Part shown: piece after piece, positions 1 to 64,000 of the stretch
How the letters are laid out: each line of letters begins with the position of its first letter
Numbering within the stretch: the stretch's first letter is position 1
Assembly (NCBI GenBank): GCA_947457935.1
Contig: CANGXP010000005.1
Coordinates: forward strand, 2,511 to 66,510
Direction of reading: 5' to 3'
Length of the DNA: 64,000 nucleotides
DNA from: Alphaproteobacteria bacterium
Lineage (GTDB): Bacteria > Pseudomonadota > Alphaproteobacteria > JAJTHO01 > CANGXP01
Notes under the pieces: generated by a model
Told to the model about the DNA's origin: nothing
Database searches by the model: none
Seen by the model: only the letters and a program-made list of their open reading frames with translations
Program-made: the position numbers and the translations under genes

Positions 1-159
1 GGAATCCAGTCTTAAACAAAGCGGTTTTAAGTGTGGATCCCCCTTTTCAGGGGGATGACAGACAGAGCAGTTGTTTCGCGTAAATATAGAGGAAGTCTTT
101 TACGCTGTTTCAATGCGTTTGGGAATATGTTTCATCATCCATACATATACTTTATCCCT

Positions 160-477
160 CTAATTCACAGCCTCCACAACAGCCGCAGGATTAGAGGCAA
201 TGGTTTTAAGGTACGCGATAGCATAAGAAGGCGGCGTGTTTTTGCCCTGTTCCCATGAGCGTAATGTTTCAGTGTTGATTTTGAATTTTCCGCAAAAGTC
301 GTTTTGCGTCAGCCCGAGTTTCTTGCGAACGGCTTTAATATCAATCTCATCCGCTGCATAATGCGTGATGCGGAAACCTTCCGTTTTGCCGTTGGCATAG
401 TCTAGCGTTTGCTGCAAGCCACGCAATAAGCTCTCTCCCAATGCAGAAGGTGCATCGTCAATGATATTTTTTGCCAT
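160..477 (-). CDS. XRE-family HTH antitoxin (HigA-like)
   Basis: 105-aa ORF. The C-terminal HTH segment (LGLTQNDFCGKFKINTETLRSWEQGKNTPP) resembles the HTH of the BrnA protein at 29430-29813. It overlaps the 3' end of the toxin fragment by 20 nt, with toxin-then-antitoxin order as in HigBA pairs. Confidence 0.6.
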   Translation of the reverse strand: MAKNIIDDAPSALGESLLRGLQQTLDYANGKTEGFRITHYAADEIDIKAVRKKLGLTQNDFCGKFKINTETLRSWEQGKNTPPSYAIAYLKTIASNPAAVVEAVN

Positions 478-933
478 GTTCTAAACTCCTTTTGATAGCC
501 TCTGCAAGCATTGCTGCAGCGCGTAAATCTCCTGCCGATAAGTCGTCTTTTTCATTCTTGCCATACGCCGTGATAAGCGTTAGCGGCAACCGTTCATCAT
601 AGTAAAAGTAGATAACCCTTGCGCCGCCACGTTTTCCCCGTTGCTTTGATTGCCAACGCATAGTCGTTTCAATTTAAAATTACCCATAGCCGAAAACGAG
701 TGCAGCGGCGCGAAGTGTACCTCTTCGTACATGAGAGACGCTAAAGGAAGTTTGCAGGCATGGGTAATTTTAAAGTGGAATAACTATAGCTTGCGTACAC
801 CGCCTGAACCCTTAATCACATCCCCCGCCAAAGGATTGACTGACAGAAACATCTTGAGGGCTTCCACTTGCTCTTCTGTAAACAGCTTTTCAGCTTGTTT
901 GGTAAATTCTGGTGTTTCGGCAACGGTAAGCAT
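458..933 (-). pseudogene. RelE/HigB-family toxin gene interrupted by a 129-bp palindromic element
   Basis: The minus-strand N-terminal fragment (933 down to about 787) reads MLTVAETPEFTKQAEKLFTEEQVEALKMFLSVNPLAGDVIKGSGGVRKL and stops at a TAG created at the element junction. The C-terminal fragment (661-458) reads MRWQSKQRGKRGGARVIYFYYDERLPLTLITAYGKNEKDDLS, a typical RelE/HigB core. Removing the element and one TA restores an in-frame ...GGVRKLRWQSK... ORF. Confidence 0.6.
659..788 (+). mobile_element. Palindromic MITE-like element copy 1 (about 129 bp, TA target)
   Basis: Termini are TAGTCGTTTCAATTTAAAATTACCC ... GGGTAATTTTAAAGTGGAATAACTA, flanked by CA/TA. The copy is homologous over its full length to the copies at 3410, 7883 and 63319. 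Confidence 0.6.
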
Positions 934-960
934 GGTTGATAGTAGTATATAATACGACTA

Positions 961-1542
961 TTGTCAACTTCTATAACACCTCTATGTAACTACCTGATGC
1001 GCAATTCACATTGTATAACACCTGATTTTTTGTTAAATTACAGAATACTTTACGAGGAATTGAATTTGCTCAGTCTTTTGTTAGCGGGGGTGTTGATAGC
1101 CAGCGCACCCCCCGAGTTGCCAAAGCAACTCACGAAGGCACAATACTGCCTCCGTCTTTATGGCTACGAAATTTCTGACCTTCTGGGAGTGAATGGACTT
1201 CCAATAGGTCTTAAATATCTAGGAAAAATAGAAAAATGCCAACCCCTGCGGGATGGTATTTTTATTTTCCCTCCAGCACTCTCCGATGAGTTCTGGGGTA
1301 TTCTGGATGGCACCGTCAAAGTGCCAACACCGATTGTTTTTAGTCTCAAAAATCAGCGGGCAACAAAATTGCCAAGCCTGATTAAGGGGCTGAAAGCAAT
1401 GTCTAAAACCACAACAGGATTCGTGGTTTTGGACGAAAGATTCGACAGAAAAGTCTTGTCTGATAACCTCGGACAAGAAGCGTTCTACTCAGTAAACTTC
1501 CTCCTACGGGAGGAGGATTTGGACAGAGCAGTAAGAAAATAA
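961..1542 (+). CDS. hypothetical protein (start uncertain, possibly secreted)
   Basis: 193-aa ORF with no recognisable motifs. An internal hydrophobic stretch (LNLLSLLLAGVLIASAPP) could be a signal peptide if the true start is internal. A terminator follows the ORF. Confidence 0.35.
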   Translation: MSTSITPLCNYLMRNSHCITPDFLLNYRILYEELNLLSLLLAGVLIASAPPELPKQLTKAQYCLRLYGYEISDLLGVNGLPIGLKYLGKIEKCQPLRDGIFIFPPALSDEFWGILDGTVKVPTPIVFSLKNQRATKLPSLIKGLKAMSKTTTGFVVLDERFDRKVLSDNLGQEAFYSVNFLLREEDLDRAVRK

Positions 1543-1561
1543 ACTACTGCTCACAAACCTT

Positions 1562-1593
1562 CCCTCTTCTTCCATTCAAGAAGAGGGTTTTTC
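1562..1593. terminator. Rho-independent terminator hairpin, possibly bidirectional (hypothetical gene and recJ)
   Basis: CCCTCTTCTT / AAGAAGAGGG stem followed by TTTTT. It lies between the convergent ORF 961-1542 and recJ. Confidence 0.5.
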
Positions 1594-1612
1594 TAAACAA
1601 TATTTAGATCCC

Positions 1613-3418
1613 TCAAGCCGCCAACCCTTCCCCCCAGCCCCGTGTCTCCGCCGTGGGCAGCATCACATCCTCAATAAACACTTGCGGCGTGGGGGTTTTG
1701 CCCCATGTATCCAGTTTTAACGTGCCCGCAATATGCAACGGCTTACCTTGGTTGGAGAGCAACACCTGCCCGATATTCTGGTCAAGGGCACGGAATGCCA
1801 TCGCTTTCACGGTAAAAGCGCGGTCTTTATCTCCCAACACACACCGCACATGATTATCCCCCACAACGGCGGCTTGGCGAATAATCACCTCAGGCAACAA
1901 AAACCGTGGTTGCGGATTGCCCGCCCCAAACGGCGCGAGTTGCTCTAATTTTGTGATAAAGTCCGCTGTGATGCCCTTAATGTGCATTGTGCCATCTAAA
2001 TGCAACAGCGGCGTAATATTCTGTGCAGCAATAAGGCGTTGCACCTGTTCTTCTAAGTAGTCTGTGAAGACAGGCAGCATGCTTGCATGGATACTAAACC
2101 CCGCCGCCATTTCATGCCCACCACCAGCCAACAACATCTCTTGTTGCCGTGCGGCAATCACTAAATTGCCCAAATGCACGCCACTCACCGAACGACATGA
2201 TGCCTTACCAATCCCTTTTTCATCAAAGGCTATTACGCAGGTTGGCAGGTGATACCTTTCTTTAAGACGTCCCGCTACAATGCCAATCACCCCTGCGTGC
2301 CACCCCTGCCCTGACACAATCAACACACTTCTTTTACTCGCCGCGTCATTGGTAAGAGCCTCTGCCTGCACCAATGCTTCACTTAAAACAGTATATTCAA
2401 TGGCTTTTCGCTCTTTGTTAAACTCTTCTAACAGCGTTGCAATGTGCTGTGCTTCGGCAGGATTTTTCGTACTCAGCAATTTTGCGCCTAAATCCGATTG
2501 CCCCACACGCCCCCCTGCATTGATCCGTGGACCCAACACAAACCCTAAATGATACGCCGTCGGCACTTCCTTAACACCCGCCGTATCCATCAGCGTTTTC
2601 AGCCCCAAATTTTGCCGATTTGCCATCACTTTTAAGCCTTGCGCCACAAAAGCTCGATTCAGCGTGGTCAGACTCACCACGTCACACACGGTGCCTAGCG
2701 CCACAATATCGAGTAAATTAAGCAAGTTAGGCTTTTTTGTTTGTGTAAAAAACCCCCGCGCTTCCAAAATGGTGTTGGTCGCAATCAGCAACAAAAACAC
2801 CACGCCCACGGCCGCTAAGTGCTTATAATCACTGTCTTCATCAAACCGATTCGGGTTCACCACCGCCACCGCCGCTGGCATGGTTAACTCACTCGCATGG
2901 TGATCAATCACCAGCACTTCTAACCCACAGTTTTTGGCGGCCTCAAGGGGGGCAAATGCCGTGGTGCCACAATCAACGGTAATCACCAAGTCAACGCCTT
3001 CTGCCCGCAGCTTTTCTAGTGCAGGCGCATTAGGACCATACCCCTCTTTCATGCGGTCAGGCACATACAATTGAATGACTTGCCCTAACATCTGAAAGTA
3101 ATTTAATAGCAATGCAGAAGAAGTTGCGCCATCTACATCATAATCACCCCACACTGCCACCGATTGCTTGCTGATAATTGCTTCAGCTAATCTATTCGCT
3201 GCCGCTTGCATATCTTTGAGATGCAATGGATTTGGCAGCGCATCTTTGAGACGCGGCTCTAAAAACCCCTCCGCCTCTTCTAAGCCAATATTGCGCGCCG
3301 CGAGCAGCTGCCCCAAAACCACAGGCAGTTGAAATCGTTGACTCAACGCTAACGCAAGGCGTTCATCATGCGGTTTAAAGCGCCACGTTCTAGCAGAGGC
3401 TGAAAGCATTATAATCAT
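1613..3418 (-). CDS. recJ: Single-stranded-DNA-specific exonuclease RecJ
   Basis: 601-aa protein with DHH and DHHA1 family sequence features (VITVDCGTTA, DHH). The alternative start at 3409 (MLSAS...) is more likely. Either start lies inside element copy 2. Confidence 0.9.
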   Translation of the reverse strand: MIIMLSASARTWRFKPHDERLALALSQRFQLPVVLGQLLAARNIGLEEAEGFLEPRLKDALPNPLHLKDMQAAANRLAEAIISKQSVAVWGDYDVDGATSSALLLNYFQMLGQVIQLYVPDRMKEGYGPNAPALEKLRAEGVDLVITVDCGTTAFAPLEAAKNCGLEVLVIDHHASELTMPAAVAVVNPNRFDEDSDYKHLAAVGVVFLLLIATNTILEARGFFTQTKKPNLLNLLDIVALGTVCDVVSLTTLNRAFVAQGLKVMANRQNLGLKTLMDTAGVKEVPTAYHLGFVLGPRINAGGRVGQSDLGAKLLSTKNPAEAQHIATLLEEFNKERKAIEYTVLSEALVQAEALTNDAASKRSVLIVSGQGWHAGVIGIVAGRLKERYHLPTCVIAFDEKGIGKASCRSVSGVHLGNLVIAARQQEMLLAGGGHEMAAGFSIHASMLPVFTDYLEEQVQRLIAAQNITPLLHLDGTMHIKGITADFITKLEQLAPFGAGNPQPRFLLPEVIIRQAAVVGDNHVRCVLGDKDRAFTVKAMAFRALDQNIGQVLLSNQGKPLHIAGTLKLDTWGKTPTPQVFIEDVMLPTAETRGWGEGLAA

Positions 3419-3539
3419 TCCACTTTAAAATTACCCCTGCCTGCAAACTTCCTTTAGCGTCTCTTCTGTACGAATAGGTACATTTCGCGCCGCTGCAGTC
3501 GTTTTCGGCTATGGGTAATTTCAAATTGAAACGACTATA
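3410..3539 (-). mobile_element. Palindromic MITE-like element copy 2
   Basis: TA-TAATCATTCCACTTTAAAATTACCC ... GGGTAATTTCAAATTGAAACGACTA-TA. The core is reverse-complemented relative to copy 1. It overlaps the 5' end and start codon of recJ. Confidence 0.6.
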
Positions 3540-3702
3540 CGAGAGGCGGGAGAATAATGTTAAAATTACAAAACCCTTGTCTTTACTGTGCATATTGCGT
3601 ATGGAAACGCAACGTAAAAGGTAACGGAGCCTAGAGGATGGCACTTTTCTCTCGCCTCTCGCCTCCCGCCTTTTGCCTCCCGCCTCATTCAGGAATAAAG
3701 CC

Positions 3703-4761
3703 ATGCACCCCACTCTTAAACCAGCCACCCCGTCTTTAAAAGAAGAACTTCTTGCCAATGTTGTAGAACACATTGATATTACATCTTTTGATGCGCGTCC
3801 GATTGTGGATGCTATGGCGAAAATGTCGTTCACCTCGCGGGATCTGGCGAAAGCGGCAGACATTTACAACAAGATGCTGGCGGACAAAGACTGTTCTATC
3901 ATCCTCACCATCGCGGGGTCAACCTCGGCGGGCGGCTGCATGGATCTCTATGCAGAACTCATCAAAAACAACATGGTAGACGCGATTGTTGCCACAGGCG
4001 CAGCTATTGTGGACATGGACTTTTTCGAGGGACTAGGCTTCAAACACTACCAAGGCACGCCGTTCATTGATGACCGCGTCTTGCGCGATAACTATATCGA
4101 CCGTATTTATGACACCTATATCGATGAGCAAGACCTGCAATCCACCGATCACCTGATTAAAGATATTGCCGATAGCCTCCCCGCCAAAGCCTATTCTTCC
4201 CGTGCATTCATCCGCGAAATGGGGCGTTACCTCAGCAAAAACGGCAAAAAAGAAAATTCTCTGGTGAAATTGGCGTTTGAGCACAATGTGCCTATCTTCT
4301 GCCCTGCTTTCACTGATTCTAGCGCGGGTTTTGGTTTAGTAGTTCACCAAGTGGAACAAGCTAAAGCTGGCAAACCCTACCTCACCATTGATTCTATTGC
4401 CGATTTCCGCGAACTTACCGAGCTAAAAATCAAAGCCAACGTCACAGGCTTGCTGATGATTGGCGGTGGTGTGCCGAAAAACTTTGCGCAAGACACCGTT
4501 GTATGCGCTGAAATCTTAGGACATGACGTGCCGATGCACAAATATGCGGTGCAAATCACCGTTGCGGATGTGCGCGATGGCGCGTGCAGCAGCTCCACCC
4601 TTAAAGAAGCCTGCTCATGGGGCAAGGTGGATACAACGTACGAGCAAATGGTGTTTGCAGAAGCCACCAGCGTGTTGCCACTCCTTGCCAGCGATGCCTA
4701 CCATCGTGGCTACTGGAAAAACCGCCAAAAACGGGCGTTTGGAACGATGTTCGGAGAGTAA
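3703..4761 (+). CDS. Deoxyhypusine synthase-like protein (possible homospermidine synthase-type enzyme)
   Basis: Deoxyhypusine synthase family similarity along the full length. AGGAA ribosome-binding site 8 nt upstream of the ATG at 3703. First gene of a polyamine cluster. Confidence 0.75.
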   Translation: MHPTLKPATPSLKEELLANVVEHIDITSFDARPIVDAMAKMSFTSRDLAKAADIYNKMLADKDCSIILTIAGSTSAGGCMDLYAELIKNNMVDAIVATGAAIVDMDFFEGLGFKHYQGTPFIDDRVLRDNYIDRIYDTYIDEQDLQSTDHLIKDIADSLPAKAYSSRAFIREMGRYLSKNGKKENSLVKLAFEHNVPIFCPAFTDSSAGFGLVVHQVEQAKAGKPYLTIDSIADFRELTELKIKANVTGLLMIGGGVPKNFAQDTVVCAEILGHDVPMHKYAVQITVADVRDGACSSSTLKEACSWGKVDTTYEQMVFAEATSVLPLLASDAYHRGYWKNRQKRAFGTMFGE

Positions 4762-4767
4762 AAAACA

Positions 4768-5976
4768 ATGGATTCCGTCCTTATTATTGGTGCAGGGGCA
4801 GCAGGTGCCGTTGTTGCGAAGAAATGCGGCCTCAACCGCGACATTTTCAAACACATTCACCTTGCATCCCGCACGCTGTCTAAGTGCGAGAAAATTCAAA
4901 AAGAATGCGCCTCTCCCATCACCATCTCACAACTTGATGCAGATGACTCAACGCAAACCATTGCCCTCATCAATCGCATCAAGCCCCACCTTGTCATTAA
5001 CATGGCATTGCCGTATCAAGATCTTGCCATCATGGATGCTTGCCTTGCAACAGGCGTGCATTACATGGACACCGCCAACTATGAACCCAAAGACGTTGCC
5101 AAGTTTGAATATTCTTGGCAATGGGCATACCAAGAGCGTTTCCGTGAAAAGGGCTTAATCGCTATCTTAGGCTGTGGTTTTGATCCGGGGGTTACGAATA
5201 TTTTTTGTGCTCACGCCCAAGAAGTACTGTTTGACGAAATCCACACCATTGATATTATTGATTGCAATGACGGCAACCACGGCAAAGCCTTTGCCACCAA
5301 TTTTAATCCTGAAATTAACCTGCGGGAAGTCACCCAGCGCGGCAAATATTGGAAAAATGGCGAGTGGATTGACATTGACCCGTTAAGCATTGCCTGCATG
5401 ATTGACTACCCCGAGGTGGGCGCACGCAAAAGCTACCTCATTTACCATGAGGAAGAAGAATCCCTCGTGCAAAACATTAAGGGCTTGAAGCAAATCCGCT
5501 TCTGGATGACGTTTTCTGATAACTACATCAAACACCTCGATGTGCTGCAAAACATTGGCATGACGCGGATTGACCCCGTGCGCTTTCAGGGCATCGACAT
5601 TATCCCCATTGAGTTCTTAAAAGCCCTGTTGCCCGAACCCTCCTCTTTGGCGGAGAATTATAGCGGTAAAACCTCCATCGGCTGCATTATCCAAGGGATA
5701 AAGGACGGCAAACAGGTGCGTCACCTGATTTACAACGTGTGCGACCACGCGATGTGCAACAAGGAAGTGCAAGCGCAAGCCGTGTCCTACACCACAGGCG
5801 TGCCGCCCGTTGTGGGTGCAATCATGCTCTTTCAAGGGCATTGGCAGGGCAACGGCGTGTTTAACGTGGAACAACTCCCCGCTCAACCATTCTTGGCAGA
5901 ACTCACCAAGCAAGGCTTGCCGTGGCACATATGGGAACTCAAAGAAGCAGAACAAGCGGCTTTGTTTGCTGTTTAA
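4768..5976 (+). CDS. Carboxynorspermidine/carboxyspermidine dehydrogenase (saccharopine dehydrogenase family)
   Basis: N-terminal Rossmann motif IIGAGAAGAVVA and overall saccharopine dehydrogenase-like layout. Directly followed by the decarboxylase gene. Confidence 0.8.
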   Translation: MDSVLIIGAGAAGAVVAKKCGLNRDIFKHIHLASRTLSKCEKIQKECASPITISQLDADDSTQTIALINRIKPHLVINMALPYQDLAIMDACLATGVHYMDTANYEPKDVAKFEYSWQWAYQERFREKGLIAILGCGFDPGVTNIFCAHAQEVLFDEIHTIDIIDCNDGNHGKAFATNFNPEINLREVTQRGKYWKNGEWIDIDPLSIACMIDYPEVGARKSYLIYHEEEESLVQNIKGLKQIRFWMTFSDNYIKHLDVLQNIGMTRIDPVRFQGIDIIPIEFLKALLPEPSSLAENYSGKTSIGCIIQGIKDGKQVRHLIYNVCDHAMCNKEVQAQAVSYTTGVPPVVGAIMLFQGHWQGNGVFNVEQLPAQPFLAELTKQGLPWHIWELKEAEQAALFAV

Positions 5977-5982
5977 AGCGTT

Positions 5983-7119
5983 ATGCTCTCTATTCCACAC
6001 CCTCTCAAAACCCCCGCCTATATCGTTGATATGGGCAAACTAAAAGCAAACCTCGCAACCACCACCCGCATCAAACAACAAGCAGGGTGCAAAATCTTAC
6101 TTGCCACCAAAGCGTTTGCGCTCCCCGCCGTTTTTCCCCTCATGCGCGACTATCTTGATGGCAGCACCGCTAGTGGATTGCATGAAGCACGCCTCGGTTT
6201 TGAAGATTTCGGCAAAGAAGTGCATGTCTATTCCCCCGCTTATGCACAGTTTGAGATGGCGGAACTCCTCACTCTTGCTGACCATCTCTATTTTAACTCT
6301 CCCCAACAACTCACGCAATTTTTGCCGCAAGCTCGCGCTGCCTCCCCTTTAAAACAAATTGGCATCCGCCTTAATGCGGGGTATTCCAACGCAACCTTGG
6401 GCGGCGCACTCTATGACCCCTGCGCCCCCTGCTCCCGTTTTGGCACAACACAACAACACCTGAATGAATTACCGTGGAACGACATTGACATCCTCCACTT
6501 CCACAGCCTGTGTGAAGCAACGCACGAAGGCTCGGTAGGGCTTATCAACCATGTTGCAACGCATTTTGCCGACTACATCGCCCGTGTTAAAACCGTGAAC
6601 TTTGGCGGCGGGCATCTGCTGAACAAAGCAGGATACAATATTGACGCGCTTATCACAGCAATTAAAAATTTCCGCACCCGCTTTGGCGTTGAAGTTATCC
6701 TTGAACCGGGGGCAGGATTAGTGGTGGATGCGGGGTATTTTGCAACACGCGTGCTGGATATTCACCATAACGAAAAAGACATTGCCATTCTGGATGGCTC
6801 GGCAAGCTGTCATCTCCCCGATGTGCTGGAAGTGCCCTACACACCACCCGTTTTTGGCACGGATGACGCACACCCCCACCCCTATATCCTTGCAGGTGCA
6901 ACCTGCATGACAGGGGATATACTGGGCGAATATCGCTTTGAACATCCGCTAAAAACAGGCGATATCATCGTGTTCGGCGATATGCTTCACTATACATTTG
7001 TGAAAAACAATACCTTTAATGGCACGCCCCTACCCGATTTAGCCTTGCTGCATGAAGATGGTCGCTATGAAGTCGTGCGCTCGTTTGGCTATCAAGATTT
7101 CAGGGGGCGGCTGGGGTAA
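5983..7119 (+). CDS. nspC: Carboxynorspermidine/carboxyspermidine decarboxylase
   Basis: PLP-dependent decarboxylase fold III features and an N-terminus typical of NspC. Downstream partner of the dehydrogenase. Confidence 0.8.
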   Translation: MLSIPHPLKTPAYIVDMGKLKANLATTTRIKQQAGCKILLATKAFALPAVFPLMRDYLDGSTASGLHEARLGFEDFGKEVHVYSPAYAQFEMAELLTLADHLYFNSPQQLTQFLPQARAASPLKQIGIRLNAGYSNATLGGALYDPCAPCSRFGTTQQHLNELPWNDIDILHFHSLCEATHEGSVGLINHVATHFADYIARVKTVNFGGGHLLNKAGYNIDALITAIKNFRTRFGVEVILEPGAGLVVDAGYFATRVLDIHHNEKDIAILDGSASCHLPDVLEVPYTPPVFGTDDAHPHPYILAGATCMTGDILGEYRFEHPLKTGDIIVFGDMLHYTFVKNNTFNGTPLPDLALLHEDGRYEVVRSFGYQDFRGRLG

Positions 7120-7203
7120 ACAGGTATTGTGCAAAACCCCCTTGCTTCCCGTCGTAAGTTAGGCAATATGCGGAAGCATATCCCTCTTTAATGGAATTCC
7201 CCC

Positions 7204-7887
7204 ATGAACGACATCCTCAAAGAAGCCCAATCAGACCTCACCCAAGAAAAACTGCGCGTTTTCTTCCAAAAACACACGGGCAAATTGGTAGGCGGTGTGG
7301 TGGTAGTATTGCTCTCAGCGGGGGCAGCAAGCTGGATGCACAGCGAAAAACAAGAAAAACTCGAAGCCCTCAATGTGCAATATCATGCCGCCGAAAAATT
7401 CATTGCGGAAAGCAGCCTTGCCGAAGCCAGCAACACGCTGGATGCACTGGCAGATCAAGAAGGAAAACACGGTTTTGGTACACTCGCTCGTTTCCGCAAG
7501 GCATCCTTATTGCTGATACAAAACAGAGAAGAAGAAGCGCAAAAAATTTACGCAAAACTCGCTAAAGACGGCAGCATTTCCCCTTCTTTACGCGAGTACG
7601 CGAGTATTTTATACGCCTACGGTGCGCTGAACACACAAACGGGCATTGATGCCGATACAACCAAACAACTCACAAAAATCATTGACGATAAAGGGGCGTG
7701 GAAATTTGCCGCGCGTGAGATTCTCGCGCTGCAAAGTCTGCAAGACCTGAAGAAAATCTCTAACCCTGATGAAAAGCGCGTTCAAGAAACTGCGGAGAAA
7801 TTCCAAAGTCTCACAGAAGAAGCCGAAATCCCCAGTGCAATGAAACAACGCGCCGAAGCCATCCTCACTGTGCTCCCCCAACTATAG
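7204..7887 (+). CDS. YfgM-like membrane-anchored TPR protein (UPF0070)
   Basis: N-terminal TM helix followed by an alpha-helical TPR-like body. Conserved position upstream of bamB. Its TAG stop lies inside the terminus of element copy 3. Confidence 0.6.
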   Translation: MNDILKEAQSDLTQEKLRVFFQKHTGKLVGGVVVVLLSAGAASWMHSEKQEKLEALNVQYHAAEKFIAESSLAEASNTLDALADQEGKHGFGTLARFRKASLLLIQNREEEAQKIYAKLAKDGSISPSLREYASILYAYGALNTQTGIDADTTKQLTKIIDDKGAWKFAAREILALQSLQDLKKISNPDEKRVQETAEKFQSLTEEAEIPSAMKQRAEAILTVLPQL

Positions 7888-8011
7888 TCATTCCACTTTA
7901 AAATTCCTCATGCCTGCAAACTTTCCTTAGCGTCCCTCATGTACAAAAGGTACACTTCGTGCCGCTGCGGTCGCTTTCGGCTACGGGGAATTTTAAATTG
8001 AAACGACTATA
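7883..8011 (-). mobile_element. Palindromic MITE-like element copy 3
   Basis: TA-TAGTCATTCCACTTTAAAATTCC ... GGAATTTTAAATTGAAACGACTA-TA with clean TA duplication. It fills the whole yfgM-bamB intergenic region. Confidence 0.65.
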
Positions 8012-8034
8012 CAACCAAAAAATAAGGGGCTTTT

Positions 8035-9348
8035 ATGAAAAACTCTCTCCGCAAAACACTGCTGTTGTCTACTTGCCTTGTCACGCTTGCAGGATGCAGC
8101 CTGTTTGAAGAAGCGCCCCAACCCGTGATTGACAAAAGCAAGCGTCTCTCTGTGTTACAGCTAGAGAAAAAACTCACGCCCGAAACCAATACGCCCGTGG
8201 TGTTGCCTGAAGCCATCACCAATGATGCATGGCTGCAAGCAGGCGGCAATGCCACCCATGCCTTCCCGCCCCTTGCACTCGGCAAAACGCTGGAACAAAG
8301 ATGGCGCACCAATGTTGGCACGTCCTCTGAAGAAGAGGGGTTCACGCCCATCTCCCCCCTCATCACGGGCAACAAACTCATTGCGCTTGATGCACAAGGC
8401 ATGCTTACCGCGCTTAATACTCAAGATGGCGAAAAGCTTTGGGAAATAGGGGTTGCACCCGAAAAAGAAGAAGTAACGCTGATGCGCGGCGGCATGGCGG
8501 TCAGCGGCGGTGTTATTTATATTGCCTCAGGCTATGCAGAACTCATCGCGGTGGAAGCAGAAGCGGGGAAAGTGTTGTGGCGTGTGCCTCTGCCCGCCCC
8601 TGTTCACGCCGCCCCCATCATTGAAGGCAATAAATTATTCCTCATCACTGTTGATAATGAAATGTATGCCTACGGGCTTCCTGCTGGCAATTTGCTGTGG
8701 AATAGCGCGGGCTTAACCGAGAATGCCGCCATTGCAGGTACAGGCAGTGTTGCTGCCACGAGCGATATTGTTGTCGTCCCCTATTCTTCAGGCGAACTTT
8801 CTGCTGTGCTGAATGGAAACGGCCGTGTTGTGTGGGAGCAATCGCTTGTTGCCGCCAGCCGCCTTTCTGCCGCTGGCTCTTTGTCTTCCATTGTTGGCCG
8901 CCCGATTATTCACAACGGCAAAGTTTTCGCTGTGGGGCATGGCGGGCGCACCATCGCGGTGGATGCACGCTCTGGCAAACGCCTGTGGAGCAAAGACATC
9001 GGCAGCATTCGCAGTCCTTGGCTTGCAGGAGATTTTCTCTACGTTATCACCAACGACAACCAACTCGTTTGCTTGAATACAGAGGGCGGCATTCGCTGGG
9101 TCACACAACTGCAACGCTATGAAGACAGCGACGAAAAAGACAACCCTATCCTCTGGAGTAGCCCGATTATCGGCGGCAACCGCTTATTACTAACCAACTC
9201 AATGGGGCAACTAGTCAGTGTATCCCCCACCACAGGGGCAATCATAGCAACCGAAGACCTCCCCGCACCCACCATCGCCGATCCTGTTATTGCGCGGGGC
9301 ACGCTTTATCTTCTTACTAATGAGGGGGATGTTGTCGCGATGCGATAG
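8035..9348 (+). CDS. bamB: Outer membrane protein assembly factor BamB (PQQ-repeat beta-propeller lipoprotein)
   Basis: Lipoprotein signal peptide with LAGC lipobox. Repeated PQQ-like blades (NGKLIALDAQGMLTALNTQDGEKLW and similar). Confidence 0.85.
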   Translation: MKNSLRKTLLLSTCLVTLAGCSLFEEAPQPVIDKSKRLSVLQLEKKLTPETNTPVVLPEAITNDAWLQAGGNATHAFPPLALGKTLEQRWRTNVGTSSEEEGFTPISPLITGNKLIALDAQGMLTALNTQDGEKLWEIGVAPEKEEVTLMRGGMAVSGGVIYIASGYAELIAVEAEAGKVLWRVPLPAPVHAAPIIEGNKLFLITVDNEMYAYGLPAGNLLWNSAGLTENAAIAGTGSVAATSDIVVVPYSSGELSAVLNGNGRVVWEQSLVAASRLSAAGSLSSIVGRPIIHNGKVFAVGHGGRTIAVDARSGKRLWSKDIGSIRSPWLAGDFLYVITNDNQLVCLNTEGGIRWVTQLQRYEDSDEKDNPILWSSPIIGGNRLLLTNSMGQLVSVSPTTGAIIATEDLPAPTIADPVIARGTLYLLTNEGDVVAMR

Positions 9349-9527
9349 CGTTTGAAAAGATTTGATTTCCGTTGGAACTTGTCCTCACGGAAGTGAAGAC
9401 GGGAATGGTTTCGCATCAGCCCTAGAAGAAATAACCAGCTGCTTCTGACCCTTTTAAGTAATTATTTTTTATATGCATTATTTGAATTATTAATGCTTTT
9501 TTAACTATATTATGCTAACATTTCCGA

Positions 9528-11684
9528 ATGCACAGTGAGGAACTTTCTTCCGTTATTTTAAAAACAACATCTGCTGCGCTTGCGGTACGATTCCCCCCAT
9601 CTAGCCCAGAACGCGCCAAAATTAGACTACCCCTTTACGGCATAACCTTAGACGACATAAAAAAAGTTTGGCAAGATCAAGGGAAATTTGTTCCGCTGGA
9701 AGAAGCCTACACTGCACACGTTGCGGCACAACTCAAAGCAATTTGTTTAGAAAAAGGGTATGTTGCATATGATGGGGGGGTTGCCCTTGCACAAGCACAA
9801 AGCGCAAAGGACAATCTCACAGGTTTCTACAGGGGAGACTTCTGGGAAACAAACATCGAACTGGCGCAAGAATACGTCAAAATAAATAAAAATAACATCG
9901 CAACCGCTTACTATAAAGCGCGTCTAGGCGGCGATGAATTTGTGTATTTGACCGTTACTAAATCAGGCGTAACAGTACAGATTGCAGACTTTGCTAACCT
10001 AAGTGGGCTTAATCCCGCTCTCAGCAGTGAATTTGAAATTCTACAAGAGCTTAATCAGAAAGCATCAATAGCTAAGTTTGCTGGTGAGGAAAATAATGCT
10101 ATCACCACAGAAGAAAATCTAAACGAGGAAGCAAGCGCTAGCAATTCAAGACGAAAAACACAAGGGGATGATAGGCGCATAATTCCCCTAGGCGCACAGA
10201 GTGTAGAAGGCTACCAGCGTGCTGACGAGTACCTCAAAGCCATGGTGCAGCTCTATGGCGCAATAACGGAAAGACCAGCACTTCCAAACGAGGATCCAGA
10301 ACAAAAAGCACAACGTGATTTGAAGGATTTCTATACGGCACAGAAGGGATTTAATAAAGTTACAGGACTAGATCGAATTCAGCGCCTCAAGCAAGATACA
10401 GAGAACGTTACCGTTGGAACAGGGCTGGCAATCGCCTTCCAAATTTTGGATAAAAACAATACATCGCTTAATCTGCCACAATGGTGGGAAGCACAAATAA
10501 AAGAGCAGAAAGTACATTGCCAAACTATTGTTAAAGAGGGTGATCCACTCCCCTTGATAAGAATCGATAATCCTGAAGCTTTTGAGGCAACACTTAAAGT
10601 TTTTAAAGTTTTTATGGATCAATATACTAACGAGCTAAACTTAAAACCTTTTGTACAGCAGGACTCTGCAGTTCAAGAACCGCAAGCAAGCACTTTAGAG
10701 TTAAACTACGTTACATCAACAGGTAATGAATCGCAACCTTCAGCCAAGTCATTCCTCGAAGCCAAATTTGGGAACGCATATGCGATTGTCGCAAACGGCT
10801 TGGCAGGCGTTTCGCATGATAACGAGCAAAAGTATAAAAATATTCTCAATGGAATTTTGAATAACTACCTTGGCGGTGCAGGGCGCGTTCTACACCTTTC
10901 GCAAGACATTCAAAGTGCTGCCGATAAAGGCAACAGTCATGTTGGATTACTCGAAATTGGTAATTTCGCAGGAATGAACGCAGAATACACACACCATGGA
11001 TGCGATGCCATCAGCAGCACACTCTATGAAATAGCTAATAGCTCCATACAAAAATCCCTCTCAACACTAAAGGAACGGGGCGATGCCCCCGATACCTCTA
11101 GGGTATTACCCTACGAAAAAGTTGGCTTACGAGAGAGGGAGGATGCGGGAAAAATGGGCTTTGTCTTTGAAGGCATAACGGCAGAACAAGCGACTGCTTT
11201 GTTGGCTAAAGCTAAAGAAGACGTAGATAGTTTTATTGTTGCCCTCCATCTTGACAAGCTGCCCTGTCCTAAGGCGCCCGTTGCTGGTGTGCGAACGTAT
11301 ACAACTGTTAAAGCCATTCCGCAAGATTGCAATACCACCGAAGCTGCCTTTGCGTTCGTTGGCACCCTGCATGAACAACTAAACGCCACAAAAACAGCAG
11401 AGAAGTCAATGGCGGGGGAAGGAAGCGACTACGCCACACAACAAGTCGCTTGGCAAGAACATCAAGAAACAGCAAGCAGAGCCGTAAAGCCTCTTACTGA
11501 AGAACACAAGAATGCTTCTTTGCCCGCTCCAAAAGATATTGTCCGTGATTTACAGTTGAATCCCCCGCACCGCTTTGCGTCTAGTGTGTCTTTTGACTAC
11601 AGAAACAGTGATGTTTATCCTGATTTACACACATATGAAAGTCTCACCATCCAACTAGCAGCCGCCGCCTTATCTGGGCGTTAA
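9528..11684 (+). CDS. Large hypothetical protein (718 aa), low GC, with GGDEF-like motifs
   Basis: No confident family match. Contains ARLGGDEFVYL and a later segment LLEIGNFAGMNAEYTHHGCDAISSTLYEI...GKMGFVFEGIT resembling degenerate GGDEF cores. It is more AT-rich than its neighbours. Confidence 0.45.
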   Translation: MHSEELSSVILKTTSAALAVRFPPSSPERAKIRLPLYGITLDDIKKVWQDQGKFVPLEEAYTAHVAAQLKAICLEKGYVAYDGGVALAQAQSAKDNLTGFYRGDFWETNIELAQEYVKINKNNIATAYYKARLGGDEFVYLTVTKSGVTVQIADFANLSGLNPALSSEFEILQELNQKASIAKFAGEENNAITTEENLNEEASASNSRRKTQGDDRRIIPLGAQSVEGYQRADEYLKAMVQLYGAITERPALPNEDPEQKAQRDLKDFYTAQKGFNKVTGLDRIQRLKQDTENVTVGTGLAIAFQILDKNNTSLNLPQWWEAQIKEQKVHCQTIVKEGDPLPLIRIDNPEAFEATLKVFKVFMDQYTNELNLKPFVQQDSAVQEPQASTLELNYVTSTGNESQPSAKSFLEAKFGNAYAIVANGLAGVSHDNEQKYKNILNGILNNYLGGAGRVLHLSQDIQSAADKGNSHVGLLEIGNFAGMNAEYTHHGCDAISSTLYEIANSSIQKSLSTLKERGDAPDTSRVLPYEKVGLREREDAGKMGFVFEGITAEQATALLAKAKEDVDSFIVALHLDKLPCPKAPVAGVRTYTTVKAIPQDCNTTEAAFAFVGTLHEQLNATKTAEKSMAGEGSDYATQQVAWQEHQETASRAVKPLTEEHKNASLPAPKDIVRDLQLNPPHRFASSVSFDYRNSDVYPDLHTYESLTIQLAAAALSGR

Positions 11685-11799
11685 CAACCCACTTGCTTTT
11701 GCATATCGCAAAACCGCAGCATATCCCGATATAGCACTTGCCAACCCCTCCCAACTCTATTATTAACAGCCATTATCAGAACATTCTGCGAGAAAAAAT

Positions 11800-12969
11800 A
11801 TGAACATTCACGAGTATCAAGCCAAAGAAATCCTCAAAAAATACGGTGTAAATGTCCCCCGTGGCGGCGTTGCATACACCGAACAAGAGGCGGTAAAAGT
11901 GGCGAATGACCTTGGCGGGCCCGTCTATGTTGTCAAAGCGCAAATTCATGCGGGCGGGCGTGGTAAGGGCGGCGGCGTAAAAGTTGTTAAATCCGTGGAT
12001 GAAGTTAAAGCACAATTCAAAGCCATGATGGGGATGCAACTTATCACCCACCAAACAGGGCCAGAAGGCAAGCAAGTAAAACGCCTGTATGTTGAAGACG
12101 GGTGCGACATTAAGCGCGAACTCTACCTCTCCATGCTCACCGACCGCGATACCTCGCGCATCACCATTCTCTGCTCTACCGAAGGCGGGATGGACATTGA
12201 GGAAGTGGCAGCGCACACCCCAGAAAAAATCATCAGCTTTTCTGTTGATCCTGCGGCGGGCTTACAAGCCTACCACGGTCGCAAAGTCGCCTATGCCTTG
12301 GGCTTAGAGGGCGACCAAGTTAAATCCTGCATCAAATTCGTTAACGCGCTCTACAAAGCGTTCATCGACATGGATGCCAGCATCGTTGAGATTAACCCCC
12401 TCGTTGTCACCGGCAAAGGTGATGTCATTGCCCTTGATGCCAAAATGAACTTTGACGATAACGCCCTCTTCCGTCACCCTGACGTGGAAGCGTTGCGCGA
12501 CGAAGACGAAGAAGACCCGATGGAATTAGAAGCCATTAAGCACAGCCTCAATTACATCAAACTCGATGGAAAAATTGGCTGTATGGTTAATGGGGCGGGG
12601 CTTGCCATGGCAACCATGGACATTATCAAGCTCTATGGTTCAGAGCCTGCAAACTTCCTCGATGTGGGCGGCGGCGCAACCAAAGAGCGCGTAACGACAG
12701 CGTTTAAGTTGATTCTCTCTGACCCGAACGTCGAAGGCATCTTGGTGAACATCTTCGGCGGTATTATGCGCTGCGATATTATTGCCGATGGCATCATTGC
12801 AGCCGCAAAAGAAGTCAGTCTCCATGTGCCCCTCGTTGTGCGCTTGGAAGGCACCAACGTAGATTTAGGCAAGAAAATTCTGGCGGAAAGCGGCTTGCCG
12901 ATTGTCTCTGCTGATAACCTTGCCGATGCAGCGGAAAAAATCGTGAAAGCGGTGAAAGCGGCGGCGTAG
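11800..12969 (+). CDS. sucC: Succinyl-CoA ligase (ADP-forming) beta subunit
   Basis: Starts [17 protein letters not shown], the canonical SucC N-terminus. ATP-grasp and CoA-ligase motifs follow. Confidence 0.95.
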
Positions 12970-12977
12970 GGGGTTTT

Positions 12978-13217
12978 ATGCCAGATATTATTCTTCATGA
13001 TGTTCCTGATCATGTATTTGCGCTTCATCTGCAGCAAGCAGAACAAGAAGGCGTTGATATTGAGCAGCATATTCAAAGGATATTAGCTCAAAAACTTCCC
13101 TCAAAACGACTTGAAACGATTACCCAAATAGAAGCGTTGCGGCGTGAAATAAAAACTGAATACGGTGTTCTTGACGATAGCACGCCTCTTATTCGTGAAT
13201 TTAGAGATACACTCTAA
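12978..13217 (+). CDS. Ribbon-helix-helix antitoxin (VapB/FitA-like)
   Basis: 79-aa protein with Arc/MetJ-type N-terminus (IILHDVPDHVFALHLQQAEQEGVDIEQHIQRIL). TAATG overlap with the downstream PIN gene. Confidence 0.6.
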   Translation: MPDIILHDVPDHVFALHLQQAEQEGVDIEQHIQRILAQKLPSKRLETITQIEALRREIKTEYGVLDDSTPLIREFRDTL

Positions 13218-13636
13218 TGGTTGTTGTTGACGCAAGCGTTGCCGTAAAATGGTTTTTAGAAGAACAGGATAGCGACCGTGTTGCCCACCTGCTTTATGAA
13301 CAACAGTCTTTATGCGCCCCACAAATCATTTTCTTGGAAGTTTTTTCGGCTTTTTGTAAAAGAGCACGCGTTGGCTCTCTTAAAAAAGCAACTGCCAAAA
13401 AATTATGCGATCGTTGGTTTCTGGGTGGGCAAGATATTTTTTCGGAAATTTTCCCACCAGCTTTATTTATACAACAAGCCTATACAATAGCCTTAGAATA
13501 CAACCATGCCTTACCAGACTGTTTTTATTTAGCAGTTGCCTTGCAAGAACATCTCCCTTTATTAACGTTTGATGTCCGCCTCGCCAATCTTGCAAAGACT
13601 CTTAATATTCCAACCCCACTACAACACATTAATTAG
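13217..13636 (+). CDS. vapC: PIN-domain toxin VapC
   Basis: N-terminal VVDASVAVKWFLEE with conserved acidic residues of the PIN fold. Translationally coupled to the upstream RHH gene. Confidence 0.7.
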   Translation: MVVVDASVAVKWFLEEQDSDRVAHLLYEQQSLCAPQIIFLEVFSAFCKRARVGSLKKATAKKLCDRWFLGGQDIFSEIFPPALFIQQAYTIALEYNHALPDCFYLAVALQEHLPLLTFDVRLANLAKTLNIPTPLQHIN

Positions 13637-13651
13637 TAAGAAGGTTTCGTT

Positions 13652-14542
13652 ATGTCCGTCCTCGTCAATAAAAACACAAAAGTCATCTGCCAAGGCTTCA
13701 CAGGTGCCCAAGGCACGTTCCACAGTGAGCAAGCCATTGCCTACGGCACCAAAATGGTGGGGGGCGTCACCCCAGGGAAAGGTGGCTCGCTCCACCTCAA
13801 TTTGCCCGTGTTTGACACCGTTGAGCAAGCCAAAGCTAAAACAGGCTGCAACGCCTCTGTCATCTATGTACCGCCTCCCTTCGCCGCAGATGCAATCTTA
13901 GAAGCCATTGATGCAGAAATCGAACTCATCGTGTGCATCACAGAAGGCATTCCTGTGCTCGACATGGTCAAAGTTAAGCGTGCGTTGAGTGGCACCAACA
14001 GCCGCCTCATTGGGCCTAACTGCCCAGGGATTATTACACCGGGTGAGTGCAAAATCGGCATTATGCCGGGACACATCCACAAGCGTGGCAAAATCGGCAT
14101 TGTGTCTCGTTCTGGTACACTCACCTACGAAGCAGTGGCACAAACCACCGCAACAGGCTTAGGACAAACCACCTGCATCGGCATCGGTGGTGACCCTGTG
14201 AACGGTACCAACTTCATTGATGCGATTGACCTCTTCCTCCGTGACCCCGAAACCGAGGGTATCATCATGATTGGCGAAATAGGCGGCGCAGCAGAAGAAG
14301 ACGCGGCGCAATTCATCAAAGACAGCAAAATCAAAAAGCCCACCGTTGGCTTTATCGCAGGTGTTACCGCCCCTGCTGGCAAACGCATGGGACACGCAGG
14401 CGCAATCATCTCTGGCGGCAAAGGCGATGCAGCAAGCAAAATGAACGCGATGCGCGAAGCGGGTATTTTTGTCTCCGCCTCCCCTGCTGAATTGGGTAAA
14501 ACCATGCTGGCGGTGATGGAAGGCAAGCTGAAGGCGGCGTAG
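13652..14542 (+). CDS. sucD: Succinyl-CoA ligase alpha subunit
   Basis: Starts [27 protein letters not shown] and carries the CoA-binding and His-phosphorylation loop motifs. Confidence 0.95.
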
Positions 14543-14565
14543 TTCAGACGCTCAGAACGAATAAG

Positions 14566-14591
14566 AACCCCGCCTTGTGCGGGGTTTTTTA
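14566..14591 (+). terminator. Rho-independent terminator after sucD
   Basis: CCCCGC-cttgt-GCGGGG stem followed by TTTTTT. Confidence 0.6.
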
Positions 14592-14797
14592 TGGTTGAAT
14601 ATTTTCGGGATTATTTCTATTTTTTATTGCGTTTTAAAATTACGATGCGCAAGTTAAATATCACTCACAAGAGCAACTTACTATACAAACTGTATATTTA
14701 TTTTTTACAACTAAGGTGCGTACACATTTCCACGCCCCGATCAGAAAGGACTGCTAGATGACAGAGCAGCATCAATCCGCCCAAGAAAAAGCGTTAC

Positions 14798-15121
14798 TTA
14801 ATCAAACAAATCGAAGATAGAGCGAACGCGGCTTTTCTTGCCATACTTGTGTTTGTAGTAATCATCGTAATCGTCATCATCCCGATAGTGGCGCGGGTGT
14901 GTTGGTTGCTGATAGTGTTGTTGGGGGCGGGTTTGCTGATACGCAACATACTCTTGTCTGTCCGCAACAACGGCAGATTGCACCGCGTTCAACAGTTTTT
15001 CTAATTCGCCTTTATCTAACCACACACCGCCTGAAACAGGGCAACGGTCAATCTCAATCCCATCGCGGATAATTTGCTGCATGGGGGTTTGCCCATCAAT
15101 CGGGCTTACAAGTAACGGCAT
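14798..15121 (-). CDS. Zinc-ribbon (TFIIB-type) domain protein, degenerate, with D/Y-rich tail
   Basis: IEIDRCPVSGGVWLDKGELEKLL matches the second half of the zf-TFIIB ribbon. The first CxxC pair is absent. The C-terminus is low-complexity (DDDDYDDYYKHKYGKK). Confidence 0.45.
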   Translation of the reverse strand: MPLLVSPIDGQTPMQQIIRDGIEIDRCPVSGGVWLDKGELEKLLNAVQSAVVADRQEYVAYQQTRPQQHYQQPTHPRHYRDDDDYDDYYKHKYGKKSRVRSIFDLFD

Positions 15122-15180
15122 TCTTTTCTCCCAAATTATAAAACTCTTTATTACATGGGAGCGCTGCGGAAAAATACAAG

Positions 15181-15468
15181 TTAATGCAATACAACTTTTT
15201 TAGGAGGCGCTTGTTCTTCCCGTGTTTCCAGCATCACACGATGCTCTTGCAGCAGCTCAAACGCTTCTTTATCAAAGCACAGCATGGCATGGGTTGTATC
15301 GCGCTGTTGGTAAAAACGAATGCCCAATTCAGAGAGAGCTTGGCAAATATACGTCACATCTTCCTGCGGCAAGCTGTGCATATCCATTTTCAGCGTATGG
15401 ACACTTAATGGCAAGGGTTTGTATTTTGCGATAAAGTCAATGTTGTGAGTGAGGGTTGAGGGTTGCAT
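15181..15468 (-). CDS. hypothetical small protein
   Basis: 95-aa ORF divergent from glyQS with no recognisable motif. Confidence 0.3.
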   Translation of the reverse strand: MQPSTLTHNIDFIAKYKPLPLSVHTLKMDMHSLPQEDVTYICQALSELGIRFYQQRDTTHAMLCFDKEAFELLQEHRVMLETREEQAPPKKVVLH

Positions 15469-15621
15469 TTGTTACGATCCTGTTAACTATTTTTTCATTA
15501 TGAGTAATTTTATTACAAAAAGCAAGATTATTTTGTTTGTAAGTTATACGTCGTGAGGGTTAAAAAAGTATTAGCGATGCAGCATAAAAAATCGATATGA
15601 TTATAAAAAAAGATCTCTCTG

Positions 15622-16124
15622 TTGACCTGAAACGCTTGTTTTGCAACGCTTTCAGCCGATTTTTTATCGAAAAATAAAATTGCAAGTCACTGATATATAA
15701 TAATATTTTTTGTAAGTAGTAGTGTACGAAAAAATAATAATTTTGCAGGATGACCTGAAAGGTGCTTTTTTCCTTGTTCTTAGCCGATTTTCTGCAAAAA
15801 TTATTATCGCTAAGCCATTGACAAATAATATTATTCTCTGCGATGTGTTTTGTAAGAAAAATACCTTGTTATGCAAAATGGCTTGAAAGCCGCCTTTTTC
15901 CTTGCTTTCAGCCGATAATGTGTAAAAAGCCACATACGCAACACATTGATAAACAACATTATTTTTTAATTGCACTCGCTATAAAAAATATTTCCGTCAT
16001 CAAGTTGCCTTAAGAAGGGCTTTTTTCTTGCCTTTCAGCCGATTTTCCCACCTCAATTTTTGCGTTTTTCATCAACACAAGTACTGTTGCGGAAGTGCCT
16101 ACAGTTTGCTACCGTGTGCGGATT
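15622..16124 (+). repeat. Tandem array of four degenerate ~127-bp direct repeats upstream of glyQS
   Basis: Units start at 15622, 15751, 15879 and 16005. Each begins TTGACCTGAAAG/TGGCTTGAAAGC/TTGCCTTAAGAAGG followed by a T-rich stretch and CTTTCAGCCGAT. Units 1-3 also share an internal ATTGA(C/T)AAA(T/C)AA(T/C)ATTATT segment. Confidence 0.6.
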
Positions 16125-19100
16125 ATGACACAGCCCCTCTCGTTCCAAAACATCATTCTCACCCTCCAGAAATTCTGGGGAAACCAAGGCTGTGCCTTGC
16201 TTCAGCCATATGATGTGGAGATGGGCGCGGGCACCTTTCACCCCGCAACAACCCTAAGATCTTTGGGCGAACAGCCGTGGCGCGCTGCCTATCCCCAACC
16301 CTGCCGCCGCCCTACCGATGGCCGCTATGGCGAGAACCCTAACCGCCTTCAGCACTACTATCAGTTCCAAGTTATCATAAAACCCTCGCCTGCCAACATC
16401 CAAGAATTGTATCTAGAAAGCCTGAAAGCCTTAGGAATAGACATTTCTAAGCACGATATTCGGTTTGTGGAAGACGATTGGGAAAGTCCTACTTTGGGGG
16501 CAGCGGGTCTTGGTTGGGAGGTGTGGTGCGATGGCATGGAAGTCACGCAATTCACCTATTTCCAGCAGGTTGGCGGCTTTGATTGCGCGCCCGTTTCTGC
16601 CGAGATTACCTACGGATTAGAACGCCTTGCCATGTATATTCAAGGCGTGGAGAATGTGTATGATTTGATTTACGTTGAAGGGGATAGGCACGAGGCACGA
16701 GGCACGAGGGAAGAAATGATTTCCTCTTCTCGCGCCTCGTGCCTCGAGCCTCTTACCTATGGAAACGTCTTCCTCCGCAACGAACAAGAATTTTCCGCCT
16801 ATAATTTTGAGCACGCAACCACCGAAAAGTTATTCCAACACTTTGCTGATGCCGAGCTAGAATGCCAGCACTTGCTCGCACAAAACCTTGCCCTGCCTGC
16901 CTACGACCAGTGCATCAAAGCCAGTCATACCTTTAATTTGCTGGATGCACGGCGGGTGATTAGTGTTTCCGAACGCGCCAGCTACATCGGGCGGGTACGC
17001 GCTCTTGCCAAGGGATGTTGCGAGGCATGGCTTGCGAAAGCGGCAGCAAGCAACAATCTTCAAGGTGCAGCACAAGAAAAAACTTTCTCCAATCCCCAAA
17101 CTCCAAACCTGAAAACCGAAAACAGCTTTTTATTGGAACTCCTTACCGAAGAAATCCCCGCACGGATGCAGCAAGCGGCACGGGCAGATTTATTACGGCT
17201 ATTCACGCAAAAGCTGGAAAAGCGCGGTATTACAGGGTTTAACGCAACAAGTTGTGTCACGCCACGCCGCCTTGCGTTGTTGGTGGAGGGCTTACCTGCC
17301 GCACAACCCGCCACCACGGAGGAACGGAAGGGCCCCAAAGTGGGCGCACCACAACAGGCGTTGGATGGCTTCTTGCGGAGTGCGGGTATTGAGGCAAGTA
17401 CGCTAAAACCTGTTCACAATCTCGCTAGACTGCAAGCGAAAATTGATGTTCCCGAGAACCAGCGCGCAGTGTATCCTTCATACATGAGCACTGGAAGCGC
17501 AGAGAACATCAATTTGCAGCAAGGTATAGTAGAGAGTGGGGATAGGTTTTTAGAACAGCGTGATGACGGCAAAGGCAACCTCTATTATTACGCGACGTTA
17601 CGCACGCCAGAAACCCCGCTTTCTGGGGTTCTTCCCGTTGTTATCAGTGAAATTTTGCTAGAATTTGCATGGGCAAAATCCATGCGTTGGGGCAATGGCG
17701 CGTTCCGTTGGGTGCGTCCGTTGCAAAATATTTTGGCGGTGCTGAATGGCGTACCGCTCGCGGGCGGCTTTGACCTTGGCAATCATCTTGAGAACTACCC
17801 TGCTGGCTATGTGACCGAATGGCATAGCGGGCAAACTGTGTTGGTGTTTAATAACACAACGGTGGGGCATCGCGTTCATGCGCCTGAAGCATTGCAAATC
17901 AACACGCCGCAAGAATATTTGAGCGCACTGCGTAATGCCTCTGTTGAGCCATGCGTTGAGGCACGCAAAAAGAAAATTATTGAGCACGCAACATTGCTTG
18001 CACCCAAGGGTTTAACCATTGATTTTAATGAGAAATTATTGGAAGAAGTGGCGGGCTTAAATGAGCATCCCGTGCCGTTATTGGGGCAAATTGACGCGAA
18101 ATTTATGACCGTGCCGCCTGAAATTCTCACCACAAGCATGGCGAGTCACCAGCGGTATTTCGCGTGTTATGATGCCGCTGGCACACTCCAGCCCTATTTT
18201 ATCGCGGTTGCCAACCAAAACAGTGATGATGCGGGTCTCGCCATTATTCAAGGCAATGAAAAAGTGCTCCGCGCCCGCCTGTTTGACGCGGCGTTTTTCT
18301 GGGAAAACGATAAAAAGCAAGCTGTTGAACGGGGTATGGAGAGCTTCCTTGAGCCGCTGAAGAACGTGGTGTTTCATCAGGGTTTGGGGACGGTGTATGA
18401 CAAGGCGATGCGGATTGCTGCCCTTGCTATGTCCTTCGCTGACGTTGTAGGGGGCGATGCATCTCACATACACAAGGCAGCCCTCCTTGCCAAAGCAGAC
18501 CTTTCCAGCGGGGTTGTGGGGGAGTTCCCCGAATTACAGGGGATTATGGGGAGTTATCTAGCAACGGCAGCGGGGCTAGATAAAAATATCGCTCTTGCTA
18601 TTCGTAAGCATTATCAGCCGATTGGTGATAGCCCTGTGCCTGCCAACCCTGTGAGTGTGGCGATTGCCTTAGCCGATAAAATGGACACGCTGGTGGCGTT
18701 TTTTGCGATTGGCGAAAAGCCTACGGGTTCAAAAGACCCGTTCGCGTTGCGCCGTGCCGCGATTGGCATTATTCGGTTGATTGTGGAAAATAAACTTCCT
18801 TTAAGCATTAAAAATTTAGTTCTGTGGGGATGCATTGAGTTTCAGCATCAGCATATAAAACCAATAGATGGCAGCGTTGTAGACGATTTAACAAACTTCC
18901 TTAAAGATCGCTTCGTGGTCTACCTCCGCGATACCCACACTCTCCGCCCCGACATCATTCACGCTGTTTTGGCTGCACAACCACAGTTTGGTGACCTTGT
19001 TGCCCATAAACAGGCGATTGAGCAAACACAAGCGTTTCTTGCTTTGAACCCGAATGCGCCTGCCTTAGTGGCGGGGTATAAACGGGCGGTGAATATCCTA

Positions 19101-19406
19101 AACATTGAAGAGAAGAAAGATAAACGCCGCTATGACGGCATTGTTGACGCGGCATTGCTGCAAGACGCTGCGGAAAAGGCATTGGATGCAGCGTTAAACG
19201 CTGTGACCACAGCGCTTGCAACAACAGCGGACTACACCGCAATGCTGGAGCAACTCGCAACCCTGCGCCCCGCCATTGACGCGTTTTTCACCGAGGTGTT
19301 GGTGAATAGCGAGGATGTGAGCGTGCGGGAAAATCGCTTGTTTATGTTGCACTCGTTCCGCGCACTCGTGCAGCGCGTGGCGGATTTTGGCGGGGTGGAG
19401 GGGTAA
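16125..19406 (+). CDS. glyQS: Fused glycyl-tRNA synthetase alpha+beta subunits
   Basis: The N-terminal ~300 aa align to GlyQ ([36 protein letters not shown]). After a short linker the sequence continues as GlyS ([16 protein letters not shown] ... [16 protein letters not shown]). It is a single uninterrupted ORF. Confidence 0.9.
16688..16751. repeat. Imperfect ~64-bp palindrome embedded in-frame in the glyQ portion
   Basis: GGCACGAGGCACGAGGCACGAGGGAAGAAA-tgatttc-CTCTTCTCGCGCCTCGTGCCTCGAGCC. It encodes about 18 extra residues ([18 protein letters not shown]) relative to E. coli GlyQ between VYDL and YG(D/N)VF. Confidence 0.6.
17400..17550 (+). mobile_element. Decayed in-frame copy of the 129-bp palindromic element inside the glyS portion
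   Basis: CAGCGCGCAGTGTATCCTTCATACATGAGCA...AATTTGCAGCAAGGTATAGTAGAGAGTGGGGAT aligns to the element core (CAGCGGCGCGAAGTGTACCTCTTCGTACATGAGAGA...AGTTTGCAGGCATGGGTAATTTTAAAGTGGAATG). GlyS is about 43 aa longer than E. coli GlyS at exactly this position. Confidence 0.45.
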
Positions 19407-19411
19407 GCCCC

Positions 19412-19439
19412 TTGCAATATGCCGCATTGCTTGTATAGT
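19412..19439 (+). promoter_or_regulatory. Candidate sigma70 promoter for the SH3-domain gene
   Basis: TTGCAA, then a 16-nt spacer, then TATAGT, located about 30 nt upstream of the ATG at 19471. Confidence 0.3.
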
Positions 19440-19470
19440 ACGCGCATAATTCCCGTTTGGAGCACACTTT

Positions 19471-19974
19471 ATGTTTTCCCGTTTTGCCGCTTTGTTGTTG
19501 GTCACCTTTTGTTTCTTGAGTGCCGCGCCTGCATTTGCCGAAAATGGCGCGGTGACAGGGTTGCCCCTACCCCGCTTTGCAACGCTTAAAAGTGAAGAAG
19601 TAAACGTGCGCACAGGCCCCGGAAAACGGTATCCTATTGATTGGATTTTCACGCGTGAAAACATGCCTGTAGAAATTGTGGCGGAATATGATGCTTGGCG
19701 CAAAATTCGCGACTGGCAAGGCGTTGAAGGCTGGGTGCATCAAGCGATGTTGTCTGGTCGTCGTTCCGTGTTAGTGACGCAAGACGGCTTTATGCTGCGC
19801 CGTGAACCCGCCTATAATGCCGCCCCTGTGGTGAAGTTAAAATCTACGCTCACAGGCGAATTAGAAACCTGCCAAAATGGGTGGTGTCAAATTAACGTAG
19901 CAGGTTTTAAGGGCTGGATTCACCATGACTATATCTGGGGTGTGAGTCAAGAAGAAGCCTTTAAGACGATGTAA
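19471..19974 (+). CDS. Secreted bacterial SH3-like (DUF1058) domain protein
   Basis: Signal peptide. Two SH3b-like halves with W/G-rich motifs (GWVHQAML, GWCQINVAGFKGWIHHDYIWG). Confidence 0.7.
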   Translation: MFSRFAALLLVTFCFLSAAPAFAENGAVTGLPLPRFATLKSEEVNVRTGPGKRYPIDWIFTRENMPVEIVAEYDAWRKIRDWQGVEGWVHQAMLSGRRSVLVTQDGFMLRREPAYNAAPVVKLKSTLTGELETCQNGWCQINVAGFKGWIHHDYIWGVSQEEAFKTM

Positions 19975-20028
19975 TACCATCACAAAAAATTCTTCAGGCA
20001 AAATCGCCACCCCTTCCCAGATAGGCTC

Positions 20029-20763
20029 TTAAAAAGGACAGGTTAGGACTTGCAGGGTATTTCTCGCTGGCATGTCAGTTTTCGCTAAGACAACGTAAAG
20101 TCGCTCCGCTGCATCATAATAGGGGCATATTTTGTAGTTACCCGCCTCAATATCGAGGCTACAGCAAGAGAGCGTATCAGAGAAAACATATATTTTCCCT
20201 GTGGTAACGCTGATAATTGCCGCGTCGAATGCCCCGACCATTTTACGGGCTTCTTTGTTGGGCAAAAGTGGTTCTGGCACATCAACCAGCAACAGTGTAA
20301 CGCTAAAAACACCATCTGCCCCCGTGTTCACCCGCAAAAATACCCCTTCATTAATAAGTTTGCAGGATGCATCATCATCAAGAGCAATCAGCCTCTCTTT
20401 ATCCAAAGCATCAGCGATTAAAAATGAACCCCTTTCCGTTTTAAGATTTTTTCTCAATTTTTGCTGAATAACAGGTTCCCTGCCAAATAATAAGAAGCTC
20501 TGCTTGGCTTGGGCACGGGTAAGAGCTTTTTGCAGCGTCGCTCTATCAATATTTTCGAAAGAGAGTTGCAGAATAGTTTTCAGGGCGCCAATATAAAATT
20601 CTAAAGGCTCAAGCGCTTCTTCCTTGGCGACAGCGGTAACAATATCATTGCCTACCGTACGGAAAAATTTAATTTTTTCTCGGGTCGGCATGCCGATGCT
20701 TTTTTGCCAGTCCGCTTTTATAGAGTCGTACGTTACGTTTTTAATATATTTATGATTCGGCAT
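20029..20763 (-). CDS. hypothetical protein (244 aa), last gene of the kinase/cyclase operon
   Basis: No recognisable domain. Only 32 nt separate it from the cyclase gene on the same strand. Confidence 0.45.
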   Translation of the reverse strand: MPNHKYIKNVTYDSIKADWQKSIGMPTREKIKFFRTVGNDIVTAVAKEEALEPLEFYIGALKTILQLSFENIDRATLQKALTRAQAKQSFLLFGREPVIQQKLRKNLKTERGSFLIADALDKERLIALDDDASCKLINEGVFLRVNTGADGVFSVTLLLVDVPEPLLPNKEARKMVGAFDAAIISVTTGKIYVFSDTLSCCSLDIEAGNYKICPYYDAAERLYVVLAKTDMPARNTLQVLTCPF

Positions 20764-20795
20764 ATGTTCCTCAAGGTGTGATTGTGATAAAGTAT

Positions 20796-22214
20796 CTATT
20801 CCCGCCGCAACGTATACACCTGTAAGCCATCCATCACCTCGCCATCCAGCGGCACACAGTCTCGCACATGGTCTTCATGCAGCGCCGCAATAGTTGATTC
20901 GAGGAGAATAATCGGGGCTTGGTGCTTTTTGCTCACGGGTTGCAGTTTGGCGGCTTGGTTCACGGCATCACCAATCACGGTATAATCCATTCGTTCGGGT
21001 GCACCAATATTGCCCGAAACAACAGTGCCGCTGGCCATACAAATGCCGATTCTAAGCGGCATGTTTATCTCTTGCCCCAGTGACTCCACCCGTTCTAAGA
21101 TGCGTTTAGCGGAAATGAGGGCGTTGTCCGCATCTTGCCCGCTGCTATAGGGCACACCGAATACGGCAAGCACGCCATCGCCCATAAATTTATCAATAAT
21201 CCCGTCATTACCCCGCACTATACGCACAATTTCTGTGAAATATAAATTCAAGATACGCACTGTCTCGCTTGCGCCTAATTGCCGCGTTAGCCCTGTGAAC
21301 CCGCGAATATCCGCAAATAAAATGGTCGCTTCCTGCTCAACACCGCCTAAACTGTTGGCATTTTCTGAGAGCATTTTATCCGCCACACCTCTGGGGAGAT
21401 AGCGCGAAAGCGTGATGCGTGACCGCCACAAGTCTGCATTGTTAAAGGCGGTTGAGGCAATAGTGGCGAGGGTTGCAACGCGTTGCAAATAAATGGTATC
21501 GAACGTGAAATCAGGCTGTAGGGACACGAGAAACAGGCATAAGCCGCTATCTACATGCAAGGGATAGCATAAGGAGGCGTGCCACGGCTCTGCCTCTTGT
21601 TGCTGGTTTAAAATGCGGGGTTTATCGGGGAGTATAATTTCTACCTGCTCCCCTGCTTGAAAGATGCCCGCACCTGCTAACACTGTTCCATCCCGCTGTA
21701 GCAACGCCACGCCATCCATGGCAGCAAAATAATTGATGAGTGTTTCCGCAATGTCTTTGTTATCAACCTGCCCAATAAACGCTTGCGCTGCTTTTAATAC
21801 CACCGCGCTTTCACGATATTGTGTGAGCATTTCCGTTGAAAGCTGCTGGCGCACTTGGTCTTGCGCCCAAATGTGCTGCAAGGTGCTGCCCACCAACGCA
21901 ACAAGCGCATCGAGTGCAGGCGAGAATTCTGCCGTTGCAAAGCACACTTCTAAGGATAGGTGTTGTTCCGCGTTAATCGGATAGGCAACACGATGCGCCA
22001 TGGGGAGGAACTTAGCCTCAGGGTATTGATAAATAACAATATCTCCATCTTGCACGCGGAATGTCACTTTATTATCGGCCGCATTGGCAGCAAGCAGCCA
22101 AAACTCCTCCTCCGCTAAGCGGCGACACAGTTTATACAACCGATGGACAAGGGTGCTTTTATGACGCACGGCGCAGCTCCTGTCTTGCCAGCGCGAGCAC
22201 TTTATCGGGGTCAA
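20796..22214 (-). CDS. Class III adenylate/guanylate cyclase with N-terminal GAF-like sensor region
   Basis: The C-terminal domain carries ILFADIRGFTGLT ... DKFMGDGVLAVFG ... PLRIGICMASGTVVSGNIG, a canonical class III cyclase catalytic core. The preceding ~280 aa are GAF-like. The annotated ATG overlaps the receiver gene by 56 nt, so the true start may be internal. Confidence 0.75.
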   Translation of the reverse strand: MTPIKCSRWQDRSCAVRHKSTLVHRLYKLCRRLAEEEFWLLAANAADNKVTFRVQDGDIVIYQYPEAKFLPMAHRVAYPINAEQHLSLEVCFATAEFSPALDALVALVGSTLQHIWAQDQVRQQLSTEMLTQYRESAVVLKAAQAFIGQVDNKDIAETLINYFAAMDGVALLQRDGTVLAGAGIFQAGEQVEIILPDKPRILNQQQEAEPWHASLCYPLHVDSGLCLFLVSLQPDFTFDTIYLQRVATLATIASTAFNNADLWRSRITLSRYLPRGVADKMLSENANSLGGVEQEATILFADIRGFTGLTRQLGASETVRILNLYFTEIVRIVRGNDGIIDKFMGDGVLAVFGVPYSSGQDADNALISAKRILERVESLGQEINMPLRIGICMASGTVVSGNIGAPERMDYTVIGDAVNQAAKLQPVSKKHQAPIILLESTIAALHEDHVRDCVPLDGEVMDGLQVYTLRRE

Positions 22215-22545
22215 ACGGCTTATTCAGATAAAAATGTGCGCCTGCCTCTACACTTGTTTGGTGCGCACTTTCTTCCCCGCGAGCAGTGAGAATTGCCACA
22301 ATGGTGTGCTGTAGATAGGGATTCTTACGAATGGCGGCGCACACTTCAAACCCTGATAAACGAGGCATCATCACATCGAGAAATACAAAATCAGGTGCAA
22401 TAATTTCTGCTAACTCCAAGCCCTCTTGCCCATCACTGGCGGTGACAATCCGCACGCCCTCCTCTTCCAACGGCTCAAGCGTTTGCTCCAGCAAAGCGCG
22501 GATGTATGCTTCATCTTCAACAATGAGAATGGTTTTAGGACTCAT
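22159..22545 (-). CDS. Single-domain response regulator (CheY-like receiver)
   Basis: 128 aa with IVEDEAYIR, the phospho-acceptor context FLDVMMP, and the conserved T/K (ILTARG...NKPF). No output domain. Confidence 0.85.
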   Translation of the reverse strand: MSPKTILIVEDEAYIRALLEQTLEPLEEEGVRIVTASDGQEGLELAEIIAPDFVFLDVMMPRLSGFEVCAAIRKNPYLQHTIVAILTARGEESAHQTSVEAGAHFYLNKPFDPDKVLALARQELRRAS

Positions 22546-24488
22546 GCTGTAGTCTCATTACATATGGTGTCATTAAGGGGTAAGGTGATGGTGAAGGTTG
22601 TGCCTTGCCCGAATACAGAATCAAGCGTTATCGTGCCTTTATAATGTTCCACAATTTGCCGCGAAATAGCAAGCCCCAGCCCTGTTCCTTTGGGCTTATT
22701 TTTCAGATTATCCTCATTAATACTGGCTTGCTGAAAACGCTTGAAAATTTTGTCAAAATCTTCCTCGCGAATACCCATGCCTGTATCCGTAATAGAACAA
22801 TACAGATGCGCTTCTGCAGCCCAACACTTTAATGTTACCGTGCCTGTATCCGTGAATTTTACCGCATTCACAAGAAGATTGATGAGCACTTGCTGGAGTC
22901 TATCGGGGTCAATCACAAGGGTGGGCAGTGTTTGGGGCAAATCGAGGACTAATTGCACTGTTGGTTTTTTGGCAAACTCTTCCGCTGTTGCTTGTTTCGT
23001 GAAGTGAATTACCTCTATGATATTCACCTGTTTGTCATTCCACGGCATTCTTCCTGCATCAATGCGTGCAACATCCAGCACATCATCAATCAGGCGATTG
23101 AGTCTATCTGTTTCTTTAATAATAATGTCCAAATTACTGATAATACGTTCACTTTTTTTATTAAGCCCCGCATAATTTTCCACAACAGGGGCGATGAAGC
23201 GGCTAAAGTCATCCGTAATGCGCCGTGAAAATCCATAGATAGTGGTGAGGGGCGTTTTCAATTCATGGGAAACCGACGAGACGAAATAATTTTTTGCTTG
23301 GGTTAATGCCAGCAATTTTTCATTGTTTTCTGCGGCAGCTTGCAAAGATTGCGATAACTGTTGCACCCCTTTATTAATTTCAACGATTTCTTCTAAGTTT
23401 CCTTCCGTACGCAACTGCGCACCAACAAACTGGTGTGTTGCAATACTTCGTAATGCACGGGCAGCTTTAACAATAGGTTGCACGACCTTCAGGCGAATCG
23501 TTAAACCCAACAGCAGAAAACCCGCTGCAAGCATGGAGAAAGCAACTTGGGTTTTTTTTAGGGTACTTTCTGCATTATTAGCGATTTTTGTTGCCCCCTC
23601 ACTCGCAAGTTGCGAGGCATTACTGGTGATGTCTCCCGCTATGAACGCAAGTGTTTCATTGATTGTTTTGAGGCGCACGGGTTTATTGGCTATTAATCTT
23701 AATACTTCACGTTGAATAACAAACAAAGAAGATAATTTCTTGTATTCAATAATTATTTTTCGTATTTCTTGGCGTTTTTCCCATGCAGGTAAATTATCAA
23801 CAAGTGCAACAGCAACTTCCAACAACCCATTGAAAAAACTTTCTTCATTGTATGTCTCTGCTAATGTTGCTGTTTCCTTTAAACTTGATAACCGTAGGCG
23901 CAACGATAAGAGCACATTTTTAAGTTGCGAGGCATAGAGGTACTCTTGCAGTGCATCTGCATCAGATTTTTTTGCTTGCTGCATTTTCTCTGACTTTTCT
24001 AGAATTAACTTCGTTAGCACTGTGTTCGCTTGATAGAGTGAGAGATCTGCGCCCCGCACCTTATTCAAAATTTCCGTTCTGTTTTTTTGAATAGCATCCT
24101 TCTCCTCTTTCAGGAGGCTAATTTCCTTAAAAACACTGTCAAAACCCTTTTGCATGAGAGGGGGGGTGTTTTCTTTGAGTGTTTCTGTCAAGGCGAGTGC
24201 CTTTAGCAAGGCTTCATCCCTTGCCTTAACTGTATCTGATTCCGACATGATATTACTAAACAAACCAAGCTGACGTACCTGTAATGCTTTTTCGTGTTGC
24301 TTTAATGCCTCAGGAATAATATCGGTGCGGGTTTTTTGTGCAAGCTGTGTAAGATTTTGTAAATCCAACGCAATAATCATCGACACGGCAATAATGAACA
24401 AGAAGGCAAGTGCCGTCACCCCGTAGGCAAGGTTTTTCAAACTTAAAGGGGGAGCTTTGCGCTCTGTCTCTTCAAAACTTTGTATCAT
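22542..24488 (-). CDS. Sensor histidine kinase with large periplasmic helical sensor domain
   Basis: Two TM segments flank a roughly 280-aa helical extracytoplasmic region. HisKA H-box (SSVSHELKTPLTTI) and HATPase_c motifs (GTGLGLAISRQIVE ... GQGTTFTITLP). AT-rich gene. Confidence 0.85.
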   Translation of the reverse strand: MIQSFEETERKAPPLSLKNLAYGVTALAFLFIIAVSMIIALDLQNLTQLAQKTRTDIIPEALKQHEKALQVRQLGLFSNIMSESDTVKARDEALLKALALTETLKENTPPLMQKGFDSVFKEISLLKEEKDAIQKNRTEILNKVRGADLSLYQANTVLTKLILEKSEKMQQAKKSDADALQEYLYASQLKNVLLSLRLRLSSLKETATLAETYNEESFFNGLLEVAVALVDNLPAWEKRQEIRKIIIEYKKLSSLFVIQREVLRLIANKPVRLKTINETLAFIAGDITSNASQLASEGATKIANNAESTLKKTQVAFSMLAAGFLLLGLTIRLKVVQPIVKAARALRSIATHQFVGAQLRTEGNLEEIVEINKGVQQLSQSLQAAAENNEKLLALTQAKNYFVSSVSHELKTPLTTIYGFSRRITDDFSRFIAPVVENYAGLNKKSERIISNLDIIIKETDRLNRLIDDVLDVARIDAGRMPWNDKQVNIIEVIHFTKQATAEEFAKKPTVQLVLDLPQTLPTLVIDPDRLQQVLINLLVNAVKFTDTGTVTLKCWAAEAHLYCSITDTGMGIREEDFDKIFKRFQQASINEDNLKNKPKGTGLGLAISRQIVEHYKGTITLDSVFGQGTTFTITLPLNDTICNETTA

Positions 24489-24584
24489 GTCGCTAAAGTC
24501 TCACAAAACCTTTAACAAAGCAACAAAGAGGTGATACACGTCACATAGAGGGCTTATAAACATCAAGCAGTCAGTTAGTAAGAA

Positions 24585-24625
24585 ATAAGGGCTTACGCGA
24601 GAAAATGATACGCATAAGCCCTGCA
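24585..24625 (-). terminator. Candidate terminator hairpin between small ORF 24646-24906 and the kinase operon
   Basis: AGGGCTTACGCG ... CGCATAAGCCCT forms a 12-bp stem (11 of 12 paired) downstream of the minus-strand ORF, followed by a T-rich tract on that strand. Confidence 0.35.
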
Positions 24626-24645
24626 ATTAAATTTTTTATTATCTA

Positions 24646-24906
24646 CTATTTTATAGCGGTGTTAGAAAACAGTTGCATGACCATTTGCATCGCACTTCCT
24701 TGCACTTGTTGCTTAAGATTTTTTGGCAAAGGAACAACAGATACGTCGCCATACCCTGAATGAGACTCTAAATGCCCTTCTGAAGTAAAACGCACAGTTG
24801 CGTTTTTGCCAACATTATCAGGATCAAATGCTCTGATTTGGCTTGTGATTTTTTCCGCCACACTTGCGTCAATTTTAATTCCCTGCTTGTCAAATAAGTT
24901 TATCAC
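24646..24906 (-). CDS. hypothetical small protein
   Basis: 86-aa ORF with no motif recognised. Confidence 0.3.
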   Translation of the reverse strand: MINLFDKQGIKIDASVAEKITSQIRAFDPDNVGKNATVRFTSEGHLESHSGYGDVSVVPLPKNLKQQVQGSAMQMVMQLFSNTAIK

Positions 24907-25038
24907 AGCAACATTAAGAACCAGTCATCTAAAAAATTTTAGGAAATAGCAGGCGGAATTTTTGTCGGATTACGAGGAGCGAGGATTGCGTGTTCTTTGT
25001 TGTGTTGAGAAAAATATCTTTTGGTATAGTCTCTAAAG

Positions 25039-25752
25039 ATGCTCAAAAAAATTCTCGCTGCCCTGTTACTCTGCACTGGCTTTTGTACGCTCCTTTTTTT
25101 GGGAACGTGGCAACTGCAACGCCTACACTGGAAAGAGGGCTTGATTGCCCAACAACAAACGGCACAACAAACAACACCGTTGTCGCTGGAAAAACTCGTG
25201 ACGTTACCTGAGGACGCACAGCGATTCCGCACCATTCGCCTTGAGGGGCAATTTTTGCCTGAAAAGCGGTTGCTATTGGGGATTCGTGCGTTTGAGGGGA
25301 AATCAGGCTATTATAGTGTTATCCCGTTTAAAATTAGCGATGGCGAGTTTAAGGGCACACATATTCTCGTTACGCTCGGCTGGCTGCCATTTGAAACAGC
25401 AAAAAATTGGCAACCACCTGAGATTTTCAACACTTCGGTAGAAATAACGGCTGTAACGCGTCCTGCCGTTGTGCCAACATGGCTGACGCCCACCAACAAA
25501 CCTGATAAGGGCGAGTGGTATAGCCTCTATATTCCAGAAATTGCCAGTTTTTATGGGTTAAAGCCGTTTTTGCCGTTTTCCGCGCAACTCACGCAACCGT
25601 TGGAAGACATTACCCAACAAATGCCGCTGATTCTGCCACAACAACTTGAGTTAACTAACAACCACCTGCAATATGCAATAACGTGGTACACATCGGCAGG
25701 CATTATGATAATCATGACTTTTTTCTTGGTAAGACGTTCGAATGCTCGCTAA
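25039..25752 (+). CDS. SURF1-family cytochrome oxidase assembly protein
   Basis: N-terminal TM with GTWQLQRLHWKEGLI. C-terminal TM with LQYAITWYTSAG. Confidence 0.8.
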   Translation: MLKKILAALLLCTGFCTLLFLGTWQLQRLHWKEGLIAQQQTAQQTTPLSLEKLVTLPEDAQRFRTIRLEGQFLPEKRLLLGIRAFEGKSGYYSVIPFKISDGEFKGTHILVTLGWLPFETAKNWQPPEIFNTSVEITAVTRPAVVPTWLTPTNKPDKGEWYSLYIPEIASFYGLKPFLPFSAQLTQPLEDITQQMPLILPQQLELTNNHLQYAITWYTSAGIMIIMTFFLVRRSNAR

Positions 25753-26503
25753 AATCCGCTATCTTTACACAAGCCACGACCGCAAAGCACAACAATTTCG
25801 CTATGTGTTGCTTGCGTTGGATGCCTTAAGCATCGCGTTTTTTATTATTTCTTCTTTTTATTTCGGGCATCCGCTTGTTGAAAATATTGACAAGATTTTG
25901 GGCGCGTACATTGCGCTAGACCTTGCAGCGCGTTTTGTTGCCGAGGGGTGCGAGCGACGGTTTTTCCTCAGAATTTTCACTATTCTTGATATTCTTGTGA
26001 TTATTTCTTGTTTCGCCCCCCAAGAGGGGCATTATCTTGCTTTTCTGCGCGCTTTTGCCATTACGCGCCTGTTTCGCTCTTATTGCGTGCTGCATCGGCT
26101 CCGCAACGATGTGCCGTATTTTAAGAAGAACGAGGATACTGTTGTTAATGCTATCAACCTGATAATTTTTATTTTTGTGATGACGGAGATTGTGCTGCAA
26201 ACACAAATCGGCAGAAACCCGCATATCAATCACTTTATTGATGCACTCTATTTCACCATCACCACCCTCACCACCACGGGCTTTGGTGATATTACGTTGC
26301 AAGGAACGGATGGGCGGGTGCTGGCGATCATTACCATGATTTGCGGGGTTACCTTATTTTTACGGCTCATTCGCAGTTTAATCCGCCCGAATAAAGTGTA
26401 TTTCCCCTGCTCTTCTTGCGGATTATATTTGCATGACCGCGACGCGGTGCATTGCAAACATTGCGGGATTACGCTAAATATTCCTGATGAAGGACACGTA
26501 TAA
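25742..26503 (+). CDS. Voltage-sensor-type K+ channel homologue with C-terminal zinc ribbon
   Basis: S4-like helix with Arg every third residue (LAFLRAFAITRLFRSYCVLHRLR). Pore helix and selectivity filter TLTTTGFGD. C-terminal CSSC...CKHC ribbon. The start overlaps the SURF1 stop by 11 nt. Confidence 0.65.
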   Translation: MLAKIRYLYTSHDRKAQQFRYVLLALDALSIAFFIISSFYFGHPLVENIDKILGAYIALDLAARFVAEGCERRFFLRIFTILDILVIISCFAPQEGHYLAFLRAFAITRLFRSYCVLHRLRNDVPYFKKNEDTVVNAINLIIFIFVMTEIVLQTQIGRNPHINHFIDALYFTITTLTTTGFGDITLQGTDGRVLAIITMICGVTLFLRLIRSLIRPNKVYFPCSSCGLYLHDRDAVHCKHCGITLNIPDEGHV

Positions 26504-26584
26504 AAACCTTGTTCTCTCGTATCATCCGCTCTATATGATTTTGTGCATTGCGTGGTGCGTGCGCTCTTATAATGCAGTATCCAT

Positions 26585-27442
26585 ATGAAAATTAAAAGTT
26601 TTTGCTTTTTTGCATTGTTGTTTGTGGTGGCGATGCAAGCCGTTGCTGTTGCCGCTGTGCCACAGCCGTGGGGTATAAATTTTCAACCCTCCGCCTCTCC
26701 TGTGCAGGAAGAAATTCATAAGTTTCACAATCTGTTATTGTGGATTATCGTTCCTATTGTTTTATTCGTTACGGGACTATTGCTCTATGTGATGCTGCGC
26801 TTTAATGCGAAACGCAATCCCGTTGCCTCCAAAACCTCGCACAACACGCTGATTGAAATTATCTGGACTGCGATTCCTGTGTTGATTTTGGTGGTGATTG
26901 CCGTCCCATCTTTCCGTTTACTGTATTTTGAAGGCAAAGTTGTTGACCCTGAAATGACCGTAAAGGTAACAGGGCATCAATGGTATTGGCAGTATACCTA
27001 CCCCGATCATGGCGATATTGATTTTGATTCGAACATGATTGCGGACAAAGATTTAAAACCAGAACAGTGGTCAAACCGCTTGCTGGAAGTAGATAACCAG
27101 ATGGTTGTGCCCGTTGATACTAACATTCGGATTATCAGCACCGCAGCGGATGTGTTGCACAGTTGGGCTGTTCCCTCACTCGGTGTGAAAAAAGACAGCG
27201 TACCTGGTCGCCTCAATGAAACATGGTTTAAAGCCTCCAAAGAAGGGGTTTATTACGGTCAATGCTCAGAAATTTGCGGTGTGGGGCATGGATTTATGCC
27301 CATTGCTGTTAACGTTGTTTCGAAAGACGCTTTTACCGCATGGGTGAAAGCAAAGGGTGGCACCATGGAGAAGAAAGTTACTGTTGTGCCTGTTGATACA
27401 AAGGCTGAGAAAACGGCAGTTGCTACCCCTGCGCAAAAATAA
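26585..27442 (+). CDS. coxB: Cytochrome c oxidase subunit II
   Basis: Signal/TM region, CuA centre motif (HSWAVPSLGVKKD ... CSEICGVGHGFM). Confidence 0.95.
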   Translation: MKIKSFCFFALLFVVAMQAVAVAAVPQPWGINFQPSASPVQEEIHKFHNLLLWIIVPIVLFVTGLLLYVMLRFNAKRNPVASKTSHNTLIEIIWTAIPVLILVVIAVPSFRLLYFEGKVVDPEMTVKVTGHQWYWQYTYPDHGDIDFDSNMIADKDLKPEQWSNRLLEVDNQMVVPVDTNIRIISTAADVLHSWAVPSLGVKKDSVPGRLNETWFKASKEGVYYGQCSEICGVGHGFMPIAVNVVSKDAFTAWVKAKGGTMEKKVTVVPVDTKAEKTAVATPAQK

Positions 27443-29083
<1,641 letters not shown>

Positions 29084-29090
29084 GACAACA

Positions 29091-29122
29091 AAAGCCTCTT
29101 ATGAAAATAAGAGGCTTTTTTG
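29091..29122 (+). terminator. Rho-independent terminator after coxA
   Basis: AAGCCTCTTA-tgaaaa-TAAGAGGCTT followed by TTTTTT. Confidence 0.6.
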
Positions 29123-29176
29123 TGGGGTGCCACAAACACCCTCTTGACAAAACTACTGGATAGCAGTATATATTAT

Positions 29177-29482
29177 ATGTCTGATGATATTCTTTTCGAG
29201 TGGGATGCACAAAAGGCTCTCAGCAATTTGCAAAAGCATGGTGTGTCTTTTGAATTTGCGATGGGTGCATTTTGTGACCACTTTGCCGTTGAAATACAGG
29301 ATAATCGGGTTGATTATGGCGAGCGGCGCATTAACCGACTGGGGTTATGGGATGGTGTCATCTTGCATGTAACATATACGCAGCGTGAAGAAAAAATCCG
29401 CCTTATTTCCGCCAGAAGGGCAGCACAGCATGAACGAGACTATTATTACAGCCAGAATGCAGCAGAACGGCACGATTATTAA
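29177..29482 (+). CDS. brnT: BrnT-family (DUF497) ribonuclease toxin
   Basis: MSDDILFEWDAQKALSNLQKHGVSFEFA ... VILHVTYTQREEKIRLISARRA is the characteristic DUF497/BrnT sequence. Confidence 0.7.
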   Translation: MSDDILFEWDAQKALSNLQKHGVSFEFAMGAFCDHFAVEIQDNRVDYGERRINRLGLWDGVILHVTYTQREEKIRLISARRAAQHERDYYYSQNAAERHDY

Positions 29483-29813
29483 CTATGCAGCAAACGGGGA
29501 GGCAATGCCCTTTTTTGTGCCGCCCCTTCGAGAAATGACAGAGGCAGACATTATTGCTGCTGCAAAAAGTGATGCGGATGCACAGCCGTGGACACAAGAA
29601 GCTTTAGAAGCTGCGCCAAAAATTTCCCGCCTTGCACAATTGCGCCGCAACCTCCATCTTACCCAAGAAGGATTTTCGTCGCGCTATCGCATTCCGCTTG
29701 GCACGCTGCGCGATTGGGAGCAAGGACGCAGCATCCCTGACCAAACAGCGCGGGCGTATTTAACCGCGATTGCCGCTGCCCCTGAGGTGATTGCAACAGC
29801 GTTGCAGGGGTGA
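29430..29813 (+). CDS. brnA: BrnA-type HTH antitoxin
   Basis: Overlaps the 3' end of brnT. C-terminal HTH (LRRNLHLTQEGFSSRYRIPLGTLRDWEQGRSIP). The start is uncertain, with an alternative at 29385. Confidence 0.55.
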   Translation: MNETIITARMQQNGTIINYAANGEAMPFFVPPLREMTEADIIAAAKSDADAQPWTQEALEAAPKISRLAQLRRNLHLTQEGFSSRYRIPLGTLRDWEQGRSIPDQTARAYLTAIAAAPEVIATALQG

Positions 29814-29888
29814 TTCTTTTCTAACCTGAATTTTCACCCTCCCCCTTGCCTTTCTCCCGCAACCTGTTAAAGATTTTTTAACAGGTAA

Positions 29889-30890
<1,002 letters not shown>

Positions 30891-30940
30891 AGTTCGTGCC
30901 GCGCAAAAGAACATCTGCCTTGCGCATTTGTCTCTTTAAA

Positions 30941-31333
30941 ATGACATCTCATCCCTTTTTTCGCTTCCTCCTTGTTGGTAGCGCCGCGTTTGTGGCGGAT
31001 ATTGTTTATACAAAAGCGCTGCTATTATTTGCTGTGCCGATTGTGCCGCTGCGCGTCAGCTCCTTTCTGATATTTTCCGCGCTGGTGTGGTATGCCAACA
31101 GAACGTATAGTTTTCAGGTCAAAACACCCCCAACATGCAGAGAATACTTGAAGTTCATGGCATCTGCAAGCGTAGGCGGGGCGGTGAATGTTGCGGTGTC
31201 CAGCTATGTTTTACACACCTATACCACCCTGCCCTTCCCTACCACGCTTGCCATTGCAGCAGGGGTGGCGAGTGGCATGGTGTTTAATTTTATGGCGATG
31301 CGCTATGTGGTGTGGGGAAAAGAAAAGAGTTAG
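30941..31333 (+). CDS. GtrA-family membrane protein
   Basis: Four-TM small protein (FFRFLLVGSAAFVADIVYTKAL ... FNFMAMRYVVWGK) typical of GtrA-like proteins. An alternative upstream start exists at 30896. Confidence 0.55.
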   Translation: MTSHPFFRFLLVGSAAFVADIVYTKALLLFAVPIVPLRVSSFLIFSALVWYANRTYSFQVKTPPTCREYLKFMASASVGGAVNVAVSSYVLHTYTTLPFPTTLAIAAGVASGMVFNFMAMRYVVWGKEKS

Positions 31334-32202
31334 GCGGGCTGTATTGTGTAGGCTGCTTCCTTTTCTTGGCATCTTTTAATAAGATTAATGGCGTTCGCAT
31401 ACTGCCCTATCGTCCCTGCATTGGGTGCATTATACCCTGTTTCTTCAGAGGGTTGATATACCTTTGCGTGCAGTGCATTGCCATATTGCATTAAAATATC
31501 AAGATTTTCGCCTTTTGTGGCGATAACCATTTCTTGCAATTCTTGAAGACGTTCTTCTGCCGCACTCATGCGAGTTGTTTCAACAGCTTGTTCAACACCT
31601 TTGTTTTCTTGCGTCATCTCGAAAGCAGTTGTTGTTTTTGCGGTGACAGCACTATCGCTACCACGACGCGCAACATCGCCCATCACTTTTTCCGCTGCCT
31701 TTTCCATGGTAGCAGCATCTTGCTGTGAGGATACTAAACCCGCTGTTTTTAGCCCCATTCTATCTGCGAGAACTGCTGCTTCACGGTTTTGTTTAAAAGC
31801 ATTTTGTGCTTGTTGCGGAGAATCTTGCTCTTGTAACCGCTTCGCAACTGTTTGCTTATCGACATTTCCAATTAATAACACTGCGCCTGTGGCAGCAAGT
31901 ACATTTGCATTCTTAGGTGCAGCTTGCACAGTGCGCGAATCGCGAAGTCCTAATCTTGCTTCTATATCTTGCGTTTTTGTTTTGTCTTGTTGTGCTGTTA
32001 CTGTCATCATTGCACTAATTGTCCCTATCGTTTCCGCTATTTTCTCAAAAATATTTGTTTTTCGTTGCGGAAAATTTTCACGAACATATCGCTCTTGTTG
32101 TTGTGTATTAATCGCGAATAACCCTGCTGGCTGCATTGCAGCAAGCGAATTGTTTGATTTCTCAACAGGGATTGAACGGTTGTCCATATCAATACTATAC
32201 AC
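31330..32202 (-). CDS. hypothetical Q/A-rich protein (290 aa)
   Basis: Low-complexity, helix-prone sequence. No domain recognised. Forms a two-gene minus-strand unit with 32294-33241. Confidence 0.4.
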   Translation of the reverse strand: MYSIDMDNRSIPVEKSNNSLAAMQPAGLFAINTQQQERYVRENFPQRKTNIFEKIAETIGTISAMMTVTAQQDKTKTQDIEARLGLRDSRTVQAAPKNANVLAATGAVLLIGNVDKQTVAKRLQEQDSPQQAQNAFKQNREAAVLADRMGLKTAGLVSSQQDAATMEKAAEKVMGDVARRGSDSAVTAKTTTAFEMTQENKGVEQAVETTRMSAAEERLQELQEMVIATKGENLDILMQYGNALHAKVYQPSEETGYNAPNAGTIGQYANAINLIKRCQEKEAAYTIQPA

Positions 32203-32293
32203 TATATGATGAATAAATCTTGTATTTTCTTAATGTATCTCAAAAAACTCTATTTTGCAAGTGATTTTTGCAAAATCGTTAACTATTTGTTAA

Positions 32294-33241
32294 CTAAATC
32301 ACTTTATGTGCCATGTTTTTTATTGAAGCCTGTGCAATGATGGTAAGCAACTGACTGTCTTGCTTATACATTTCTGAATTAAGCGGTATTAACAAAGCAC
32401 CCTCCCCCTTATCCATAAATCGCGTATTATAATTATCACCTAATGCACCGTGCCAATAGCAGACATCCCCAATAGCTTTCACCCATGCATTAAGGAATTC
32501 TTGATTTGTGGGACGTTGATAGTCTGCTGTTAGCAGACCTCTAGGTTGCAATTCTTGTCGCTCAATCTGCACTGCATGCAAAATAGTTTCTGCAGGGTTT
32601 ATCACAACATCACTGTTAAACTCTGCGCTATTACGAGGGAATGTGTCGTGCAAAGCATAATACACCGCCCCTAACACTTCTTCTTTGTCTGAAATACCAT
32701 TTCGAGGTAGGATATGCGCTAATAAGTTATGCCGTGGATTAGCCGTAAAATCTTGCTGTAAATTATGTTGCTGACAAAATGCCGCTTCCACTATCGGGGC
32801 AGGGACAAAGGTGAGTTGCGGGTTTCCTTCTGGTGTTTGGTGGCTTTTTCCTTCAGCATACCGCTGTTCAAAAATCTCTATGTTGCTATAAAAAGCCTGT
32901 AATGCTGCAAGAGGCCAAACAGGGAAGTTTTCGTCGTGGTGTCTTGGGCGCTGGGAGAGGGAAGCAGACGGCTGTAATTGCGTGAGCGCAAATCGCGCAT
33001 GACTGGATAAAACATGAATGGCTTGCGCGTACTCACTCCCTATTCTGAGTTGTTGACTTAAACTCATTGCTTCGCGCACAAGAGGAATTTTAATATCAGG
33101 TTCAATATTACCAATGAAAGTGGCTATCTTTGAAAAGTCACGCTCCCTATAAAGTTTTTGAAATTGCGCCTGTCCTTCTGCTATAAGAAGACGCCCTAAG
33201 GATAATGCTTCATCCATAAACCACCACTTTTTACTATACAA
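32294..33241 (-). CDS. hypothetical protein (315 aa)
   Basis: No domain recognised. Divergent from purB. Confidence 0.4.
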   Translation of the reverse strand: MYSKKWWFMDEALSLGRLLIAEGQAQFQKLYRERDFSKIATFIGNIEPDIKIPLVREAMSLSQQLRIGSEYAQAIHVLSSHARFALTQLQPSASLSQRPRHHDENFPVWPLAALQAFYSNIEIFEQRYAEGKSHQTPEGNPQLTFVPAPIVEAAFCQQHNLQQDFTANPRHNLLAHILPRNGISDKEEVLGAVYYALHDTFPRNSAEFNSDVVINPAETILHAVQIERQELQPRGLLTADYQRPTNQEFLNAWVKAIGDVCYWHGALGDNYNTRFMDKGEGALLIPLNSEMYKQDSQLLTIIAQASIKNMAHKVI

Positions 33242-33301
33242 TTAATTAAATATTGCATAGTGTGCCGCATTATTCTCATTTTGTAAAGGATTTTTAGACG
33301 C

Positions 33302-34594
33302 ATGATTCCCCGCTATTCCCGCCCGCAAATGACCCGCATCTGGGAAGAAGACAACAAGTATAAAATCTGGTTGCTGATTGAGCAATATGCCTGTGAGGCA
33401 CAGGCGAAACTCGGCGTTATCCCCGCCAGTGTTGCAGAGGCGATTGCGGCGAAAGGCGTGGTGAATGCTGCAAAAATTGATGAAATTGAGCGGGTTACCA
33501 AGCACGATGTGATTGCGTTCCTCACCAACTTGGCGGAATCCATTGGCGATGAGGCGCGGTTTGTGCATCAGGGGATGACCTCCTCTGACGTGCTCGACAC
33601 TTGTTTGGCGGTGCAACTCACCCAAGCGACGAATTTGCTAGTTGAAGGATTAGACCGTGTGCTCGCGGCACTCAAAAAACGGGCATTTGAGTATAAAGAC
33701 ACGCCGTGCATCGGCAGAAGCCACGGCATTCACGCCGAACCGATTACCTTTGGCTTGAAACTCGCGACATTTTACGCAGAGTTTACCCGTGCCAAAGAAC
33801 GCCTGTTGTTCGCCCGCAAAGACATTGCCACCTGTGCGATTTCAGGGGCGGTGGGCACGTTCGCGAATATCAACCCGTTTGTGGAAACGTTTGTGGCGGA
33901 AAAATTAGGGTTGGCGGTGGAACCTGTTTCCACGCAAGTTATCCCGCGTGATAGACACGCCATGTTCTTTTCCGTGTTGGGGGTGATTGCCGCGAGCATT
34001 GAGCATCTCGCTGTGGAAATTCGCCACCTGCAACGCACTGAAGTGCGCGAGGTGGAAGAGTTTTTCAGTGCGGGGCAAAAAGGCAGCAGTGCCATGCCGC
34101 ATAAACGCAACCCTGTATTATCGGAAAATCTCACAGGGCTGGCGCGGGTGGTGCGGGCGGCGGTGAACCCTGCCTTGGAAAACGTGGCGTTATGGCATGA
34201 GCGGGATATTTCCCACTCCAGCGTTGAGCGCGTCTTTGCGCCCGATGCGACTATTGCCCTTGATTTCGCGCTGCATCGCTTGGGCGGCCTATTGGAAAAC
34301 ATGCTGGTATACCCTGAAACCATGCAGAAAAACCTTGATCAACTGAAGGGCTTGGTGTTCTCGCAACGGGTATTATTGGAACTCACCCAAAGTGGCTGTA
34401 GCCGTGAAGATGCCTATACACTGGTACAACGCAACGCCATGCGCGTGTGGGCAGGTGACGGCACATTTATTGACCTGCTCGCTGCCGATGCGGATGTAAC
34501 ACGCTATTTATCGGTGGAGAAATTACAGCCGTTGTTTGATATGAGCTATCATACCAAGCATGTGGATACGATTTTTAAACGGGTGTTTGGGTAG
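33302..34594 (+). CDS. purB: Adenylosuccinate lyase
   Basis: MIPRYSRPQMTRIWEEDNKY N-terminus and fumarate-lyase signature (GSSAMPHKRNP). Confidence 0.97.
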   Translation: MIPRYSRPQMTRIWEEDNKYKIWLLIEQYACEAQAKLGVIPASVAEAIAAKGVVNAAKIDEIERVTKHDVIAFLTNLAESIGDEARFVHQGMTSSDVLDTCLAVQLTQATNLLVEGLDRVLAALKKRAFEYKDTPCIGRSHGIHAEPITFGLKLATFYAEFTRAKERLLFARKDIATCAISGAVGTFANINPFVETFVAEKLGLAVEPVSTQVIPRDRHAMFFSVLGVIAASIEHLAVEIRHLQRTEVREVEEFFSAGQKGSSAMPHKRNPVLSENLTGLARVVRAAVNPALENVALWHERDISHSSVERVFAPDATIALDFALHRLGGLLENMLVYPETMQKNLDQLKGLVFSQRVLLELTQSGCSREDAYTLVQRNAMRVWAGDGTFIDLLAADADVTRYLSVEKLQPLFDMSYHTKHVDTIFKRVFG

Positions 34595-34605
34595 ACTCTG
34601 TTGAC

Positions 34606-34640
34606 AATTAAACGGGGGCAGCGGCTGCAAGATTTTTTTG
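34606..34640 (+). terminator. Possible weak terminator after purB
   Basis: GGGGCAGCGGCTGC short GC stem followed by AAGATTTTTTT. Confidence 0.25.
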
Positions 34641-34751
34641 TTGTGATAGAACTTTTTTAAGAGGTTTCTTGGGCGATCGAAAAGACTTTAAATCTGTCTA
34701 AAGCCAAAAAACCTCCTAAAAAGCACTGTGACAACAACGATATCCTCATTG

Positions 34752-35315
34752 TCAACAGAGCCTAGAAAGCGTACCCTCTTCCGTCACAATACAGTCAAGC
34801 AATACATCATGCTCTTCCAACGGTAGCACGTCCGCCTGTTGGCACGCATACCCAACACCAATCGTCTTACCCTGCCAACCTTTTGCTTTTAAGGCAGCCA
34901 GCGTTTTATCGTAATACCCTTTGCCACTGCCCAAACGCCCACCCTCTTTGGTGAACGCAAGGAGCGGCACAAGAATAACGTCAGGGACAACTGGCATTCC
35001 GTCTTTGGGCGATAAAATACCATATTTCCCTACGCTCAACGCACTTTTATAGCCATTCCATGGCAGAAAATCGAGTGTGCCCTCTTCCGTTACACGCGGC
35101 AATAGAAGACGGCATTGCTTGTCTTGCAGCACCTGCAGCAGCGGCAAAATATTCAACTCATGGTTATGGGGATAATACGCCGCAACCACCGCACGGGGCT
35201 TTATGAGTGTTGATACTAAGGGAATAATCGCACTGGTGGCTAAAGAGGCATGATGCGGGGGAATGGCAGCACGAAGGGATTTATAGTGCGCTCGAAGCGT
35301 CTTCTTATTCATCAT
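34752..35315 (-). CDS. 5-formyltetrahydrofolate cyclo-ligase
   Basis: 187 aa with the GSGKGYYD motif and family length. Confidence 0.75.
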   Translation of the reverse strand: MMNKKTLRAHYKSLRAAIPPHHASLATSAIIPLVSTLIKPRAVVAAYYPHNHELNILPLLQVLQDKQCRLLLPRVTEEGTLDFLPWNGYKSALSVGKYGILSPKDGMPVVPDVILVPLLAFTKEGGRLGSGKGYYDKTLAALKAKGWQGKTIGVGYACQQADVLPLEEHDVLLDCIVTEEGTLSRLC

Positions 35316-35586
35316 TATAGGTCTTTACCGATACAAAAAATGTAGCCACACCTGCCGTTGAGTGATTGATTCCACAGACCCTATATAATAGGTGGGTGCC
35401 AGATGATAAAAACCACGGTTCTTACCAGCGCCAGATCCCTGTGAAATCGTATGGACCGAGGAATGACAAAACCCTATCGCACAGGGCAGCTACATCAGAC
35501 ACTATACAACAAACCGCCGCCCAATACAACTTTGCATTAGGGCTGTTTTTCTGCTATGGTTAATGTTCACATTAGGGAGAAACGTC

Positions 35587-36084
35587 ATGCCCAAAGATAA
35601 ATCCGTCACCACCCTCACCGTTACCCCCAAAGCCAGCGCGAAAGAAAACCGCAAGGTCGTCATTGCCATCCTGCAAGCACAACTAGCGGATTCGTTTGAC
35701 CTCTACAGCCAAATCAAGCAAGCACATTGGAACGTGAAAGGCGCAGAATTTATCGCGCTCCATGAACTATTCGACACAGTTGCCGCAACAGTTCTCCTTG
35801 CAACAGACACAATTGCCGAACGCATTCTCCAACTCGGCGGGGAAGCGGCAGGCACAGCACGATTTGTGGCAAAAAAGTCCACCTTGCCTGAATATCCGCA
35901 CCTCACGGCAGATTGCAAACAGCACGTTAAAGCCGTGAGCACCGTGTTAGAATTATACACCACCGCCTCCCGCGAGGCCATCAACAGCACGGATGACTTG
36001 GGCGATCCCGTCACGGCTGATATTCTCACAGGTATCACCCGCGATATTGATAAGCAGCTGTGGTTTGTCTCATCGCACTTATAG
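35587..36084 (+). CDS. dps: Dps-family DNA-binding ferritin-like protein
   Basis: LQAQLADSFDLYSQIKQAHWNVKG ... ferroxidase site residues. GGGAGA ribosome-binding site upstream. Confidence 0.9.
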   Translation: MPKDKSVTTLTVTPKASAKENRKVVIAILQAQLADSFDLYSQIKQAHWNVKGAEFIALHELFDTVAATVLLATDTIAERILQLGGEAAGTARFVAKKSTLPEYPHLTADCKQHVKAVSTVLELYTTASREAINSTDDLGDPVTADILTGITRDIDKQLWFVSSHL

Positions 36085-38688
36085 AGTAATCGCACCCTGC
36101 CACGCCCGAGCAGGCACACCCGCCGTATCGCCAATCACGCTTGCATTGGTGTAGAGCATATTGGTGATAACGGGGTTTTGTCCGCCCACATAGTCAACCA
36201 GCCATCCTGTAACAGGGGTAACACTCGGTGTTAAGCGCACCATCGTTGCGGTGGGGATTGCTGTTGTGGTGATGCTGATGTGCTTGCGGAACGTAATAGT
36301 CCCCGTGGCGGGGGTTGCCGCTTGCTCATGCACCCCGTAACGGAAAGTGTTAGCATCCACCACAAACACCGTTGCATCCGCCATATTATATTCATTGGTG
36401 GTTGCCCCAAACACACCGATTTTATTGTTGGTTGCCAAGCCATGCGCGGTAGAGGTTGCAGTTGCATAAGCAGCGCGTAATGTTCCTGTTGCTGATGCTG
36501 CCGCTGATGCACTGATTGTGTAAGTGAACGTGGTAGTGGTGGGTGTTGAGGCAACAATCTTTTGTCCGTTGTAGTAACTGCCCGTTGCGCCACTGATAAA
36601 CACGGGTTGCCCCACACTTAACCCATGCGCCGCGCTGGTGGTTGCCGTTGCTGTTGTGCCGCTCTTGGTGATGCTGTTTACGGTCAGCGTTGTCTCAACA
36701 GCGGTCATGCTTTGCGCCGCACCATACACCACAAAGCCCGTCAAGCCCGTTGCGCCTGTTAAGCCTTGCAAGGTTGTGCCGTTGTTCAACGTATAGCTAA
36801 TATCAATGGTGCTGCCGTTAATCACCGCCCCTGTAGGCCCTGCCCCGCGCAAGCCCGTAGTATAGGTTGCACTGTCTAAATAGTTCAGCACCGCCTGAGC
36901 AAACATTTTCTCAAACCGCCAGTAACCCGATACAGAGCCAGACGGGTGCAAGTCATCATCATGGGTGAGGGAATGTGACGCACCTTGTGTGAAGCAGTTG
37001 GTAATAGTGGGAATAGTTGTTTGTTGCGCGTTCCGTACTGCCCTAAAATTATTGTCGTTTGGTGAAGAGGTTGCGTCATTCCGCGCTGTTTCAGAAGCGA
37101 ATACAGGCAGTTGCGCCGCCGTTCTGCTGAAATTCGCCCGTAACAGCGATACCATCGTAGGGAATTGTGCCGCCCATTCCGCTTGTGTGCGCGGTGTTGC
37201 GTTGTTGCTATCGTTCGTACCGAGGCGAATAGAGATGACTTCCGCGTCACCCCCTGCATTGGTTAAGGCACTGGCGAAAGCGGTATGCACCGTTGAACCC
37301 GAAACACTCCATGTATTGCCGCTAGTTGGCAACAGCGTTGTGCCACTGGTTGCTCCGTTATAATGGGCAACGGGAATGCCTAAAGCGATTGAAAGCCTTG
37401 TTAAGCTATGCACCACCACGGAGGAAGGACTCGCATCGCGTAAACTTTTATACGTCCCCGATGATTGCTGCCACGCGCTAATCATCTCGCTGTTGGCGGT
37501 AAAGTCTGTTCCCGCCGTGCCAGAAGCCCCCACAGAGCGTTGGTCTTCCAAACTCTCTCCTGCACCCAGAATAATAATGCCCACGCCCCACGGTAACTGT
37601 GTGCGCTGAATATTCGCCACGTTGTTTGTGTGGCGCACTTCAAGGGCATATTGCCCCCCTTGTGGCACGCTAGGAAGCGTCACACTCCACGTCCCTGCTG
37701 TGGGGGTAGCGGCACGCGTCCATGCTATCACTTGCGCCCCCGCACTATCAATCACCCGCGCTTCAATGCCACTCGGCGAACCCGTATAAGTCCCTGTAAA
37801 GGTGAGCGTTTTGCTGGTTGTGCCCGCCGCCCGCTGGAATACTTTTGCATAGACGGTGTCAACGCCGTGGGTTGACGTATCAATCGCAACAGGCACGCCT
37901 GTAAATGGATAACAGCCCCGCGCTTGCGGCGCGCCCACACGGGTAATCACGTTTGCGCCCGTGCCGCTATCGGCAATCGTTGCAGCAGACGTATCAAATT
38001 TTGCATACAGGCTCGGGCTTTTCGCTAAATCAGTGATAATGTCCTGCCCCGCCGCAAGGTTGTTAATATCCGCATTGCTCAACGTACCATCTAGCTTGAA
38101 CAAGTAGCTTAAATGATTATTGAGAAAACTGTTTATAGCTTGGTCATAGCGGCAGCCAATAAAGAAATTACCAGAAGGTGTTATGGTAGAAGGCGACCCA
38201 ATCGCGACGGGTGTGCCCACCGTCACTGTACCACCGACAGGCGCAGAAAACACCTCTAGATTTGTGCCATTTCGGCGCATCCCCACAATATACCACCCAT
38301 TGACGTTGTTTGAGACAAGGGTTGCACCTGTTGCTATTGTTTGCGCCGTACCATTACGCGCCACACCTGTTAATAACCCATTTGCTAAGTATATTCGTGT
38401 ATTGTGCGCACCCCCTGTGTTGCCATGATTAAAGATATGCTGCGTCAATGATGCATGTAGTCGGGTGATTTTAACCAGTGCGCACACCGCCCAATCACTA
38501 TTTGGATAATCAAGGTTTGCGGCATCCGTCACCGCATAATAATCTGTCGTGCCGTTAAAATAGTTTGAGCCACGCGCTACCACGGTGGATGTGCCGCTGG
38601 GCAAGGGTGGCAGAATCGTTGTGCCTTTATTCGGCATAATTGCCTTTGCAACGGCGGTTGATGCGGGGCGTTTTATCTTTCTTTGCAT
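36079..38688 (-). CDS. Orphan phage-tail-fibre-like protein (LamG-like jellyroll, SASA/SGNH-type esterase, Thr/Ala-rich beta region)
   Basis: N-terminal LamG-like segment (DWAVCALVKITRL ... NGWYIVGMRRNGTNLEVF). Central segment with IILGAGESLEDQ resembling sialate-O-acetylesterase-type hydrolases. C-terminal TGxT/GATG-rich repeats. AGGAG ribosome-binding site 9 nt before the ATG at 38688. Confidence 0.6.
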   Translation of the reverse strand: MQRKIKRPASTAVAKAIMPNKGTTILPPLPSGTSTVVARGSNYFNGTTDYYAVTDAANLDYPNSDWAVCALVKITRLHASLTQHIFNHGNTGGAHNTRIYLANGLLTGVARNGTAQTIATGATLVSNNVNGWYIVGMRRNGTNLEVFSAPVGGTVTVGTPVAIGSPSTITPSGNFFIGCRYDQAINSFLNNHLSYLFKLDGTLSNADINNLAAGQDIITDLAKSPSLYAKFDTSAATIADSGTGANVITRVGAPQARGCYPFTGVPVAIDTSTHGVDTVYAKVFQRAAGTTSKTLTFTGTYTGSPSGIEARVIDSAGAQVIAWTRAATPTAGTWSVTLPSVPQGGQYALEVRHTNNVANIQRTQLPWGVGIIILGAGESLEDQRSVGASGTAGTDFTANSEMISAWQQSSGTYKSLRDASPSSVVVHSLTRLSIALGIPVAHYNGATSGTTLLPTSGNTWSVSGSTVHTAFASALTNAGGDAEVISIRLGTNDSNNATPRTQAEWAAQFPTMVSLLRANFSRTAAQLPVFASETARNDATSSPNDNNFRAVRNAQQTTIPTITNCFTQGASHSLTHDDDLHPSGSVSGYWRFEKMFAQAVLNYLDSATYTTGLRGAGPTGAVINGSTIDISYTLNNGTTLQGLTGATGLTGFVVYGAAQSMTAVETTLTVNSITKSGTTATATTSAAHGLSVGQPVFISGATGSYYNGQKIVASTPTTTTFTYTISASAAASATGTLRAAYATATSTAHGLATNNKIGVFGATTNEYNMADATVFVVDANTFRYGVHEQAATPATGTITFRKHISITTTAIPTATMVRLTPSVTPVTGWLVDYVGGQNPVITNMLYTNASVIGDTAGVPARAWQGAITL

Positions 38689-39003
38689 TATGGCTGCTCC
38701 TATTTTTGGGCAAAAAAAACGCCGCCTCCCGTGGGGGAGACGACGTTATTGTAAAACTTTTGAGTGCACTTACGGCAACTCTAAACCTACAGTACCCTAT
38801 TTTTTAGAAAATGTCTATAGGGGGGACGTGATTTTTTTCTACATGCATTAATCAATAAAAGCTCATAAATGTTATTTAATTGCTTTTTCGTAACAAAACT
38901 GCTACAATTTGTTTAGATTTTGCTTTGTGCTTGCACAAGCTCCGCTTCGCGGCATCTCTCTAAAAAATAGATGAAAAACTGTTGTTTATCCTTAAGGAAA
39001 ACT

Positions 39004-39747
39004 ATGAATCGTCGTATTCTCATTGGTTCAGGTATCGGGTTCGGTGCGGTTATTCTTTCGCTTGTTGGTCTTTTTACTTTCAATGCTGGTGCTCGTCACA
39101 CGGCAAATATTCTTGGAAGTGATGATTATCGGGCGAAATGGCTGACACAAATTTCAACGGATCTTGAATATCGCAAGTCTCAAATCTCTGTATTCCCTGT
39201 GTTTTTTACAATTGCTAATCGTCCATTAACGACCAAGCTTGTTGAAGCTTCCCTAAAGGCTGAACAACAGGTGGAAATTAATTGGAAGATTTCAGATTTG
39301 GTTGATAACTGGGATGACTTGACGAAGGAATTGCAGACCGCTGATTTTCGCAACCCTGTCTTTGTTCCAAAAACAAAGCCCATTTACAAAAACAATCGGG
39401 ATGCTTTTTACGCGTTGCTTGGGAGCAATTTTGCTTTCGAGCTTCGTGAAAATGGCACTTTTCGAGCCTGCATAACCGGACAATTTGTCTGGTTTACCAA
39501 TTATCCTGGTACACAAGACAACTGGATTCCACTGCCAAACCTGTTTAACTCCTTCCGAGGGGAGAAGACAGAAGCGGCACTACAAAATTCAGAGGTTGCG
39601 AGGTTTTTGAAGATCGATACAGATCCAGACGGCAGCGATCCCACGATTCCATGGGCATCCCCCAAAGGCTTTGTTGAGCCATTGGTTGAGTCTGGAAACA
39701 TCAGTTTCCCAACCTACAAAGTTTGTGGGGAGTGGCATTCGATATAA
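39004..39747 (+). CDS. hypothetical membrane-anchored protein, low GC
   Basis: N-terminal TM (ILIGSGIGFGAVILSLVGLF). AGGAAA ribosome-binding site. Followed by a strong terminator. Confidence 0.5.
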   Translation: MNRRILIGSGIGFGAVILSLVGLFTFNAGARHTANILGSDDYRAKWLTQISTDLEYRKSQISVFPVFFTIANRPLTTKLVEASLKAEQQVEINWKISDLVDNWDDLTKELQTADFRNPVFVPKTKPIYKNNRDAFYALLGSNFAFELRENGTFRACITGQFVWFTNYPGTQDNWIPLPNLFNSFRGEKTEAALQNSEVARFLKIDTDPDGSDPTIPWASPKGFVEPLVESGNISFPTYKVCGEWHSI

Positions 39748-39769
39748 CTTAATCCAACAATAGTGGATA

Positions 39770-39801
39770 AAGAGGGTGGTTTTATATCACCCTCTTTTTT
39801 T
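39770..39801 (+). terminator. Rho-independent terminator
   Basis: GAGGGTG-gttttatat-CACCCTC followed by TTTTTTT. Confidence 0.6.
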
Positions 39802-39842
39802 ATGGATCTGAACTTAGGGTTTGTAAATCTTACTCAAGGGAT

Positions 39843-40034
39843 TCAACGGACACCTTGAGGAAAATGCCTCGTTTCATAGGCATCAACCAACGCACCTAAA
39901 ACCTCCAGTTCGTCAAAAGCAAGGCTGCCTGCCTGTGCATCAAACAATTCTTCGATACGCGCAACAGCACGTTCATACTCTTGCGCGGTGCGCAGTGGTT
40001 TAACATCCATTGTCAACAACCGCCTAATACTCAA
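39843..40034 (-). pseudogene. Remnant of HigA-type antitoxin (N-terminal part only, HTH lost)
   Basis: LRTAQEYERAVARIEELFDAQAGSLAFDELEVLGALVDAYETRHFP matches the N-terminal dimerisation region of HigA-2-type antitoxins. The ORF stops where the HTH should begin. Confidence 0.4.
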
Positions 40035-41316
40035 TCCTTAACATCGTCGGCTTGGCACTCAAGAAATCGCTGCTCTCAAGGTGGCTCAGTACCCGCTTCA
40101 TCACGGCTTCACGGCACGCATGGGTGGTGAACACCAGCGGCACAGCCCCTTGTATTTTTTGCTCGCGCTGGGTTAGCGTCTTAATCGAAATGCCTTCTTT
40201 GCTGAGTTCTGACGCGATTTGCGCCACCACACCAGCCTTGTCCAACACCATCAGGCGCACATAAAAACAGCCCTCATGGCTTTCCTCAGGTACAGGCGCG
40301 GCGATGGCTAAATTCTCGGTTTTGCGCCCAAATGCACTGGAAACACGCCCATTCGCCAAATCCAACAAATCGGCGACAACGGCGGATGCCGTGGGGTTGC
40401 CCCCTGCGCCGCGCCCTTGAATCATCACCTGCCCCACATAATCGCCGAAAAACACCACGGCGTTATACACATCATCAACAGGGGCAATCACCGCATTTTT
40501 TGGCACTAAACAGGGGTAAACACGTTGACTCACCGCATCGCCTCGTTTTTCGGCAAACCCTAACAGCTTAATCACATAGCCCAAGCTATCCGCCATCTGA
40601 ATATCTTCAAACACCACACTGCGAATACCCTCGCATTGCACCGCGCCTAAATCAACCCGTGTGCCAAAGGCAATACTGCTCAGGATTGCCAGCTTATGCG
40701 CGGTGTCTGTGCCATCAATATCAAAACTAGGGTCTGCCTCGGCATAACCCAAATGCTGTGCTTCTGCCAACACATCAGCAAAATCTGCGCGGGTTTTTTT
40801 CATGGTGGTGAGGATGTAATTGCACGTCCCATTCAAAATACCATAAAACTTTTCAATGGTATTCGCCGCGCCGCCTTCCCGTAATGCCTTGATAATGGGA
40901 ATGCCGCCCGCCACCGCCGCCTCAAACGCCAATGTCGCGCCATTTTTCTCGGCTAGTTGTGCCAACGCAAAACCATGATGCGCCAACAGGGATTTATTCG
41001 CGGTGATAACAGATTTTCCTGCTGTTAATGCCGCCTCAACCACGGCACGGGCTGTGCCCTCTGCCCCGCCAACAAGCTCCACCACCACATCCACATCGGG
41101 GTGGGTTGCCAACGCAACAGGGTCATCCATCCACTGAATATTGCTTAAATCCAGCCCCCTGCTCCGCCCTGCATCACGCGCTGAAACTGCCACCACCTGC
41201 AACGGACGCGGCGAACGATGCGCCAGTGCCCCTGCCTCATTATGCAGCAAGTTCACAACACTTGCCCCCACGGTTCCTAAGCCAACAATGCCAATCCGAA
41301 GCGGGTCGTTTTCCAT
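40024..41316 (-). CDS. hom: Homoserine dehydrogenase
   Basis: N-terminal NAD-binding motif RIGIVGLGTVG, catalytic region, C-terminal ACT domain. Confidence 0.95.
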   Translation of the reverse strand: MENDPLRIGIVGLGTVGASVVNLLHNEAGALAHRSPRPLQVVAVSARDAGRSRGLDLSNIQWMDDPVALATHPDVDVVVELVGGAEGTARAVVEAALTAGKSVITANKSLLAHHGFALAQLAEKNGATLAFEAAVAGGIPIIKALREGGAANTIEKFYGILNGTCNYILTTMKKTRADFADVLAEAQHLGYAEADPSFDIDGTDTAHKLAILSSIAFGTRVDLGAVQCEGIRSVVFEDIQMADSLGYVIKLLGFAEKRGDAVSQRVYPCLVPKNAVIAPVDDVYNAVVFFGDYVGQVMIQGRGAGGNPTASAVVADLLDLANGRVSSAFGRKTENLAIAAPVPEESHEGCFYVRLMVLDKAGVVAQIASELSKEGISIKTLTQREQKIQGAVPLVFTTHACREAVMKRVLSHLESSDFLSAKPTMLRIEY

Positions 41317-41321
41317 TGTGT

Positions 41322-41651
41322 TTAGGCTCCTGATGCTGCGCTGAAGAACTCTTCTTTGCCTGCCTTGCCCTTCCACGCATCAGCATCGGGGAGTGCGTCT
41401 TTCTTCTTGGTGATATTTTTCCACGACTCAGAATAGGTACGATTAATTTCCAACCATTTTTCCACACCGCTCGTGCTATCGGACACAATCGCCTCTGCAG
41501 GGCACTCAGGCTCACACACCCCACAATCGATACACTCATCGGGGTTAATCACCAGCATGTTTTCGCCCTCATAAAAACAGTCAACAGGGCACACTTCCAC
41601 GCAATCTGTATATTTGCACTTAATACACGCGTCCGTTACAACGTAAGCCAT
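41322..41651 (-). CDS. fdxA: 7Fe ferredoxin (FdxA type)
   Basis: [26 protein letters not shown] ... [12 protein letters not shown] cysteine pattern. Confidence 0.9.
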
Positions 41652-41721
41652 TTAGAATACTCCTTCAATGAGCGCACTATATTACGAGGAAACGGGTGGT
41701 TTTCAAGTGAAAAGGTAACAA

Positions 41722-42186
41722 TTAGAATTGCCGCCGCCGATTCTGCTCTTGCACTTGCATTCGCACCGTCTCGCATTCTTGCTCAGAAATAAGCAATAAC
41801 CCTGAAATACGACGAATTATCGCTACTTCTTCAGGATCAGAAAAGGCATCGGCTTGCACCACGCCCCACACCATCTCCAGAATTTTCAATCGCCCTGCAG
41901 GATCAAAATTATCTTTCAGAATTTTAACACAATCATAAAAATGATCAGGATTTTGCAATGCCCCATCGGCTCCTTGCAGGAAATGCGCTGCTTGCGCCCG
42001 TGTGCAGCCAAGTTTCTGCTCTAAATACCCAAGGATTTTTTGCTGAACAACAGCTTCCAAAATACCGTTCACCAATGCTGTATCCAGCAATAATGTTGCA
42101 AGTGCAATCGGCACAATCTCCGCTTCATTTACAGGAGGGTGCTCTTCATCGCCTTTACCCGATTTTCCAAACCCGAATAGTCCCAT
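41722..42186 (-). CDS. TerB-like domain protein
   Basis: LEMVWGVVQADAFSDPEEVAIIRRISGLLLISEQE resembles the TerB/DjlA N-terminal helical fold. Confidence 0.5.
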   Translation of the reverse strand: MGLFGFGKSGKGDEEHPPVNEAEIVPIALATLLLDTALVNGILEAVVQQKILGYLEQKLGCTRAQAAHFLQGADGALQNPDHFYDCVKILKDNFDPAGRLKILEMVWGVVQADAFSDPEEVAIIRRISGLLLISEQECETVRMQVQEQNRRRQF

Positions 42187-42327
42187 TATCGCCCTCTTGT
42201 TGTTATGCGAATACACTTTACTGCACTATAGACTCAAAGCGTAAACAAACTCTCTTCAATAATCAAGAAAAAGGCTGTAGACTACTATGCTTGCTCTGTT
42301 GATACAGCATAGGAAACGGAACACACG

Positions 42328-43773
42328 ATGATGCACTATACTTTACTATTGGGAAAAAACATTCAACCATGGCAGTGCCATACAGTTGCGCATGCACGCG
42401 ATATTTATAACAGCATTTATAACACCCCCACGCCAAACATTGCGCCCCCAAAATGGCAAGCGATGCTTGAGAATACTTTATTTAAATATCGTGCTCCACA
42501 CATTCCCTCTATTCCCCTTAAAAAGACAGCCATACCGCCGCAACAGAGCGGTGTTATTGATTTAACAGGCATCTCCACAACGTTACCGCACAAAAACACC
42601 CTGTTGAAGCCATTTTTTAATGGATCGTTTGATGCACAAGCGCTGCACACCAGCCTTGTGCAAGGCATAGCGCCCACTATTGGCTGGGCAATGCGTGATG
42701 CGACCGATAGCCCGTGGTATGTGCTTATTGAAGCGGACATTGCAGTAAGAGAACCCTTGGCATTGCAACCCGCACTCTCGCTCTGCGGGGAACGCTTGCA
42801 ACAGCTGTTCACACGCGGGATACAGAAGCTAAATACAGGCTATTTGCCCACCATCCCTTTCATACCGCAAGAACAGCCTCTATCTTTTTCCTACACAACG
42901 CTCGCGCTCAAACAGCTTAAACTCAAACTGCCGCATATCGTGCACAAACTTTTTTTGCGGAGAAACCATTGGGAAATGGCAATTGCGCGGCGCGATGCAA
43001 TCACGCCTGATGCATGGCAACGTCTGATTACTCCCCGTATGCACTTTGAAGCAGATCCGTTTTTGTGGGAAGAAAACGGCAAGACGTATCTTTTTTATGA
43101 ACAAGCGGTGTACCCATGCGGCAAAGGGCGCATCGCCTATCGTGTGGTTGCCGATGATGGCACGGCAAGCGAACCCGTGGTCGCCTTAGAACGCCCCTAT
43201 CACTTTTCTTATCCGCATTTATTTCGCTATAATGATACAACCCATATACTTCCTGAAAGCCGCGCTGGTAGACTAGAAATCTATAAAAGTGTTGTATTTC
43301 CTGATCATTGGGAATTAGCACACACCTTTTTTGAAGGCGTGAATGCGGCTGATTCTACCCTACATTACGATGGGCAACGCTGGTGGTTGTTTACCAACAT
43401 TGCGACAGGAGATGTCCCTAATTGGGACGAGCTGTTTTTATTTTATGCTGATAGCCCGTTTGGCGAGTGGACACCCCATCCGCAAAATCCCATCAAAGCC
43501 AGCGCAGCGGGGGCACGCATGGCGGGAAATTTGTTTAAGCAAAACGGCAACCTCATCCGCGTTGGACAAGATTGTCGTGGGGATTATGGTTTACAAGTGT
43601 TATTTTTTCGGGTGGATACCCTCACCCCTGAACAGTATGCAGAAACAGCTATCCCCTGCCCTATTACGCTGCCTAAAACGTACAAGATGGATGGCAAGAA
43701 GTTCCGCTGGCACAGCTATAGCCAATCGTCAAAATTTGTGGCAATTGATTATAATCGGGTGAAAAGGCGGTGA
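42328..43773 (+). CDS. hypothetical protein with C-terminal five-bladed beta-propeller glycoside-hydrolase-like domain
   Basis: The C-terminal ~250 aa (FEADPFLWEENGKTYLFYEQ ... RWWLFTNIATG ... NLIRVGQDCRGDYG) resemble GH43/GH130-type propellers. The N-terminal ~230 aa have no recognisable family. Confidence 0.4.
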   Translation: MMHYTLLLGKNIQPWQCHTVAHARDIYNSIYNTPTPNIAPPKWQAMLENTLFKYRAPHIPSIPLKKTAIPPQQSGVIDLTGISTTLPHKNTLLKPFFNGSFDAQALHTSLVQGIAPTIGWAMRDATDSPWYVLIEADIAVREPLALQPALSLCGERLQQLFTRGIQKLNTGYLPTIPFIPQEQPLSFSYTTLALKQLKLKLPHIVHKLFLRRNHWEMAIARRDAITPDAWQRLITPRMHFEADPFLWEENGKTYLFYEQAVYPCGKGRIAYRVVADDGTASEPVVALERPYHFSYPHLFRYNDTTHILPESRAGRLEIYKSVVFPDHWELAHTFFEGVNAADSTLHYDGQRWWLFTNIATGDVPNWDELFLFYADSPFGEWTPHPQNPIKASAAGARMAGNLFKQNGNLIRVGQDCRGDYGLQVLFFRVDTLTPEQYAETAIPCPITLPKTYKMDGKKFRWHSYSQSSKFVAIDYNRVKRR

Positions 43774-43777
43774 GGAA

Positions 43778-43812
43778 TATAGTCATTCCACTTTTAAATT
43801 GAAATGACTATA
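43778..43812. mobile_element. Core-less mini copy of the palindromic element (termini only)
   Basis: TA-TAGTCATTCCACTTTTAAATTGAAATGACTA-TA. The two terminal repeats are joined directly, with no core and intact TA flanks. Confidence 0.55.
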
Positions 43813-43822
43813 CTTGAAAAAC

Positions 43823-44365
43823 CTACAACTTCTTAAACGTAATCACCAATTCGCCCACCGTGATGTTATATTTCTTCATGCTGGTGCGGTTAATGAGGGT
43901 TTTTTCATCCATTAAGAATAGCCAGTCATCCATGGTGAGGCGGATTGTTTCGCCGCTTGCGCGTTTTGCGTCCAGAACATAACTCATGTTCACTGCATTG
44001 CCGTCTTGCGTGCCCTTGGCAATACCCACCACATCATGCGCGGTTGCAGTGAAAGTGCGATCATCTTGGAAGGTAATTGTCCACGTGCGTTGGTCTTTGC
44101 GGCCATCACTATACACAAAATCTTCTTTAAGCGTGCCAACATTGCCCTGCCAGCTACCCACCATTTTCACGGTGAAAAACAAGTCTGCCTTGCCGCTGTA
44201 ATCAAATAAAATACCGCTGGCTTCCAAGGGACCATTAAGATAATCGCGAATGTCCAATTTTGGCGTGTTTGCCGCATAATCCTTGGTGGTCATGGCGGTG
44301 GAACACCCCCCTAGTGTCAGCATTAAACCGCTGGCAATGGCGGCGATTTTTTTTCTTGTACTCAT
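43823..44365 (-). CDS. DUF3833-family lipoprotein
   Basis: Lipobox LTLGGCS. Family typical of the cyclopropane-fatty-acid-synthase-like cluster. Confidence 0.6.
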   Translation of the reverse strand: MSTRKKIAAIASGLMLTLGGCSTAMTTKDYAANTPKLDIRDYLNGPLEASGILFDYSGKADLFFTVKMVGSWQGNVGTLKEDFVYSDGRKDQRTWTITFQDDRTFTATAHDVVGIAKGTQDGNAVNMSYVLDAKRASGETIRLTMDDWLFLMDEKTLINRTSMKKYNITVGELVITFKKL

Positions 44366-44425
44366 AAATTTGCTCCTTTCTGTTGTGGTTGCAGATGTGC
44401 GTTTCATCTTAAAACGAGAATAAAA

Positions 44426-45685
44426 TTATTTTTTCTCTATCGGACTCAACACTAAAGTAAGTAGAGCAAGAACCTTAAAAGTACAGGGCAATACCGCATA
44501 ACTGAGTTGCAACGCATGAATACTGCCCCCATCAGTGCTTTGTGTGCCTGTGTAACCCAACATGCCCAAAGCGGGAAGCGCAATGCCCGCCGCCAACGCC
44601 AGTGTGAATTTACTGATAAAATTCCACACGCCGAACGCCAAGCCGCCCTGCTCTTTATCGTCTTGCAGTGTATCTGCCAATAGCGAGGGCAATAAGGCTA
44701 AATCCCCGCCCAATGCTGCCCCTGACGCAATGCAAATCACAAAAAATGGTAGCGTATCCCCTGCCCCCAAAAAATATGCCCAAACAAAGGAGATAATCGC
44801 AAGGCTCATCGCGCCCATCAACGCCCGCTTTTTGCCAATTTTACGGCTTAACTTTGCCCACAACGGCATGGCGCACATTGCCGCCAGAAAATACACCAGC
44901 AAAAATGCGCCACTCATCGCTTCTGCTTGCAAGACAGAGGCGGCAAAGAACAAAAATAACGTGGCGGTAATTGACGGCGGAATGGCATTCAGCAAAAACA
45001 CGCCAAACACCCAGCGCAGCGGGCGATTCGCCCATATTTTTTTCCACGCGCCCGTTGAAACGTCTGTGTTATCCCCTGCTATCGCAGTTATTTTCTTCAA
45101 CAACGGAGAAAAAGCAAACACACCCACCGCCAACACCCCCACAAACACAAGGCTAAACAGGTGATAGGCTGCTTGTTGCGGCATTTTCGTGATTAGCACT
45201 TGCGGCAAAATGGAGGCAACCAACACCCCGATAATAATCGCTGTTTCCCGCCATGCCGATACACGGGTTGTTTGCGTGGCATCCGCCGCCAAGGGTAATC
45301 CCGCTGCATAATAGTTAATACTCAACACACTATAGGCGATGTAGGTGCAACTCATCCCCAAGCCCAGCAAAACCGCCGCATTCCCCGCCGTTGCAAAACT
45401 TGGCAAGTAGAACAAAAATAGCACACCCAACGCCAACACGGGCACACTACCCAACATAATTTGCTTGCGGCGATGCGGATAGGCATCCGACATCCTACCA
45501 ATTAGCGGATCAAGAAAGCAATCGAGCAGCCGTGTGATAAATAGCAAGGTGCCCAGCAAGGCGAGGCTGAGCGGCAAGGTATCTGCATAGTATTTCGGCA
45601 GATGAACATAGAGCGGCAAGCCCACAAATCCTAGGGGAATGCCAAGGGCGGCGTAGCGTGTGAGGGGGGGATGTTGGGTTGTCAT
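44426..45685 (-). CDS. MFS-type transporter (glycoside-pentoside-hexuronide-like)
   Basis: 12 predicted TM helices. Conserved cluster position. Confidence 0.7.
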   Translation of the reverse strand: MTTQHPPLTRYAALGIPLGFVGLPLYVHLPKYYADTLPLSLALLGTLLFITRLLDCFLDPLIGRMSDAYPHRRKQIMLGSVPVLALGVLFLFYLPSFATAGNAAVLLGLGMSCTYIAYSVLSINYYAAGLPLAADATQTTRVSAWRETAIIIGVLVASILPQVLITKMPQQAAYHLFSLVFVGVLAVGVFAFSPLLKKITAIAGDNTDVSTGAWKKIWANRPLRWVFGVFLLNAIPPSITATLFLFFAASVLQAEAMSGAFLLVYFLAAMCAMPLWAKLSRKIGKKRALMGAMSLAIISFVWAYFLGAGDTLPFFVICIASGAALGGDLALLPSLLADTLQDDKEQGGLAFGVWNFISKFTLALAAGIALPALGMLGYTGTQSTDGGSIHALQLSYAVLPCTFKVLALLTLVLSPIEKK

Positions 45686-45836
45686 GGTGTACGGCTAGGA
45701 AAGTTAGAGGGAGGAATGACGGCGGCGCGGCGCAAAATCTTCGATTTTGAAAACGAGCCTTAAGAAGGTGTTGCAGCACAGATGAGGTAATCGTTTGGCT
45801 CGTTTGCGGGACGGAGTCCCGCCGCGCCGCGCCTAT

Positions 45837-46370
45837 CTACAACCCCAACAATTTCTTCCGTAACTTCGGCTCAGACGTTTTTTCGCCTAACCAAATATCG
45901 AAAAATCGTTGCGAAAGAGTTTTATCGGTAATGGCGCCCGTTTCCTCGCCATTGTGATAGAACGTTGTCACGCCACTCGGTTGATAAACAGCGGTGATCG
46001 TATCGTTTTCTGCCACATCAGGGAAACTTGCCTCTAGGGCAATGGTAAGATTTTTGCGCTCATCGGCGGTCAATTTTTGCTGACCATCCATTTCTTTCAA
46101 AGTACGTTCAATCAAATCTGTTTTCGAAAAATCCATTTCGTATTTGATGCGCAACGCAAACGGCACATCGTAAGACCATGCACCTGCATCACACCATAAC
46201 TCAGCCGTATAAGCATCAAACATCAACCATGAGAGCTGTCCTGTTCCTAGAGGCTTTTCGCTGGTGAATTGGTCGTCAATTTCTGCTGGCGGACTTGCGA
46301 TAGCAGACACAGATGTGAGCAAAGCAACACCCAATGCCACCACAAAACTCTTCGCGCCTCTCGCCTTCAT
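45837..46370 (-). CDS. Chalcone-isomerase-like secreted protein
   Basis: Signal peptide. Family co-occurring in the conserved lipid cluster. Confidence 0.5.
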   Translation of the reverse strand: MKARGAKSFVVALGVALLTSVSAIASPPAEIDDQFTSEKPLGTGQLSWLMFDAYTAELWCDAGAWSYDVPFALRIKYEMDFSKTDLIERTLKEMDGQQKLTADERKNLTIALEASFPDVAENDTITAVYQPSGVTTFYHNGEETGAITDKTLSQRFFDIWLGEKTSEPKLRKKLLGL

Positions 46371-46383
46371 ACTCTCGCCTCTC

Positions 46384-47553
46384 CTACGCATGAACCAACT
46401 CCACCTGCATGACATCCGTTCTGCTACACGCAAACGACGCGGCGCACATCGCTAAATACAGCCGCCAACTGCGCAAAAATGGCTCGTCATAGCCCAGCGC
46501 CCGAATGGCTGTCTCTGCCTTATTGAACGACACAAGCCATTCTCTCAATGTGCGGGCATAATCTTGCCCGAATAAGAATACCTCACGGCACGCAAGCCCC
46601 GCTTTTTCTGCCTGTGCCTTAAACCGTTCAACGGACGGTAACAATCCCCCTGGAAAAACATAATGGCGAATGTAATCGCCCCGCTTGGTATAGCCCTTAA
46701 ACAGCGCGTCTTGAATGGTGATGGTTTGAATCATCGCCACACCATCGTCTTGCAAGGAATTCTTGAGGGTTTGAAAGTATTGCGGCCAATATTTTTTACC
46801 AACCGCCTCAAACATTTCGATGGAGGCTATCGCCGAAAACTTGCCCGACAACCGCCGATAGTCTTTGAGTTGAATGTCTGCCTTGTTGCCCAATCGCTCA
46901 CTAGCAAAGGCATGTTGCTGTTTGGAAATAGTAATTCCTGTAACATGATGCCCGTTCGCCGCCGCTTCTTCTGCAAAACCGCCCCATCCACAGCCAATTT
47001 CCAAGATATTTTCCCGTCCGCTACCAATTTTTTGCAAAAGTCGTTGATATTTCTGCTTTTGCGCCCGTTCTAGCGAGGTGTTATCATTGACAAAATAAGC
47101 GGATGAATAGGTCATCGACGGGTCAAGCCAGAGTTTGTAAAACGCATTCCCCACATCATAATGCTGGCGAATGTTGCGCGTGCTGCCTTTGACGCTGTTG
47201 CGGCGGAACACATTGTTGACGAGCGCGAAAATAATCTTGCTCATAAAATGCCCGTGGGCATAACGTTCGAGGTATTCCATGTTTTCAATAAACGAGGTGA
47301 AAAGCACCTCCAAATCGGGGGTATCCCACAGTCCTGCCGTGTAGGTCTCACCTAAGCCAATATCACCGCGGCTGCCAATTGCCCAATAGGTTTCGGCGTT
47401 GTGGATTGTCCACGCGGCATCCACCCCCGCTGTTTCGCCTTTAAAAACATGGATTTCGCCTGATGGCATGGTGAGGGTGAGTGTACCAATACGAATCCCT
47501 TTTTCTAAGGTCGCAAGGAATTCATGTTCAATTAATTTAGTCTTTAGTGTCAT
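46384..47553 (-). CDS. Cyclopropane-fatty-acyl-phospholipid synthase family methyltransferase
   Basis: SAM motif ILEIGCGWGGFAEEAA. Family length and C-terminal region. Confidence 0.85.
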   Translation of the reverse strand: MTLKTKLIEHEFLATLEKGIRIGTLTLTMPSGEIHVFKGETAGVDAAWTIHNAETYWAIGSRGDIGLGETYTAGLWDTPDLEVLFTSFIENMEYLERYAHGHFMSKIIFALVNNVFRRNSVKGSTRNIRQHYDVGNAFYKLWLDPSMTYSSAYFVNDNTSLERAQKQKYQRLLQKIGSGRENILEIGCGWGGFAEEAAANGHHVTGITISKQQHAFASERLGNKADIQLKDYRRLSGKFSAIASIEMFEAVGKKYWPQYFQTLKNSLQDDGVAMIQTITIQDALFKGYTKRGDYIRHYVFPGGLLPSVERFKAQAEKAGLACREVFLFGQDYARTLREWLVSFNKAETAIRALGYDEPFLRSWRLYLAMCAASFACSRTDVMQVELVHA

Positions 47554-47554
47554 G

Positions 47555-48313
47555 TTAGGTAATAAACTCTTCTGGTGGCACGGGGGGTTTACGACGATAT
47601 TGTATCCCCTTGCGTACCAATTTCAATGCTTGAAAATGAATTAGAGCGATAACCTTAATTGTCACGAGCGGATAGCGAAAAAAACAGGCAAGTAACTTTT
47701 TTGTGGTGTAGGGATGCCTATTGCCGATGAGCGAGGTGGTCAGAATTTTCTCCTTATTCTCATAATAATCAATCCATACTGCGATTGTATTCGTGCTATA
47801 CGCAAAGCGAAAATGATAGTCTCCGCGCACGGGCAGAAACGGGGAAACGTGCATCACTTTTGTTGCAAACAGCCAATCTTGCGCTGTTATCACACGATTA
47901 TCTTCATGATGACACAAATAACAATGCTTTTCGCCAAAGGTGTTGGAAACTTCAGCTAGTACGGCACGGAGATTGCCTTCCACGTCTAAGCAAAACCAGA
48001 AACTTACAGGATTAAAGGCATAGCCCAACACCCGTGGCAGGGTGAGGAGCACAATCTCCCCGTCTGCTTCGTGAATATTGCGCCGCTGCAACAGGGTTTT
48101 TATCCATATTTCTGGTGAGGTTTTGCCGTCACCATAATTCTTTTCATGGATGCTAAACAGGTTAAACTTACCCAGAGAAAATATTGAATTCTTGAGATTT
48201 TTCCATGCAGATAGGGCAAAACAGAGGTAATACACCTTATAATGAAACGCGTTGCGTTTGGGCGACAGGCGGGCGTGCGCAACGTCCGCGATGAGGAGGG
48301 ATTTATTAATCAC
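47555..48313 (-). CDS. DUF1365-family protein
   Basis: Typical N-terminus (HARLSPKRNAFHYKVYYL). 2-nt spacing to the CFA-synthase gene. Confidence 0.7.
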   Translation of the reverse strand: MINKSLLIADVAHARLSPKRNAFHYKVYYLCFALSAWKNLKNSIFSLGKFNLFSIHEKNYGDGKTSPEIWIKTLLQRRNIHEADGEIVLLTLPRVLGYAFNPVSFWFCLDVEGNLRAVLAEVSNTFGEKHCYLCHHEDNRVITAQDWLFATKVMHVSPFLPVRGDYHFRFAYSTNTIAVWIDYYENKEKILTTSLIGNRHPYTTKKLLACFFRYPLVTIKVIALIHFQALKLVRKGIQYRRKPPVPPEEFIT

Positions 48314-48320
48314 TGATTAA

Positions 48321-49583
48321 TTATCCTTGCCGCCATGATGGCACAACTCCTAAGGATTCTGCTACTTTCACCGCACTTTGTAAGCCATCTTCATGGAAAC
48401 CATAGCGTTGATACGCGCCGCAAAACCAGATATTCCGCACGCCTTGGATGGTGGGGATTTGTGCTTGCGCTGCAATCGCCGCGCGGGTGAAAATGGGATG
48501 CGTGAAGGTGTGACGCTCAAAGATTTTATCTTCTGCAATGGAGGAAAGCGGATTAAGCGTCACGAACAACGGTGTTTTTTTGTTAATGTTCTGCAAGTTG
48601 TTCATCCAATAACTCACAGAAACTTTTTGATTTTTCGTGCGCGTATCTATCGCATATACCCAACTTGCCCAACAGCGTTTGCGTTTTGGCATCACAGATT
48701 TATCCCTGTGCAACACCATCGTGTTTATTTCATATTGGAATGCCCCTAAAACGCTTTGTTCTTCAGGAGTTGCATCTGTTAACATTTGCAACACTTCATC
48801 GGCGTGCGCCGCAAAGATAACGTGATCATAAAGGTGCGTCACCCCCGTTGTATCGGTTACAGCAACACGTTCTCCTTGTTGTTCAACACGCTGCACGGCA
48901 CTGTTAAGGCGCGGCGTTGTACCCAAAGCCGCAACCACGCGGCTAACATATTCCCGACTGCCGCCTGTCACCGTATACCACTGATGCTGCCCATCTAACG
49001 ACAACAACCCATGATTCTGGAAAAACTGAATAAACGTGCGGGCAGGAAACGCGAGGATTTGTGCGGCAGAACAACTCCAAATCGCCGCCCCCATCGGTAA
49101 AATGAACTTTTCAGCAAAGGCTTTGCCCAGATTAAGGTCACGCAACAGGTCGCCTAGAGTCAGGGTTTCAGGCGCATCACGGTAGGCAGGGGCTTTTTTA
49201 AAGAACTTCCGCACATCCAGCAAAATCTTATAAAATGACGGCTTAAAGATGTTGCGCCGCTGCCCAAACATGCTGCTAAGATTCATTGCCGCCCATTCAA
49301 ACGCCCCGCCATTCTGCGTGAACCCGAAAGACATAGTGCTTTCTTCAATGGGCACATTAAGTTTTTTGAATAAGCCCTTGAGTTCAGGATAATTCACGTT
49401 ATTATAGACAATAAATCCTGTATCAACAGGAATAGTCACCCCATCATAATTCACGTCCCGTGTGCGGGCATGTCCGCCCACATACTCATTCTTTTCATAG
49501 AGGGTGACACTGTATTTTTCGCGCAGTAAATAAGCCGCGCCTAATCCCGAAATGCCACTACCGATAATTGCTACGTTTTTCAT
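48321..49583 (-). CDS. FAD-dependent oxidoreductase (amine-oxidase-like)
   Basis: Dinucleotide-binding motif VAIIGSGISGLGAAYLL ... EKNEYVGGHA. Confidence 0.8.
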   Translation of the reverse strand: MKNVAIIGSGISGLGAAYLLREKYSVTLYEKNEYVGGHARTRDVNYDGVTIPVDTGFIVYNNVNYPELKGLFKKLNVPIEESTMSFGFTQNGGAFEWAAMNLSSMFGQRRNIFKPSFYKILLDVRKFFKKAPAYRDAPETLTLGDLLRDLNLGKAFAEKFILPMGAAIWSCSAAQILAFPARTFIQFFQNHGLLSLDGQHQWYTVTGGSREYVSRVVAALGTTPRLNSAVQRVEQQGERVAVTDTTGVTHLYDHVIFAAHADEVLQMLTDATPEEQSVLGAFQYEINTMVLHRDKSVMPKRKRCWASWVYAIDTRTKNQKVSVSYWMNNLQNINKKTPLFVTLNPLSSIAEDKIFERHTFTHPIFTRAAIAAQAQIPTIQGVRNIWFCGAYQRYGFHEDGLQSAVKVAESLGVVPSWRQG

Positions 49584-49688
49584 GGAGCTTAAGATAAGGC
49601 TTTTGCGTGGTTTGCCAAGGGGAAAGTATCCGTTGCAATTCCTTCCATTATGTGATACATATAAAAGTACATACATTCATTCATACAT

Positions 49689-49931
49689 ATGGCGCAACTC
49701 ATGGATACACTCACCACAAAAGTCTTTCAAAGCGGCGGCAGCCAAGCGGTGCGCTTGCCTAAAGAATTTCGCTTTATAGGAGAGGAAGTTTTTATCTCGC
49801 GTGATGGCGAGAAAGTTATCTTATCTGCCAAGCCCCCCTCATGGGATAGCTATTTTTCTCAAGCGACTCTTGCGCCCGATGATTTCATGGCTGGCGTGGA
49901 AGACTTACCGCCTCAAACACGGTCTTTTTAA
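49689..49931 (+). CDS. vapB: AbrB/SpoVT-type antitoxin VapB
   Basis: [18 protein letters not shown] swapped-hairpin motif. TAATG coupling to vapC. Confidence 0.7.
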
Positions 49932-50338
49932 TGCGATACCTACTTGACACAGATACCTGCAGCTACATCATGCGGCAAAAACCCCCTGCCGTTTGGCAAC
50001 GCTTGAATCAGATTGGCGTGGGCAATGTTGCCATATCCGTAATGACGGTTGCAGAACTACGGTTTGGTGTGGAAAAACTGCATAGCACACACTTTACACA
50101 ACGGGCAGTGGATGATTTTATTCGGTATTGTAGCGTTTTATCGTGGGAGGAGAGCATTACCCCTATTTATGCTCAACTTCGCCATTTTCTTGACCAGCAA
50201 GGCACGCCCATTGGCAACATGGATTTACTCATTGCCGCCCATGCCCTACAACAAAACTGTATTCTTGTTACCAATAATACGCGTCATTTTTCCCGTGTGC
50301 CGAACTTAACAATCGAGAATTGGACAACGATTAATTAA
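49931..50338 (+). CDS. vapC: PIN-domain toxin VapC
   Basis: [14 protein letters not shown] ... conserved acidic residues. 135 aa. Confidence 0.75.
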   Translation: MRYLLDTDTCSYIMRQKPPAVWQRLNQIGVGNVAISVMTVAELRFGVEKLHSTHFTQRAVDDFIRYCSVLSWEESITPIYAQLRHFLDQQGTPIGNMDLLIAAHALQQNCILVTNNTRHFSRVPNLTIENWTTIN

Positions 50339-50349
50339 AAACAGCGCTG

Positions 50350-51123
50350 TCATTTTTTATTTACAAAATTCTTCAATCGCTTTACACGACGACGCACCAC
50401 CCTATCGCGCTCTAAAGGCTTAACGCTTAACGCAATAAGATACACCGCTGGCGCAACCACCGCCCAAAACCCCACCGTGTGAAACAGTATTGTCCCCGCA
50501 ATACCCCCGCCAATAAACGCCCCAATAAGAAGGATATGCAAGCAGAGTCGCTGTTTATTTGCAGCATAGATTGCTTGCTGGGGATCGTGTCTGAAAAAAC
50601 AGGCGCGTGCAAGCGCAATGCCTATATCCGTTGTCATGCCTGTAATATGCGTGGTGCGAATACGCGCTTCCGAAATTTTGGTAATCACCGCATTTTGTAG
50701 CCCCATAAGAAAACACAAGCTCGCAACCACCCAAATGCTATGCGATACTGTGGTTTCGCCCTGCCCCCAAACAATCCCTGCGAGGATTAACAATAGCAAA
50801 GCCTCTAACAACAGCGGCAACGCATACACACCTTGAATTCTGTGTCGCTTCCCCCACAATACCAACACCGTGCTTACAACCGCCCCGCCCACAAACGCCA
50901 CAAACCACAAGAGAAACGGCAATGCTGCGCCAAAATGCGCTTGCCCCACCAATCCTGCAAAGGAAGAGACAATGCCTGTCATATGGGAGGTATGATGCTC
51001 TACGATTAAATACCCGCCAGCATTAATCGCCCCCGCTATTGCCGCCAACGCAAGCCCCAACTGGCGATCACGCTGTTCGTCACGTATTTTACCAAGCAAT
51101 GCAGTTTTATAGGGCTTAATCAT
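50350..51123 (-). CDS. DUF1275 (YoaK-like) membrane protein
   Basis: Repeated TGN-type motifs (HMTGIVSS, THITGMTTDIG) in a six-TM protein. Confidence 0.6.
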   Translation of the reverse strand: MIKPYKTALLGKIRDEQRDRQLGLALAAIAGAINAGGYLIVEHHTSHMTGIVSSFAGLVGQAHFGAALPFLLWFVAFVGGAVVSTVLVLWGKRHRIQGVYALPLLLEALLLLILAGIVWGQGETTVSHSIWVVASLCFLMGLQNAVITKISEARIRTTHITGMTTDIGIALARACFFRHDPQQAIYAANKQRLCLHILLIGAFIGGGIAGTILFHTVGFWAVVAPAVYLIALSVKPLERDRVVRRRVKRLKNFVNKK

Positions 51124-51250
51124 AATGATCAGGGGCGTTTCAGAAAACACTTGCATCTCTTACTAAGAGGCATAAGAGAGTCGAGACGTTCTGTTTTAAT
51201 CAATGTTTCTCTATAAAGAATGAACGCCCCAACACAATGAGTCTACTCAA

Positions 51251-53212
51251 ATGATTTCTTTGCAGCGAATTAAATGCTTTGTTTTAGGTGCACCGCGTGA
51301 TCCTTTAAGTCGTGAAACACGCCACAGCGTTGCCCTTGTTGCTTTTATGGCATGGATTGGCCTAGGGGCAGATGGTCTCTCCTCTTCCAACTATGGCCCT
51401 GAATTAGCTTATCTTGCGTTGGGTGAACACACAGCTATCGCGATTTATTTAGCCATTGCCACCGCTGCTACCGTTTTTATTATCTCGATTGCCTATACGC
51501 AAGTGATCGAATTATTCCCCAACGGTGGGGGGGGGTATCAAATAGCCTCCACCCTGCTGGGCAAACGTGCAGGGCTGCTGTCTGGCTCTGCCCTTATTAT
51601 TGATTATGTGCTTACTATTGCCATTTCGGTGGCAAGCGGGATGGATGCCCTGATGAGTGTGTTACCACACGCATTTGAACAGTTTAGTTTGGGGCTTTCG
51701 ATTGCTGTTGTTGTGTTGCTGATGTTCCTCAACCTACGCGGTATGAAAGAATCAATTAAAGTTCTCATGCCCATTTTCCTTGGGTTTGTAATTACGCACG
51801 TTGGGCTGATTCTTGCGGGTATTTTCACGCATACGGAGGGTTTAAACACCCTACTTTCTGACGCGGTAACCGACACGATCACAACGGCAGATAGCATGGG
51901 ATGGGTGTTCTTTGTTGCCATTCTTCTCAAAGCGTTTTCCATGGGTGGGGGAACGTATACAGGCTTAGAAGCGGTTTCTAATAACGTGAACACGCTGGCT
52001 GAACCCAAGGTAAAAACGGGGAAGCTCACCATGTTGTTTGTGGCAATTTCCCTTGCATTCATGGCAACAGGGATCATCACCATCTATTTATTGTGGGATG
52101 TACGCCCTGTGGCAGGAGAAACACTGAATGCCACTGTTTTCAAAGCGATTACGGCAAGCTGGACGCTTGGCGGCGTTTCGCTCTCCCCCTTCATTGTGCC
52201 GATTACCTTATTATTTGCCACAGGATTACTGTTTGTTGCAGGAAACACGGGGTTCTTAGCAGGCCCCACCGTGCTCGCCAACATGGCGACAGATCAATGG
52301 ATGCCGCACTCGTTTGCCTCTCTTTCTAGCCGTCTCGTCACCAAAAATGGCGTGTTTATTATGGGCGGCGCGGCGATTGCAGCCCTCCTTGCAACGGGTG
52401 GTAGTGTCGAAATTCTCGTGGTTTTGTATAGCATTAACGTGTTCATCACCTTTACGCTTTCCATGATGGGACTGTGTAAATATTGGTGGATGAACCGCAA
52501 TAAGCCACAATGGCGACGCAAGCTATTTACCGCAGTGATTGGGTTTGTGGTGTGTTTCAGCATCCTGATTGTCACCATAGTTGAGAAGTTTGCAACAGGC
52601 GGCTGGCTGACCATGCTCGTTACCTCGTTTGTGTTTCTGCTGGGGTGGCAGATCCGCACGCATTATATTGAAACCACCCGCAAGCTTTGCGAAGCAGATG
52701 ATTTGCTCACGCAACAGGGCGTGGTGAAGGTAGACGAGCCACCCCACTTGCAACATGACAAGCCAACCGCTGTTTTGTTGGTCAACGAGCATATTGGCAA
52801 TGGGATGCATACCTTGTTGTGGATTATGCGCCTGTTTCCCAAAGCATTCACCAATTTTGTGTTTGTTAGTGTGGCTGAGGTTGACTCCGCCGCCTTTGGC
52901 GAAGATGTTGTGTGGCAGAAGCGCCGCCGTGATATTAAAAAATCGCTAAAGTACTATGTAAATTTCTGTAACCAACACAATCATGCTGCCACTTTCTATC
53001 TTGATTATTGCACAGATGTAGTAGGCAAACTCAGTGAGTTATCAGACAAAGTTGCTGCTGACTTCCCCAATGCGGTGTTTTTTGGCAGCAAGCTTATCTT
53101 TGAGAATGAAGGGTTCTTTAAACAACTCCTTCATAACCAAACCGCCTATATGATTCAGCGGCGGCTACACAGCAAAAACAAGCCGATGATTATTTTGCCA
53201 ATTCGGGTGTGA
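51251..53212 (+). CDS. APC-superfamily transporter resembling the KimA K+/H+ symporter, with cytoplasmic C-terminal domain
   Basis: GADGLSSSNYGPE, FPNGGGGYQIAS and LIIDYVLTIAISVASGMDAL align to the corresponding KimA motifs (SSDALSSVAYGTE, YPQGGGAYIVS, LLVDYILTVAVSISAGTDAI). A roughly 200-aa soluble tail follows. Confidence 0.55.
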   Translation: MISLQRIKCFVLGAPRDPLSRETRHSVALVAFMAWIGLGADGLSSSNYGPELAYLALGEHTAIAIYLAIATAATVFIISIAYTQVIELFPNGGGGYQIASTLLGKRAGLLSGSALIIDYVLTIAISVASGMDALMSVLPHAFEQFSLGLSIAVVVLLMFLNLRGMKESIKVLMPIFLGFVITHVGLILAGIFTHTEGLNTLLSDAVTDTITTADSMGWVFFVAILLKAFSMGGGTYTGLEAVSNNVNTLAEPKVKTGKLTMLFVAISLAFMATGIITIYLLWDVRPVAGETLNATVFKAITASWTLGGVSLSPFIVPITLLFATGLLFVAGNTGFLAGPTVLANMATDQWMPHSFASLSSRLVTKNGVFIMGGAAIAALLATGGSVEILVVLYSINVFITFTLSMMGLCKYWWMNRNKPQWRRKLFTAVIGFVVCFSILIVTIVEKFATGGWLTMLVTSFVFLLGWQIRTHYIETTRKLCEADDLLTQQGVVKVDEPPHLQHDKPTAVLLVNEHIGNGMHTLLWIMRLFPKAFTNFVFVSVAEVDSAAFGEDVVWQKRRRDIKKSLKYYVNFCNQHNHAATFYLDYCTDVVGKLSELSDKVAADFPNAVFFGSKLIFENEGFFKQLLHNQTAYMIQRRLHSKNKPMIILPIRV

Positions 53213-53879
53213 ACTTCCCCTCCTCTAAAAAACACACCATTTGCTGCAAAACTTCCTTATTATACACCATCCCTGTATGAGATGTCGGAAGAACAATATG
53301 ATCCGCCATGTCTGGCAGCTTGGTGCTGACAACGCTCACCTTGCCGTCATTCGGGCGGGGCAATAGGCAGTATCCTGATAACGGATCCCAAAACCGATTA
53401 CCTGCAATAATCCCCAACGGATAGTCTATGGATTGTTGAAAATGCTGCTTTACCGCCGTGGTGGTCAATTCTGCCCCTGCTATCCCAAAAAATTTACGAT
53501 ACAATTGTCGTGCAATCGGGTATTTCACTAGAAAATCTGCCACTTCTGACCCCTGATGCGGCGTGCCTAGCATGACTACCCGCCCTAAGTTTGGCGGGCG
53601 ATAGGTGGCTAACAGTTGCCGAATGAGCAAGCCACCCATGGAGTAGCCCACGAAGTGAATGGGTTGTATAGTGCGGGCAACCGCCGCTTGCACCTGCGGC
53701 AAAATCACCTGCGCCACACAGTCTGTCATGCTTAGTTTTGTGGAAGGATAATCAATAGCAAGAACAGTGTAGCCATTATTTTCAAGGGTTTTTATCACGG
53801 CGCGCATAAACCATGCGTTGCACGCAATACCATGAAGGACGATGACGAGTCCTTTGGATGGGGGACAGAGCATAGTCAT
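53190..53879 (-). CDS. Alpha/beta-fold hydrolase
   Basis: GYSMGG nucleophile elbow and HG oxyanion motif (VLHGIAC). Confidence 0.6.
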   Translation of the reverse strand: MTMLCPPSKGLVIVLHGIACNAWFMRAVIKTLENNGYTVLAIDYPSTKLSMTDCVAQVILPQVQAAVARTIQPIHFVGYSMGGLLIRQLLATYRPPNLGRVVMLGTPHQGSEVADFLVKYPIARQLYRKFFGIAGAELTTTAVKQHFQQSIDYPLGIIAGNRFWDPLSGYCLLPRPNDGKVSVVSTKLPDMADHIVLPTSHTGMVYNKEVLQQMVCFLEEGKFTPELAK

Positions 53880-53882
53880 TGT

Positions 53883-54854
53883 TCAAGCTGAACGCTTTAG
53901 TGTATTATGAGGTAGCTCAAAGGAAGAAGAGAAATTAAATAACGAACTTTTTGTTGCTCCATCAATACAATACTCCCGTATTGCACTCGCAACAAATGCA
54001 GCAAGGTTAACAGGGACTGCATTACCAATCATTTGTTCTAAATTTGTTTTTGTCCCACAAAACTTAAAATCCTTAGGAAATGTTTGCAGATAACTACGTT
54101 CAATCGTAGTCAACGGTCTAATATTTTCGAGTATGATATTGTCAGGATCACAAGAATTCAGCTTGTATCCCTTAGGAATGGGTCTATTGACCCCGCGTAT
54201 TGTCGGACTCGGCTCATCAATAGTAAAGATACCGCGCCGATTGTAATTGCGTGGATGACGATAATAAGCCTCTAATCCCAGTGTATCTCCTAGATATTCA
54301 CGTATAGTCATTTTTCTCTCAGACAAATTTTTTCTTAAAACTTCTCTTAATTGATTATGCTCATCATGCAAATGCCCTATGAGAAAAAAGCGGGATCTCG
54401 ATTGTGGAACACCACAGAATGATGCATCCAAAATCACTGCGGTTAATCCATAACCTGCTTGTATAAACTGTCTTATAACATGCTCTATGATGGTGCTTTT
54501 TTTAATTTGCTCCACATTCTCCATAACAAACCAACTTGGTCTTATCGCACAAACAATATTAGAAAAACTAAGTGTTAAATTCGCTCTCCCTTGCGTTATG
54601 TCACGCTTACCAGCACTCGAAAAATCTTGACATGGCGGTCCCCCCATAATCAAGTCAGGAGAAAATTCTTTTATTTTCGCAATAGATTCATCTTCTTGAG
54701 TAAGATCTTGTTTAAAGATTGGATGTGTAAAGTTATTTCTATACAAAGAAATCGCTGCTTCCCAATTTTCAAAAGCAGCAATTACATCAAGCTTCGCCTT
54801 CTGAAAGCCAAGAGAAAGCCCTCCGCAGCCTGCAAAAAGATCAACACACTTCAT
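53883..54854 (-). CDS. DNA (cytosine-5)-methyltransferase
   Basis: Motif I DLFAGCGG, motif IV PPCQDFS, motif VI ENV, motif X near the C-terminus. AT-rich. Confidence 0.85.
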   Translation of the reverse strand: MKCVDLFAGCGGLSLGFQKAKLDVIAAFENWEAAISLYRNNFTHPIFKQDLTQEDESIAKIKEFSPDLIMGGPPCQDFSSAGKRDITQGRANLTLSFSNIVCAIRPSWFVMENVEQIKKSTIIEHVIRQFIQAGYGLTAVILDASFCGVPQSRSRFFLIGHLHDEHNQLREVLRKNLSERKMTIREYLGDTLGLEAYYRHPRNYNRRGIFTIDEPSPTIRGVNRPIPKGYKLNSCDPDNIILENIRPLTTIERSYLQTFPKDFKFCGTKTNLEQMIGNAVPVNLAAFVASAIREYCIDGATKSSLFNFSSSFELPHNTLKRSA

Positions 54855-55894
54855 CGAAATAAATCTGGAGAATTAAATAGAATTGCGTCAAAACGACGTT
54901 CTGGGCTTAATAAATTTTGTCCCCCGCCTAATATAATGTTCTTAATCTCAGATTTTCTTATAATTGGGGTTACAAGCCTTGGAGATGCCATATATTTGTT
55001 AGTGATATTACCTGCTGACGCAAAAGCTTTATCATTTTTTGTATTATAGGACAGAGTGTCAATAATTTTTGCGTGATTGAATTTTTTCTCATCCTTTATA
55101 TCGCTAAGCATTTTATACAACCAAACAGCGGTTCTTGTTTGTCTCGTTATACTCGTTGCTTGAGAACTCCAATTTGCAATACTTGCTATAAAATGGCTAA
55201 ATCCTGCATTGCTCCATACGACTATATCTAAACAATTTTCTGCTAATTCTGGTGATTTCCCTATTGTTTTCCAAATTGGTTGTAACAAGAACGCATGTTG
55301 CTTTTCTTCAAGTAATGCTGTTATTTTCATTATAGCATTAAGTATTTCATTTATTTTCTGTAATACTAACCGTGCATCCGACCAATCCATAATGTCGATA
55401 GTAGGCAGAAAATCCCCCAAGGATTGACCAAGATTACTTGCTATACTACATGCTAAATAAACAATAGTATCTGGTCTTACGACAAGTTCACTTCCATAAA
55501 ATTCTTCTCTAAGATCACATGTTGTATTATCTGGCAGAGCAGTGAGTTTTACCTCAAGCCCCACGAGACATTCGCCTGTACTCTCTTTTTGAACAACAAG
55601 ATCAGTTCTAGGCAGCGTTCCAACAACATATTTTTGATAAGGTGTGTGCTGTGCCTCAAAAGCAAAGTATGTGTCTTTGTTTTCAGCAGGAATTCCAAAA
55701 ATATTTTCTATAGTAATGAAATTTGATTTTAGCTTGCCATTTAGAATCGATAAATAATTCGCCTCAATATTTCTTGAGGCAAGATAACAGCACAAAGCCA
55801 CTGGGAAGGAAGAATTGAACTGGTTTTTGCCCCACGCTTCTTTCTGTGAAAAATCCCTGTTGGTTTTTGTTAATCCGAAGAGACTCGGGTGCAT
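54851..55894 (-). CDS. Putative type II restriction endonuclease partner of the m5C methyltransferase
   Basis: AT-rich ORF overlapping the methyltransferase start by 4 nt. No family recognised. Call is by position and composition only. Confidence 0.4.
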   Translation of the reverse strand: MHPSLFGLTKTNRDFSQKEAWGKNQFNSSFPVALCCYLASRNIEANYLSILNGKLKSNFITIENIFGIPAENKDTYFAFEAQHTPYQKYVVGTLPRTDLVVQKESTGECLVGLEVKLTALPDNTTCDLREEFYGSELVVRPDTIVYLACSIASNLGQSLGDFLPTIDIMDWSDARLVLQKINEILNAIMKITALLEEKQHAFLLQPIWKTIGKSPELAENCLDIVVWSNAGFSHFIASIANWSSQATSITRQTRTAVWLYKMLSDIKDEKKFNHAKIIDTLSYNTKNDKAFASAGNITNKYMASPRLVTPIIRKSEIKNIILGGGQNLLSPERRFDAILFNSPDLFR

Positions 55895-55898
55895 AATT

Positions 55899-56612
55899 TC
55901 ATCCCCTCGCCGCCGCGACAAAAGCCTGCATAATCCGCTTATCACCCTCGCAAACGTGATATTCAGGGTGCCACTGCACGCCGAGGCAAAACTTATAGGA
56001 ACGGTCTTCCACGCCTTCAATCACGCCATCGGGGGCGTAAGCGTTAATCACCGTATTGCCGCGCACGGTTTTCACCGCCTGATGGTGCGCGGTGTTGACA
56101 GCCAGCGTGTCACTGCCCACAATCTCGTGCAGCAACGTGCCTTTGGTGACGGTGACAACATGTCCCACCTCAGTGCGGGGGGTGGGTTGTTCGTGTTCCA
56201 GTGCGCTGTCCACACTATCAGGGATATGCTGAATGAGCGTGCCGCCCAACGCCACGTTCAGCAACTGCTCACCACCACAAATGCCCAAAATCGGGATGTT
56301 GCGTTCTAATGCCCGTTTGGTAATGGCATATTCAAACGCCGTGCGCTTGTCTTTCACTTGAACTGTACTGTGGCGTTCTGCCTCGCCATAGAGCGCAGGA
56401 TCCACATCAAACGCCCCACCTGTTACGAGTAATCCTTTAATCAGGTCAAGATAGGCATCTACATCCCCTGCAAAGTGCGGAATGGCTATTGGTAAGCCCC
56501 CTGCCTCGCGCACGCTATCAAAGTAGTTCTCGCGCAAGGCATACCATGGCATCCGCGAATAACCGCCGCCGTGTTCTGCATCCAAGGTGAGACCGATAAG
56601 GGGGAGAACCAT
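55899..56612 (-). CDS. Class I glutamine amidotransferase-like gamma-glutamyl-GABA hydrolase family protein
   Basis: GICGGEQ catalytic Cys motif and HPE(Y) region. Confidence 0.7.
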   Translation of the reverse strand: MVLPLIGLTLDAEHGGGYSRMPWYALRENYFDSVREAGGLPIAIPHFAGDVDAYLDLIKGLLVTGGAFDVDPALYGEAERHSTVQVKDKRTAFEYAITKRALERNIPILGICGGEQLLNVALGGTLIQHIPDSVDSALEHEQPTPRTEVGHVVTVTKGTLLHEIVGSDTLAVNTAHHQAVKTVRGNTVINAYAPDGVIEGVEDRSYKFCLGVQWHPEYHVCEGDKRIMQAFVAAARG

Positions 56613-56676
56613 GATTAATATTTTTCCGTTGCTTACATCAAAAATATTTCAGACTGCTAAAAATTCTTTATTGAGT

Positions 56677-56758
56677 CTGGATACCAGCTTTCGCTGGTAA
56701 TTCGCCACTCTCGCAAGGATTATCTGCGGTGCGCTTACCAGCGAAAGCTGGTATCCAG
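56677..56758. repeat. Perfect 24-bp inverted repeat with 34-bp spacer
   Basis: CTGGATACCAGCTTTCGCTGGTAA ... TTACCAGCGAAAGCTGGTATCCAG. Each arm also contains its own CCAGC-tttc-GCTGG hairpin. It lies between pntB and the amidotransferase gene. Confidence 0.7.
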
Positions 56759-56789
56759 AAATTAAACAGTGATTAATTGTTTTTGCCTC

Positions 56790-58184
56790 TTAATGCCCCA
56801 ACGCCTTCACAATTTCCTCGGTCATTTTCTTGGCATCCGCAAACAGCATCATGGTGTTATCGCGGAAGAATAATTCATTTTCCACACCCGCGTACCCTGC
56901 TGCCATGCCGCGTTTGATAAACAATACAGTTTTTGCTTTTTCCACATCGAGAATCGGCATACCGTAAATAGAACTGGTGGGGTCAGTTTTTGCAGCAGGG
57001 TTGGTCACATCGTTCGCACCAATGACGAACGCCACGTCTGCACTGCCGAAATCGCGGTTAATGTCTTCTAATTCAAACACATCATCGTAGGGCACATTCG
57101 CTTCTGCCAACAACACGTTCATATGCCCTGGCATTCTACCCGCCACAGGGTGAATCGCGTATTTTACAGACACGCCTTCTTTTTTCAGCAAATCGCCCAT
57201 TTCTTTGAGGGCGTGTTGTGCTTGCGCAACCGCCATGCCGTATCCCGGAACGATAATTACAGAGGAGGCATTTTTCATGATGAATGCCGCATCTTCCGCG
57301 CTGCCTGATTTTACCGACTTGTCACCGTGAGATGCCGCCGTCCCTGCTGTGGCGGTGTCACCACCAAAGCCGCCCAAAATCACGTTGAAGATAGAGCGGT
57401 TCATGCCTTTGCACATAATGTAACTGAGAATCGCGCCTGACGAGCCAACCAACGCCCCTGTGATAATCAACAGGTTATTTTGCAGGGTGAAGCCAATGCC
57501 GCACGCCGCCCAACCAGAGTAAGAATTCAGCATCGACACCACAACGGGCATATCCGCCCCGCCGATGGGGAGAATCAGCAAAAAGCCCAACAGCAACGCA
57601 ATAATCAGAATGCCCCAGAAAAAGAACGTGGATTCTGTGCCCGCAAATAACACTGTGCCTGCAACCAAGCCCAAGCCCAATAAGGCATTAAAGAAATGTT
57701 GCCCCCCGAAGGTAAGCGGCTTGCCGCCGATGATGCCTTGCAATTTACCGAACGCCACCAATGACCCTGTAAAGGTAATCGCGCCCACCGCAAGCCCGAT
57801 GCTCATTTCAATGAGGTTTGCGAGAGGAAGCTGCCCTTTTGTACCAATGCCTAAGGCTTCAGGAGAGTACACGGCAGAAATCGCAACGAAAACAGCGGCC
57901 AAGCCAACCAAGCTATGAAACGCTGCAACAAGCTGCGGTAACGCCGTCATTTTAATACGTTTTGCAATCACCGCGCCGATGCTTCCACCAAGCGCGATTG
58001 CGACAATAATACTGCCGTAACTTTGCACGCTTGGTAACGCCAAGGTGGTACCAATGGCAATCGCCATCCCTATCATACCATACATGTTGCCTTTTTGGGC
58101 ACTTTCAGGCGAGGATAAGCCGCGCAACGCAAGAATAAACAGCACGGAAGCCGCGAGATAAAGGAGAGCAGAGAGATCAGACAT
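56790..58184 (-). CDS. pntB: NAD(P) transhydrogenase beta subunit
   Basis: Multi-TM N-terminus plus the NADP(H)-binding dIII domain (GYGMAVAQAQH). Confidence 0.95.
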   Translation of the reverse strand: MSDLSALLYLAASVLFILALRGLSSPESAQKGNMYGMIGMAIAIGTTLALPSVQSYGSIIVAIALGGSIGAVIAKRIKMTALPQLVAAFHSLVGLAAVFVAISAVYSPEALGIGTKGQLPLANLIEMSIGLAVGAITFTGSLVAFGKLQGIIGGKPLTFGGQHFFNALLGLGLVAGTVLFAGTESTFFFWGILIIALLLGFLLILPIGGADMPVVVSMLNSYSGWAACGIGFTLQNNLLIITGALVGSSGAILSYIMCKGMNRSIFNVILGGFGGDTATAGTAASHGDKSVKSGSAEDAAFIMKNASSVIIVPGYGMAVAQAQHALKEMGDLLKKEGVSVKYAIHPVAGRMPGHMNVLLAEANVPYDDVFELEDINRDFGSADVAFVIGANDVTNPAAKTDPTSSIYGMPILDVEKAKTVLFIKRGMAAGYAGVENELFFRDNTMMLFADAKKMTEEIVKALGH

Positions 58185-58378
58185 AGAGTTTCCTAAGTTC
58201 TTACAGGACTTACGCAGTGCTCGTCTTTTTTGCGCTTTCATCGTTAGAAAATTGCTCAAAATGCTCATTTACCTTAAGTAAACTCCGCTTTTTCACAATT
58301 TTCTGCCTTGAAATCATCAAAAATCCTTCACCTGCCTAAGTCCTGTATCACGTCAAAAATACGATAGAGTGTTTTGTA

Positions 58379-58807
58379 TTATTTTGTTTTCTTCTTAAAC
58401 ATTTGCAACATCCGCTGTGTCACAATAAAGCCACCAAAGATATTGATAGAGGCAAGCAACACCGCAAAAAAGCCCATGGCTTTAGCGAACGCACTGCCTT
58501 CACCGCCGCCCGCTGCAATCAATGCGCCCACAATAATTACGGAGGAAATCGCGTTAGTCACGCCCATCAAGGGAGAGTGCAAGGCAGGTGTCACCCGCCA
58601 CACCACATAATATCCCACAAAACACGCGAGCATAAACACGGTAAGACTTGTAATAAACGGACTGCCGTGCCCTGCCCCATTCGCGCTAAACGCTGCCACT
58701 TTTGAGGAAAACAGCATAATTTCATTGGCAAGGTCAGCGGCTTTGTTGGTGAGAACATCCGCTTGCTGGATAAGATTTTCTTGGGTGGTCATATCAACAC
58801 TCATCAA
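58379..58807 (-). CDS. NAD(P) transhydrogenase alpha subunit part 2 (membrane)
   Basis: Small 4-TM protein typical of split PntA. Confidence 0.85.
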
Positions 58808-58812
58808 AAGAG

Positions 58813-59943
58813 TTAAGAAGCAAAATTCGGATGCACAATCGCCCCATTATGGGTGAGCAACGTGCCTTTGATAATCTCGTCTTCTAGCGGGATGGAGATT
58901 TTTTTCTCTCCTTTATCAATCAATAAGGTGATAAAGTTCAACACGTTCTTTGCGTAAAGAGCACTCGCATCTGCCGCAATACGGCTAGGCACGTTGGCAT
59001 GACCAATGATTTTCACGTCATGCTTTTCAACAATTTTACCGCATTCCGTGAGTTCACAGTTCCCGCCGCGTTCTGCTGCTAAGTCCACAATCACGGAACC
59101 CGCCTTCATGTCTTTTACCATCGCTTCAGTAACGAGGATAGGTGCGGGTTTCCCAGGGATTAACGCCGTGCAAATCACAATATCCATTTTCTTGATCGTC
59201 TCATGGATTTTGGCTTGTTGCTTTTGCTTGTATTCTTCCGTCATTTCCTTGGCATAGCCGCCTTTGGTCTCGGCATCAGCAGCGGCATCTACCTCCACAA
59301 AGGTTGCACCCAAACTTTGCACTTGTTCTTTGGCGGCTGCCCGCACGTCAAAGGCAGAAATCACCCCGCCTAACCGTTTCGCCGTGGCAATCGCCTGCAA
59401 GCCTGCAACCCCCGCCCCCATCACCAACACTTTTGCAGGGGCAACCGTGCCCGCTGCGGTCATCATCATCGGGAACGCATGCCCATATTCCGTTGCGGCA
59501 TCAATTACCGCGCGATAGCCCGCCAAGTTACTTTGCGAGGACAACACGTCCATCGCTTGCGCACGGGTGATGCGCGGAATAAGCTCTAAAGCAAAAGTAG
59601 AGAGTTTTTTTGCAGCAAAGTCTTTGAGTTGCTCTTTATTGTCAGACGGCGCGAGGATAGCAGCGAGAATCGCCCCTTCTTTGGCATCCCCTAAGAATGT
59701 GTCTTTTTCCTCAGGGGCTTGCACTTTCAGAATAATATCCGCATCGCCCACAGCTGCTTTGGCGGTTGCCGCAATGGTCGCCCCTGCGTCTTTATAGGCA
59801 GTGTCACTATAGGATGACGCCTCCCCTGCCCCTTTTTCAACAGCAACACTCGCGCCCAGCGCAATGAATTTCTTTACTGTTTCAGGGGATGCAGCAACAC
59901 GCGCTTCAAGATGTTTCTTTTCTTTTAAAACCGCAATTTTCAT
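58813..59943 (-). CDS. NAD(P) transhydrogenase alpha subunit part 1 (dI, alanine-dehydrogenase-like)
   Basis: Rossmann motif [21 protein letters not shown]. Confidence 0.95.
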
Positions 59944-60334
59944 GACTACCCTTAATGTTATTTTTGTGCGGAAAAACTATATAGTTTTTCATAGTTACAA
60001 AACAATGGCTTTGTTGTCTAGGGGTAAAAGCACCTTGGCAAAGTTGCTTTTCTGTGTTCGCTATAGAATACTTGCTGCGCAAATGGGGCTGAGATAGGCA
60101 CCTACGATAGTTTGCTGGAAGCACAGCAGTTTGTGCATACCATTGAAAAACGGCAATCGCTAAAAATTTCCTGCTTGGAAGAAATTGCCTACCATAATAA
60201 ATGGCTTAATGACGCACAAGTTGAAACAGCCGCTGCGATGTATAGCAAAACGTCTTATGGGGAGTATTTACGCAATCTGCTGCCTTTCACTAACACCCGC
60301 TTCGAAAACTAATGAGGGCAATTACATGCGCATC

Positions 60335-60748
60335 TTAAGCAAGGAGCGCATCGCGTAGGGGTTGCAGCATTGAAGCACACTCTTGTGCTGCAGCAGGGTT
60401 ATTGTTTTTGTTAATGGTATCAAGGCTGTAAATCATGAATTGCAGGAGTTTTTGCAGGTTTTCTGCAACATGGTTGCCATCACTTGCATCAATCGCTTGG
60501 GTTAAATGTTGGAGCAACGCTTTGCTTTTATTGACAGCCTTACTACGCGCCAATTTATTTTCCACCAAGCAATAGTAAGAAATCTCATTAAGGCTATTCA
60601 CCGCCTTATCAATAAGCCCCGCAACCTCTTTCGGGGTGAGATATTGTGATGTAACCGCAATATCTTTAACAACAATAGCATGAACAGAGTGCATAATAAT
60701 CCTCAAACATAATAAATATATACTTTGGTTGTGCAAAGAACGTGCCAA
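60335..60748 (-). CDS. FliS-family chaperone-like protein
   Basis: [22 protein letters not shown] ... [10 protein letters not shown] fits the FliS helical-bundle pattern. A more likely start is at 60694. Confidence 0.4.
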
Positions 60749-60835
60749 GCAACAGGTTACGTTTCTTTAATCTTTTTTTTATATCATCACAAAACATACA
60801 ATCGAATGCATAACGACGACGCAGGGAGCACTACA

Positions 60836-61864
60836 ATGCCACACAAAATTAAGAAAATTATTCATCAGCTAGAGGAACAAGCACAACGCTTTGCTAAAAC
60901 AAACGAAGAAATCGCAGGAAAAACAAATTTACTGGCACTTAATGCAACTATTGAAGCCGCCCGTGCGGGGGACGCAGGCAGAGGATTTGCTGTTGTTGCA
61001 ACTGAAGTAAAAAATCTTGCGAATAACGCTACTAAAAATTCTAAAGAGTTTCGCGGCGAGATGATTAAGTGCATTGAAGAAGGGCTAGCAATTACAGATG
61101 CCTTAATCGCTGATATTGAAGGCACAAAACTTATTGATATGGCGCAAATTCTCGTGCAACTGATTGTGCGCAATCTTTACGAACGCACTGCCGATGTGCG
61201 ATGGTGGGCGACAGATGAAGCATTCTGGAAAGCTGCTGAAAATCCCACCCCAGAAAACTGCCTACTCGCAACGCAACGTCTTGCAACCATTAATCGTTTT
61301 TACAGCGTTTATCTTAATCTTATATTGATAGATGCAAACGGCAAAATCCTTGCTGTCTCTCAACCTGAACAATTTTCAACACTTACTGGTAAGGATGTAA
61401 GACACGAACGATGGTTTCAAAATACACTCCGCACACACAGCGGTGATGAATATATTGTTGATGATATTAAAAACTGCCCCCTACATCACAATGCCCCTGT
61501 TGCGCTCTATGCCTCTTCCGTGCGCGAGGGCGGCAAAATAAACGGCAAATTATGCGGAGTGTTAGGCGTTTACTTTAACTGGAGCGACCAAGCGCGCAGC
61601 ATCGTGAAAGACGAACCTACTTTAAACAAAGAAGAATGGACTCGGTCGCGTGTTTTACTGCTTGATGGAGCACACCGTATTATTGCAGCATCCGACAACA
61701 ATAATCTATTGCAGTCATTTCCCTTAGAAACAAACGGAGCAACAAAAGGCTGCTATAAGAGCAGCAATAGGGAGACTATCGCTTTTGCTAAGACAATCGG
61801 CTACCAAGAATATAGTGGCTTAGGCTGGTATGGTGTGGTGATACAGCGTCCTATTGCCGAGTAA
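60836..61864 (+). CDS. Methyl-accepting-chemotaxis-like protein with atypical domain order
   Basis: N-terminal [33 protein letters not shown] is the hairpin-tip motif of the MCP signalling domain. It is followed by a roughly 270-aa sensor-like region ([14 protein letters not shown]...). Confidence 0.55.
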
Positions 61865-63227
61865 CACTCTGCCCATACCCCAACCCTAAAATCATCGCAT
61901 AAAACACCGCGATACTTGGCATTTGCAAGCTAAAATCTATCATTGCATGTGCACCCACCAAAACAGAAACGGCGACCGCGAGCGTTGGATAAATTTTCTG
62001 CCGTTGCCGCCTTTTTATACCGCGCCAACAAATAGCAATAATCCACAGAATGCTTGTGTAAAACAGGATTGCAGCAGGAATGCCTAGCTCAAAAATCAAC
62101 TCTAAATAGTCATTATGGGCACGATCATAATAGCCTACCACCGTATAATCCCGATAGAGCGGGAAGGTGTTTTTAAAATTCCCCAAGCCATATCCCGTGA
62201 GCGGTGCATCCTCAATAGCTTGCACCAAAATTGCATAAACAGGCCACCGCCCCTCTTCCGCCAAATCCGCTGACATACGTCCGAAAGTGCGGGTATTGCT
62301 CCCCGCAACAACCGCCACGATCATCGCAATGGCAGCAACACCCCCCAACAGCTTTACCCACCGTGGCAAGCGTGTTGTGCGTAACGAAAACCCAATAAGT
62401 GTCAACATCCCCGCTACCGTGCTCATAAAACCCGCGCGCGAGTTACTCAGCAATACCGTACTCAACACCACAAAAACTGCCGTAAGCATCAATAAACTTT
62501 GTGGTTTGAGTAACTCTTTAATCATCCGCTGCATAAAGGAACGCCGCCGCAACCGCGCCTTTTCTGCAATAATTTTCAAGCGTTGCGTCCACAGTGCCAT
62601 CAGGCACAACGTGCCTACCCCTGCAAACGTGGCATAAGAGTTTCTATTCACAAACGTGCTGGTCAGATCCTTGAAATACGCCCATTTCGCCGTCCAAAGA
62701 ATACTGGTGTTGCCATTAAAATAAATCCACAACCCATAACATGCATAGCCTAATGCCGCAAAACTCAAGGCTTTAAGGGCTATTTCTGCCCGTTTGGCAT
62801 TGTGCGTAAGAAGCGCGGTTAAAATAAAAACGAGTGCATAGCTAAAAAATCGGAGAATGTGTTGATAGGTGCGTTGCGTATCAAGCGCGATGCTACTGTG
62901 TAAGGGCTTGCCCAAGGCCTTCTCTGCTTCTTGCCACAACGGATGATGCCATGCAACAGGCGTGAAAGACGCTGTTTGCAAGGCTGCCCACAGCAAAACC
63001 AGTAAAAATAGCAGCAGCGGTATTTTTAACGGGGATAAGGCAGGTAGAGTGACGGGAGATTCACCCCGCACCGCTAATAATGCGAAGAAAACCGTTGCAA
63101 GCGTTGTTATGCCGATGCACAGCGGCAACCACGCCCAATCCCGCGCCGCGCCAAAAGGAAACGGGGACAGCACCACCAAGGCAAGCAGTGCATAGAAAAT
63201 ACCAAGGGCGATGGGGCGCGTTGTCAT
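61851..63227 (-). CDS. O-antigen ligase family (Wzy_C) membrane protein
   Basis: 12-TM protein with [17 protein letters not shown] loop motif. Confidence 0.7.
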
Positions 63228-63318
63228 AAAGGAGGCAAGAATAGATGGGCAGGAGGAAAGAGAAAAGGGATTATCTAGAAAACTTCTAGCCTTCTGCCTT
63301 CCAACTCCCGCCTCGTTT

Positions 63319-63449
63319 TATAGTTATTCCAAAACAAAATTACCCGCTGGCGAAAACAACCGCAACCGAGCGAAAGTGTACATCTTAGTACATGAGCGAG
63401 GTTAAGGGAAGTTTGCAGTCGTGGGTAACTTTGTTTTGGAGTGACTATC
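63319..63449 (+). mobile_element. Palindromic MITE-like element copy 5 (divergent)
   Basis: TA-TAGTTATTCCAAAACAAAATTACCC ... GGGTAACTTTGTTTTGGAGTGACTA-TC. Core homologous to copy 1. It ends one base before the recA stop codon. Confidence 0.55.
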
Positions 63450-64000
63450 TTATTCCGCAGCGTTCGGCTCAACACCCTCTTCGTCGGCACCGTCGTTGTC
63501 ATTTGATAACAACGCATCGACCAACCCTGTGTTGCCGCGCAACGCTTTTTCGATTTGCTCGGCAATCGCAATGTTTTCTTTAAGGAAGATTTTGGCGTTT
63601 TCGCGGCCTTGACCAATTTTCTGATTGTTATACGCAAACCATGCACCTGACTTTTCAATCAATCCTGCTTTCACGCCAAGATCAATGAGTTCGCCCATTT
63701 TGGAGATCCCTTGGCTGTACATAATGTCAAATTCCACCTGACGGAACGGCGGCGCAACCTTATTCTTCACCACTTTCACGCGGGTATTATTGCCAATAAT
63801 TTCTTCGCCTACTTTAATTTGCCCGATGCGGCGAATATCCAATCGCACGGACGCATAGAATTTCAGCGCGTTCCCGCCTGTTGTTGTTTCAGGATTGCCA
63901 AACATCACGCCGATTTTCTGGCGAATCTGGTTGATAAAAATAACCATACAATTTGTGCGAGAAATAGACGCAGTGAGCTTGCGCAAGGCTTGGCTCATTA
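63450..64000 (-). CDS. recA: Recombinase RecA (C-terminal part; gene continues beyond window end)
   Basis: [40 protein letters not shown] is the canonical RecA L2/core sequence. Confidence 0.97.

Follow-up and report, generated by a model that had tools for sequence, protein, structure and literature searches.

An in-frame hairpin with tandem-heptamer arms in an alphaproteobacterial glycyl-tRNA synthetase gene is a probable ORF-less member of a class of hairpin elements

Introduction

Why does the glycyl-tRNA synthetase gene of an alphaproteobacterium carry, within its coding region, an imperfect palindrome built from tandem heptamers, and where could such DNA have come from? The locus lies in a stretch of 64,000 nucleotides (hereafter the window) on contig CANGXP010000005.1. 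Palindromic 'selfish DNA' that resides in frame in essential genes is best known from the RPEs of Rickettsia. Ogata and coworkers reportedly described these in 2000 as small palindromic repeats that sit in frame in Rickettsia protein-coding genes, some of them essential, at sites that the protein fold can accommodate. An RPE measures 100-150 bp and conforms to a family consensus, and RPEs contain no tandem heptamers. The element examined here represents a different class, that of short heptamer-arm hairpins, which has been little studied.

The hairpin and its host gene

The host is a fused GlyQ-GlyS ORF (positions 16125-19406, plus strand) that codes for 1093 amino acids, with PF02091 at residues 7-305, PF02092 at residues 477-950, and DALR. 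The palindrome (16686-16751, plus strand) lies in frame within the GlyQ part and is translated as 22 residues. Its left arm spans 16686-16716, its apical loop 16717-16719 and its right arm 16720-16751. The left arm carries perfect tandem copies of a heptamer, (AGGCACG)x3.4, at 16686-16709 (TRF: period 7, 100% matches). The right arm carries the units CTCGCGC, CTCGTGC, and CTCGAGC at 16729-16752 (TRF: period 7, 3.4 copies, 88% matches); these read as GCCTCNN units, an imperfect inverse of the left arm. Overall, the inverted arms are 83-88% complementary over 26-30 nucleotides. With 3.4 copies of a 7-nucleotide unit per arm, the array has the form of a convergent inverted pair that is able to make a stem-loop.

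The predicted RNA fold is strong. The sense RNA of 16680-16760 folds at -49.2 kcal/mol, versus a mean of -24.2 kcal/mol for shuffled sequences (z = -7.43), and none of 200 shuffles folds as well. About 31 pairs form the stem, giving a long and stable stem-loop from complementary termini. For the antisense strand, the values are -54.1 kcal/mol and z = -8.9. A test for an intrinsic terminator found the hairpin not to be terminator-like, and no nearby promoter scored above chance. Rfam returned only sub-threshold miRNA hairpin models for the hairpin (at most 31 bits, versus gathering scores of at least 47), which are generic hairpin matches. A blastn comparison of the palindrome with plasmids gave only chance matches of 19-32 nucleotides.

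In an alignment with E. coli GlyQ (PDB 7EIV), query residues 6-187 correspond to chain residues 8-189, and query residues 210-306 to chain residues 193-291. Thus, 22 query residues stand for three E. coli residues (190-192) that follow 'VWSDGP'. The site is a loop on the surface of glycyl-tRNA synthetase, which connects the catalytic core of GlyQ with its helical domain. In the AF2 model, residues 191-210 have pLDDT values of 63-68, versus approximately 90 on both sides, and the insert includes a short helix. We therefore read the insert as a predicted loop of low confidence that is apparently tolerated in an essential enzyme. The position, in frame at a site where E. coli GlyQ has a three-residue loop and where pLDDT is low, is permissive in the way that is typical of RPEs.

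A first-pass annotation of this DNA had described a 64-bp imperfect palindrome with three tandem CACGAGG units (16689-16709), located in frame at the VWSDGP segment of E. coli GlyQ and tolerated inside the essential enzyme. All of this agrees with our findings. It had estimated about 18 extra residues, which falls short of the 20 codons obtained by comparison with the closest relative.

An empty site in the closest relative

In the closest relative (locus L175, protein P0004) the site is empty. The pairwise alignment, at 70% nucleotide identity, contains a single 60-nucleotide gap that places the extra DNA at approximately 16685-16745 of the plus strand, with boundaries that are ambiguous by a few nucleotides. 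The GlyQ of the window also clusters with insert-less GlyQs in 25 of 30 neighbor-joining (NJ) bootstrap replicates. The empty site and this grouping together indicate that the hairpin is an insertion. Comparison of the filled and empty sites reveals no evident target-site duplication, and neither a transposase nor a conserved terminal motif was found for the window hairpin. The outermost right-arm unit (GAGCCT) aligns with a native AGTGCCT of L175, and so local slippage could have seeded the array.

The same comparison exposes a second stretch of additional DNA. The linker between GlyQ and GlyS (17058-17122, plus strand) contains about 65 nucleotides that have no counterpart in L175, in which the two genes overlap by 8 nucleotides. 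After an A-rich stretch, the linker is heptamer-periodic, with the units CTCCAAT, CCCCAAA, CTCCAAA, CCTGAAA, and ACCGAAA (TRF: 17087-17123, period 7). It no longer folds (z about 0), and it may be a decayed element of the heptamer-hairpin class.

Other heptamer arrays and hairpins

Arrays of GCCTCNN units are present at three loci in the 64-kb window, with 12 matches versus 2.4 expected. The second locus is intergenic (3540-3693, plus strand; fold z = -3.5) and includes the array (CTCTCGC)x5.4 at 3649-3686 together with a short inverted partner, CGAGAGGCGGGAG, at 3540-3552. This locus adjoins a member of the 129-bp palindromic family of the window. The third array (46352-46381, plus strand) is degenerate, has no inverted partner, and is located at the 5' end of a minus-strand ORF. 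We find no second copy of the palindrome's own sequence in the 64-kb window: GGCACGAGGCACGAGG, allowing up to 3 mismatches, gives five overlapping matches (0.34 expected), all at the palindrome itself. The window also has no PF05635 gene, the type of gene that accompanies such arms in relatives (see below), and the hairpin carries no ORF. Membership of a class is therefore judged here from architecture and from three loci that share only GCCTCNN.

The 129-bp family is a separate matter. Repeat searches in the window are consistent with the earlier view that the palindrome has no similarity to it. That family has a diverged in-frame copy in glyS.

Other organisms also have in-frame hairpins with the TCGTGCC/GGCACGA unit, one in rsmD (L176) and one in tsaE (L177). 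These have the opposite arm order, with the C-rich arm at the 5' end, and so they are not simple copies of the window element. Our peptide search for other in-frame copies returned mostly low-complexity hypothetical ORFs, and only P0126, P0138, and P0139 were informative.

Recurrence at the same GlyQ loop

Inserts of about 20 amino acids are found in the same loop in approximately 17 of 119 other alphaproteobacterial GlyQs, and their sequences differ. The loop segment measures 26-35 residues in these proteins, compared with 6-13 in the rest. Therefore, the original idea that the palindrome is the footprint of a small palindromic insertion holds with respect to insertion, whereas the event is not a one-off, given that the same loop is occupied by analogous hairpins in other lineages. 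Most insert-bearing GlyQs fall in one NJ clade, and the insert is present in one member and absent from the other within the close pairs P0022/P0116 and P0007/P0104. Bootstrap trees need at least 6 gain or loss events (median 8), a count to be read with caution, since the NJ trees were built from a protein alignment of 280 columns and support any number of gains only weakly. One GlyQ with an internal duplication (P0001), probably a misassembly, was left out. Scans of genome and metagenome contigs for GlyQ listed at least 160 loci; none of those listed carries the insert, a result that says little about frequency.

All five loop inserts with readable DNA are hairpins (L082, L083, L084, L165, and L166). 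Four of these, L166 being the exception, are about 63 nucleotides long and have arms of tandem 7-nucleotide units (8-nucleotide units in L084) around an A-rich loop. Their G-rich arm is the 5' one, and the arm sequences are specific to each lineage. The insert in L166 is a different, non-repetitive hairpin located 3 codons away. The peptides encoded by the inserts are not conserved between lineages.

In seven of eight in-frame hairpins the antisense strand folds far better than the sense strand. Sense folds lack G.U pairs in five of the eight, and the antisense folds of those five contain 4-9, which means that most imperfections are A.C on the mRNA strand. The window copy is nearly strand-symmetric (-49 versus -54 kcal/mol).

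Association with PF05635 genes

In L082, L083, and L084, the gene for a "23S rRNA IVS protein" (PF05635/TIGR02436; hereafter IVP) lies directly downstream of glyQ and is enclosed by similar, inverted heptamer arrays. The right arm of the in-gene hairpin matches the right arm of the IVP element at 25 of 25 nucleotides in L082 and at 34 of 37 in L083, where the match continues into the loop of the hairpin and into the IVP ORF at its 3' end. The corresponding similarity in L084 is weak. In both L082 and L083, arms are more similar within the genome than between genomes, and approximately 300-700 bp separate the in-gene hairpin from the IVP element. In L083, the hairpin within glyQ resembles a form of the larger, ORF-bearing element from which the interior has been deleted. 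Of 12 additional PF05635 genes taken from plasmids (Cyanobacteriota, Azospirillum, and Riemerella; three phyla), at least 9 likewise sit between inverted heptamer or octamer arrays. The arms that flank IVP genes have no consistent strand asymmetry with respect to the IVP ORF, and thus the ORF-bearing elements show no fixed 'functional strand'.

Two other candidate connections were considered and rejected. A link to DGRs through the PF05635 proteins yielded only weak Avd matches (35-45 bits, with a cut-off of 80) and is unsupported because there is no reverse transcriptase nearby. An IS200/IS605-like TTAC target was suggested by CCTCTTAC at the right end of the hairpin in the window and in L083, and this idea was dropped because the motif is missing in L082, L084, and L165.

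Comparison with known systems

Among described systems, the intervening sequences (IVSs) of 23S rRNA genes in Coxiella burnetii and Leptospira, which encode S23p, share complementary termini and an extended stem with tandem heptamers. The Coxiella stem carries (GACAGAT)3, whose copy number varies by strain, and is cut by RNase III at the first repeat (PMC4990558). IVSs occur in forms with and without an ORF and are considered selfish, with an unexplained origin (PMC4990558). The likeness extends to relatives of the window organism, in which a PF05635 gene lies between arms of the same kind beside glyQ. However, IVSs reside in helix 25 or 45 of 23S rRNA and are excised by RNase III, whereas the window copy sits within a protein-coding gene, remains part of the mRNA, and is translated. 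Any RNase III cleavage at this hairpin would destroy the message. No rRNA gene is present in the 64-kb window, where the only Rfam hit is 6S RNA, and the hairpin lies in the GlyQ coding region.

Like RPEs, the window element is a small palindrome in frame in an essential gene at a fold-compatible site. It differs in being 60-64 bp long and in having arms that are heptamer arrays, and the window holds no second copy of the same sequence from which a multi-copy consensus of the RPE kind could be drawn.

Dispersed heptamers form a further point of comparison, and the TAACTGA repeats of Beggiatoaceae are said to be another case of these. Cyanobacterial STRRs, GGGAATC arrays of Xanthomonas, and GGGGA(C/T)T arrays of Nostoc have been described (PMC4692102); Xanthomonas has about 186 GGGAATC arrays, with 70 cases forming convergent pairs (PMC4692102). 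As in the window element, these are tandem heptamers with a genome-specific unit that are scattered and often arranged as convergent inverted pairs, giving stem-loops. However, they are mainly intergenic and under-represented on the coding strand in ORFs, whereas the window hairpin lies in an ORF. The literature we searched on dispersed heptamers contains no link to PF05635 genes and no in-frame hairpins in essential genes. Finally, the element resembles MITEs and REP/BIME sequences in being short, non-autonomous, palindromic DNA, but neither terminal inverted repeats of known transposons nor a target-site duplication were seen, and there was no sign of an associated gene for a transposase or RAYT or of a REP motif of the GTAG type.

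Proposed origin and alternatives

The palindrome is probably a 'miniature' hairpin element that has no ORF and belongs to a class with tandem-heptamer stems, as found around S23p/IVP genes. S23p/IVP (PF05635, TIGR02436) is the four-helix-bundle '23S rRNA intervening-sequence protein', and stems of this kind enclose its gene, including in the 23S rRNA IVS of Coxiella. One copy would have landed, independently in this lineage, in the loop between the GlyQ core and the helical domain. In an essential gene, only in-frame and stop-free copies in a permissive loop would survive, which would account for the same loop having been hit repeatedly in other alphaproteobacteria. Transcription and translation would then read through the copy and add 20 hydrophilic residues to the protein. 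The window copy presently behaves as tolerated, selfish or neutral DNA. From the comparisons above we infer three things: the hairpin was dispersed as an element instead of forming locally, its parent carried an IVP gene and lost its interior by deletion, and selection acts over time against the hairpin in the mRNA.

An origin in place is an unlikely alternative. A native heptamer would have been expanded by replication slippage, and fold-back template switching would have made the inverted arm, with no movement of an element. The left arm repeats its unit three times in tandem without a mismatch, and there is no identical copy elsewhere in the window. The last unit of the right arm coincides in part with sequence homologous to the native AGTGCCT/GTCACCT of L175, which is already 7-nucleotide periodic. 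In addition, the strain-variable heptamer copy number of the Coxiella IVS indicates that slippage acts on such arrays. For this copy, slippage, which the first-pass annotation offered as one origin, keeps a low probability. It fits poorly with the design that independent lineages have in common (about 63 nucleotides, an A-rich loop, the G-rich arm 5'), particularly as the hairpins are alike although native flanks differ between lineages. The near-identity of in-gene and IVP arms in L082 and L083, in the latter including non-repeat loop sequence, is better explained by copying.

It is also rather improbable that selection maintains the hairpin as a working structure of RNA or single-stranded DNA, such as an RNase III site that tunes glyQS expression or a structure of the antisense strand. 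Persistence of hairpins through sequence turnover could be read in this way, as could the strand asymmetry of most in-frame copies, and RNase III cuts stems of this kind, with 25-30 bp, in 23S rRNA IVSs. However, neither the nearest relatives nor most GlyQs carry the insert, and hence it is not needed for expression of glycyl-tRNA synthetase. The asymmetry is also explicable by selection against stable mRNA structure or for hydrophilic A-rich codons, and it nearly vanishes in the window copy. The Rfam and terminator results likewise give no support to a functional structure.

Far less credible is an ancestral, lineage-specific GlyQ loop that is kept for a role in the protein, with palindromy of the DNA being incidental. 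The occupation of one loop in many GlyQs, mostly of a single clade, and the short helix in the AF2 model are in keeping with such a loop. Nevertheless, the peptide differs between lineages, and the insert sequence of the window is not conserved in related genera. The close pairs that differ in presence and the insert-less nearest relatives of the window also speak against an ancestral loop, and extreme DNA palindromy with a 7-nucleotide period is unexpected from selection on protein. An artefact of assembly or sequencing, such as a read that is chimeric or folds back on itself, can practically be dismissed even though the source is a metagenome assembly, because the identical 1093-residue protein is recorded on four contigs, the frame is kept, and analogous inserts occur in many independent assemblies (JGI, NCBI, and ENA).

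Implications

If the hairpin is indeed a miniature element of the IVP-associated class, then assembly ERZ27280134 should contain several (GAGGCNN)n hairpins and at least one IVP gene between such arms. One GlyQ loop serves as a recurrent landing site across lineages, and inserts of this kind can mislead annotation and alignment-based phylogeny of aminoacyl-tRNA synthetases.

A broader reading is possible, and we put it forward only tentatively. Hairpins with heptamer stems, with or without an Avd-like S23p/IVP gene, might constitute one widespread mobile family that resides in protein-coding genes, 23S rRNA, and intergenic DNA. Its members might be constrained on one strand (antisense to the host gene, as in seven of the eight in-frame cases), and might have reshaped glyQ-glyS again and again in a group of uncultured alphaproteobacteria, by way of loop insertions, C-terminal tails, and perhaps the linker of the GlyQ-GlyS fusion. 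One architecture is common to 23S rRNA IVSs, S23p/IVP (Avd-like) genes, and dispersed bacterial heptamers, all of which are poorly understood, and it makes the questions of what moves these elements and what S23p does accessible to comparative genomics and simple biochemistry. The one-family reading, if true, would give a common identity to the long-unexplained IVS/S23p elements and the STRR-type heptamers of cyanobacteria.

The glyQ palindrome

The fused GlyQ-GlyS ORF, which encodes glycyl-tRNA synthetase (1093 aa), runs on the forward strand from an ATG at 16125 to a stop at 19406. Tandem-repeat and inverted-repeat analysis places an imperfect palindrome at 16686-16751 of the same strand, in the GlyQ part. 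The left arm is (AGGCACG)x3.4, with every copy perfect, and the right arm is CTCGCGC/CTCGTGC/CTCGAGC. RNA from 16680-16760 is predicted to form a hairpin with about 31 pairs and a folding energy of -49.2 kcal/mol (shuffled mean -24.2, z = -7.4), a stability equaled by none of 200 shuffles. The 16-mer GGCACGAGGCACGAGG, allowing up to three mismatches, has no second site within the 64-kb window. On alignment to E. coli GlyQ (7EIV), three residues after 'VWSDGP' are exchanged for 22 query residues, and an AlphaFold2 model gives residues 191-210 pLDDT values of 63-68, with surroundings near 90. This model fits a low-confidence excursion at the junction of catalytic core and helical domain. The arms, fold, alignment and model agree with the first-pass annotation, which had described an in-frame imperfect palindrome at this point of GlyQ.

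A gain in this lineage

The same annotation had proposed that the palindrome is an insertion, and comparison with GlyQ orthologues bears this out. Among the best 120 homologues (69-82% identity), those nearest the window GlyQ are without the segment. The DNA of the closest relative read (L175, encoding P0004) aligns across the site at 70% nucleotide identity with one 60-nt gap: it has GGTGA joined directly to AGTGCCTGTCACC, where the window has GGGGA, the 60 nt, and then AGCCTCTTACC. No target-site duplication is visible in this alignment of the insertion site. In 25 of 30 neighbor-joining bootstrap replicates, the window GlyQ falls in a small split with the insert-less P0002-6 and P0016 and with no other insert-bearing sequence. 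These comparisons indicate that the palindrome is an insertion gained in the window's lineage.

The top-scoring GlyQ match (P0001, 418 aa, from a 1.9-kb contig) has about 110 catalytic-core residues duplicated internally, beginning near the same loop. This duplication is probably a misassembly.

Recurrent inserts in the same loop

The loop segment is 26-35 residues long in 17 of the 119 other homologues among the best 120 and 6-13 in the remainder, and the peptides of the 17 inserts are mutually unrelated. Insert-bearing GlyQs are mostly found in one neighbor-joining clade, interleaved with insert-less ones (for example, the pairs P0022/P0116 and P0007/P0104). Fitch parsimony gives 8 changes in insert presence on this tree and 6-11 over 60 bootstrap trees. 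Among the matches listed from GTDB genomes and JGI metagenomes, the insert is present in none of 160 loci.

Insert DNA was read for five other lineages (L082, L083, L084, L165 and L166). The arms are tandem heptamers in L082, L083 and L165 and octamers in L084, and the insert is about 63 nt long in all four. Each lineage has its own arm sequence (AGGCTCN/CGAAGCC in L082, GAATTCA/CGAATCC in L083 and CGTGNNN/ACGCACC-type units in L165). The apical region is A-rich (GAAAAAAAA) in the three heptamer loci; the loop of L084 is not. The fifth locus, L166 (P0022), carries another hairpin type at 2694-2790, which is 87 nt, non-repetitive, folds at -53 kcal/mol and lies three codons upstream in the loop. 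Because this type is distinct and its protein motif '..SCG...SQDL' also occurs in P0061 and P0106, the GlyQ loop has accepted at least two types of palindrome. L167 and L168, whose sites are empty, have the sequence ...GAT TTC AAC GGC NNN GGC GTN NNN TAY GG.

Association with PF05635 genes

The gene immediately 3' of glyQ in L082, L083 and L084 encodes a 124-144-aa protein with matches to PF05635 (127 bits in L082) and, at 120-133 bits, to TIGR02436 'four helix bundle protein'. Members of this family, here termed IVP, also go by the names '23S rRNA IVS protein' (IVS, intervening sequence), 'S23 ribosomal protein' and Avd-like. Each of the three genes (L082:2600-3060, L083:1196-1670 and L084:1130-1575) is flanked by heptamer arrays in inverted orientation, of the type seen in that genome's glyQ-internal hairpin. 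The right arms of the in-gene hairpin and the IVP element are identical in L082 (25/25 nt), match at 34 of 37 nt in L083 and match only weakly in L084. In L083 the match continues past the repeat units and takes in hairpin-loop sequence (AACCACTGA...), the counterpart of the IVP ORF's 3' end. Arm similarity in L082 and L083 is greater within genomes than between them. The arrays also encode the C-terminal tails of GlyQ (NGLQASGSGLQG in L082) and of the IVP protein. On the simplest reading of these sequences, the in-gene hairpin would be an ORF-less internal-deletion derivative of the IVP-bearing element, or the two would exchange sequence.

At the top of the window hairpin (16705-16718), GAGG is followed by 7 nt and an ATG in the glyQ frame (Met in REEMISS). 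This layout resembles the Shine-Dalgarno sequence and start seen after the left arm of IVP-bearing elements, and is not common to the other in-gene hairpins. The arrangement may be left over from an IVP start that has been lost, or may permit internal initiation.

A tblastn search of plasmids with the L083 IVP protein yielded 44 records, mainly from Nostocales. Inverted period-7 or period-8 arrays are present on both sides of at least 9 of the 12 plasmid PF05635 genes inspected (L169-L174 and L178-L183). Examples are (GGGAGTA)n...(CCCTACT)n in Nostoc, (GGGTGTA)n...(TACACCC)n in Calothrix, (AGGGAAC)n...(CTGTTCC)n in Nostoc sp. C052, GGACAGA/GGACGGA...TCCGTCC in Azospirillum and GGTTTAA...TTGAACC in Riemerella. 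Overall, about 11 of 15 PF05635/TIGR02436 genes inspected, from Alphaproteobacteria, Cyanobacteriota and Bacteroidota, lie between inverted arrays of a genome-specific heptamer. The cyanobacterial arrays look like STRR-type dispersed heptamer repeats. Several cyanobacterial PF05635 genes (L174, L181, L182) are embedded in CRISPR-Cas operons, where they separate cas10/cmr2 from cmr3 or cas6 from cas4, or adjoin cas4.

In the S23p-encoding IVS of Coxiella burnetii, the 5' stem has three tandem GACAGAT repeats, whose copy number varies among strains and whose first copy is the site of RNase III cleavage (PMC4990558). Rehm et al. reported about 186 GGGAATC arrays in Xanthomonas campestris, 70 cases being convergent pairs, noted comparable arrays in Nostoc and considered heptamer repeats hardly studied (PMC4692102). 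In the part of the published literature covered, we found neither a general link between heptamer arrays and PF05635 genes, only the Coxiella IVS heptamers being described, nor a description of such arrays in frame in essential genes.

Possible dispersal of the heptamer unit

The GCCTCNN unit occurs at three window loci. Besides the glyQ hairpin, these are a degenerate array at 46352-46381 and an intergenic one at 3649-3686, which has a short partner in inverted orientation at 3540-3552 (fold z = -3.5). With up to one mismatch, GCCTCNNGCCTC has 12 matches in the window versus 2.4 expected. A protein search with the palindrome's six-frame translations uncovered in-frame hairpins made of the palindrome's own unit (TCGTGCC/GRAGCAC) in other organisms (61-62% GC), one within tsaE (L177, 1032-1124) and one within an rsmD-like gene (L176, 1810-1905); a third match lies at the C-terminus of a P-type ATPase fragment. 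The C-rich arm is 5' in these copies. Because the palindrome reads alike on both strands, this is a truly different arrangement rather than a flipped element.

Strand asymmetry of in-frame hairpins

Seven of eight in-frame hairpins fold much better as the strand antisense to the host gene; these are not independent events, in that repeats multiply single changes and L082-84 are mutually related. Those named for the comparison are L082, L083, L084, L165, L176, L177 and window 16680-16760. Sense and antisense energies are -29.6 and -54.3 kcal/mol for L082, -14.4 and -35.2 for L083, -32.1 and -53.7 for L084, and -57.9 and -70.5 for L176. Five of the eight have zero G.U pairs in the sense fold and 4-9 in the antisense fold, and thus their stem imperfections are almost all A.C on the mRNA strand. 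The asymmetry could reflect selection to keep translated mRNA free of a stable hairpin, a selective preference for A-rich hydrophilic codons, or a real constraint on the antisense strand as RNA or as DNA. The window hairpin is nearly symmetric (sense -49, antisense -54 kcal/mol; 2 G.U pairs each way), which fits a recent gain with attenuation yet to come.

Other features of the locus and window

The GlyQ-GlyS fusion linker (17058-17122) comprises about 65 nt missing from L175, whose glyQ and glyS genes share an 8-nt overlap (ATGCCTGA). It is heptamer-periodic (CTCCAAT CCCCAAA CTCCAAA CCTGAAA), follows an A-rich stretch, has no fold now (z ~0) and occupies the place of the IVP-element arms in relatives. 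Because of this extra length, periodicity and position, a decayed heptamer element may have created the fusion.

At 17405-17550, the glyS part carries, in frame, a diverged member of the window's 129-bp palindromic family, with which it has in common blocks such as AGTGTAYC..TTCRTACATGAG and TTTGCAG. The family is also present at 660-787, 3410-3540, 7883-8012 and 63320-63448 and, as a partial copy, near 43765. An intergenic perfect 25-nt inverted repeat at 56676-56759 (TCTGGATACCAGCTTTCGCTGGTAA and its complement, 34-nt spacer) is unrelated to this family and to the heptamer hairpins. The window's only Rfam match above the gathering score is a 6S RNA (SsrS) gene on the reverse strand (35339-35495, 60.9 bits).

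Origin of the glyQ element

We favor, as the probable explanation, the entry into glyQ, in the window's lineage, of an IVS-like heptamer-stem element that has no ORF. This element would have survived as 60 nt, stop-free in the frame used, in the one loop where extra residues spare the essential enzyme, and would be translated as 20 residues. Such a survivorship filter for length, frame and a permissive loop would explain recurrence at the GlyQ loop without target specificity. Neither a transposase nor a duplication or end motif was found for the element.

An origin in place through slippage and template switching, to be weighed between the perfect left-arm copies and the arms matching IVP elements in L082 and L083, is unlikely. 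Slightly less likely again is a selected RNA or single-stranded DNA structure, such as an RNase III site. An ancestral functional protein loop is very unlikely. An assembly artefact is extremely unlikely, and one confined to a single assembly is ruled out because the identical 1093-aa protein is on record for four contigs.

Like Rickettsia palindromic elements (RPEs), the glyQ element is an in-frame palindromic passenger, and the same gene holds the 129-bp-family copy in frame in glyS as a further likeness. However, it lacks an RPE-like consensus. It resembles an IVS stem but is not in rRNA, and has no MITE hallmarks. Formally, the element is a member of neither the RPE nor the IVS class. Only tentatively do we suggest that IVS/S23p elements, STRR-type heptamers and in-frame hairpins might constitute one mobile family that remodels the glyQS locus.

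Follow-up and report, generated by a model that had tools for sequence, protein, structure and literature searches.

The locus carries a conserved three-gene module in which phosphorylation would control a class III cyclase, followed by a lineage-specific passenger gene for a 244-aa protein; we rate this reading as somewhat better than even. In our verdict, the locus holds a two-component adenylate cyclase system that is CyaC-like but unbundled, plus an accessory gene. The window (the whole stretch of DNA that was analyzed, 64,000 nucleotides) holds four co-directional ORFs here, all on the minus strand and separated by overlaps or a 32-nt gap, as the preliminary description had it:

22542–24488, minus strand: sensor histidine kinase gene, 648 aa
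22159–22545, minus strand: receiver-only response regulator gene, 128 aa
20796–22169, minus strand: class III cyclase gene, 457 aa from GTG 22169
20764–20795, minus strand: spacer separating the cyclase and 244-aa genes, 32 nt, with a GAGGAA ribosome-binding site inside
20029–20763, minus strand: accessory gene, 244 aa
19975–20807, no strand assigned: presence/absence segment holding the 244-aa gene, 833 nt, from blastn block boundaries and junction sequences

Kinase stop and receiver start share 4 nt (ATGA), and the receiver and cyclase genes overlap by 56 nt if the longest cyclase ORF is taken (TTG 22214) or by 11 nt from GTG 22169. The latter is probably the true start, since GGAG lies 7 nt upstream, the starts of homologues match it and a 457-aa gene call agrees; cyclase residue numbers nevertheless follow the 472-aa longest ORF throughout, not the 457-aa form.

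In every relative examined, the kinase, receiver, and cyclase genes are adjacent, keep their order and overlap at stops and starts. The triad was found in the window, L021, L006/L007, the P0007 contig, L009/L010, and L028, with kinases of 642–651 aa, receivers of 128 aa, and cyclases of 446–467 aa. It is kept across cyclase identities from 38% to 94% and within two kinds of flanks (SURF1...SH3 or MlaA-MlaC...MaoC); at the most distant locus, L009, all three are orthologous to the window copies, with 38% identity for the kinase, 50% for the receiver, and 38% for the cyclase. All three genes are under purifying selection (omega 0.05–0.09), and the triad relatives have no other output gene conserved next to the kinase/receiver pair. 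Judged by these comparisons, kinase, receiver, and cyclase are a co-inherited, translationally coupled signaling unit. The hosts are uncultured Holosporales-like bacteria, probably associated with protists.

Fusions of a receiver to a cyclase (PF00072 + PF00211) are common among the nearest homologues of the catalytic domain (P0046, P0049, P0061, P0072, and others), lending Rosetta-stone support, indirect like that from adjacency, to a link between the two, although the receiver of these fusions is just 26% identical to the window receiver and their linker regions are not homologous to the N-terminus of the window cyclase. The coupling of the triad in every relative fits the earlier suggestion that a receiver beside a cyclase implies phospho-dependent control of cNMP synthesis, and a membrane kinase and a small phospho-receiver probably do control a cAMP-making enzyme here. 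The strongest competing explanation is that the receiver acts on targets other than the cyclase, as a diffusible single-domain regulator or phosphate sink in the manner of CheY, DivK, or CpdR, while the cyclase is run independently by a small ligand of its GAF-like or N-terminal domain and the genes share only an operon. Stand-alone receivers mostly act on unlinked partners, and the cyclase does have its own sensor-like N-terminal half; we nonetheless consider this explanation unlikely, because of the strict co-inheritance and translational coupling over that whole range of identities and both neighborhoods, the fusions among the nearest relatives, and the lack of any other conserved output gene next to the pair.

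Within a phospho-controlled module, the kinase would supply the input. Its features are as follows:

24363–24431, minus strand: first transmembrane segment, by hydropathy
23547–24362, minus strand: putative periplasmic helix-rich sensor of a family without match, by composition and Pfam search
23478–23546, minus strand: second transmembrane segment, by hydropathy
23052–23297, minus strand: HisKA domain, Pfam 2.6e-16, above cut-off
23265–23267, minus strand: codon of phospho-His408 in SHELKTP, by sequence
22572–22910, minus strand: HATPase_c domain, Pfam 5.8e-29, above cut-off

The protein has the DHp domain with an H-box His and the HATPase_c domain of a HisKA-type kinase. Hydropathy peaks at aa 15–45 and 313–337; the two hydrophobic segments (about aa 20–42 and 315–337) have some 270 aa between them, and we infer a membrane sensor with two transmembrane segments around an extracytoplasmic domain. 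That stretch is rich in Leu, Lys, Ala, and Glu and poor in Pro and Gly, gave no Pfam match at E ≤ 10 and has 4 homologues by word-index search. The preliminary description had spoken of a large helical periplasmic sensor; hydropathy bears out its two-segment topology, and the helicity is a suggestion from composition alone. It had also called the kinase gene conspicuously AT-rich and raised horizontal acquisition. The gene is AT-richer than the cyclase gene (GC 0.418 vs 0.509) but lies a mere 1.4 sd below the gene mean of the window (0.479, sd 0.043). The acquisition idea did not survive, since L021 and L006, both close relatives, show an equal offset between kinase and cyclase, and the distant L009 has a kinase orthologous to the window kinase along the full length (38% identity); a low GC common to close relatives argues against a recent transfer.

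The receiver is a lone response regulator, as had been described: Response_reg (Pfam, 4.8e-26) covers aa 6–119 of 128, and an output domain is absent. It carries all the residues of a CheY-like stand-alone receiver, with the acidic pair D11/E12, T87, K109, and the phospho-acceptor:

22375–22377, minus strand: codon of receiver phospho-acceptor Asp57, by sequence

The phosphotransfer residues of the kinase/receiver pair are thus intact, and the receiver is 97% identical to the window copy in L021, 90% in L006, and 50% in L009.

The cyclase divides into three parts, with one conspicuous substitution in the catalytic domain:

21834–22169, minus strand: N-terminal region of a type without match, no GAF/PAS similarity
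21411–21833, minus strand: single divergent GAF-like domain, by a sub-threshold GAF_2 match and hhalign
20874–21335, minus strand: catalytic domain, Pfam Guanylate_cyc 2.7e-16
20946–20948, minus strand: codon of Lys423, replacing the transition-state Arg, by family alignment and alignment to Cya2 and CyaB

Guanylate_cyc (PF00211) scores 60.1 bits against a gathering threshold of 21.9. Profile matches in the PDB include Cya2, CyaB, bPAC, and CyaC, with Pseudomonas aeruginosa CyaB (3r5g, E 8e-29) ranking among the best of the solved structures. The metal-binding Asp302 (FADIRGFT) and Asp346 (GDG) are invariant in 8/8 family members, and Lys342 and Thr412 are invariant in the family alignment; the guanylate cyclase Cya2 carries Glu in place of Lys342. 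By these residues, the specificity of the enzyme is of the adenine type and, with Thr, of class IIIb. The catalytic domain had been described as canonical, and its family, its metal-binding Asp residues, the Lys/Thr pair, and the transition-state Asn419 agree with that; the transition-state Arg does not, and Lys423 stands in its place in the N-x-x-x-R pattern. Every family member (8/8) has Lys at this position, which is Arg in 107 of 113 other homologues and Lys in 0 of the 113 (the census drew on 115 cyclase hits, with the 7 family members among them taken out and 113 others reported). We place the protein among the class III cyclases, as one whose transition-state residue is non-canonical.

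The transition-state Arg is important for catalysis in class III cyclases, and its invariant change to Lys could mean weak or altered catalysis. Carried further, the crippled cyclase would be a nucleotide-binding or scaffold pseudo-enzyme in a phosphorelay rather than a source of cAMP. The exclusive presence of Lys in this family and the general weight of the Arg favor such a protein, but the remaining catalytic residues are invariant, the gene is under purifying selection, Lys retains the positive charge, and distant lineages have a gene for a Crp-type receptor near the triad, so that we regard a pseudo-enzyme as improbable. In two such lineages, the Crp-type gene stands some 5 kb upstream from the kinase gene, which we also count in favor of the module; in the window, no Crp-like ORF was found with an approximate E. 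coli CRP sequence and the L028 Crp as queries.

Of the several GAF-like domains reported earlier to precede the catalytic domain, one stands, tentatively. GAF_2 matches below its gathering threshold (E 0.0038, 17.9 bits against 28.6), and a Pfam search with the whole cyclase gave no GAF match at E ≤ 0.01. When aa 128–268 were aligned to a 68-sequence GAF alignment with hhalign, the probability was 70–82% (P 1e-5 to 4e-5) and the score 36.7, against a best score of 17.4 in 20 shuffles. Residues 16–127 have neither GAF nor PAS similarity by hhalign or Pfam. BLASTP aligned the N-terminus to the PAS domain of P0041, a match that we discarded because hhalign found no likeness to PAS (P 0.12–0.31). 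The family rests on about 8 metagenomic sequences; its N-terminal alignment found no more members in GTDB genome contigs and JGI metagenome contigs, and its taxonomic spread is therefore poorly sampled.

For the phospho-controlled module, we propose that a periplasmic signal would set the kinase/phosphatase balance of the kinase at His408 and that phosphate would move from there to Asp57 of the receiver. Having no output domain of its own, the phospho-receiver would bind the cyclase dimer on its regulatory N-terminal half, made up of the N-terminal region of about 110 aa and the degenerate GAF-like domain, and would thereby switch the synthesis of cAMP. With Lys invariant in the transition-state position, basal activity may, speculatively, be held low, so that output needs activation. 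Such a circuit would amount to the CyaC-type path from kinase through receiver and GAF to a class IIIb cyclase, split into three polypeptides and given a membrane sensor. In its most specific form, the triad would be a minimal and self-contained case of a stand-alone phospho-receiver controlling a class III cyclase: the receiver would dock on a new N-terminal module, formed by the region of about 110 aa and a ligand-blind GAF-like domain, and rescue a near-silent Lys-variant cyclase in trans, a possibility that we entertain with more doubt than belief.

Two-component control of cAMP synthesis is well documented in fused proteins (CyaC and the receiver-cyclase fusions), and that of CyaB by PilG is established genetically. 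In Spirulina CyaC, an intrinsic kinase phosphorylates the receiver and the class IIIb cyclase is activated (PMC3009899), and in P. aeruginosa, phosphorylation of PilG is needed to activate CyaB (PMC12129077). CyaC of Spirulina and Anabaena joins receiver, GAF, GAF, histidine kinase, receiver, and class IIIb adenylate cyclase in one polypeptide. The window shares its logic of histidine kinase, receiver, and class IIIb (Thr-type) cyclase and, putatively, its GAF-type modules, but it spreads these parts over three ORFs, each with a start and stop of its own, and has no CyaC-type fusion; in addition, its kinase is predicted to be a membrane sensor whose periplasmic domain fits no known family, and its cyclase has one degenerate GAF-like domain and Lys for the transition-state Arg. 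The Pil-Chp system offers a different likeness, in that PilG is a single-domain receiver that is phosphorylated and acts in trans on the class IIIb CyaB. There, however, a CheA-type chemosensory kinase feeds PilG, pilG does not lie beside cyaB, and CyaB is membrane-anchored (MASE2) and requires FimL/FimV, whereas the window combines a HisKA kinase, a receiver, and a soluble cyclase in one translationally coupled unit. The fusions P0061, P0049, and P0072 have catalytic domains 40–44% identical to that of the window and couple a receiver physically to the cyclase; unlike the window, their receiver is part of the same chain (and divergent, as noted above), they lack the N-terminal and GAF-like region of the window family, and they keep the Arg.

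The compact triad with its soluble cyclase would be a simple system for the biochemistry of the receiver-to-cyclase step and, if the in-trans reading is true, a tractable model for the step from PilG~P to CyaB in Pseudomonas. The invariant Lys is a natural variant worth measuring. Neither the triad nor the 244-aa gene overturns current understanding.

The fourth gene has a different history, and the four-gene operon of the preliminary description does not hold as a conserved unit. The neighborhood comparison that it had called for finds the triad conserved and the 244-aa gene not: the gene follows the cyclase in the window and in a relative of 94% identity only, is missing from two lineages with an 81% identical cyclase, in which the convergent SH3 gene comes directly after the cyclase, and is likewise absent beside the triad in distant lineages. 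At the DNA level, checked in L006 (one of the two 81% lineages), 28 nt take the place of the 833-nt segment with a clean junction, and the cyclase therefore abuts the SH3 gene. The segment shows no target-site duplication at either edge. The GC content of the gene is 0.43, against 0.50–0.51 in the neighboring genes. The L001 genome carries a copy of the protein, 82% identical, at another location, in a low-GC island within a 55–62% GC context and together with a degraded, window-like remnant of about 80 nt from the cyclase 3' end. The dS of this copy to the window is 0.54, lower than that of L021 (0.91), and it is under purifying selection (omega 0.18; 0.13–0.18 for the gene overall) with no adjacent intact cyclase. 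Most parsimoniously, the gene entered between the cyclase and SH3 genes in the ancestor that the window shares with its 94% relative; as judged from these comparisons, it is a recently inserted mobile passenger and not part of the module. It makes a clear case of gene transfer, with a scrap of the former neighbor left as a footprint.

The 244-aa protein had been described as having no recognizable domain, and it indeed has no match in Pfam, NCBIfam, or PDB sequences. It belongs to an unnamed family of proteins of about 250 aa (91 cluster representatives at E < 1e-3), which occurs in sequences labeled Legionella, Holosporales, and Obscuribacter. With a 52-sequence family alignment as input, AF2 gave a confident model (pLDDT 92.4), where 4 close sequences alone had given a pLDDT of 42. 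The model predicts two parts:

20485–20730, minus strand: N-terminal helical bundle, aa 12–93, by AF2
20077–20469, minus strand: C-terminal ComJ/CgnJ-like beta-sandwich, aa 99–229, by AF2 and Foldseek

The sole significant structure matches in the PDB are CgnJ, a DUF protein of the crocagin cluster (6i86_A, E 1.3e-6, TM on target 0.65), and ComJ, the NucA inhibitor of B. subtilis (4mqd_A, E 2.6e-6, TM on target 0.67). The predicted beta-sandwich superposes on both, but identity to them is 11–14%, the 244-aa protein has an additional N-terminal four-helix bundle, and there are no nuclease or RiPP genes near its gene. In the model, it shares the beta-sandwich fold of ComJ/DUF4241/DUF6386-like proteins; by sequence profile, the window protein is not a member (0 Pfam matches at E ≤ 1). 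Relatives do match DUF6386 (18 of 52, best 6.6e-5) and DUF4241 (12 of 52, best 2.8e-4), each match inspected being below the gathering cut-off, and a literature search on DUF4241 found nothing. No conserved partner gene emerged in the contexts compared; a 132-aa Lys-rich ORF in L001 and ORFs of 112 and 189 aa in L018 are mutually unrelated and absent from the window. We propose that the protein is cytoplasmic with a role independent of the cyclase, and guess that it is of a protein-binding or inhibitor type. The model gives this unnamed family a predicted fold.

The 244-aa protein had been put forward as a cNMP-responsive effector of the cyclase, which would make all four genes one system. The gap of 32 nt, the ribosome-binding site, and the lack of a terminator speak for this, as do the arrangement retained in two lineages and the origin of the L001 copy from a cyclase-244 junction. 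No terminator was found in the spacer by sequence or by a promoter/terminator scan, in which counts were at shuffle level with none above chance; read-through transcription into the 244-aa gene is therefore likely, and the gene is probably co-transcribed in this way. Counting against a mere passenger, the gene sits close behind the cyclase, a position retained in two lineages, and the L001 recipient might also have a triad elsewhere, so that there may be a functional link in trans. Against an effector stand the absence of the gene from both 81% lineages and the distant ones, selection on the L001 copy with no intact cyclase next to it, and the family at large: no cyclase was found beside six other contexts, and more distant members never adjoin one. 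The structure prediction, suggested earlier as a check for a cNMP-binding fold, yielded a helical bundle and a ComJ/CgnJ-like beta-sandwich instead of a CAP/CRP- or GAF-type fold. An effector of the cyclase is on this evidence very improbable.

Scarcely credible is a Pycsar-like antiphage pair, in which the cyclase would make a pyrimidine cNMP on infection and the 244-aa protein would kill: the cyclase matches PADLOC PycC models (best 1.5e-24) and is followed by a small protein without an assigned domain, but ordinary PAS-GAF and receiver-fused adenylate cyclases match these models as well or better (4.9e-28, 2.7e-27, 2.1e-25), the 244-aa protein has no PADLOC match and no TIR, TM, or cNMP-binding domain, the adenine-type Lys/Thr is kept, and the cyclase is tied to the two-component pair and not to the 244-aa gene. 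With control cyclases scoring equal or better, the PycC matches were rejected as unspecific; the pyrimidine product allowed for earlier is not supported, and no Pycsar effector is present.

The preliminary description had proposed a four-gene operon, and we found all four ORFs on the minus strand, at exactly the coordinates it had assigned:

22542-24488, minus strand, histidine kinase, 648 aa
22159-22545, minus strand, receiver, 128 aa
20796-22214, minus strand, cyclase ORF
20029-20763, minus strand, 244-aa ORF

The kinase stop and the receiver start share an ATGA. The cyclase most likely begins at GTG 22169, as judged from a GGAG 7 nt upstream, the agreement of homologue starts and the gene annotated on the source contig, which encodes 457 aa; with that start, it would overlap the receiver by 11 nt. 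A 32-nt spacer containing a GAGGAA ribosome-binding site separates the cyclase stop from the ATG of the 244-aa gene, and a consensus scan for promoter and terminator signals within the cluster found none above shuffle level. On one side of the cluster lie a convergent SH3_4 gene and a glycyl-tRNA synthetase whose subunits are fused; on the other are the genes for SURF1, cytochrome oxidase subunits and a K+ channel.

The cyclase has few full-length relatives, one at 94% identity, two at 81% and four at 38-41%. On all contigs with readable context, the cyclase comes after a 642-651-aa kinase and a 128-aa receiver, the genes overlapping as they do in the window, and the triad is flanked by SURF1 and SH3 in the close relatives and by MlaA-MlaC and MaoC-RibF in the distant ones. 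The kinases of the window and of the distant locus L009 share 38% identity from end to end, the sensor region included, and the receivers share 50%; compared with L021, the 94% relative, all genes of the triad are under purifying selection (omega 0.05-0.09). Many of the cyclase's nearest catalytic-domain homologues carry a fused receiver domain, providing independent Rosetta-stone-type support for the receiver-cyclase link. What is conserved is a set of three genes: kinase, receiver and cyclase are kept together in readable contexts, and the proposed four-gene unit was not supported. The cyclase family appears to be confined to a handful of metagenomic lineages, with two collection scans using its family-specific N-terminus returning no further members.

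Pfam confirmed the class III catalytic domain of the cyclase, and we read its residues by aligning it within its family and with the Cya2 and CyaB domains of known structure. Both metal-binding Asp residues, the adenine-specifying Lys, the class IIIb-typical Thr and the transition-state Asn are kept, and the transition-state Arg is replaced by Lys, residue 408 of the 457-aa protein. This Lys occurs in 8/8 cyclase family members; of the 113 other homologues examined, 107 have Arg and none has Lys. Its profile match and five of six canonical residues, all but the substituted Arg, place the protein among the class III cyclases. For the N-terminal half, GAF-like domains in the plural had been proposed, and we found one weak domain: GAF_2 scored 17.9 bits, under its 28.6 cut-off, and residues 128-268 matched a GAF alignment built from search hits in a profile-profile comparison (P 1e-5, score 36.7, with 20 column-shuffled controls scoring <=17.4). 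Residues 16-127 showed no similarity to GAF or PAS.

The kinase contains Pfam HisKA and HATPase_c domains. Between its two hydrophobic segments lies a stretch of ~270 aa, rich in L/K/A/E and poor in Pro and Gly, which has no Pfam match and for which a word-index search returned only four homologues. The receiver consists of a Pfam receiver domain, carrying D11/E12, D57, T87 and K109, with no output domain. Kinase GC is 0.418 versus 0.509 for the cyclase, 1.4 sd under the mean of the window's genes, which had been taken as a possible sign of horizontal acquisition. The same offset recurs in L021 and in L006, one of the 81% lineages, and is gone in L009, where kinase GC is 0.59, the same as its neighbors; the low GC of the kinase gene is long-standing in this sub-clade and no evidence of recent acquisition.

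We observed the parts of the triad, its intact catalytic and phosphotransfer residues, its coupling and its co-inheritance. In the mechanism we propose, the kinase would sense a periplasmic signal and set the phosphorylation state of the receiver, and the phosphorylated receiver, having no output of its own, would control cAMP synthesis by acting on the cyclase's N-terminal, regulatory half. Phospho-dependent control of the cyclase, as originally suggested, is plausible and backed by synteny. In Spirulina CyaC, an intrinsic kinase phosphorylates a receiver, so that the class IIIb cyclase is activated (PMC3009899), and in P. aeruginosa, activation of CyaB requires phosphorylated PilG, by an unknown mechanism (PMC12129077). 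The triad would work like CyaC, but as three separate proteins with a membrane sensor, and would amount to a hard-wired version of PilG-CyaB, although it belongs to neither architecture. In two distant lineages, a gene for a Crp-family protein (cNMP_binding and HTH_Crp_2; L028:1-615 and L009:1-531, 87.5% identical) lies ~5 kb (six genes) upstream of the triad kinase. This protein is a candidate for the clade's cAMP receptor; the 64-kb window contains no Crp-type ORF. A Pycsar reading of the cluster was rejected, as PycC models match ordinary adenylate cyclases at least equally well and the cluster lacks an effector.

The 244-aa gene has a different history. Only the window and the 94% lineage have it behind the cyclase; in both 81% lineages a convergent SH3 gene comes directly after the cyclase, and in the distant loci with readable downstream sequence (L009/L010) MaoC does. 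At the DNA level, 28 nt in L006 stand in place of the window's 833-nt segment 19975-20807, whose edges show no repeats. By parsimony, this pattern of presence and absence points to a single insertion in the ancestor that the window shares with L021, a reading that fits the lower GC of the gene (0.39-0.43). A third copy, with 82% protein identity, lies between maf and an RND transporter in a Holosporales-labelled MAG (GCA_046336535.1, JBKDHE010000150.1), within a low-GC island (L001:9400-10900, GC 0.32-0.45) among genes of 55-62% GC. Directly upstream of this copy, at 9905-9985, is a ~80-nt remnant of the cyclase 3' end, window-like in sequence and degraded by a 1-nt deletion and a TGA in frame; the copy therefore derives from a cyclase-244 junction and carried a scrap of the cyclase along. 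The island is the footprint left by transfer out of a window-like junction. The copy's dS to the window's gene is 0.54, lower than the 0.91 of the syntenic L021 copy. Because the transferred copy is under purifying selection (omega 0.18) and the cyclase beside it is not intact, the function of the 244-aa gene persists without an adjacent intact cyclase.

Only four close homologues of the 244-aa protein came up in a word-index search, and an exhaustive profile search extended the family to 91 cluster representatives of ~240-260 aa, the few source names being Legionella, Candidatus Obscuribacter and Holosporales. The AlphaFold model (52-sequence alignment, pLDDT 92.4) shows an N-terminal four-helix bundle and a C-terminal beta-sandwich. 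Only two solved structures matched it significantly, CgnJ and ComJ, the latter a B. subtilis protein that inhibits the nuclease NucA. Relatives gave sub-threshold matches to DUF6386 and DUF4241, and the protein itself had no PADLOC match and no viral structural match. Nothing similar to a CAP-type or GAF-type cNMP-binding fold was found in the model, and this, together with a fate separate from that of the cyclase, leaves the suggestion that the protein is a cNMP effector unsupported. Distant family members occur in unrelated contexts, beside ParE/RelB, beside an SNF2 helicase and behind a Fic protein. At L026:3624-5792, 43 nt separate a 263-aa member from the 444-aa Fic-domain protein that precedes it, and T6SS TssM/TssL (IcmF-related, DotU) genes lie alongside; this one example would be consistent with an inhibitor- or immunity-type function of the family.

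The surroundings of the cluster vary as well. A 491-nt segment (24548-25038) separates the kinase start from SURF1 and holds an 86-aa ORF (24646-24906, minus strand, GC 0.40) with no match in Pfam, NCBIfam or PADLOC; in the collinear L021, 42 nt take its place, a second indel at the module edge. In L006 (24-931), genes for a 94-aa protein and a TFIIB-type Zn-ribbon protein lie directly upstream of the kinase, and the same genes lie beyond glyQS in the window (14795-15537, 81-89% nucleotide identity), indicating that the neighborhood was rearranged between close lineages. One ORF of ~1100 aa (16095-19406) encodes both subunits of glycyl-tRNA synthetase, alpha and beta, as a fusion, and the source contig product likewise has PF02091 and PF02092 in a single protein. 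Just upstream of glyQS, an intergenic/short-ORF region shows a sharp GC trough of 0.31 (15500-16000).

Elsewhere in the window, large ORFs of 718, 869, 290, 315 and 258 aa had no Pfam match at E<=0.001:

9528-11684, plus strand
36079-38688, minus strand
31330-33241, minus strand
38971-39747, plus strand

A 379-aa soluble protein (60725-61864, plus strand) has an N-terminal MCP signalling domain (PF00015, 2.9e-22), with no transmembrane or recognized sensor domain detected. By eye, the translations suggest two candidate VapB/VapC-type antitoxin-PIN toxin pairs (12978-13636 and 49689-50338, both plus strand) and a Dcm-like cytosine methyltransferase with a possible restriction enzyme after it (53883-56020, minus strand). 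A 481-aa protein (42328-43773, plus strand) strongly matches GINT1_N (2.6e-42), the N-terminal domain of plant/eukaryotic glucosamine inositolphosphorylceramide transferase; such a domain is unusual in a bacterium, and it may be relevant to a host-associated lifestyle. A 6S RNA (35339-35495, minus strand; Rfam RF00013, 60.9 bits) immediately precedes a 5-formyltetrahydrofolate cyclo-ligase ORF (34752-35315), the classical ssrS-ygfA linkage.

What the first reader, a model, noticed from the sequence alone, without database searches (positions are those of the whole stretch)
25039..26503. Voltage-sensor-type K+ channel with Zn ribbon nested in the SURF1-coxB-coxA cluster
The ORF has an S4-like helix with arginines at every third position and a TTTGFGD selectivity filter. 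It also has a C-terminal CxxC...CxxC ribbon. Its start overlaps the SURF1 stop by 11 nt, so it is likely co-translated with cytochrome oxidase assembly and structural genes. A K+ channel inside a cox operon is not a standard arrangement. It may couple respiration to membrane-potential homeostasis.
Basis: partly seen in the sequence, partly recalled or inferred. Interest (0 to 1): 0.55.

Follow-up and report, generated by a model that had tools for sequence, protein, structure and literature searches.

The report
Zinc-ribbon K+ channel inserted beside cox genes
The gene is a real, selectively maintained voltage-sensor-type potassium channel with a zinc-ribbon tail from a large unstudied alphaproteobacterial family, but its place between SURF1 and coxB is a recent, gene-sized insertion in this one lineage and not a conserved link to respiration.

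Summary
The sequence observations hold. ORF 25742-26503 (253 aa) has six predicted transmembrane helices, an S4 with arginines in i+3 register (R103, R109, R112; position 106 is Ala), a TTTGFGD filter and a C-terminal CxxC-x11-CxxC ribbon. Its ATG overlaps the SURF1 stop by 11 nt. The stated coordinates also include SURF1 (25039-25752).

The protein belongs to a large alphaproteobacterial family of about 255 aa. The filter and all four cysteines are invariant in that family. I found no paper describing it.

The link to cox genes is not a family property. None of 160 loci of 45-54% relatives has a cox or cco gene within 8-10 kb. The nearest organismal relatives have SURF1 followed directly by coxB (116-nt spacer, no channel), or have SURF1 and coxBA apart. 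Alignments bound an insertion of about 0.8 kb (about 25738-26520) that leaves a conserved coxB-proximal element intact.

The gene is under purifying selection (dN/dS 0.09).

One 60% relative ends a ccoNOQP-ccoGHIS cluster. That makes 2 of 6 contexts in the closest subclade oxidase-linked, which is a weak, post hoc hint.

Verdict: a real channel with an uncharacterised architecture. Coupling to respiration is unsupported.

The parts
25039..25752 (+). SURF1 (aa3 oxidase assembly factor), 237 aa. Its last 3-4 codons differ from those of relatives that lack the channel.
   Evidence: Pfam SURF1 6.9e-39. It is 93% identical to L081, 83% to L175 and 79% to L173. The C-terminal junction is shown in A3.
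25742..26503 (+). Channel ORF, 253 aa: a 6TM voltage-sensor domain plus K+ pore plus C-terminal zinc ribbon.
   Evidence: Pfam Ion_trans and Ion_trans_2 above their cut-offs. AF2 model with pLDDT 84 and pTM 0.70, showing S1-S6 and a pore helix. A family profile hits KCNQ2 at 1e-15 and KvAP at 4e-14. dN/dS 0.09 against L081.
25742..25752 (+). 11-nt overlap between the channel start and the SURF1 stop (ATGCTCGCTAA).
   Evidence: The same overlap is present in L081-L083.
25738..26520 (+). Lineage-specific inserted segment of about 0.8 kb, essentially only the channel ORF. Boundaries are accurate to about +/-15 nt.
   Evidence: A3 and A4 aligned against L175, L176, L173 and L179. L175/L176 have SURF1, 116 nt, then coxB.
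26039..26110 (+). S4 helix (residues 100-123): R103, A106, R109, R112, then R119 and R121.
   Evidence: AF2 helix 100-123. The register aligns with KCNQ2 S4 (R198, R201, Q204, R207).
26270..26290 (+). Selectivity filter TTTGFGD (residues 177-183).
   Evidence: Invariant or nearly invariant in A2. The filter is TTTGFGD in 164 of 172 loci and TTTGYGD in 6.
26390..26485 (+). C-terminal Cys4 zinc ribbon (residues 217-248; C223, C226, C238, C241). It begins 3 residues after S6.
   Evidence: Pfam Zn_ribbon_3 scores 26.0 bits for the isolated segment (cut-off 27) and 28.2 bits for a relative. The cysteine pattern is CCCC in 172 of 172 loci. The AF2 model has beta strands at 218-220 and 230-232 with block pLDDT 78-87.
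26529..26584 (+). Conserved coxB-proximal non-coding element. It includes an invariant 24-mer, GTGCATTGCGTGGTGCGTGCGCTC (26543-26566), and was retained when the channel was inserted.
   Evidence: A4 shows it identical in four lineages, although dS between the two closest lineages is 0.5-0.65. No Rfam family matches it.
26585..27442 (+). coxB (cytochrome c oxidase subunit II).
   Evidence: Pfam COX2_TM and COX2.
27461..29083 (+). coxA (cytochrome c oxidase subunit I).
   Evidence: Pfam COX1 1.1e-166.
29090..29119 (.). Palindromic terminator-like hairpin just after coxA. It is the likely end of the transcription unit.
   Evidence: Scan: 13-pair stem with A/T-rich arms.

Best explanation
ORF 25742-26503 encodes a functional member of a widespread but experimentally uncharacterised alphaproteobacterial family of compact K+ channels of about 255 aa.

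Anatomy. The protein has a four-helix voltage-sensor domain (S1-S4). The S4 arginines are in Kv register, and D60 and R64 in S2 and D83 in S3 are conserved. A very short S4-S5 linker follows, then a K+ pore (S5, pore helix, TTTGFGD filter, S6). A cytoplasmic Cys4 zinc ribbon is attached 3 residues after S6.

Inferred mechanism. The protein assembles as a tetramer with non-domain-swapped sensors, as KvAP and Slo do. It conducts K+ under control of membrane voltage. The four ribbons sit directly below the S6 gate, most likely as a Zn-stabilised structural or assembly module. A regulatory role (redox or metal sensing) is possible but unshown.

Genomic history (shown). In this lineage only, a gene-sized segment of about 0.8 kb carrying the channel was inserted between SURF1 and the conserved coxB upstream element. 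Its ATG now overlaps the SURF1 stop by 11 nt, so it is probably translated by ribosomes finishing SURF1. It has since been kept under purifying selection.

The neighbourhood of cox genes is therefore a recent local accident, or at most a lineage-specific adaptation, and not a property of the channel family. The physiological role is most likely general K+ and membrane-potential homeostasis.
For: Channel identity:
- Pfam Ion_trans and Ion_trans_2 score above their cut-offs.
- A family profile hits KCNQ2 at 1e-15 and KvAP at 4e-14 over S1-S6. S2 (D, R), S3 (D) and the S4 arginines align in register.
- The AF2 model has pLDDT 84 with six TM helices, a pore helix and ribbon strands.
- Hydropathy and charge distribution fit an N-in/C-in 6TM topology.
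- By Foldseek, TM-score is 0.60-0.63 to Slo1/Slo2 but only 0.31-0.40 to Kv1/KCNQ. This fits a non-swapped arrangement with a 5-residue S4-S5 linker. KvAP is non-swapped (PMC6882556).

Family:
- 7484 hits in all; the top 120 are 48-60% identical, about 255 aa long, and come from Methylobacterium, Rhodopseudomonas, Bradyrhizobium, roseobacters and others.
- The filter and the four cysteines are invariant.
- The ribbon is present in 50 of 68 full-length 50%-cluster representatives, down to about 30% identity.

Insertion:
- L081-83 (channel 91% identical) share the arrangement.
- L175/176 have SURF1, 116 nt, then coxB.
- L173 and L177-179 have no channel near either gene.
- Pairwise identities place L175 nearer to the window than L173/L179 is. 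The channel-less state, with its shared 117-nt coxB leader, is therefore ancestral.
- No channel homologue between 60% and 91% identity exists in the 5.8-billion-protein set, although SURF1 homologues at 80-83% do.

Selection: dN/dS is 0.090 for the channel, 0.074 for SURF1 and 0.075 for CoxB.

No family-wide linkage: 0 of 160 loci carry SURF1, cox or cco genes within 8-10 kb, and no neighbour is conserved.
Against: - No electrophysiology exists for any family member. K+ selectivity, voltage dependence and its polarity, tetramer state and Zn binding are all inferred.
- The window protein lacks the second S4 arginine (A106), which could weaken or shift voltage sensing.
- Insertion versus deletion is polarised only by three lineages with short contigs and by identity-based branching.
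- The channel's base composition and codon usage match its neighbours. No target-site repeats or mobile-element scars flank it. The insertion mechanism and the donor are therefore unknown.
- Two of six independent contexts in the nearest (R2-less) subclade adjoin terminal-oxidase biogenesis genes. That is more than a rough random-placement expectation.
Confidence: 0.75

Rival explanations
1. Functional coupling to terminal oxidases. The channel is co-expressed with aa3 oxidase assembly and structural genes and acts as a K+ valve. It collapses excess membrane potential into delta-pH, or relieves back-pressure on the proton-pumping oxidase.
For: - The 11-nt overlap with SURF1 and the lack of a terminator before coxB.
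- The arrangement is kept under purifying selection across dS of about 0.65.
- An independent second case: the 60% relative P0003 lies 8 nt after ccoS, at the end of ccoNOQP-ccoGHIS.
- Two of six contexts in the R2-less subclade are oxidase-linked.
- Precedents for K+ channels tuning energised membranes exist, for example SynK in cyanobacteria (PMC2853561). Mitochondrial BK-COX links are known to me from memory only.
Against: - 0 of 160 other family loci are oxidase-linked.
- The closest organismal relatives run SURF1-coxB, or separated genes, without any channel.
- coxB retains its own invariant upstream element.
- Pooled over 168 contexts, 2 hits against a rough expectation of 0.3-0.5 is not significant. 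This is my own estimate, and the subclade was chosen post hoc.
Confidence: 0.15
2. The channel was ancestrally present between SURF1 and coxB in this group and was cleanly deleted in the L175 and L173/L179 lineages. On this view it was not inserted in the window lineage.
For: - The region is rearrangement-prone, with REP-like hairpins and a heptamer microsatellite in L173, L175 and L179.
- There is no compositional anomaly and there are no insertion scars.
Against: - It requires two independent losses, or an unsupported topology.
- L175 and L179 share a 117-nt coxB leader and a common SURF1 C-terminus (AGVLVVMGIVGVR) that the window lineage lacks.
- No intermediate-identity channel is on record.
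Confidence: 0.12
3. The zinc ribbon is a sensor and not just a scaffold. Oxidation of the Cys4 site, or metal loading at the conserved His/Asp residues (H231, D234, H237), would be transmitted through the 3-residue link to S6. K+ flux would then respond to redox or metal status. This adds to any of the other readings and does not exclude them.
For: - The ribbon starts 3 residues after S6 (R215-P216 invariant).
- H231 and D234 are invariant and H237 is nearly so, in addition to the four cysteines.
- Cys4 zinc sites act as redox switches in other proteins (general knowledge: Hsp33, RsrA).
Against: There is no direct evidence. Small zinc ribbons are most often purely structural. The monomer model cannot show inter-subunit contacts.
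Confidence: 0.2
4. The ORF is a decaying or non-functional hitch-hiker.
For: Loss of the second S4 arginine. Recent arrival at the locus.
Against: dN/dS is 0.09 at dS 0.65. The ORF is full length in all copies. Every family-invariant residue is retained.
Confidence: 0.03

Closest known systems
KvAP (Aeropyrum pernix voltage-gated K+ channel; PDB 1ORQ, 2A0L, 6UWM)
   Same: A compact prokaryotic 6TM channel made of a voltage-sensor domain and a K+ pore. The family profile aligns over S1-S6 at E = 4e-14. It has a short S4-S5 linker and a predicted non-domain-swapped arrangement (PMC6882556).
   Different: Sequence similarity is low. The filter is TTTGFGD, whereas as I recall KvAP has TVGYGD. The loops are much shorter. 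The C-terminal Cys4 zinc ribbon is absent from KvAP. The window protein has Ala at the second S4 charge position.
MVP (Methanocaldococcus hyperpolarisation-activated Kv; NCBIfam NF040645)
   Same: It is the best-scoring NCBIfam model, matching residues 23-201 at 1.2e-17. It is also a minimal 6TM channel without large cytoplasmic domains.
   Different: The score of 64 bits is far below the equivalog cut-off of 300. There is no evidence on gating polarity. MVP has no zinc ribbon.
Eukaryotic Kv7/KCNQ and Kv1/Shaker channels
   Same: They are the top PDB sequence and Foldseek hits by E-value. The S2 and S3 countercharges and the S4 register are shared.
   Different: Those channels are domain-swapped with a long S4-S5 helix (TM-score only 0.31-0.40) and have large cytoplasmic domains. 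The zinc in the T1 domains of Kv2-4 is N-terminal and inter-subunit (from memory), which is unrelated to this C-terminal ribbon.
Slo1/Slo2 pore-gate domain
   Same: It is the best global superposition of the monomer model (TMq 0.60-0.63, rmsd 4.4-5.6 A), reflecting non-swapped packing of the sensor on the pore.
   Different: Slo channels carry an S0 helix and an RCK gating ring. Sequence identity is only 15-17%.
Canonical alphaproteobacterial aa3 oxidase cluster (coxB-coxA-ctaB-x-coxC-DUF983-SURF1)
   Same: The window has SURF1, coxB and coxA on one strand.
   Different: In the canonical cluster (L174) SURF1 is last and there is no channel. Here SURF1 precedes coxB, and ctaB, coxC and ctaG are not adjacent. 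The channel is present only in the window lineage.
SynK (Synechocystis thylakoid/plasma-membrane K+ channel)
   Same: It is a functional analogue for the coupling idea: a prokaryotic 6TM K+ channel located in an energy-transducing membrane (PMC2853561).
   Different: No specific relation to SynK was tested here. No data place the present channel in such a role.

Membership tests
6TM voltage-gated-like K+ channel (Pfam Ion_trans PF00520 / Ion_trans_2 PF07885) | Match to the family HMMs above the curated cut-off | tested here: met
   Ion_trans 49.7 bits (cut-off 25). Ion_trans_2 56.8 bits (cut-off 22.5).
6TM voltage-gated-like K+ channel | K+ signature filter T-x-x-T-x-G-[YF]-G-D after a pore helix | tested here: met
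   TLTTTGFGD at residues 175-183. T177-T179, G180, G182 and D183 are invariant. The pore helix is at 165-176 in the model.
6TM voltage-gated-like K+ channel | S4 with basic residues every third position, in register with Kv S4 | tested here: met
   R103, R109 and R112 are in register, with A106 in between. The family consensus is R-xx-R-xx-R-xx-R and aligns with KCNQ2 R198/R201/Q204/R207.
6TM voltage-gated-like K+ channel | Conserved acidic countercharges in S2 and S3 (charge-transfer centre) | tested here: met
   D60 and R64 in S2 and D83 in S3 are at least 90% conserved and align with the KCNQ2 E/R and D positions. The aromatic cap position is Y56/I57 and is not a clear Phe.
6TM voltage-gated-like K+ channel | Six TM helices, N- and C-termini cytoplasmic | tested here: met
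   AF2 helices at 14-37, 44-67, 72-91, 100-123, 131-155 and 188-214. Hydropathy peaks and K+R distribution agree. A Cys4 zinc site implies a cytoplasmic C-terminus (inference).
6TM voltage-gated-like K+ channel | Tetrameric, K+-selective, voltage-dependent conductance | not testable with these tools
   Needs reconstitution and electrophysiology. No paper on this family was found.
MVP-type hyperpolarisation-activated channel (NCBIfam NF040645, equivalog) | Score at or above the equivalog cut-off | tested here: not met
   64.4 bits against a cut-off of 300.
E. coli Kch type (NCBIfam NF007828; 6TM + RCK) | Score at or above the cut-off, and a C-terminal RCK/TrkA domain | tested here: not met
   39.3 bits against a cut-off of 425. 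Only the pore region matches and there is no RCK domain.
Zinc ribbon (Pfam Zn_ribbon_3 PF13248) | Two CxxC knuckles separated by a short beta hairpin, with an HMM score at or above the cut-off | tested here: inconclusive
   The window scores 21.6 bits (whole protein) and 26.0 bits (isolated tail) against a cut-off of 27. A relative's tail scores 28.2 bits. The motif is CxxC-x11-CxxC, with cysteines in 172 of 172 loci. The model has strands at 218-220 and 230-232. Zn binding itself is not testable here.
Conserved component of cytochrome oxidase (cox/cco) gene clusters | Recurrent adjacency to oxidase structural or assembly genes across relatives | tested here: not met
   0 of 160 loci. Absent from the SURF1-coxB junction of the nearest relatives. 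Only the window lineage and one cbb3-linked relative show it.

The most novel reading that the evidence does not exclude
The R2-less subclade of zinc-ribbon Kv-like channels (the window lineage, P0003 and others) may be a respiration-associated K+ valve. It would be recruited repeatedly to terminal-oxidase biogenesis operons (aa3: SURF1-coxBA; cbb3: ccoGHIS). Its Cys4/His ribbon under the S6 gate would sense redox or metal status. K+ flux would then trim membrane potential when the proton-pumping oxidases are being built or are running.
Probability: 0.12. Interest if true: 0.65.

Novelty: new variant of a known kind. Interest (0 to 1): 0.36.

Why it matters
Physiological roles of bacterial voltage-sensor K+ channels are still largely unknown. 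This analysis defines a large, tightly conserved alphaproteobacterial family, present in cultivable Methylobacterium, Rhodopseudomonas palustris, Bradyrhizobium and roseobacters. Its architecture has not been described in the papers I could search: a minimal Kv-like core with a Cys4 zinc ribbon fused 3 residues after the inner gate helix. At about 255 aa, with very short loops and a predicted non-swapped sensor, it is an attractive small model for structure and gating studies.

The cox-operon placement that drew attention turns out to be a recent single-gene insertion. It should not be used to infer a respiration-coupled function. It does give a clean natural example of an ORF-sized insertion that became translationally coupled to the upstream gene while the downstream gene's regulatory element was preserved.

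Tried and rejected
- An NJ tree with midpoint rooting placed the long-branched window sequence unreliably. I used the shared loss of the second S4 arginine to define the nearest subclade instead.
- The metagenome scan with the single protein was swamped by the generic ribbon pattern DAVHCKHC. It returned only 44-53% relatives, so it added contexts but no close relatives.
- I looked for target-site duplications and inverted repeats around the insertion and found only short chance matches.
- GC, GC3 and codon-usage divergence of the channel match its neighbours. There is no compositional sign of foreign origin.
- The IMG/VR scan gave only 5 hits, all at contig ends, so the gene is not phage-borne. 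One relative (L172) does lie beside an integrase/primase island.
- Rfam at gathering thresholds found nothing at the conserved coxB leader.
- The promoter and terminator scans gave no more sites than shuffled sequence and no terminator between the channel and coxB.
- Literature searches for a zinc-ribbon K+ channel, or for a K+ channel in cox operons, found nothing relevant. The 2005 survey of microbial K+ channels does not mention zinc or cysteine.
- Weak tail matches to zf-Mss51 and DUF983 (E = 0.01-0.05) were dismissed as generic CxxC similarity.
The host is inferred only to be an uncultured alphaproteobacterium. Its CoxB is 60-65% identical to Azospirillaceae and Rhodospirillales sequences, and its SURF1 about 35% to Stellaceae.
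Full report
**1. What is at the coordinates**

The stated range 25039-26503 holds two same-strand ORFs. SURF1 occupies 25039-25752 (237 aa; Pfam SURF1 6.9e-39). A 253-aa ORF occupies 25742-26503.

The second ORF's ATG lies 11 nt before the end of the SURF1 stop codon (…cgaATGctcgcTAAaatc…). No earlier in-frame start exists. Later candidates would remove nearly invariant N-terminal residues. The 11-nt overlap is therefore real. It recurs in the 91%-identical relatives L081-L083.

Downstream come an 81-nt spacer, coxB (26585-27442), coxA (27461-29083) and a palindromic terminator-like hairpin (29090-29119). No terminator-like site separates the channel from coxB. The promoter scan found no more sites than shuffled sequence.

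**2. The protein is a voltage-sensor-type K+ channel with a zinc ribbon**

- Pfam Ion_trans (49.7 bits) and Ion_trans_2 (56.8 bits) pass their cut-offs.
- A profile of 121 homologues hits KCNQ2 (1e-15), KvAP (4e-14, over S1-S6), Shaker and Kv1.2 in the PDB.
- In the printed KCNQ2 alignment, S2 D60/R64, S3 D83 and the S4 arginines fall on the Kv positions: R103, position 106, R109 and R112 correspond to KCNQ2 R198, R201, Q204 and R207.
- The AlphaFold2 model (pLDDT 84, pTM 0.70) has helices 14-37, 44-67, 72-91, 100-123, 131-155 and 188-214. The pore helix is at 165-176 and the S4-S5 linker is only 5 residues (125-129). Two short strands lie in the C-terminal 35 residues.
- Hydropathy and the distribution of Lys and Arg fit a 6TM N-in/C-in topology.
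- The filter is TTTGFGD (residues 177-183). The ribbon is C223-xx-C226-x11-C238-xx-C241 and starts three residues after S6.

The window protein has R103, A106, R109 and R112. Most of the family (100 of 121) has Arg at 106.

By Foldseek the best E-values go to Kv1.3, Kv1.2 and KCNQ. Those global TM-scores are only 0.31-0.40, against 0.60-0.63 for Slo1 and Slo2. With the 5-residue linker, this points to a non-domain-swapped sensor, as established for KvAP (PMC6882556). This step is an inference from a monomer model.

The nearest NCBIfam models, MVP-type and Kch-type, score far below their cut-offs. The protein is not an equivalog of either.

**3. The family**

The protein search returned 7484 hits. 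The top 120 are about 255 aa long and 48-60% identical. The named ones are from Alphaproteobacteria.

They occur in Methylobacterium, Rhodopseudomonas palustris, Bradyrhizobium, Microvirga, Roseomonas, many roseobacters and others.

Across 121 sequences the filter, R103, R109, R215-P216, the four cysteines, H231 and D234 are invariant. Across 172 loci the cysteine pattern is always CCCC, and the filter is TTTGFGD in 164.

An exhaustive search of 50%-identity representatives found 92 clusters at E <= 1e-30. Of the 68 full-length representatives, 50 carry the ribbon, down to about 30% identity.

The isolated tail scores 26.0 bits against Pfam Zn_ribbon_3 (cut-off 27). A relative's tail scores 28.2 bits.

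Databases call these proteins "voltage-gated potassium channel" or "ion transporter". I found no paper that describes a K+ channel with a zinc ribbon.

**4. The cox neighbourhood is recent and lineage-specific**

*(a) The family at large.* I examined 80 genome loci and 80 metagenome loci of 44-54% relatives, with 8-10 kb flanks where the contigs allowed. None has SURF1, coxA, coxB or ccoN/O/P/G/H/S nearby. The only cross-hits are unrelated P-type ATPases. No neighbour family recurs in more than about 10 of the 80 genome loci.

*(b) The organism's own relatives.*
- SURF1 homologues exist at 91%, 83% and 80% identity and then drop to 38% or less.
- The 83% lineage (L175, L176) has SURF1, a 116-nt spacer, then coxB, with no channel.
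- The 80% lineage keeps the same upstream genes (histidine kinase, response regulator, cyclase). Its SURF1 is followed by REP-like repeats (L173). Its coxB-coxA lie on other contigs from the same samples, with no channel in 1.17 kb upstream (L177-L179).
- A distant SURF1 (36%) sits in the canonical order coxB-coxA-ctaB-x-coxC-DUF983-SURF1.

*(c) The junctions.* Alignments show homology to the channel-less relatives ending at about 25737, in the last SURF1 codons. Homology resumes at about 26523, roughly 20 nt after the channel stop. The extra DNA is thus about 0.8 kb and essentially only the ORF.

*(d) Polarity.* Pairwise identities place L175 closer to the window than L173/L179 is. For SURF1 the values are 82.6% and 78.9%. 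For the CoxB N-terminus they are 87% and 78%. L175 and L179 share a 117-nt coxB leader and a SURF1 C-terminus that the window lineage lacks. The channel-less state is therefore most parsimoniously ancestral.

*(e) Absence of an intermediate homologue.* No channel homologue between 60% and 91% identity is on record, although SURF1 and CoxB of those lineages are.

**5. The gene is nevertheless functional and integrated**

Between the window and L081 (dS about 0.65), dN/dS is 0.090 for the channel. It is 0.074 for SURF1, 0.075 for CoxB and 0.02 for CoxA.

Composition and codon usage match the neighbours. No repeats or mobile-element scars flank the gene. The donor and the insertion mechanism remain unknown.

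The 56 nt before coxB include a 24-mer, GTGCATTGCGTGGTGCGTGCGCTC (26543-26566), that is identical in all four lineages. This suggests coxB keeps its own promoter, operator or leader. The channel is more securely tied to SURF1, through the overlapping stop and start, than to coxBA. Read-through into coxBA is possible but unshown.

**6. A residual hint**

The window protein belongs to a minority subclade, 21 of the 121 top hits, that has lost the second S4 arginine. Six independent contexts from this subclade were seen:
- the window lineage (SURF1-coxBA);
- P0003 (60% identical), 8 nt after ccoS at the end of ccoNOQP-ccoGHIS;
- P0004, beside pirin and sulfite reductase genes;
- P0013 and P0015, in unrelated contexts;
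- P0009, beside an integrase island.

All 160 scanned loci belong to the R2-bearing bulk.

My rough null assumes about 0.3% of gene slots adjoin an oxidase operon. Under it, 2 of 168 contexts is unremarkable (expected 0.3-0.5). Two of 6 would be unlikely, but the subclade was defined after the fact and the sample is tiny. I treat this as a lead and not as evidence.

**7. Most likely mechanism**

*Shown:* the domain anatomy, conservation, insertion history, overlap with SURF1 and purifying selection.

*Inferred:* a tetrameric, non-swapped, voltage-controlled K+ pore. Ribosomes terminating on SURF1 reinitiate at the overlapping ATG. The four cytoplasmic Cys4 ribbons, each tethered by three residues to S6, form a Zn-stabilised module under the gate. 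The extra invariant His and Asp residues leave room for a redox or metal-sensing role.

The physiological role is probably general K+ and membrane-potential homeostasis. Gating polarity cannot be read from sequence.

**8. Novelty and score**

The channel core is a known kind. The S6-fused zinc ribbon is an undescribed variant carried by a large, database-annotated but unstudied family. The cox nesting, which motivated the finding, is a lineage-specific insertion.

Interest is moderate to low for the stated hypothesis. It is moderate for the family as a compact structural model and for the weak oxidase link in the nearest subclade.

Noticed in passing
window 29120-29813: A BrnT/BrnA-type toxin-antitoxin pair (Pfam BrnT_toxin 1e-24; HTH antitoxin) lies between coxA and mdh. 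The 91% relative L081 goes from coxA to mdh with only a 154-nt gap. This is a second small lineage-specific insertion at the same locus.
   Followed up: partly
window 26529-26584 (24-mer at 26543-26566): A non-coding element just upstream of coxB includes GTGCATTGCGTGGTGCGTGCGCTC, identical in four lineages whose synonymous sites differ by dS 0.5-0.65. It contains a TGCAT…ATGCA inverted repeat. It is probably a coxB promoter, operator or leader. No Rfam family matches.
   Followed up: partly
L084 664-8768: A 60%-identical channel is the last gene, 8 nt after ccoS, of a complete ccoNOQP-ccoGHIS (cbb3 oxidase plus maturation) cluster in a JGI metagenome contig.
   Followed up: partly
L173 1805-2382; L175 1250-1366; L179 1-1172: In the channel-less relatives, the regions after SURF1 and before coxB are full of REP-like hairpins (GTCACCCCGTCTTCATGACGGGGT, three copies) and a (CCTAATG)n heptamer microsatellite. 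A roughly 100-nt segment upstream of SURF1 recurs inverted upstream of coxB. The region is a likely substrate for rearrangement.
   Followed up: no
window 16095-19406: A single 1103-aa ORF fuses the glycyl-tRNA synthetase alpha and beta subunits (Pfam tRNA-synt_2e, tRNA_synt_2f and DALR_1).
   Followed up: no
window 35339-35495 (-): 6S/SsrS RNA, 60.9 bits against a gathering score of 46.4. It is the only Rfam hit in the window.
   Followed up: no
window 20796-24488 (-): A divergent three-gene signalling unit lies upstream of SURF1: a histidine kinase (648 aa), a response regulator (128 aa) and a class III nucleotidyl cyclase with a weak GAF match (472 aa). It is conserved in the 80% relative's contig.
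   Followed up: no
L174 7640-8714: In a canonical alphaproteobacterial cox cluster, the small DUF983 gene overlaps the SURF1 start by 11 nt. This is the same overlap length as SURF1 and the channel have here. It is probably coincidence.
   Followed up: no
L172 182-7342: One R2-less family member lies next to an integrase, AlpA and D5-primase island. Only 5 family hits occur in IMG/VR, all at contig ends.
   Followed up: partly

Follow-up and report, generated by a model that had tools for sequence, protein, structure and literature searches.

A tail-spike gene of phage origin, probably captured singly by an alphaproteobacterial chromosome, behind a conserved terminator-like leader

SGNH-type spikes such as gp63.1 of phage G7C and the receptor-binding proteins (RBPs) of Klebsiella prophages deacetylate their receptors. 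For G7C, both the interaction of gp63.1 with O-acetylated O-polysaccharide and the deacetylation of this polysaccharide are essential for infection. A spike may also be encoded away from its particle, as is TspA of the gene-transfer agent (GTA) RcGTA, an ectopic single-gene spike that has a beta-sandwich at its N-terminus and, 50–100 bp upstream, a regulator site. The locus described here resembles both in part. In the window (the whole stretch of alphaproteobacterial DNA analysed, 64,000 nt), an ORF of 869 aa starting with ATG encodes a protein of tail-spike type among housekeeping genes (Table 1). With a probability of roughly 0.7, we read it as a phage receptor-binding acetylesterase that was captured as a single gene, has been retained by the host and is gated by a terminator-containing leader.

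Table 1. Features of the spike locus and its leader, in window positions
Feature	Position	Strand	Basis or detail
Variable accessory slot, from homoserine dehydrogenase (HSD) stop to leader block	38838..40023	.	Comparison with L009 and L010
Near-invariant 60-nt upstream block	38778..38837	-	Alignment of three genomes; 90–149 nt upstream of ATG
Inverted repeat CCCTAT-N16-ATAGGG in block	38795-38822
-35-like TAGACA in block	38817..38812		17-nt spacer to -10-like element
-10-like TACTGT in block	38794..38789
Leader hairpin 1, small	38762..38781	-	GAGU..ACUC + 3 pairs
Intrinsic-terminator-like hairpin + T8	38712..38747	-	13 bp, 8 of them G-C; loop CCAC; stem 38747..38718, T8 38719..38712
Shine-Dalgarno AGGAG	38697..38701	-	8 nt to ATG (38688), 10 nt past T-run
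869-aa ORF, phage tail-spike type: LamG / Ig-like / SASA-SGNH acetylesterase / beta-barrel repeat	36079..38688	-	Stop codon 36079-36081
N-terminal peptide, aa 1-32, MQRKIKRPASTAVAKAIMPNKGTTILPPLPSG	38593..38688	-	Alignment, per-domain omega
LamG/pentraxin-like jellyroll, aa 33-258	37915..38592	-	AF2 pLDDT about 85–96; Foldseek
Ig-like beta-sandwich before esterase, aa 259-365	37594..37914	-	AF2, Foldseek, FI8 profile
Predicted SASA/SGNH-type carbohydrate O-acetylesterase domain, aa 366-610	36859..37593	-	Foldseek, alignment, profiles
Beta-sandwich linker domain, aa 611-659	36712..36858	-	Alignment, AF2
~135-aa insertion, two beta-barrel repeats, aa 660-797	36298..36711	-	Alignment, repeat comparison
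C-terminal beta domain, aa 798-869	36082..36297	-	Alignment; common to all family members
dps, convergent neighbour	35563..36084 (alternative start 35587)	+	6-nt stop overlap with spike

The spike gene, its neighbours and its relatives

Genomic context was examined for 13 proteins of the family, and nine of these 13 lie in phage tail modules. They comprise all of the non-chromosomal relatives examined (about 38–85% identity; P0004, P0005, P0006, P0011, P0013, P0016, P0021, P0024 and the IMG/VR locus L023), and each is found at the distal end of a phage or prophage tail module, downstream of genes for adaptors, baseplates or fibres and in most cases immediately ahead of lysis genes. The contigs concerned are podovirus-like or myovirus-like, and one is 195 kb long. 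The family alignment is collinear from the N- to the C-terminus. These comparisons show the gene to be of phage origin, and bear out the proposal, made in an earlier sequence-only reading, of a phage receptor-binding or tail-spike-type gene. We do not favour the alternative offered there, a secreted adhesin or esterase: neither a Sec nor a Tat signal peptide is seen by eye in the window protein, and its N-terminus is like the short peptides found at this end of phage copies. For P0025, a Tat-like N-terminus was considered as evidence for secretion and rejected, since alignment with P0027 favours an internal start codon. The small genes downstream of the phage copies encode holin-like membrane proteins. 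No conserved adaptor or chaperone partner gene was found to travel with the phage copies. A tblastn search of the spike against 50,697 deposited phage records found no similarity, and a single-sequence scan of GTDB genomes gave no match.

The window copy lies outside any tail module and belongs to the family by descent, not by its present context. Its surroundings are the genes for HSD, dps, MTHFS and ADSL. As previously noted from the sequence, it converges on dps and overlaps its stop, the overlap being 6 nt (TTATAG); dps marks the fixed right edge of what we take to be a captured gene. Its description as an orphan also held: no phage, GTA or prophage families were found in the gene table covering ~26–48.6 kb or among the twenty largest ORFs elsewhere in the window, tailocin genes were likewise not found among the window ORFs examined, and Pfam, NCBIfam and PHROG scans gave no GTA families. 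There are no tRNA genes, meaningful flanking repeats or att scars at the spike locus. Base composition gives no sign of foreign origin: the GC content of the gene (52.8%) is like that of the housekeeping genes. PADLOC returned no match for the spike or for unannotated neighbours, and PHROGs none for the unannotated neighbours of the chromosomal copies.

The two closest relatives (P0002, 89%; P0003, 88%) occupy the same HSD–dps site in related bacteria, in the independent assemblies L009 and L010. The HSD flanks of the chromosomal copies have diverged (dS 0.33–0.48), and the junctions are the same in all three assemblies. What varies is the accessory slot between HSD and the leader, which holds two ORFs in the window (1186 nt), one antitoxin-like (55 aa) and one hypothetical with low GC (258 aa), an unrelated 406-aa ORF in L010 (1282 nt) and 22 nt in L009. 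A fourth orphan copy (L024) lies between argF and flgF in an unrelated bacterial chromosome. Sampling of the lineage is sparse, with three informative contigs; no empty HSD–dps site was found, distant relatives have no HSD–dps synteny, and no HSD relatives between 96% and 62% identity were found.

All three chromosomal copies are intact at dS 0.5–1.0, with dN/dS values of 0.10–0.16 among them and of 0.06–0.28 in each structured domain. The N-terminal peptide is the least constrained part (omega 0.25–0.33). The segment made up of the LamG and Ig-like domains looks vertically inherited between the window and L009, with a dS of 0.15–0.28 and an omega of about 0.25. In substitution-only simulations, the ORF remained open in at most 2.4% of runs at 0.05 substitutions per site. 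These estimates show that the spike ORF is under purifying selection in every domain. Because recombination imports segments, the low dN/dS may partly date from time in phage genomes.

Exchange with phage alleles is concentrated in the insertion at aa 660–797. L009 carries a segment of ~300 nt that is 95–97% identical at the nucleotide level to a phage allele. Along ~75 codons of the repeats (alignment columns 676–750) its identity to phage L004 is in that range, and in the adjacent interval it is 91%, whereas over the same columns L009 shares just 68–76% with the window copy. Domain by domain, the dS values of the spike copies form a mosaic. The alignments thus show chromosomal spikes that still recombine with phage-borne spike alleles. 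The window protein is 85% identical overall, in amino acids, to a present-day phage allele. This identity, the 95–97% nucleotide identity in one segment and the narrow distribution are more suggestive of a gene captured recently than of an old GTA component.

Domain architecture and predicted esterase

The AF2 model of the protein is confident (mean pLDDT 80.6, pTM 0.76). The order of LamG-like jellyroll, esterase-like segment and repeats that had been proposed from the sequence was confirmed by AF2 and Foldseek, but an Ig-like sandwich (aa ~259–365) had been missed. In Foldseek, the N-terminal part matches LamG, pentraxin and phage ConA-like proteins. Throughout the family, just 10–35 aa of variable N-terminal peptide precede the LamG domain, and this peptide differs between phage platforms. 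Some phage copies have peptides of the form R-x-(I/L)-x-(S/R)-P...I/V, which that of the window protein resembles; it is without DNA-level homology to phage L004. What had been described as TG/TA-rich repeats proved to be two related units of ~55 aa (37% identical, E 2e-8), each with the pattern AHGL..G..V.I.G...NG..V...F.Y, in an insertion peculiar to the window subclade. The repeat region matches PHROG 9998 and PHROG 701 ‘virion structural protein’, and the repeats weakly match the beta-barrel insert of the phage endosialidase 4hiz (E 0.012).

The middle part has an alpha/beta/alpha fold of SGNH type in both the Foldseek comparison and the AF2 model, with matches to XAC1771 (7kmm, 4.3e-17), FI8 (9h4u, 2e-13), SIAE (8f9r, 2e-13) and a CE20 enzyme (9ega, 6e-11). 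A PDB profile match to FI8 (6.6e-7) aligns Ser379 together with D578/H581. Ser379 lies in the motif IILGAGESLEDQ (aa 371–382), is invariant in an alignment of 20 sequences and aligns with the serine of the FI8 GQS. The alignment places the catalytic serine in block I (G-A-G-E-S379), the oxyanion Gly/Asn in block III (G490-x-N492-D493) and the Asp-x-x-His in block V (D578-x-x-H581); S379, G490 and D493 are invariant across the 20 sequences, and N492, D578 and H581 are conserved in at least 90%. The window protein falls below every Pfam threshold, its sole match being GDSL_2 (Lipase_GDSL_2; 20 bits against a cut-off of 32.9), with no SASA match. Full-length homologues pass the SASA threshold (PF03629, 24.8 bits), P0029 with 63 bits and P0011 with 37, and many of the homologues found carry a precomputed PF03629 assignment. 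On account of the fold and the conserved residues, we infer that the spike removes O-acetyl groups by means of a SASA-type esterase with the residues Ser379/Asp578/His581.

The conserved leader

Upstream of the gene, the 60-nt block and the terminator-like hairpin are near-invariant in three genomes although coding dS reaches 0.3–1.0, conservation beyond neutral expectation. We read the block, with its -35-like and -10-like elements and its inverted repeat, as a putative promoter and operator; a consensus promoter scan called no sigma-70 promoter in the leader. The pairs of the small hairpin 1 are retained through one-sided changes (U-G, C-G, U-A), and the lone change in the terminator stem, C to T, keeps a G-U pair. 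The sequence-only reading had remarked on a GC hairpin with T8 ahead of the ribosome-binding site; this element is real, conserved and terminator-like, though the T-run lies 10 nt from the AGGAG and not about 20. The fold of the leader has a z-score of -3.75. A single hairpin of this kind is unremarkable, two terminator-like sites being found in 600 bp where 0.9 are expected, and its significance comes from its near-invariance in three diverged genomes.

The leader is unique within the window and absent from the fetched phage loci. Exact patterns for the block and the terminator gave no match in IMG/VR and JGI metagenomes, and these scans found the element neither in phages nor without a spike. 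No Rfam family reached its gathering score in the leader, where there was weak sub-threshold resemblance to sRNAs only. Minimum free energy and alignment folds give two independent hairpins and no antiterminator structure, and the conserved leader contains no CtrA-type box.

Starting with a hairpin at its 5' end and closing, past an A/U-rich stretch, with a terminator and its U8, the element is built like an sRNA; in L009, 22 nt separate the block from the HSD stop, and both lie on one strand. Possibly, although we doubt it, the hairpin and block are an independent sRNA gene, or belong to the HSD transcript as its native 3' end and terminator, and the spike landed behind them by chance. The sub-threshold Rfam resemblance and the lack of an alternative antiterminator pairing fit this view. 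However, in the window and in L010 the block is parted from HSD by divergently oriented inserts, yet has remained invariant and attached to the spike, and no spike-less copy was found. In any case, because the 23 nt between the end of the T-run and the ATG leave no room for a promoter, spike expression must pass through the hairpin element.

Alternative readings and comparison with known systems

According to our preferred reading, an uncultured freshwater lineage of Alphaproteobacteria would have captured a single spike gene in its chromosome, where the gene would have become fixed between HSD and dps and been kept in working order. Its LamG and beta-barrel modules would bind the surface polysaccharide of its own host lineage, and by analogy with phage esterase tail spikes the esterase would strip O-acetyl groups. 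Transcription would start in the invariant block and mostly stop at the hairpin, so that the gene would be expressed only upon terminator read-through or de-repression of the promoter. Since no signal peptide is seen by eye, lysis is probably needed before the protein can act outside the cell. Its cellular role could be that of an ectopic spike of a GTA-like particle, that of a receptor-destroying enzyme, or something else. Most likely, though we suggest this tentatively, it would serve a phage-derived particle, whose genes lie elsewhere in the genome, as an ectopic and possibly detachable spike.

A special case of this reading would make the protein the remote receptor-binding part of a chromosomal GTA or tailocin, co-regulated through the invariant block. 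We consider this conceivable but rather unlikely. We know of no GTA in the window organism. The host is an alphaproteobacterium, a phage-type N-terminal peptide is retained with no signal peptide visible by eye, the block lies 90–149 nt upstream of the ATG, and a further orphan copy exists in another bacterial chromosome. On the other hand, the examined window ORFs include no GTA or tailocin gene or regulator, and no CtrA-type box is present in the leader. The N-terminal peptide, the would-be particle anchor, is poorly conserved. The very narrow distribution and the closeness to present-day phage alleles are unlike those of old, vertically inherited GTA genes. Nor is the protein a homologue of TspA: its fold differs, a LamG domain and esterase standing against the beta-helix of TspA as described in a preprint.

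The lineage might instead have turned the attackers' own spike into a kin-protecting, receptor-destroying enzyme. Silent behind the terminator-gated leader, it would be released on lysis, or switched on when an infecting phage overcomes the terminator, and would strip the O-acetyl groups that phage spikes need; its specificity would be kept current through recombination with the spike genes of the phages countered. The dependence of esterase spikes such as G7C gp63.1 on an acetylated receptor, the alleles shared with phages, the gated leader, the lack of a secretion signal by eye and the purifying selection would all suit such a device. Nevertheless, we think it improbable: the idea is purely inferential, we found no precedent and no PADLOC match, no phage regulator site was identified, and the leader motifs are absent from fetched phage contigs and IMG/VR.

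When prophages decay, tail-fibre genes are often among the parts that persist, and their recombination with infecting phages is known. The observed mosaicism would also suit a functionless last remnant of a decayed prophage, a chance survivor at times refreshed by phage recombination. We give this little credence, as 3/3 copies are intact over dS 0.5–1.0, the segment that looks vertically inherited still has an omega of about 0.25, and an open ORF is a rare outcome of the neutral simulation. Every other prophage gene is gone, down to the 6-nt dps overlap, no att scars or tRNA genes are present, and the leader is near-invariant. An ordinary non-phage carbohydrate esterase or adhesin, or an assembly chimera, is effectively refuted: the esterase module is common on its own (4979 representatives at E<=1e-3), but the full architecture occurs in about 17 clusters only, the examined contexts are mostly tail modules, and identical junctions recur in three independent, sequence-diverged assemblies.

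On the capture reading, a bacterial chromosome would here have acquired a phage receptor-binding enzyme as one gene, which has its own strongly conserved control region and still exchanges segments with the phage gene pool. Should the protein act as part of a particle, ectopic spikes would no longer be confined to Rhodobacter GTAs, but would include esterase spikes and an uncultured freshwater lineage; a defensive role would make this a new type of anti-phage mechanism, built from the attacker's receptor-binding protein. Either way, the locus links uncultured phages (contigs L004, L005 and L007) to a specific uncultured host lineage and offers a compact candidate promoter–terminator switch.

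That candidate switch recalls lambda PR'-tR', where a constitutive promoter yields a short terminated RNA and antitermination allows the late genes to be expressed. Here a promoter-like block leads, through a predicted transcript of ~75 nt, to a strong intrinsic terminator directly before a phage structural gene. Unlike in lambda, neither an antiterminator gene nor a qut- or nut-like site was found, nor any copy of the element in phages, and the likeness is one of resemblance only. As for the enzyme, the SASA/CE20 acetylesterases XAC1771 (7kmm), mammalian SIAE (8f9r) and FI8 (9h4u) share the fold over aa ~259–610, including the preceding beta-sandwich, and their Ser and Asp-x-x-His positions are conserved in the spike, although block I reads GES where these enzymes have GQSN. 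They are free metabolic or secreted enzymes without a LamG head, repeat barrels or phage context.

Like TspA (rcc02623), ghsA/ghsB and the tail fibre of RcGTA, the window gene is of spike type, stands alone and occupies a fixed site among the housekeeping genes of an alphaproteobacterium. TspA, however, is a beta-helix glycanase conserved across an order, whereas the window protein is a predicted esterase of one narrow lineage and, unlike TspA, remains close to, and recombines with, a present-day phage allele. Compared with the esterase tail spikes (G7C gp63.1, the Klebsiella prophage SGNH RBPs and the esterase domain of the epsilon15 spike), the window protein differs in carrying a SASA/CE20-type esterase after LamG and Ig-like domains and in being encoded outside any phage. 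It is likewise a virion-type RBP with a predicted acetylesterase of the SGNH superfamily, its phage homologues hold the RBP position in their tail modules as esterase spikes do, and, like those spikes, it would be expected to deacetylate surface polysaccharide rather than to cut it.

The spike protein and its phage family

The open reading frame convergent with dps is genuine, and its sequence-only description as a LamG/acetylesterase/Thr-rich protein was confirmed. Pfam gave a single, sub-threshold match (GDSL_2, aa 460-583), the NCBIfam scan of the protein gave none, and PHROGs matched aa 667-775 to phrog_9998 and phrog_701 ('virion structural protein'). An AlphaFold2 model calculated from a 20-sequence alignment was confident (pLDDT 80.6, pTM 0.76), and Foldseek on this model identified an N-terminal LamG/pentraxin jellyroll, a middle part made of a beta-sandwich and a SASA/CE20-type acetylesterase (XAC1771, 4e-17; also FI8 and SIAE), and beta-rich C-terminal domains. 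The Thr/Gly/Ala-rich region is present, and the long repeats first proposed there resolve into two related beta-barrel units of ~55 aa. The suggested comparison with phage tail proteins returned a cyanopodophage tail spike and many phage LamG proteins, as weaker matches. Ser379, within the motif IILGAGESLEDQ, is invariant across the family and aligns to the FI8 nucleophile motif; D578/H581 and G490/N492/D493 are also conserved. From the fold and these conserved residues, we infer that the spike would bind a surface glycan and strip O-acetyl groups from it.

The family is rare, with 38 relatives among 5.8 billion clustered proteins. In an exhaustive profile search, just about 17 clusters (50% identity) had the full architecture, and the esterase module alone turned up in hundreds of other architectures; nothing similar was present among 50,697 deposited phage genomes. 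Genomic context was looked up for 13 family proteins, nine of which are encoded at the distal end of phage or prophage tail modules, downstream of adaptor, baseplate or fibre genes and in most cases immediately ahead of holin and endolysin genes, which supports the original reading of a phage receptor-binding protein (RBP). Podovirus-like contigs of 23-45 kb carry P0004 (85% identity), P0005 (74%), P0006 (62%), P0016 and P0013, whilst P0011 and P0024 lie in myovirus-type modules, P0024 together with an integrase, and P0021 adjoins a giant polyvalent protein. The spike body is collinear in all nine phage copies, starting at the motif P(L/I)PNG, and is preceded by an N-terminal peptide of 10-35 aa that differs for each phage platform. 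The ninth copy, an IMG/VR locus, lies on a low-GC, jumbo-sized viral contig of 195 kb, so that the module is found in more than one type of phage and over 36-62% GC. No partner gene travelling with the phage spike copies was found.

A lone phage spike gene at one chromosomal site

The chromosome has taken up a phage tail-spike gene on its own, which is fixed at a single site and kept intact and constrained. Its closest relatives, P0002 (89%) and P0003 (88%), are outside phages: they were assembled independently from related bacteria (L009 and L010) and share the position of the window gene, flanked by homoserine dehydrogenase (HSD) and by a convergent dps whose overlap with the spike gene, reported from the sequence alone, is confirmed as 6 nt. 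Since there is no terminator between the convergent genes, each transcript should run antisense into the other. The isolation from phage genes was confirmed among the ORFs examined, the annotated ORFs of the window being housekeeping genes together with a restriction-modification (R-M) pair, toxin-antitoxin fragments and an O-antigen ligase. The host, an uncultured alphaproteobacterium of fresh water, has an HSD that shares 92% identity with one from a Lake Mendota MAG and about 55-62% with the next relatives. The composition of the spike gene is host-like. Neither tRNA genes nor att-like repeats were found at the locus.

Among the three genomes, upstream DNA homology resumes exactly 149 nt before the ATG, and the DNA of phage contig L004 matches only inside the ORF, beginning at about codon 27 and ending 10 nt ahead of the stop. 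Upstream of this 149-nt leader, as far as the HSD stop, each genome has accessory DNA unrelated to that of the others, of 22 nt (L009), 1186 nt (window) or 1282 nt (L010); in L010 and L011 this slot holds a 406-aa ORF unrelated to those in the window. A fourth orphan copy, P0025 (41% identity), sits in a different, GC-richer bacterial chromosome, and thus capture of the family has happened at least twice. The called start of P0025 gives it a Tat-like signal (SRRKVLIAMAAALTSFA), which we rejected because the family alignment is better fitted by an internal start.

The chromosomal copies show dN/dS of 0.10-0.16; the corresponding values of HSD and dps are about 0.05. Constraint extends to all structured domains (omega 0.06-0.28) and is weakest in the N-terminal peptide (0.25-0.33). 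When substitutions alone were simulated, at 0.05 per site, an unconstrained ORF stayed open in at most 2.4% of runs.

The captured gene still recombines with phage alleles, and divergence among the copies is mosaic. In the LamG and Ig-like domains, dS is 0.15-0.28 between the window and L009 copies and about 1.0 between either and L010. Over ~75 codons of the repeat region (alignment columns 676-750), the chromosomal L009 copy is 95-97% identical in nucleotides to phage L004, falling to 91% in the adjoining stretch (domain-wide dS 0.22), and its repeat region is only 68-76% identical to that of the window copy. It follows that the chromosomal gene is trading segments with phage spike genes, whose carriers must infect the host lineage. 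The low dN/dS may therefore stem in part from time spent in phage genomes, but even the most vertical-looking segment has an omega of about 0.25.

Features of the spike locus, of the rest of the window and of related contigs
Feature	Location	Strand	Remarks
Spike ORF	window 36079..38688	-	869 aa
Spike and dps stop codons	window 36079-36084		overlap, TTATAG
T8 run	window 38719..38712	-
Terminator-like stem	window 38747..38718	-	13 bp
60-nt block	window 38778..38837
HSD-leader slot	window 38838-40023		hot spot of accessory DNA, sharp shared boundaries
Signal-anchored hypothetical	window 38971-39747	+	258 aa, low GC (43%)
Antitoxin-like ORF	window 39843-40010	-	55 aa
ORF	window 9528-11684	+	718 aa; no Pfam, PADLOC or PHROG match
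GlyQ-GlyS	window 16095-19406	+	fused alpha and beta glycyl-tRNA synthetase subunits, one 1103-aa ORF
BrnT-toxin-like ORF and adjoining small ORF	window 29120-29813	+	possibly a BrnT/BrnA toxin-antitoxin pair (gene table of L001, the identical contig)
Two ORFs beside gtrA	window 31330-33241	-	290 and 315 aa; no Pfam, PADLOC or PHROG match
Type II R-M pair	window 53883-56020	-	HindVP-type restriction endonuclease and C5 cytosine methyltransferase
Polytopic membrane protein	L009 5580-7091	-	503 aa, between MTHFS and ADSL; L009 only, absent from window
P0025	L024 10001-12217		JGI 3300081713 contig, 43 kb; between argF/aminotransferase and flgF-flgG-flgA-flgH, same strand
Spike body, yet another N-terminal peptide	L023 3968-6544		IMG/VR UViG, 195 kb, jumbo-sized, 36% GC
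Giant polyvalent proteins	L007 1-5948; L022 1-5281		2148-2277 aa (LPD22, PBECR3, ART-PolyVal) on spike-bearing phage contigs; followed by RBP-like proteins, 1332-1416 aa

A conserved leader ahead of the spike gene

A strongly conserved, terminator-containing leader precedes the captured gene. Its 60-nt block is near-invariant in the three genomes, although synonymous divergence of the neighbouring genes is 0.3-1.0. It carries TAGACA-17 nt-TACTGT as well as an inverted repeat, CCCTAT-N16-ATAGGG, found nowhere else in the window. We read the block as a putative promoter with an operator; a consensus promoter scan made no call in it. A small hairpin between block and terminator keeps its pairs through one-sided changes, and the terminator-like hairpin is itself near-invariant, the sole stem change being a C to T that retains a G-U pair. 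The hairpin and T8 noticed in the sequence-only reading are therefore real, the AGGAG following after 10 nt rather than about 20. Since the ORF starts 23 nt past the T-run, spike transcription must pass through the terminator.

No antiterminator alternative was apparent in the leader folds, Rfam offered no fitting family, and searches of phage contigs, IMG/VR and JGI metagenomes turned up no copy of the element. Instead of a dedicated switch, the element may be a native sRNA gene or an old HSD terminator, with which its start only 22 nt past the HSD stop in L009 is consistent.

Proposed role and relation to known systems

As no signal peptide is visible by eye and the phage-type N-terminus is retained, the spike would probably act after lysis, as a free enzyme or together with a phage-derived particle, perhaps the gene-transfer agent first suggested, whose genes lie elsewhere; in the latter case it would be attached to the particle or set free alongside it. 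A defensive, receptor-destroying host enzyme is an attractive alternative, although such a role is without precedent. The intact and constrained copies speak against a functionless remnant, as do the precision with which all other prophage DNA has been removed and the conservation of the leader.

The activity proposed for the spike, glycan binding with removal of O-acetyl groups, is that of G7C gp63.1 and of the SGNH RBPs of Klebsiella prophages. [quoted passage not shown] Esterase tail spikes and ectopic or domesticated phage RBP genes are both known kinds, and the window locus is a variation on both; its chief interest lies in the conserved putative promoter-terminator leader, in an exchange of alleles with phages that can be demonstrated, and in a rare spike family having been captured repeatedly by bacterial chromosomes.
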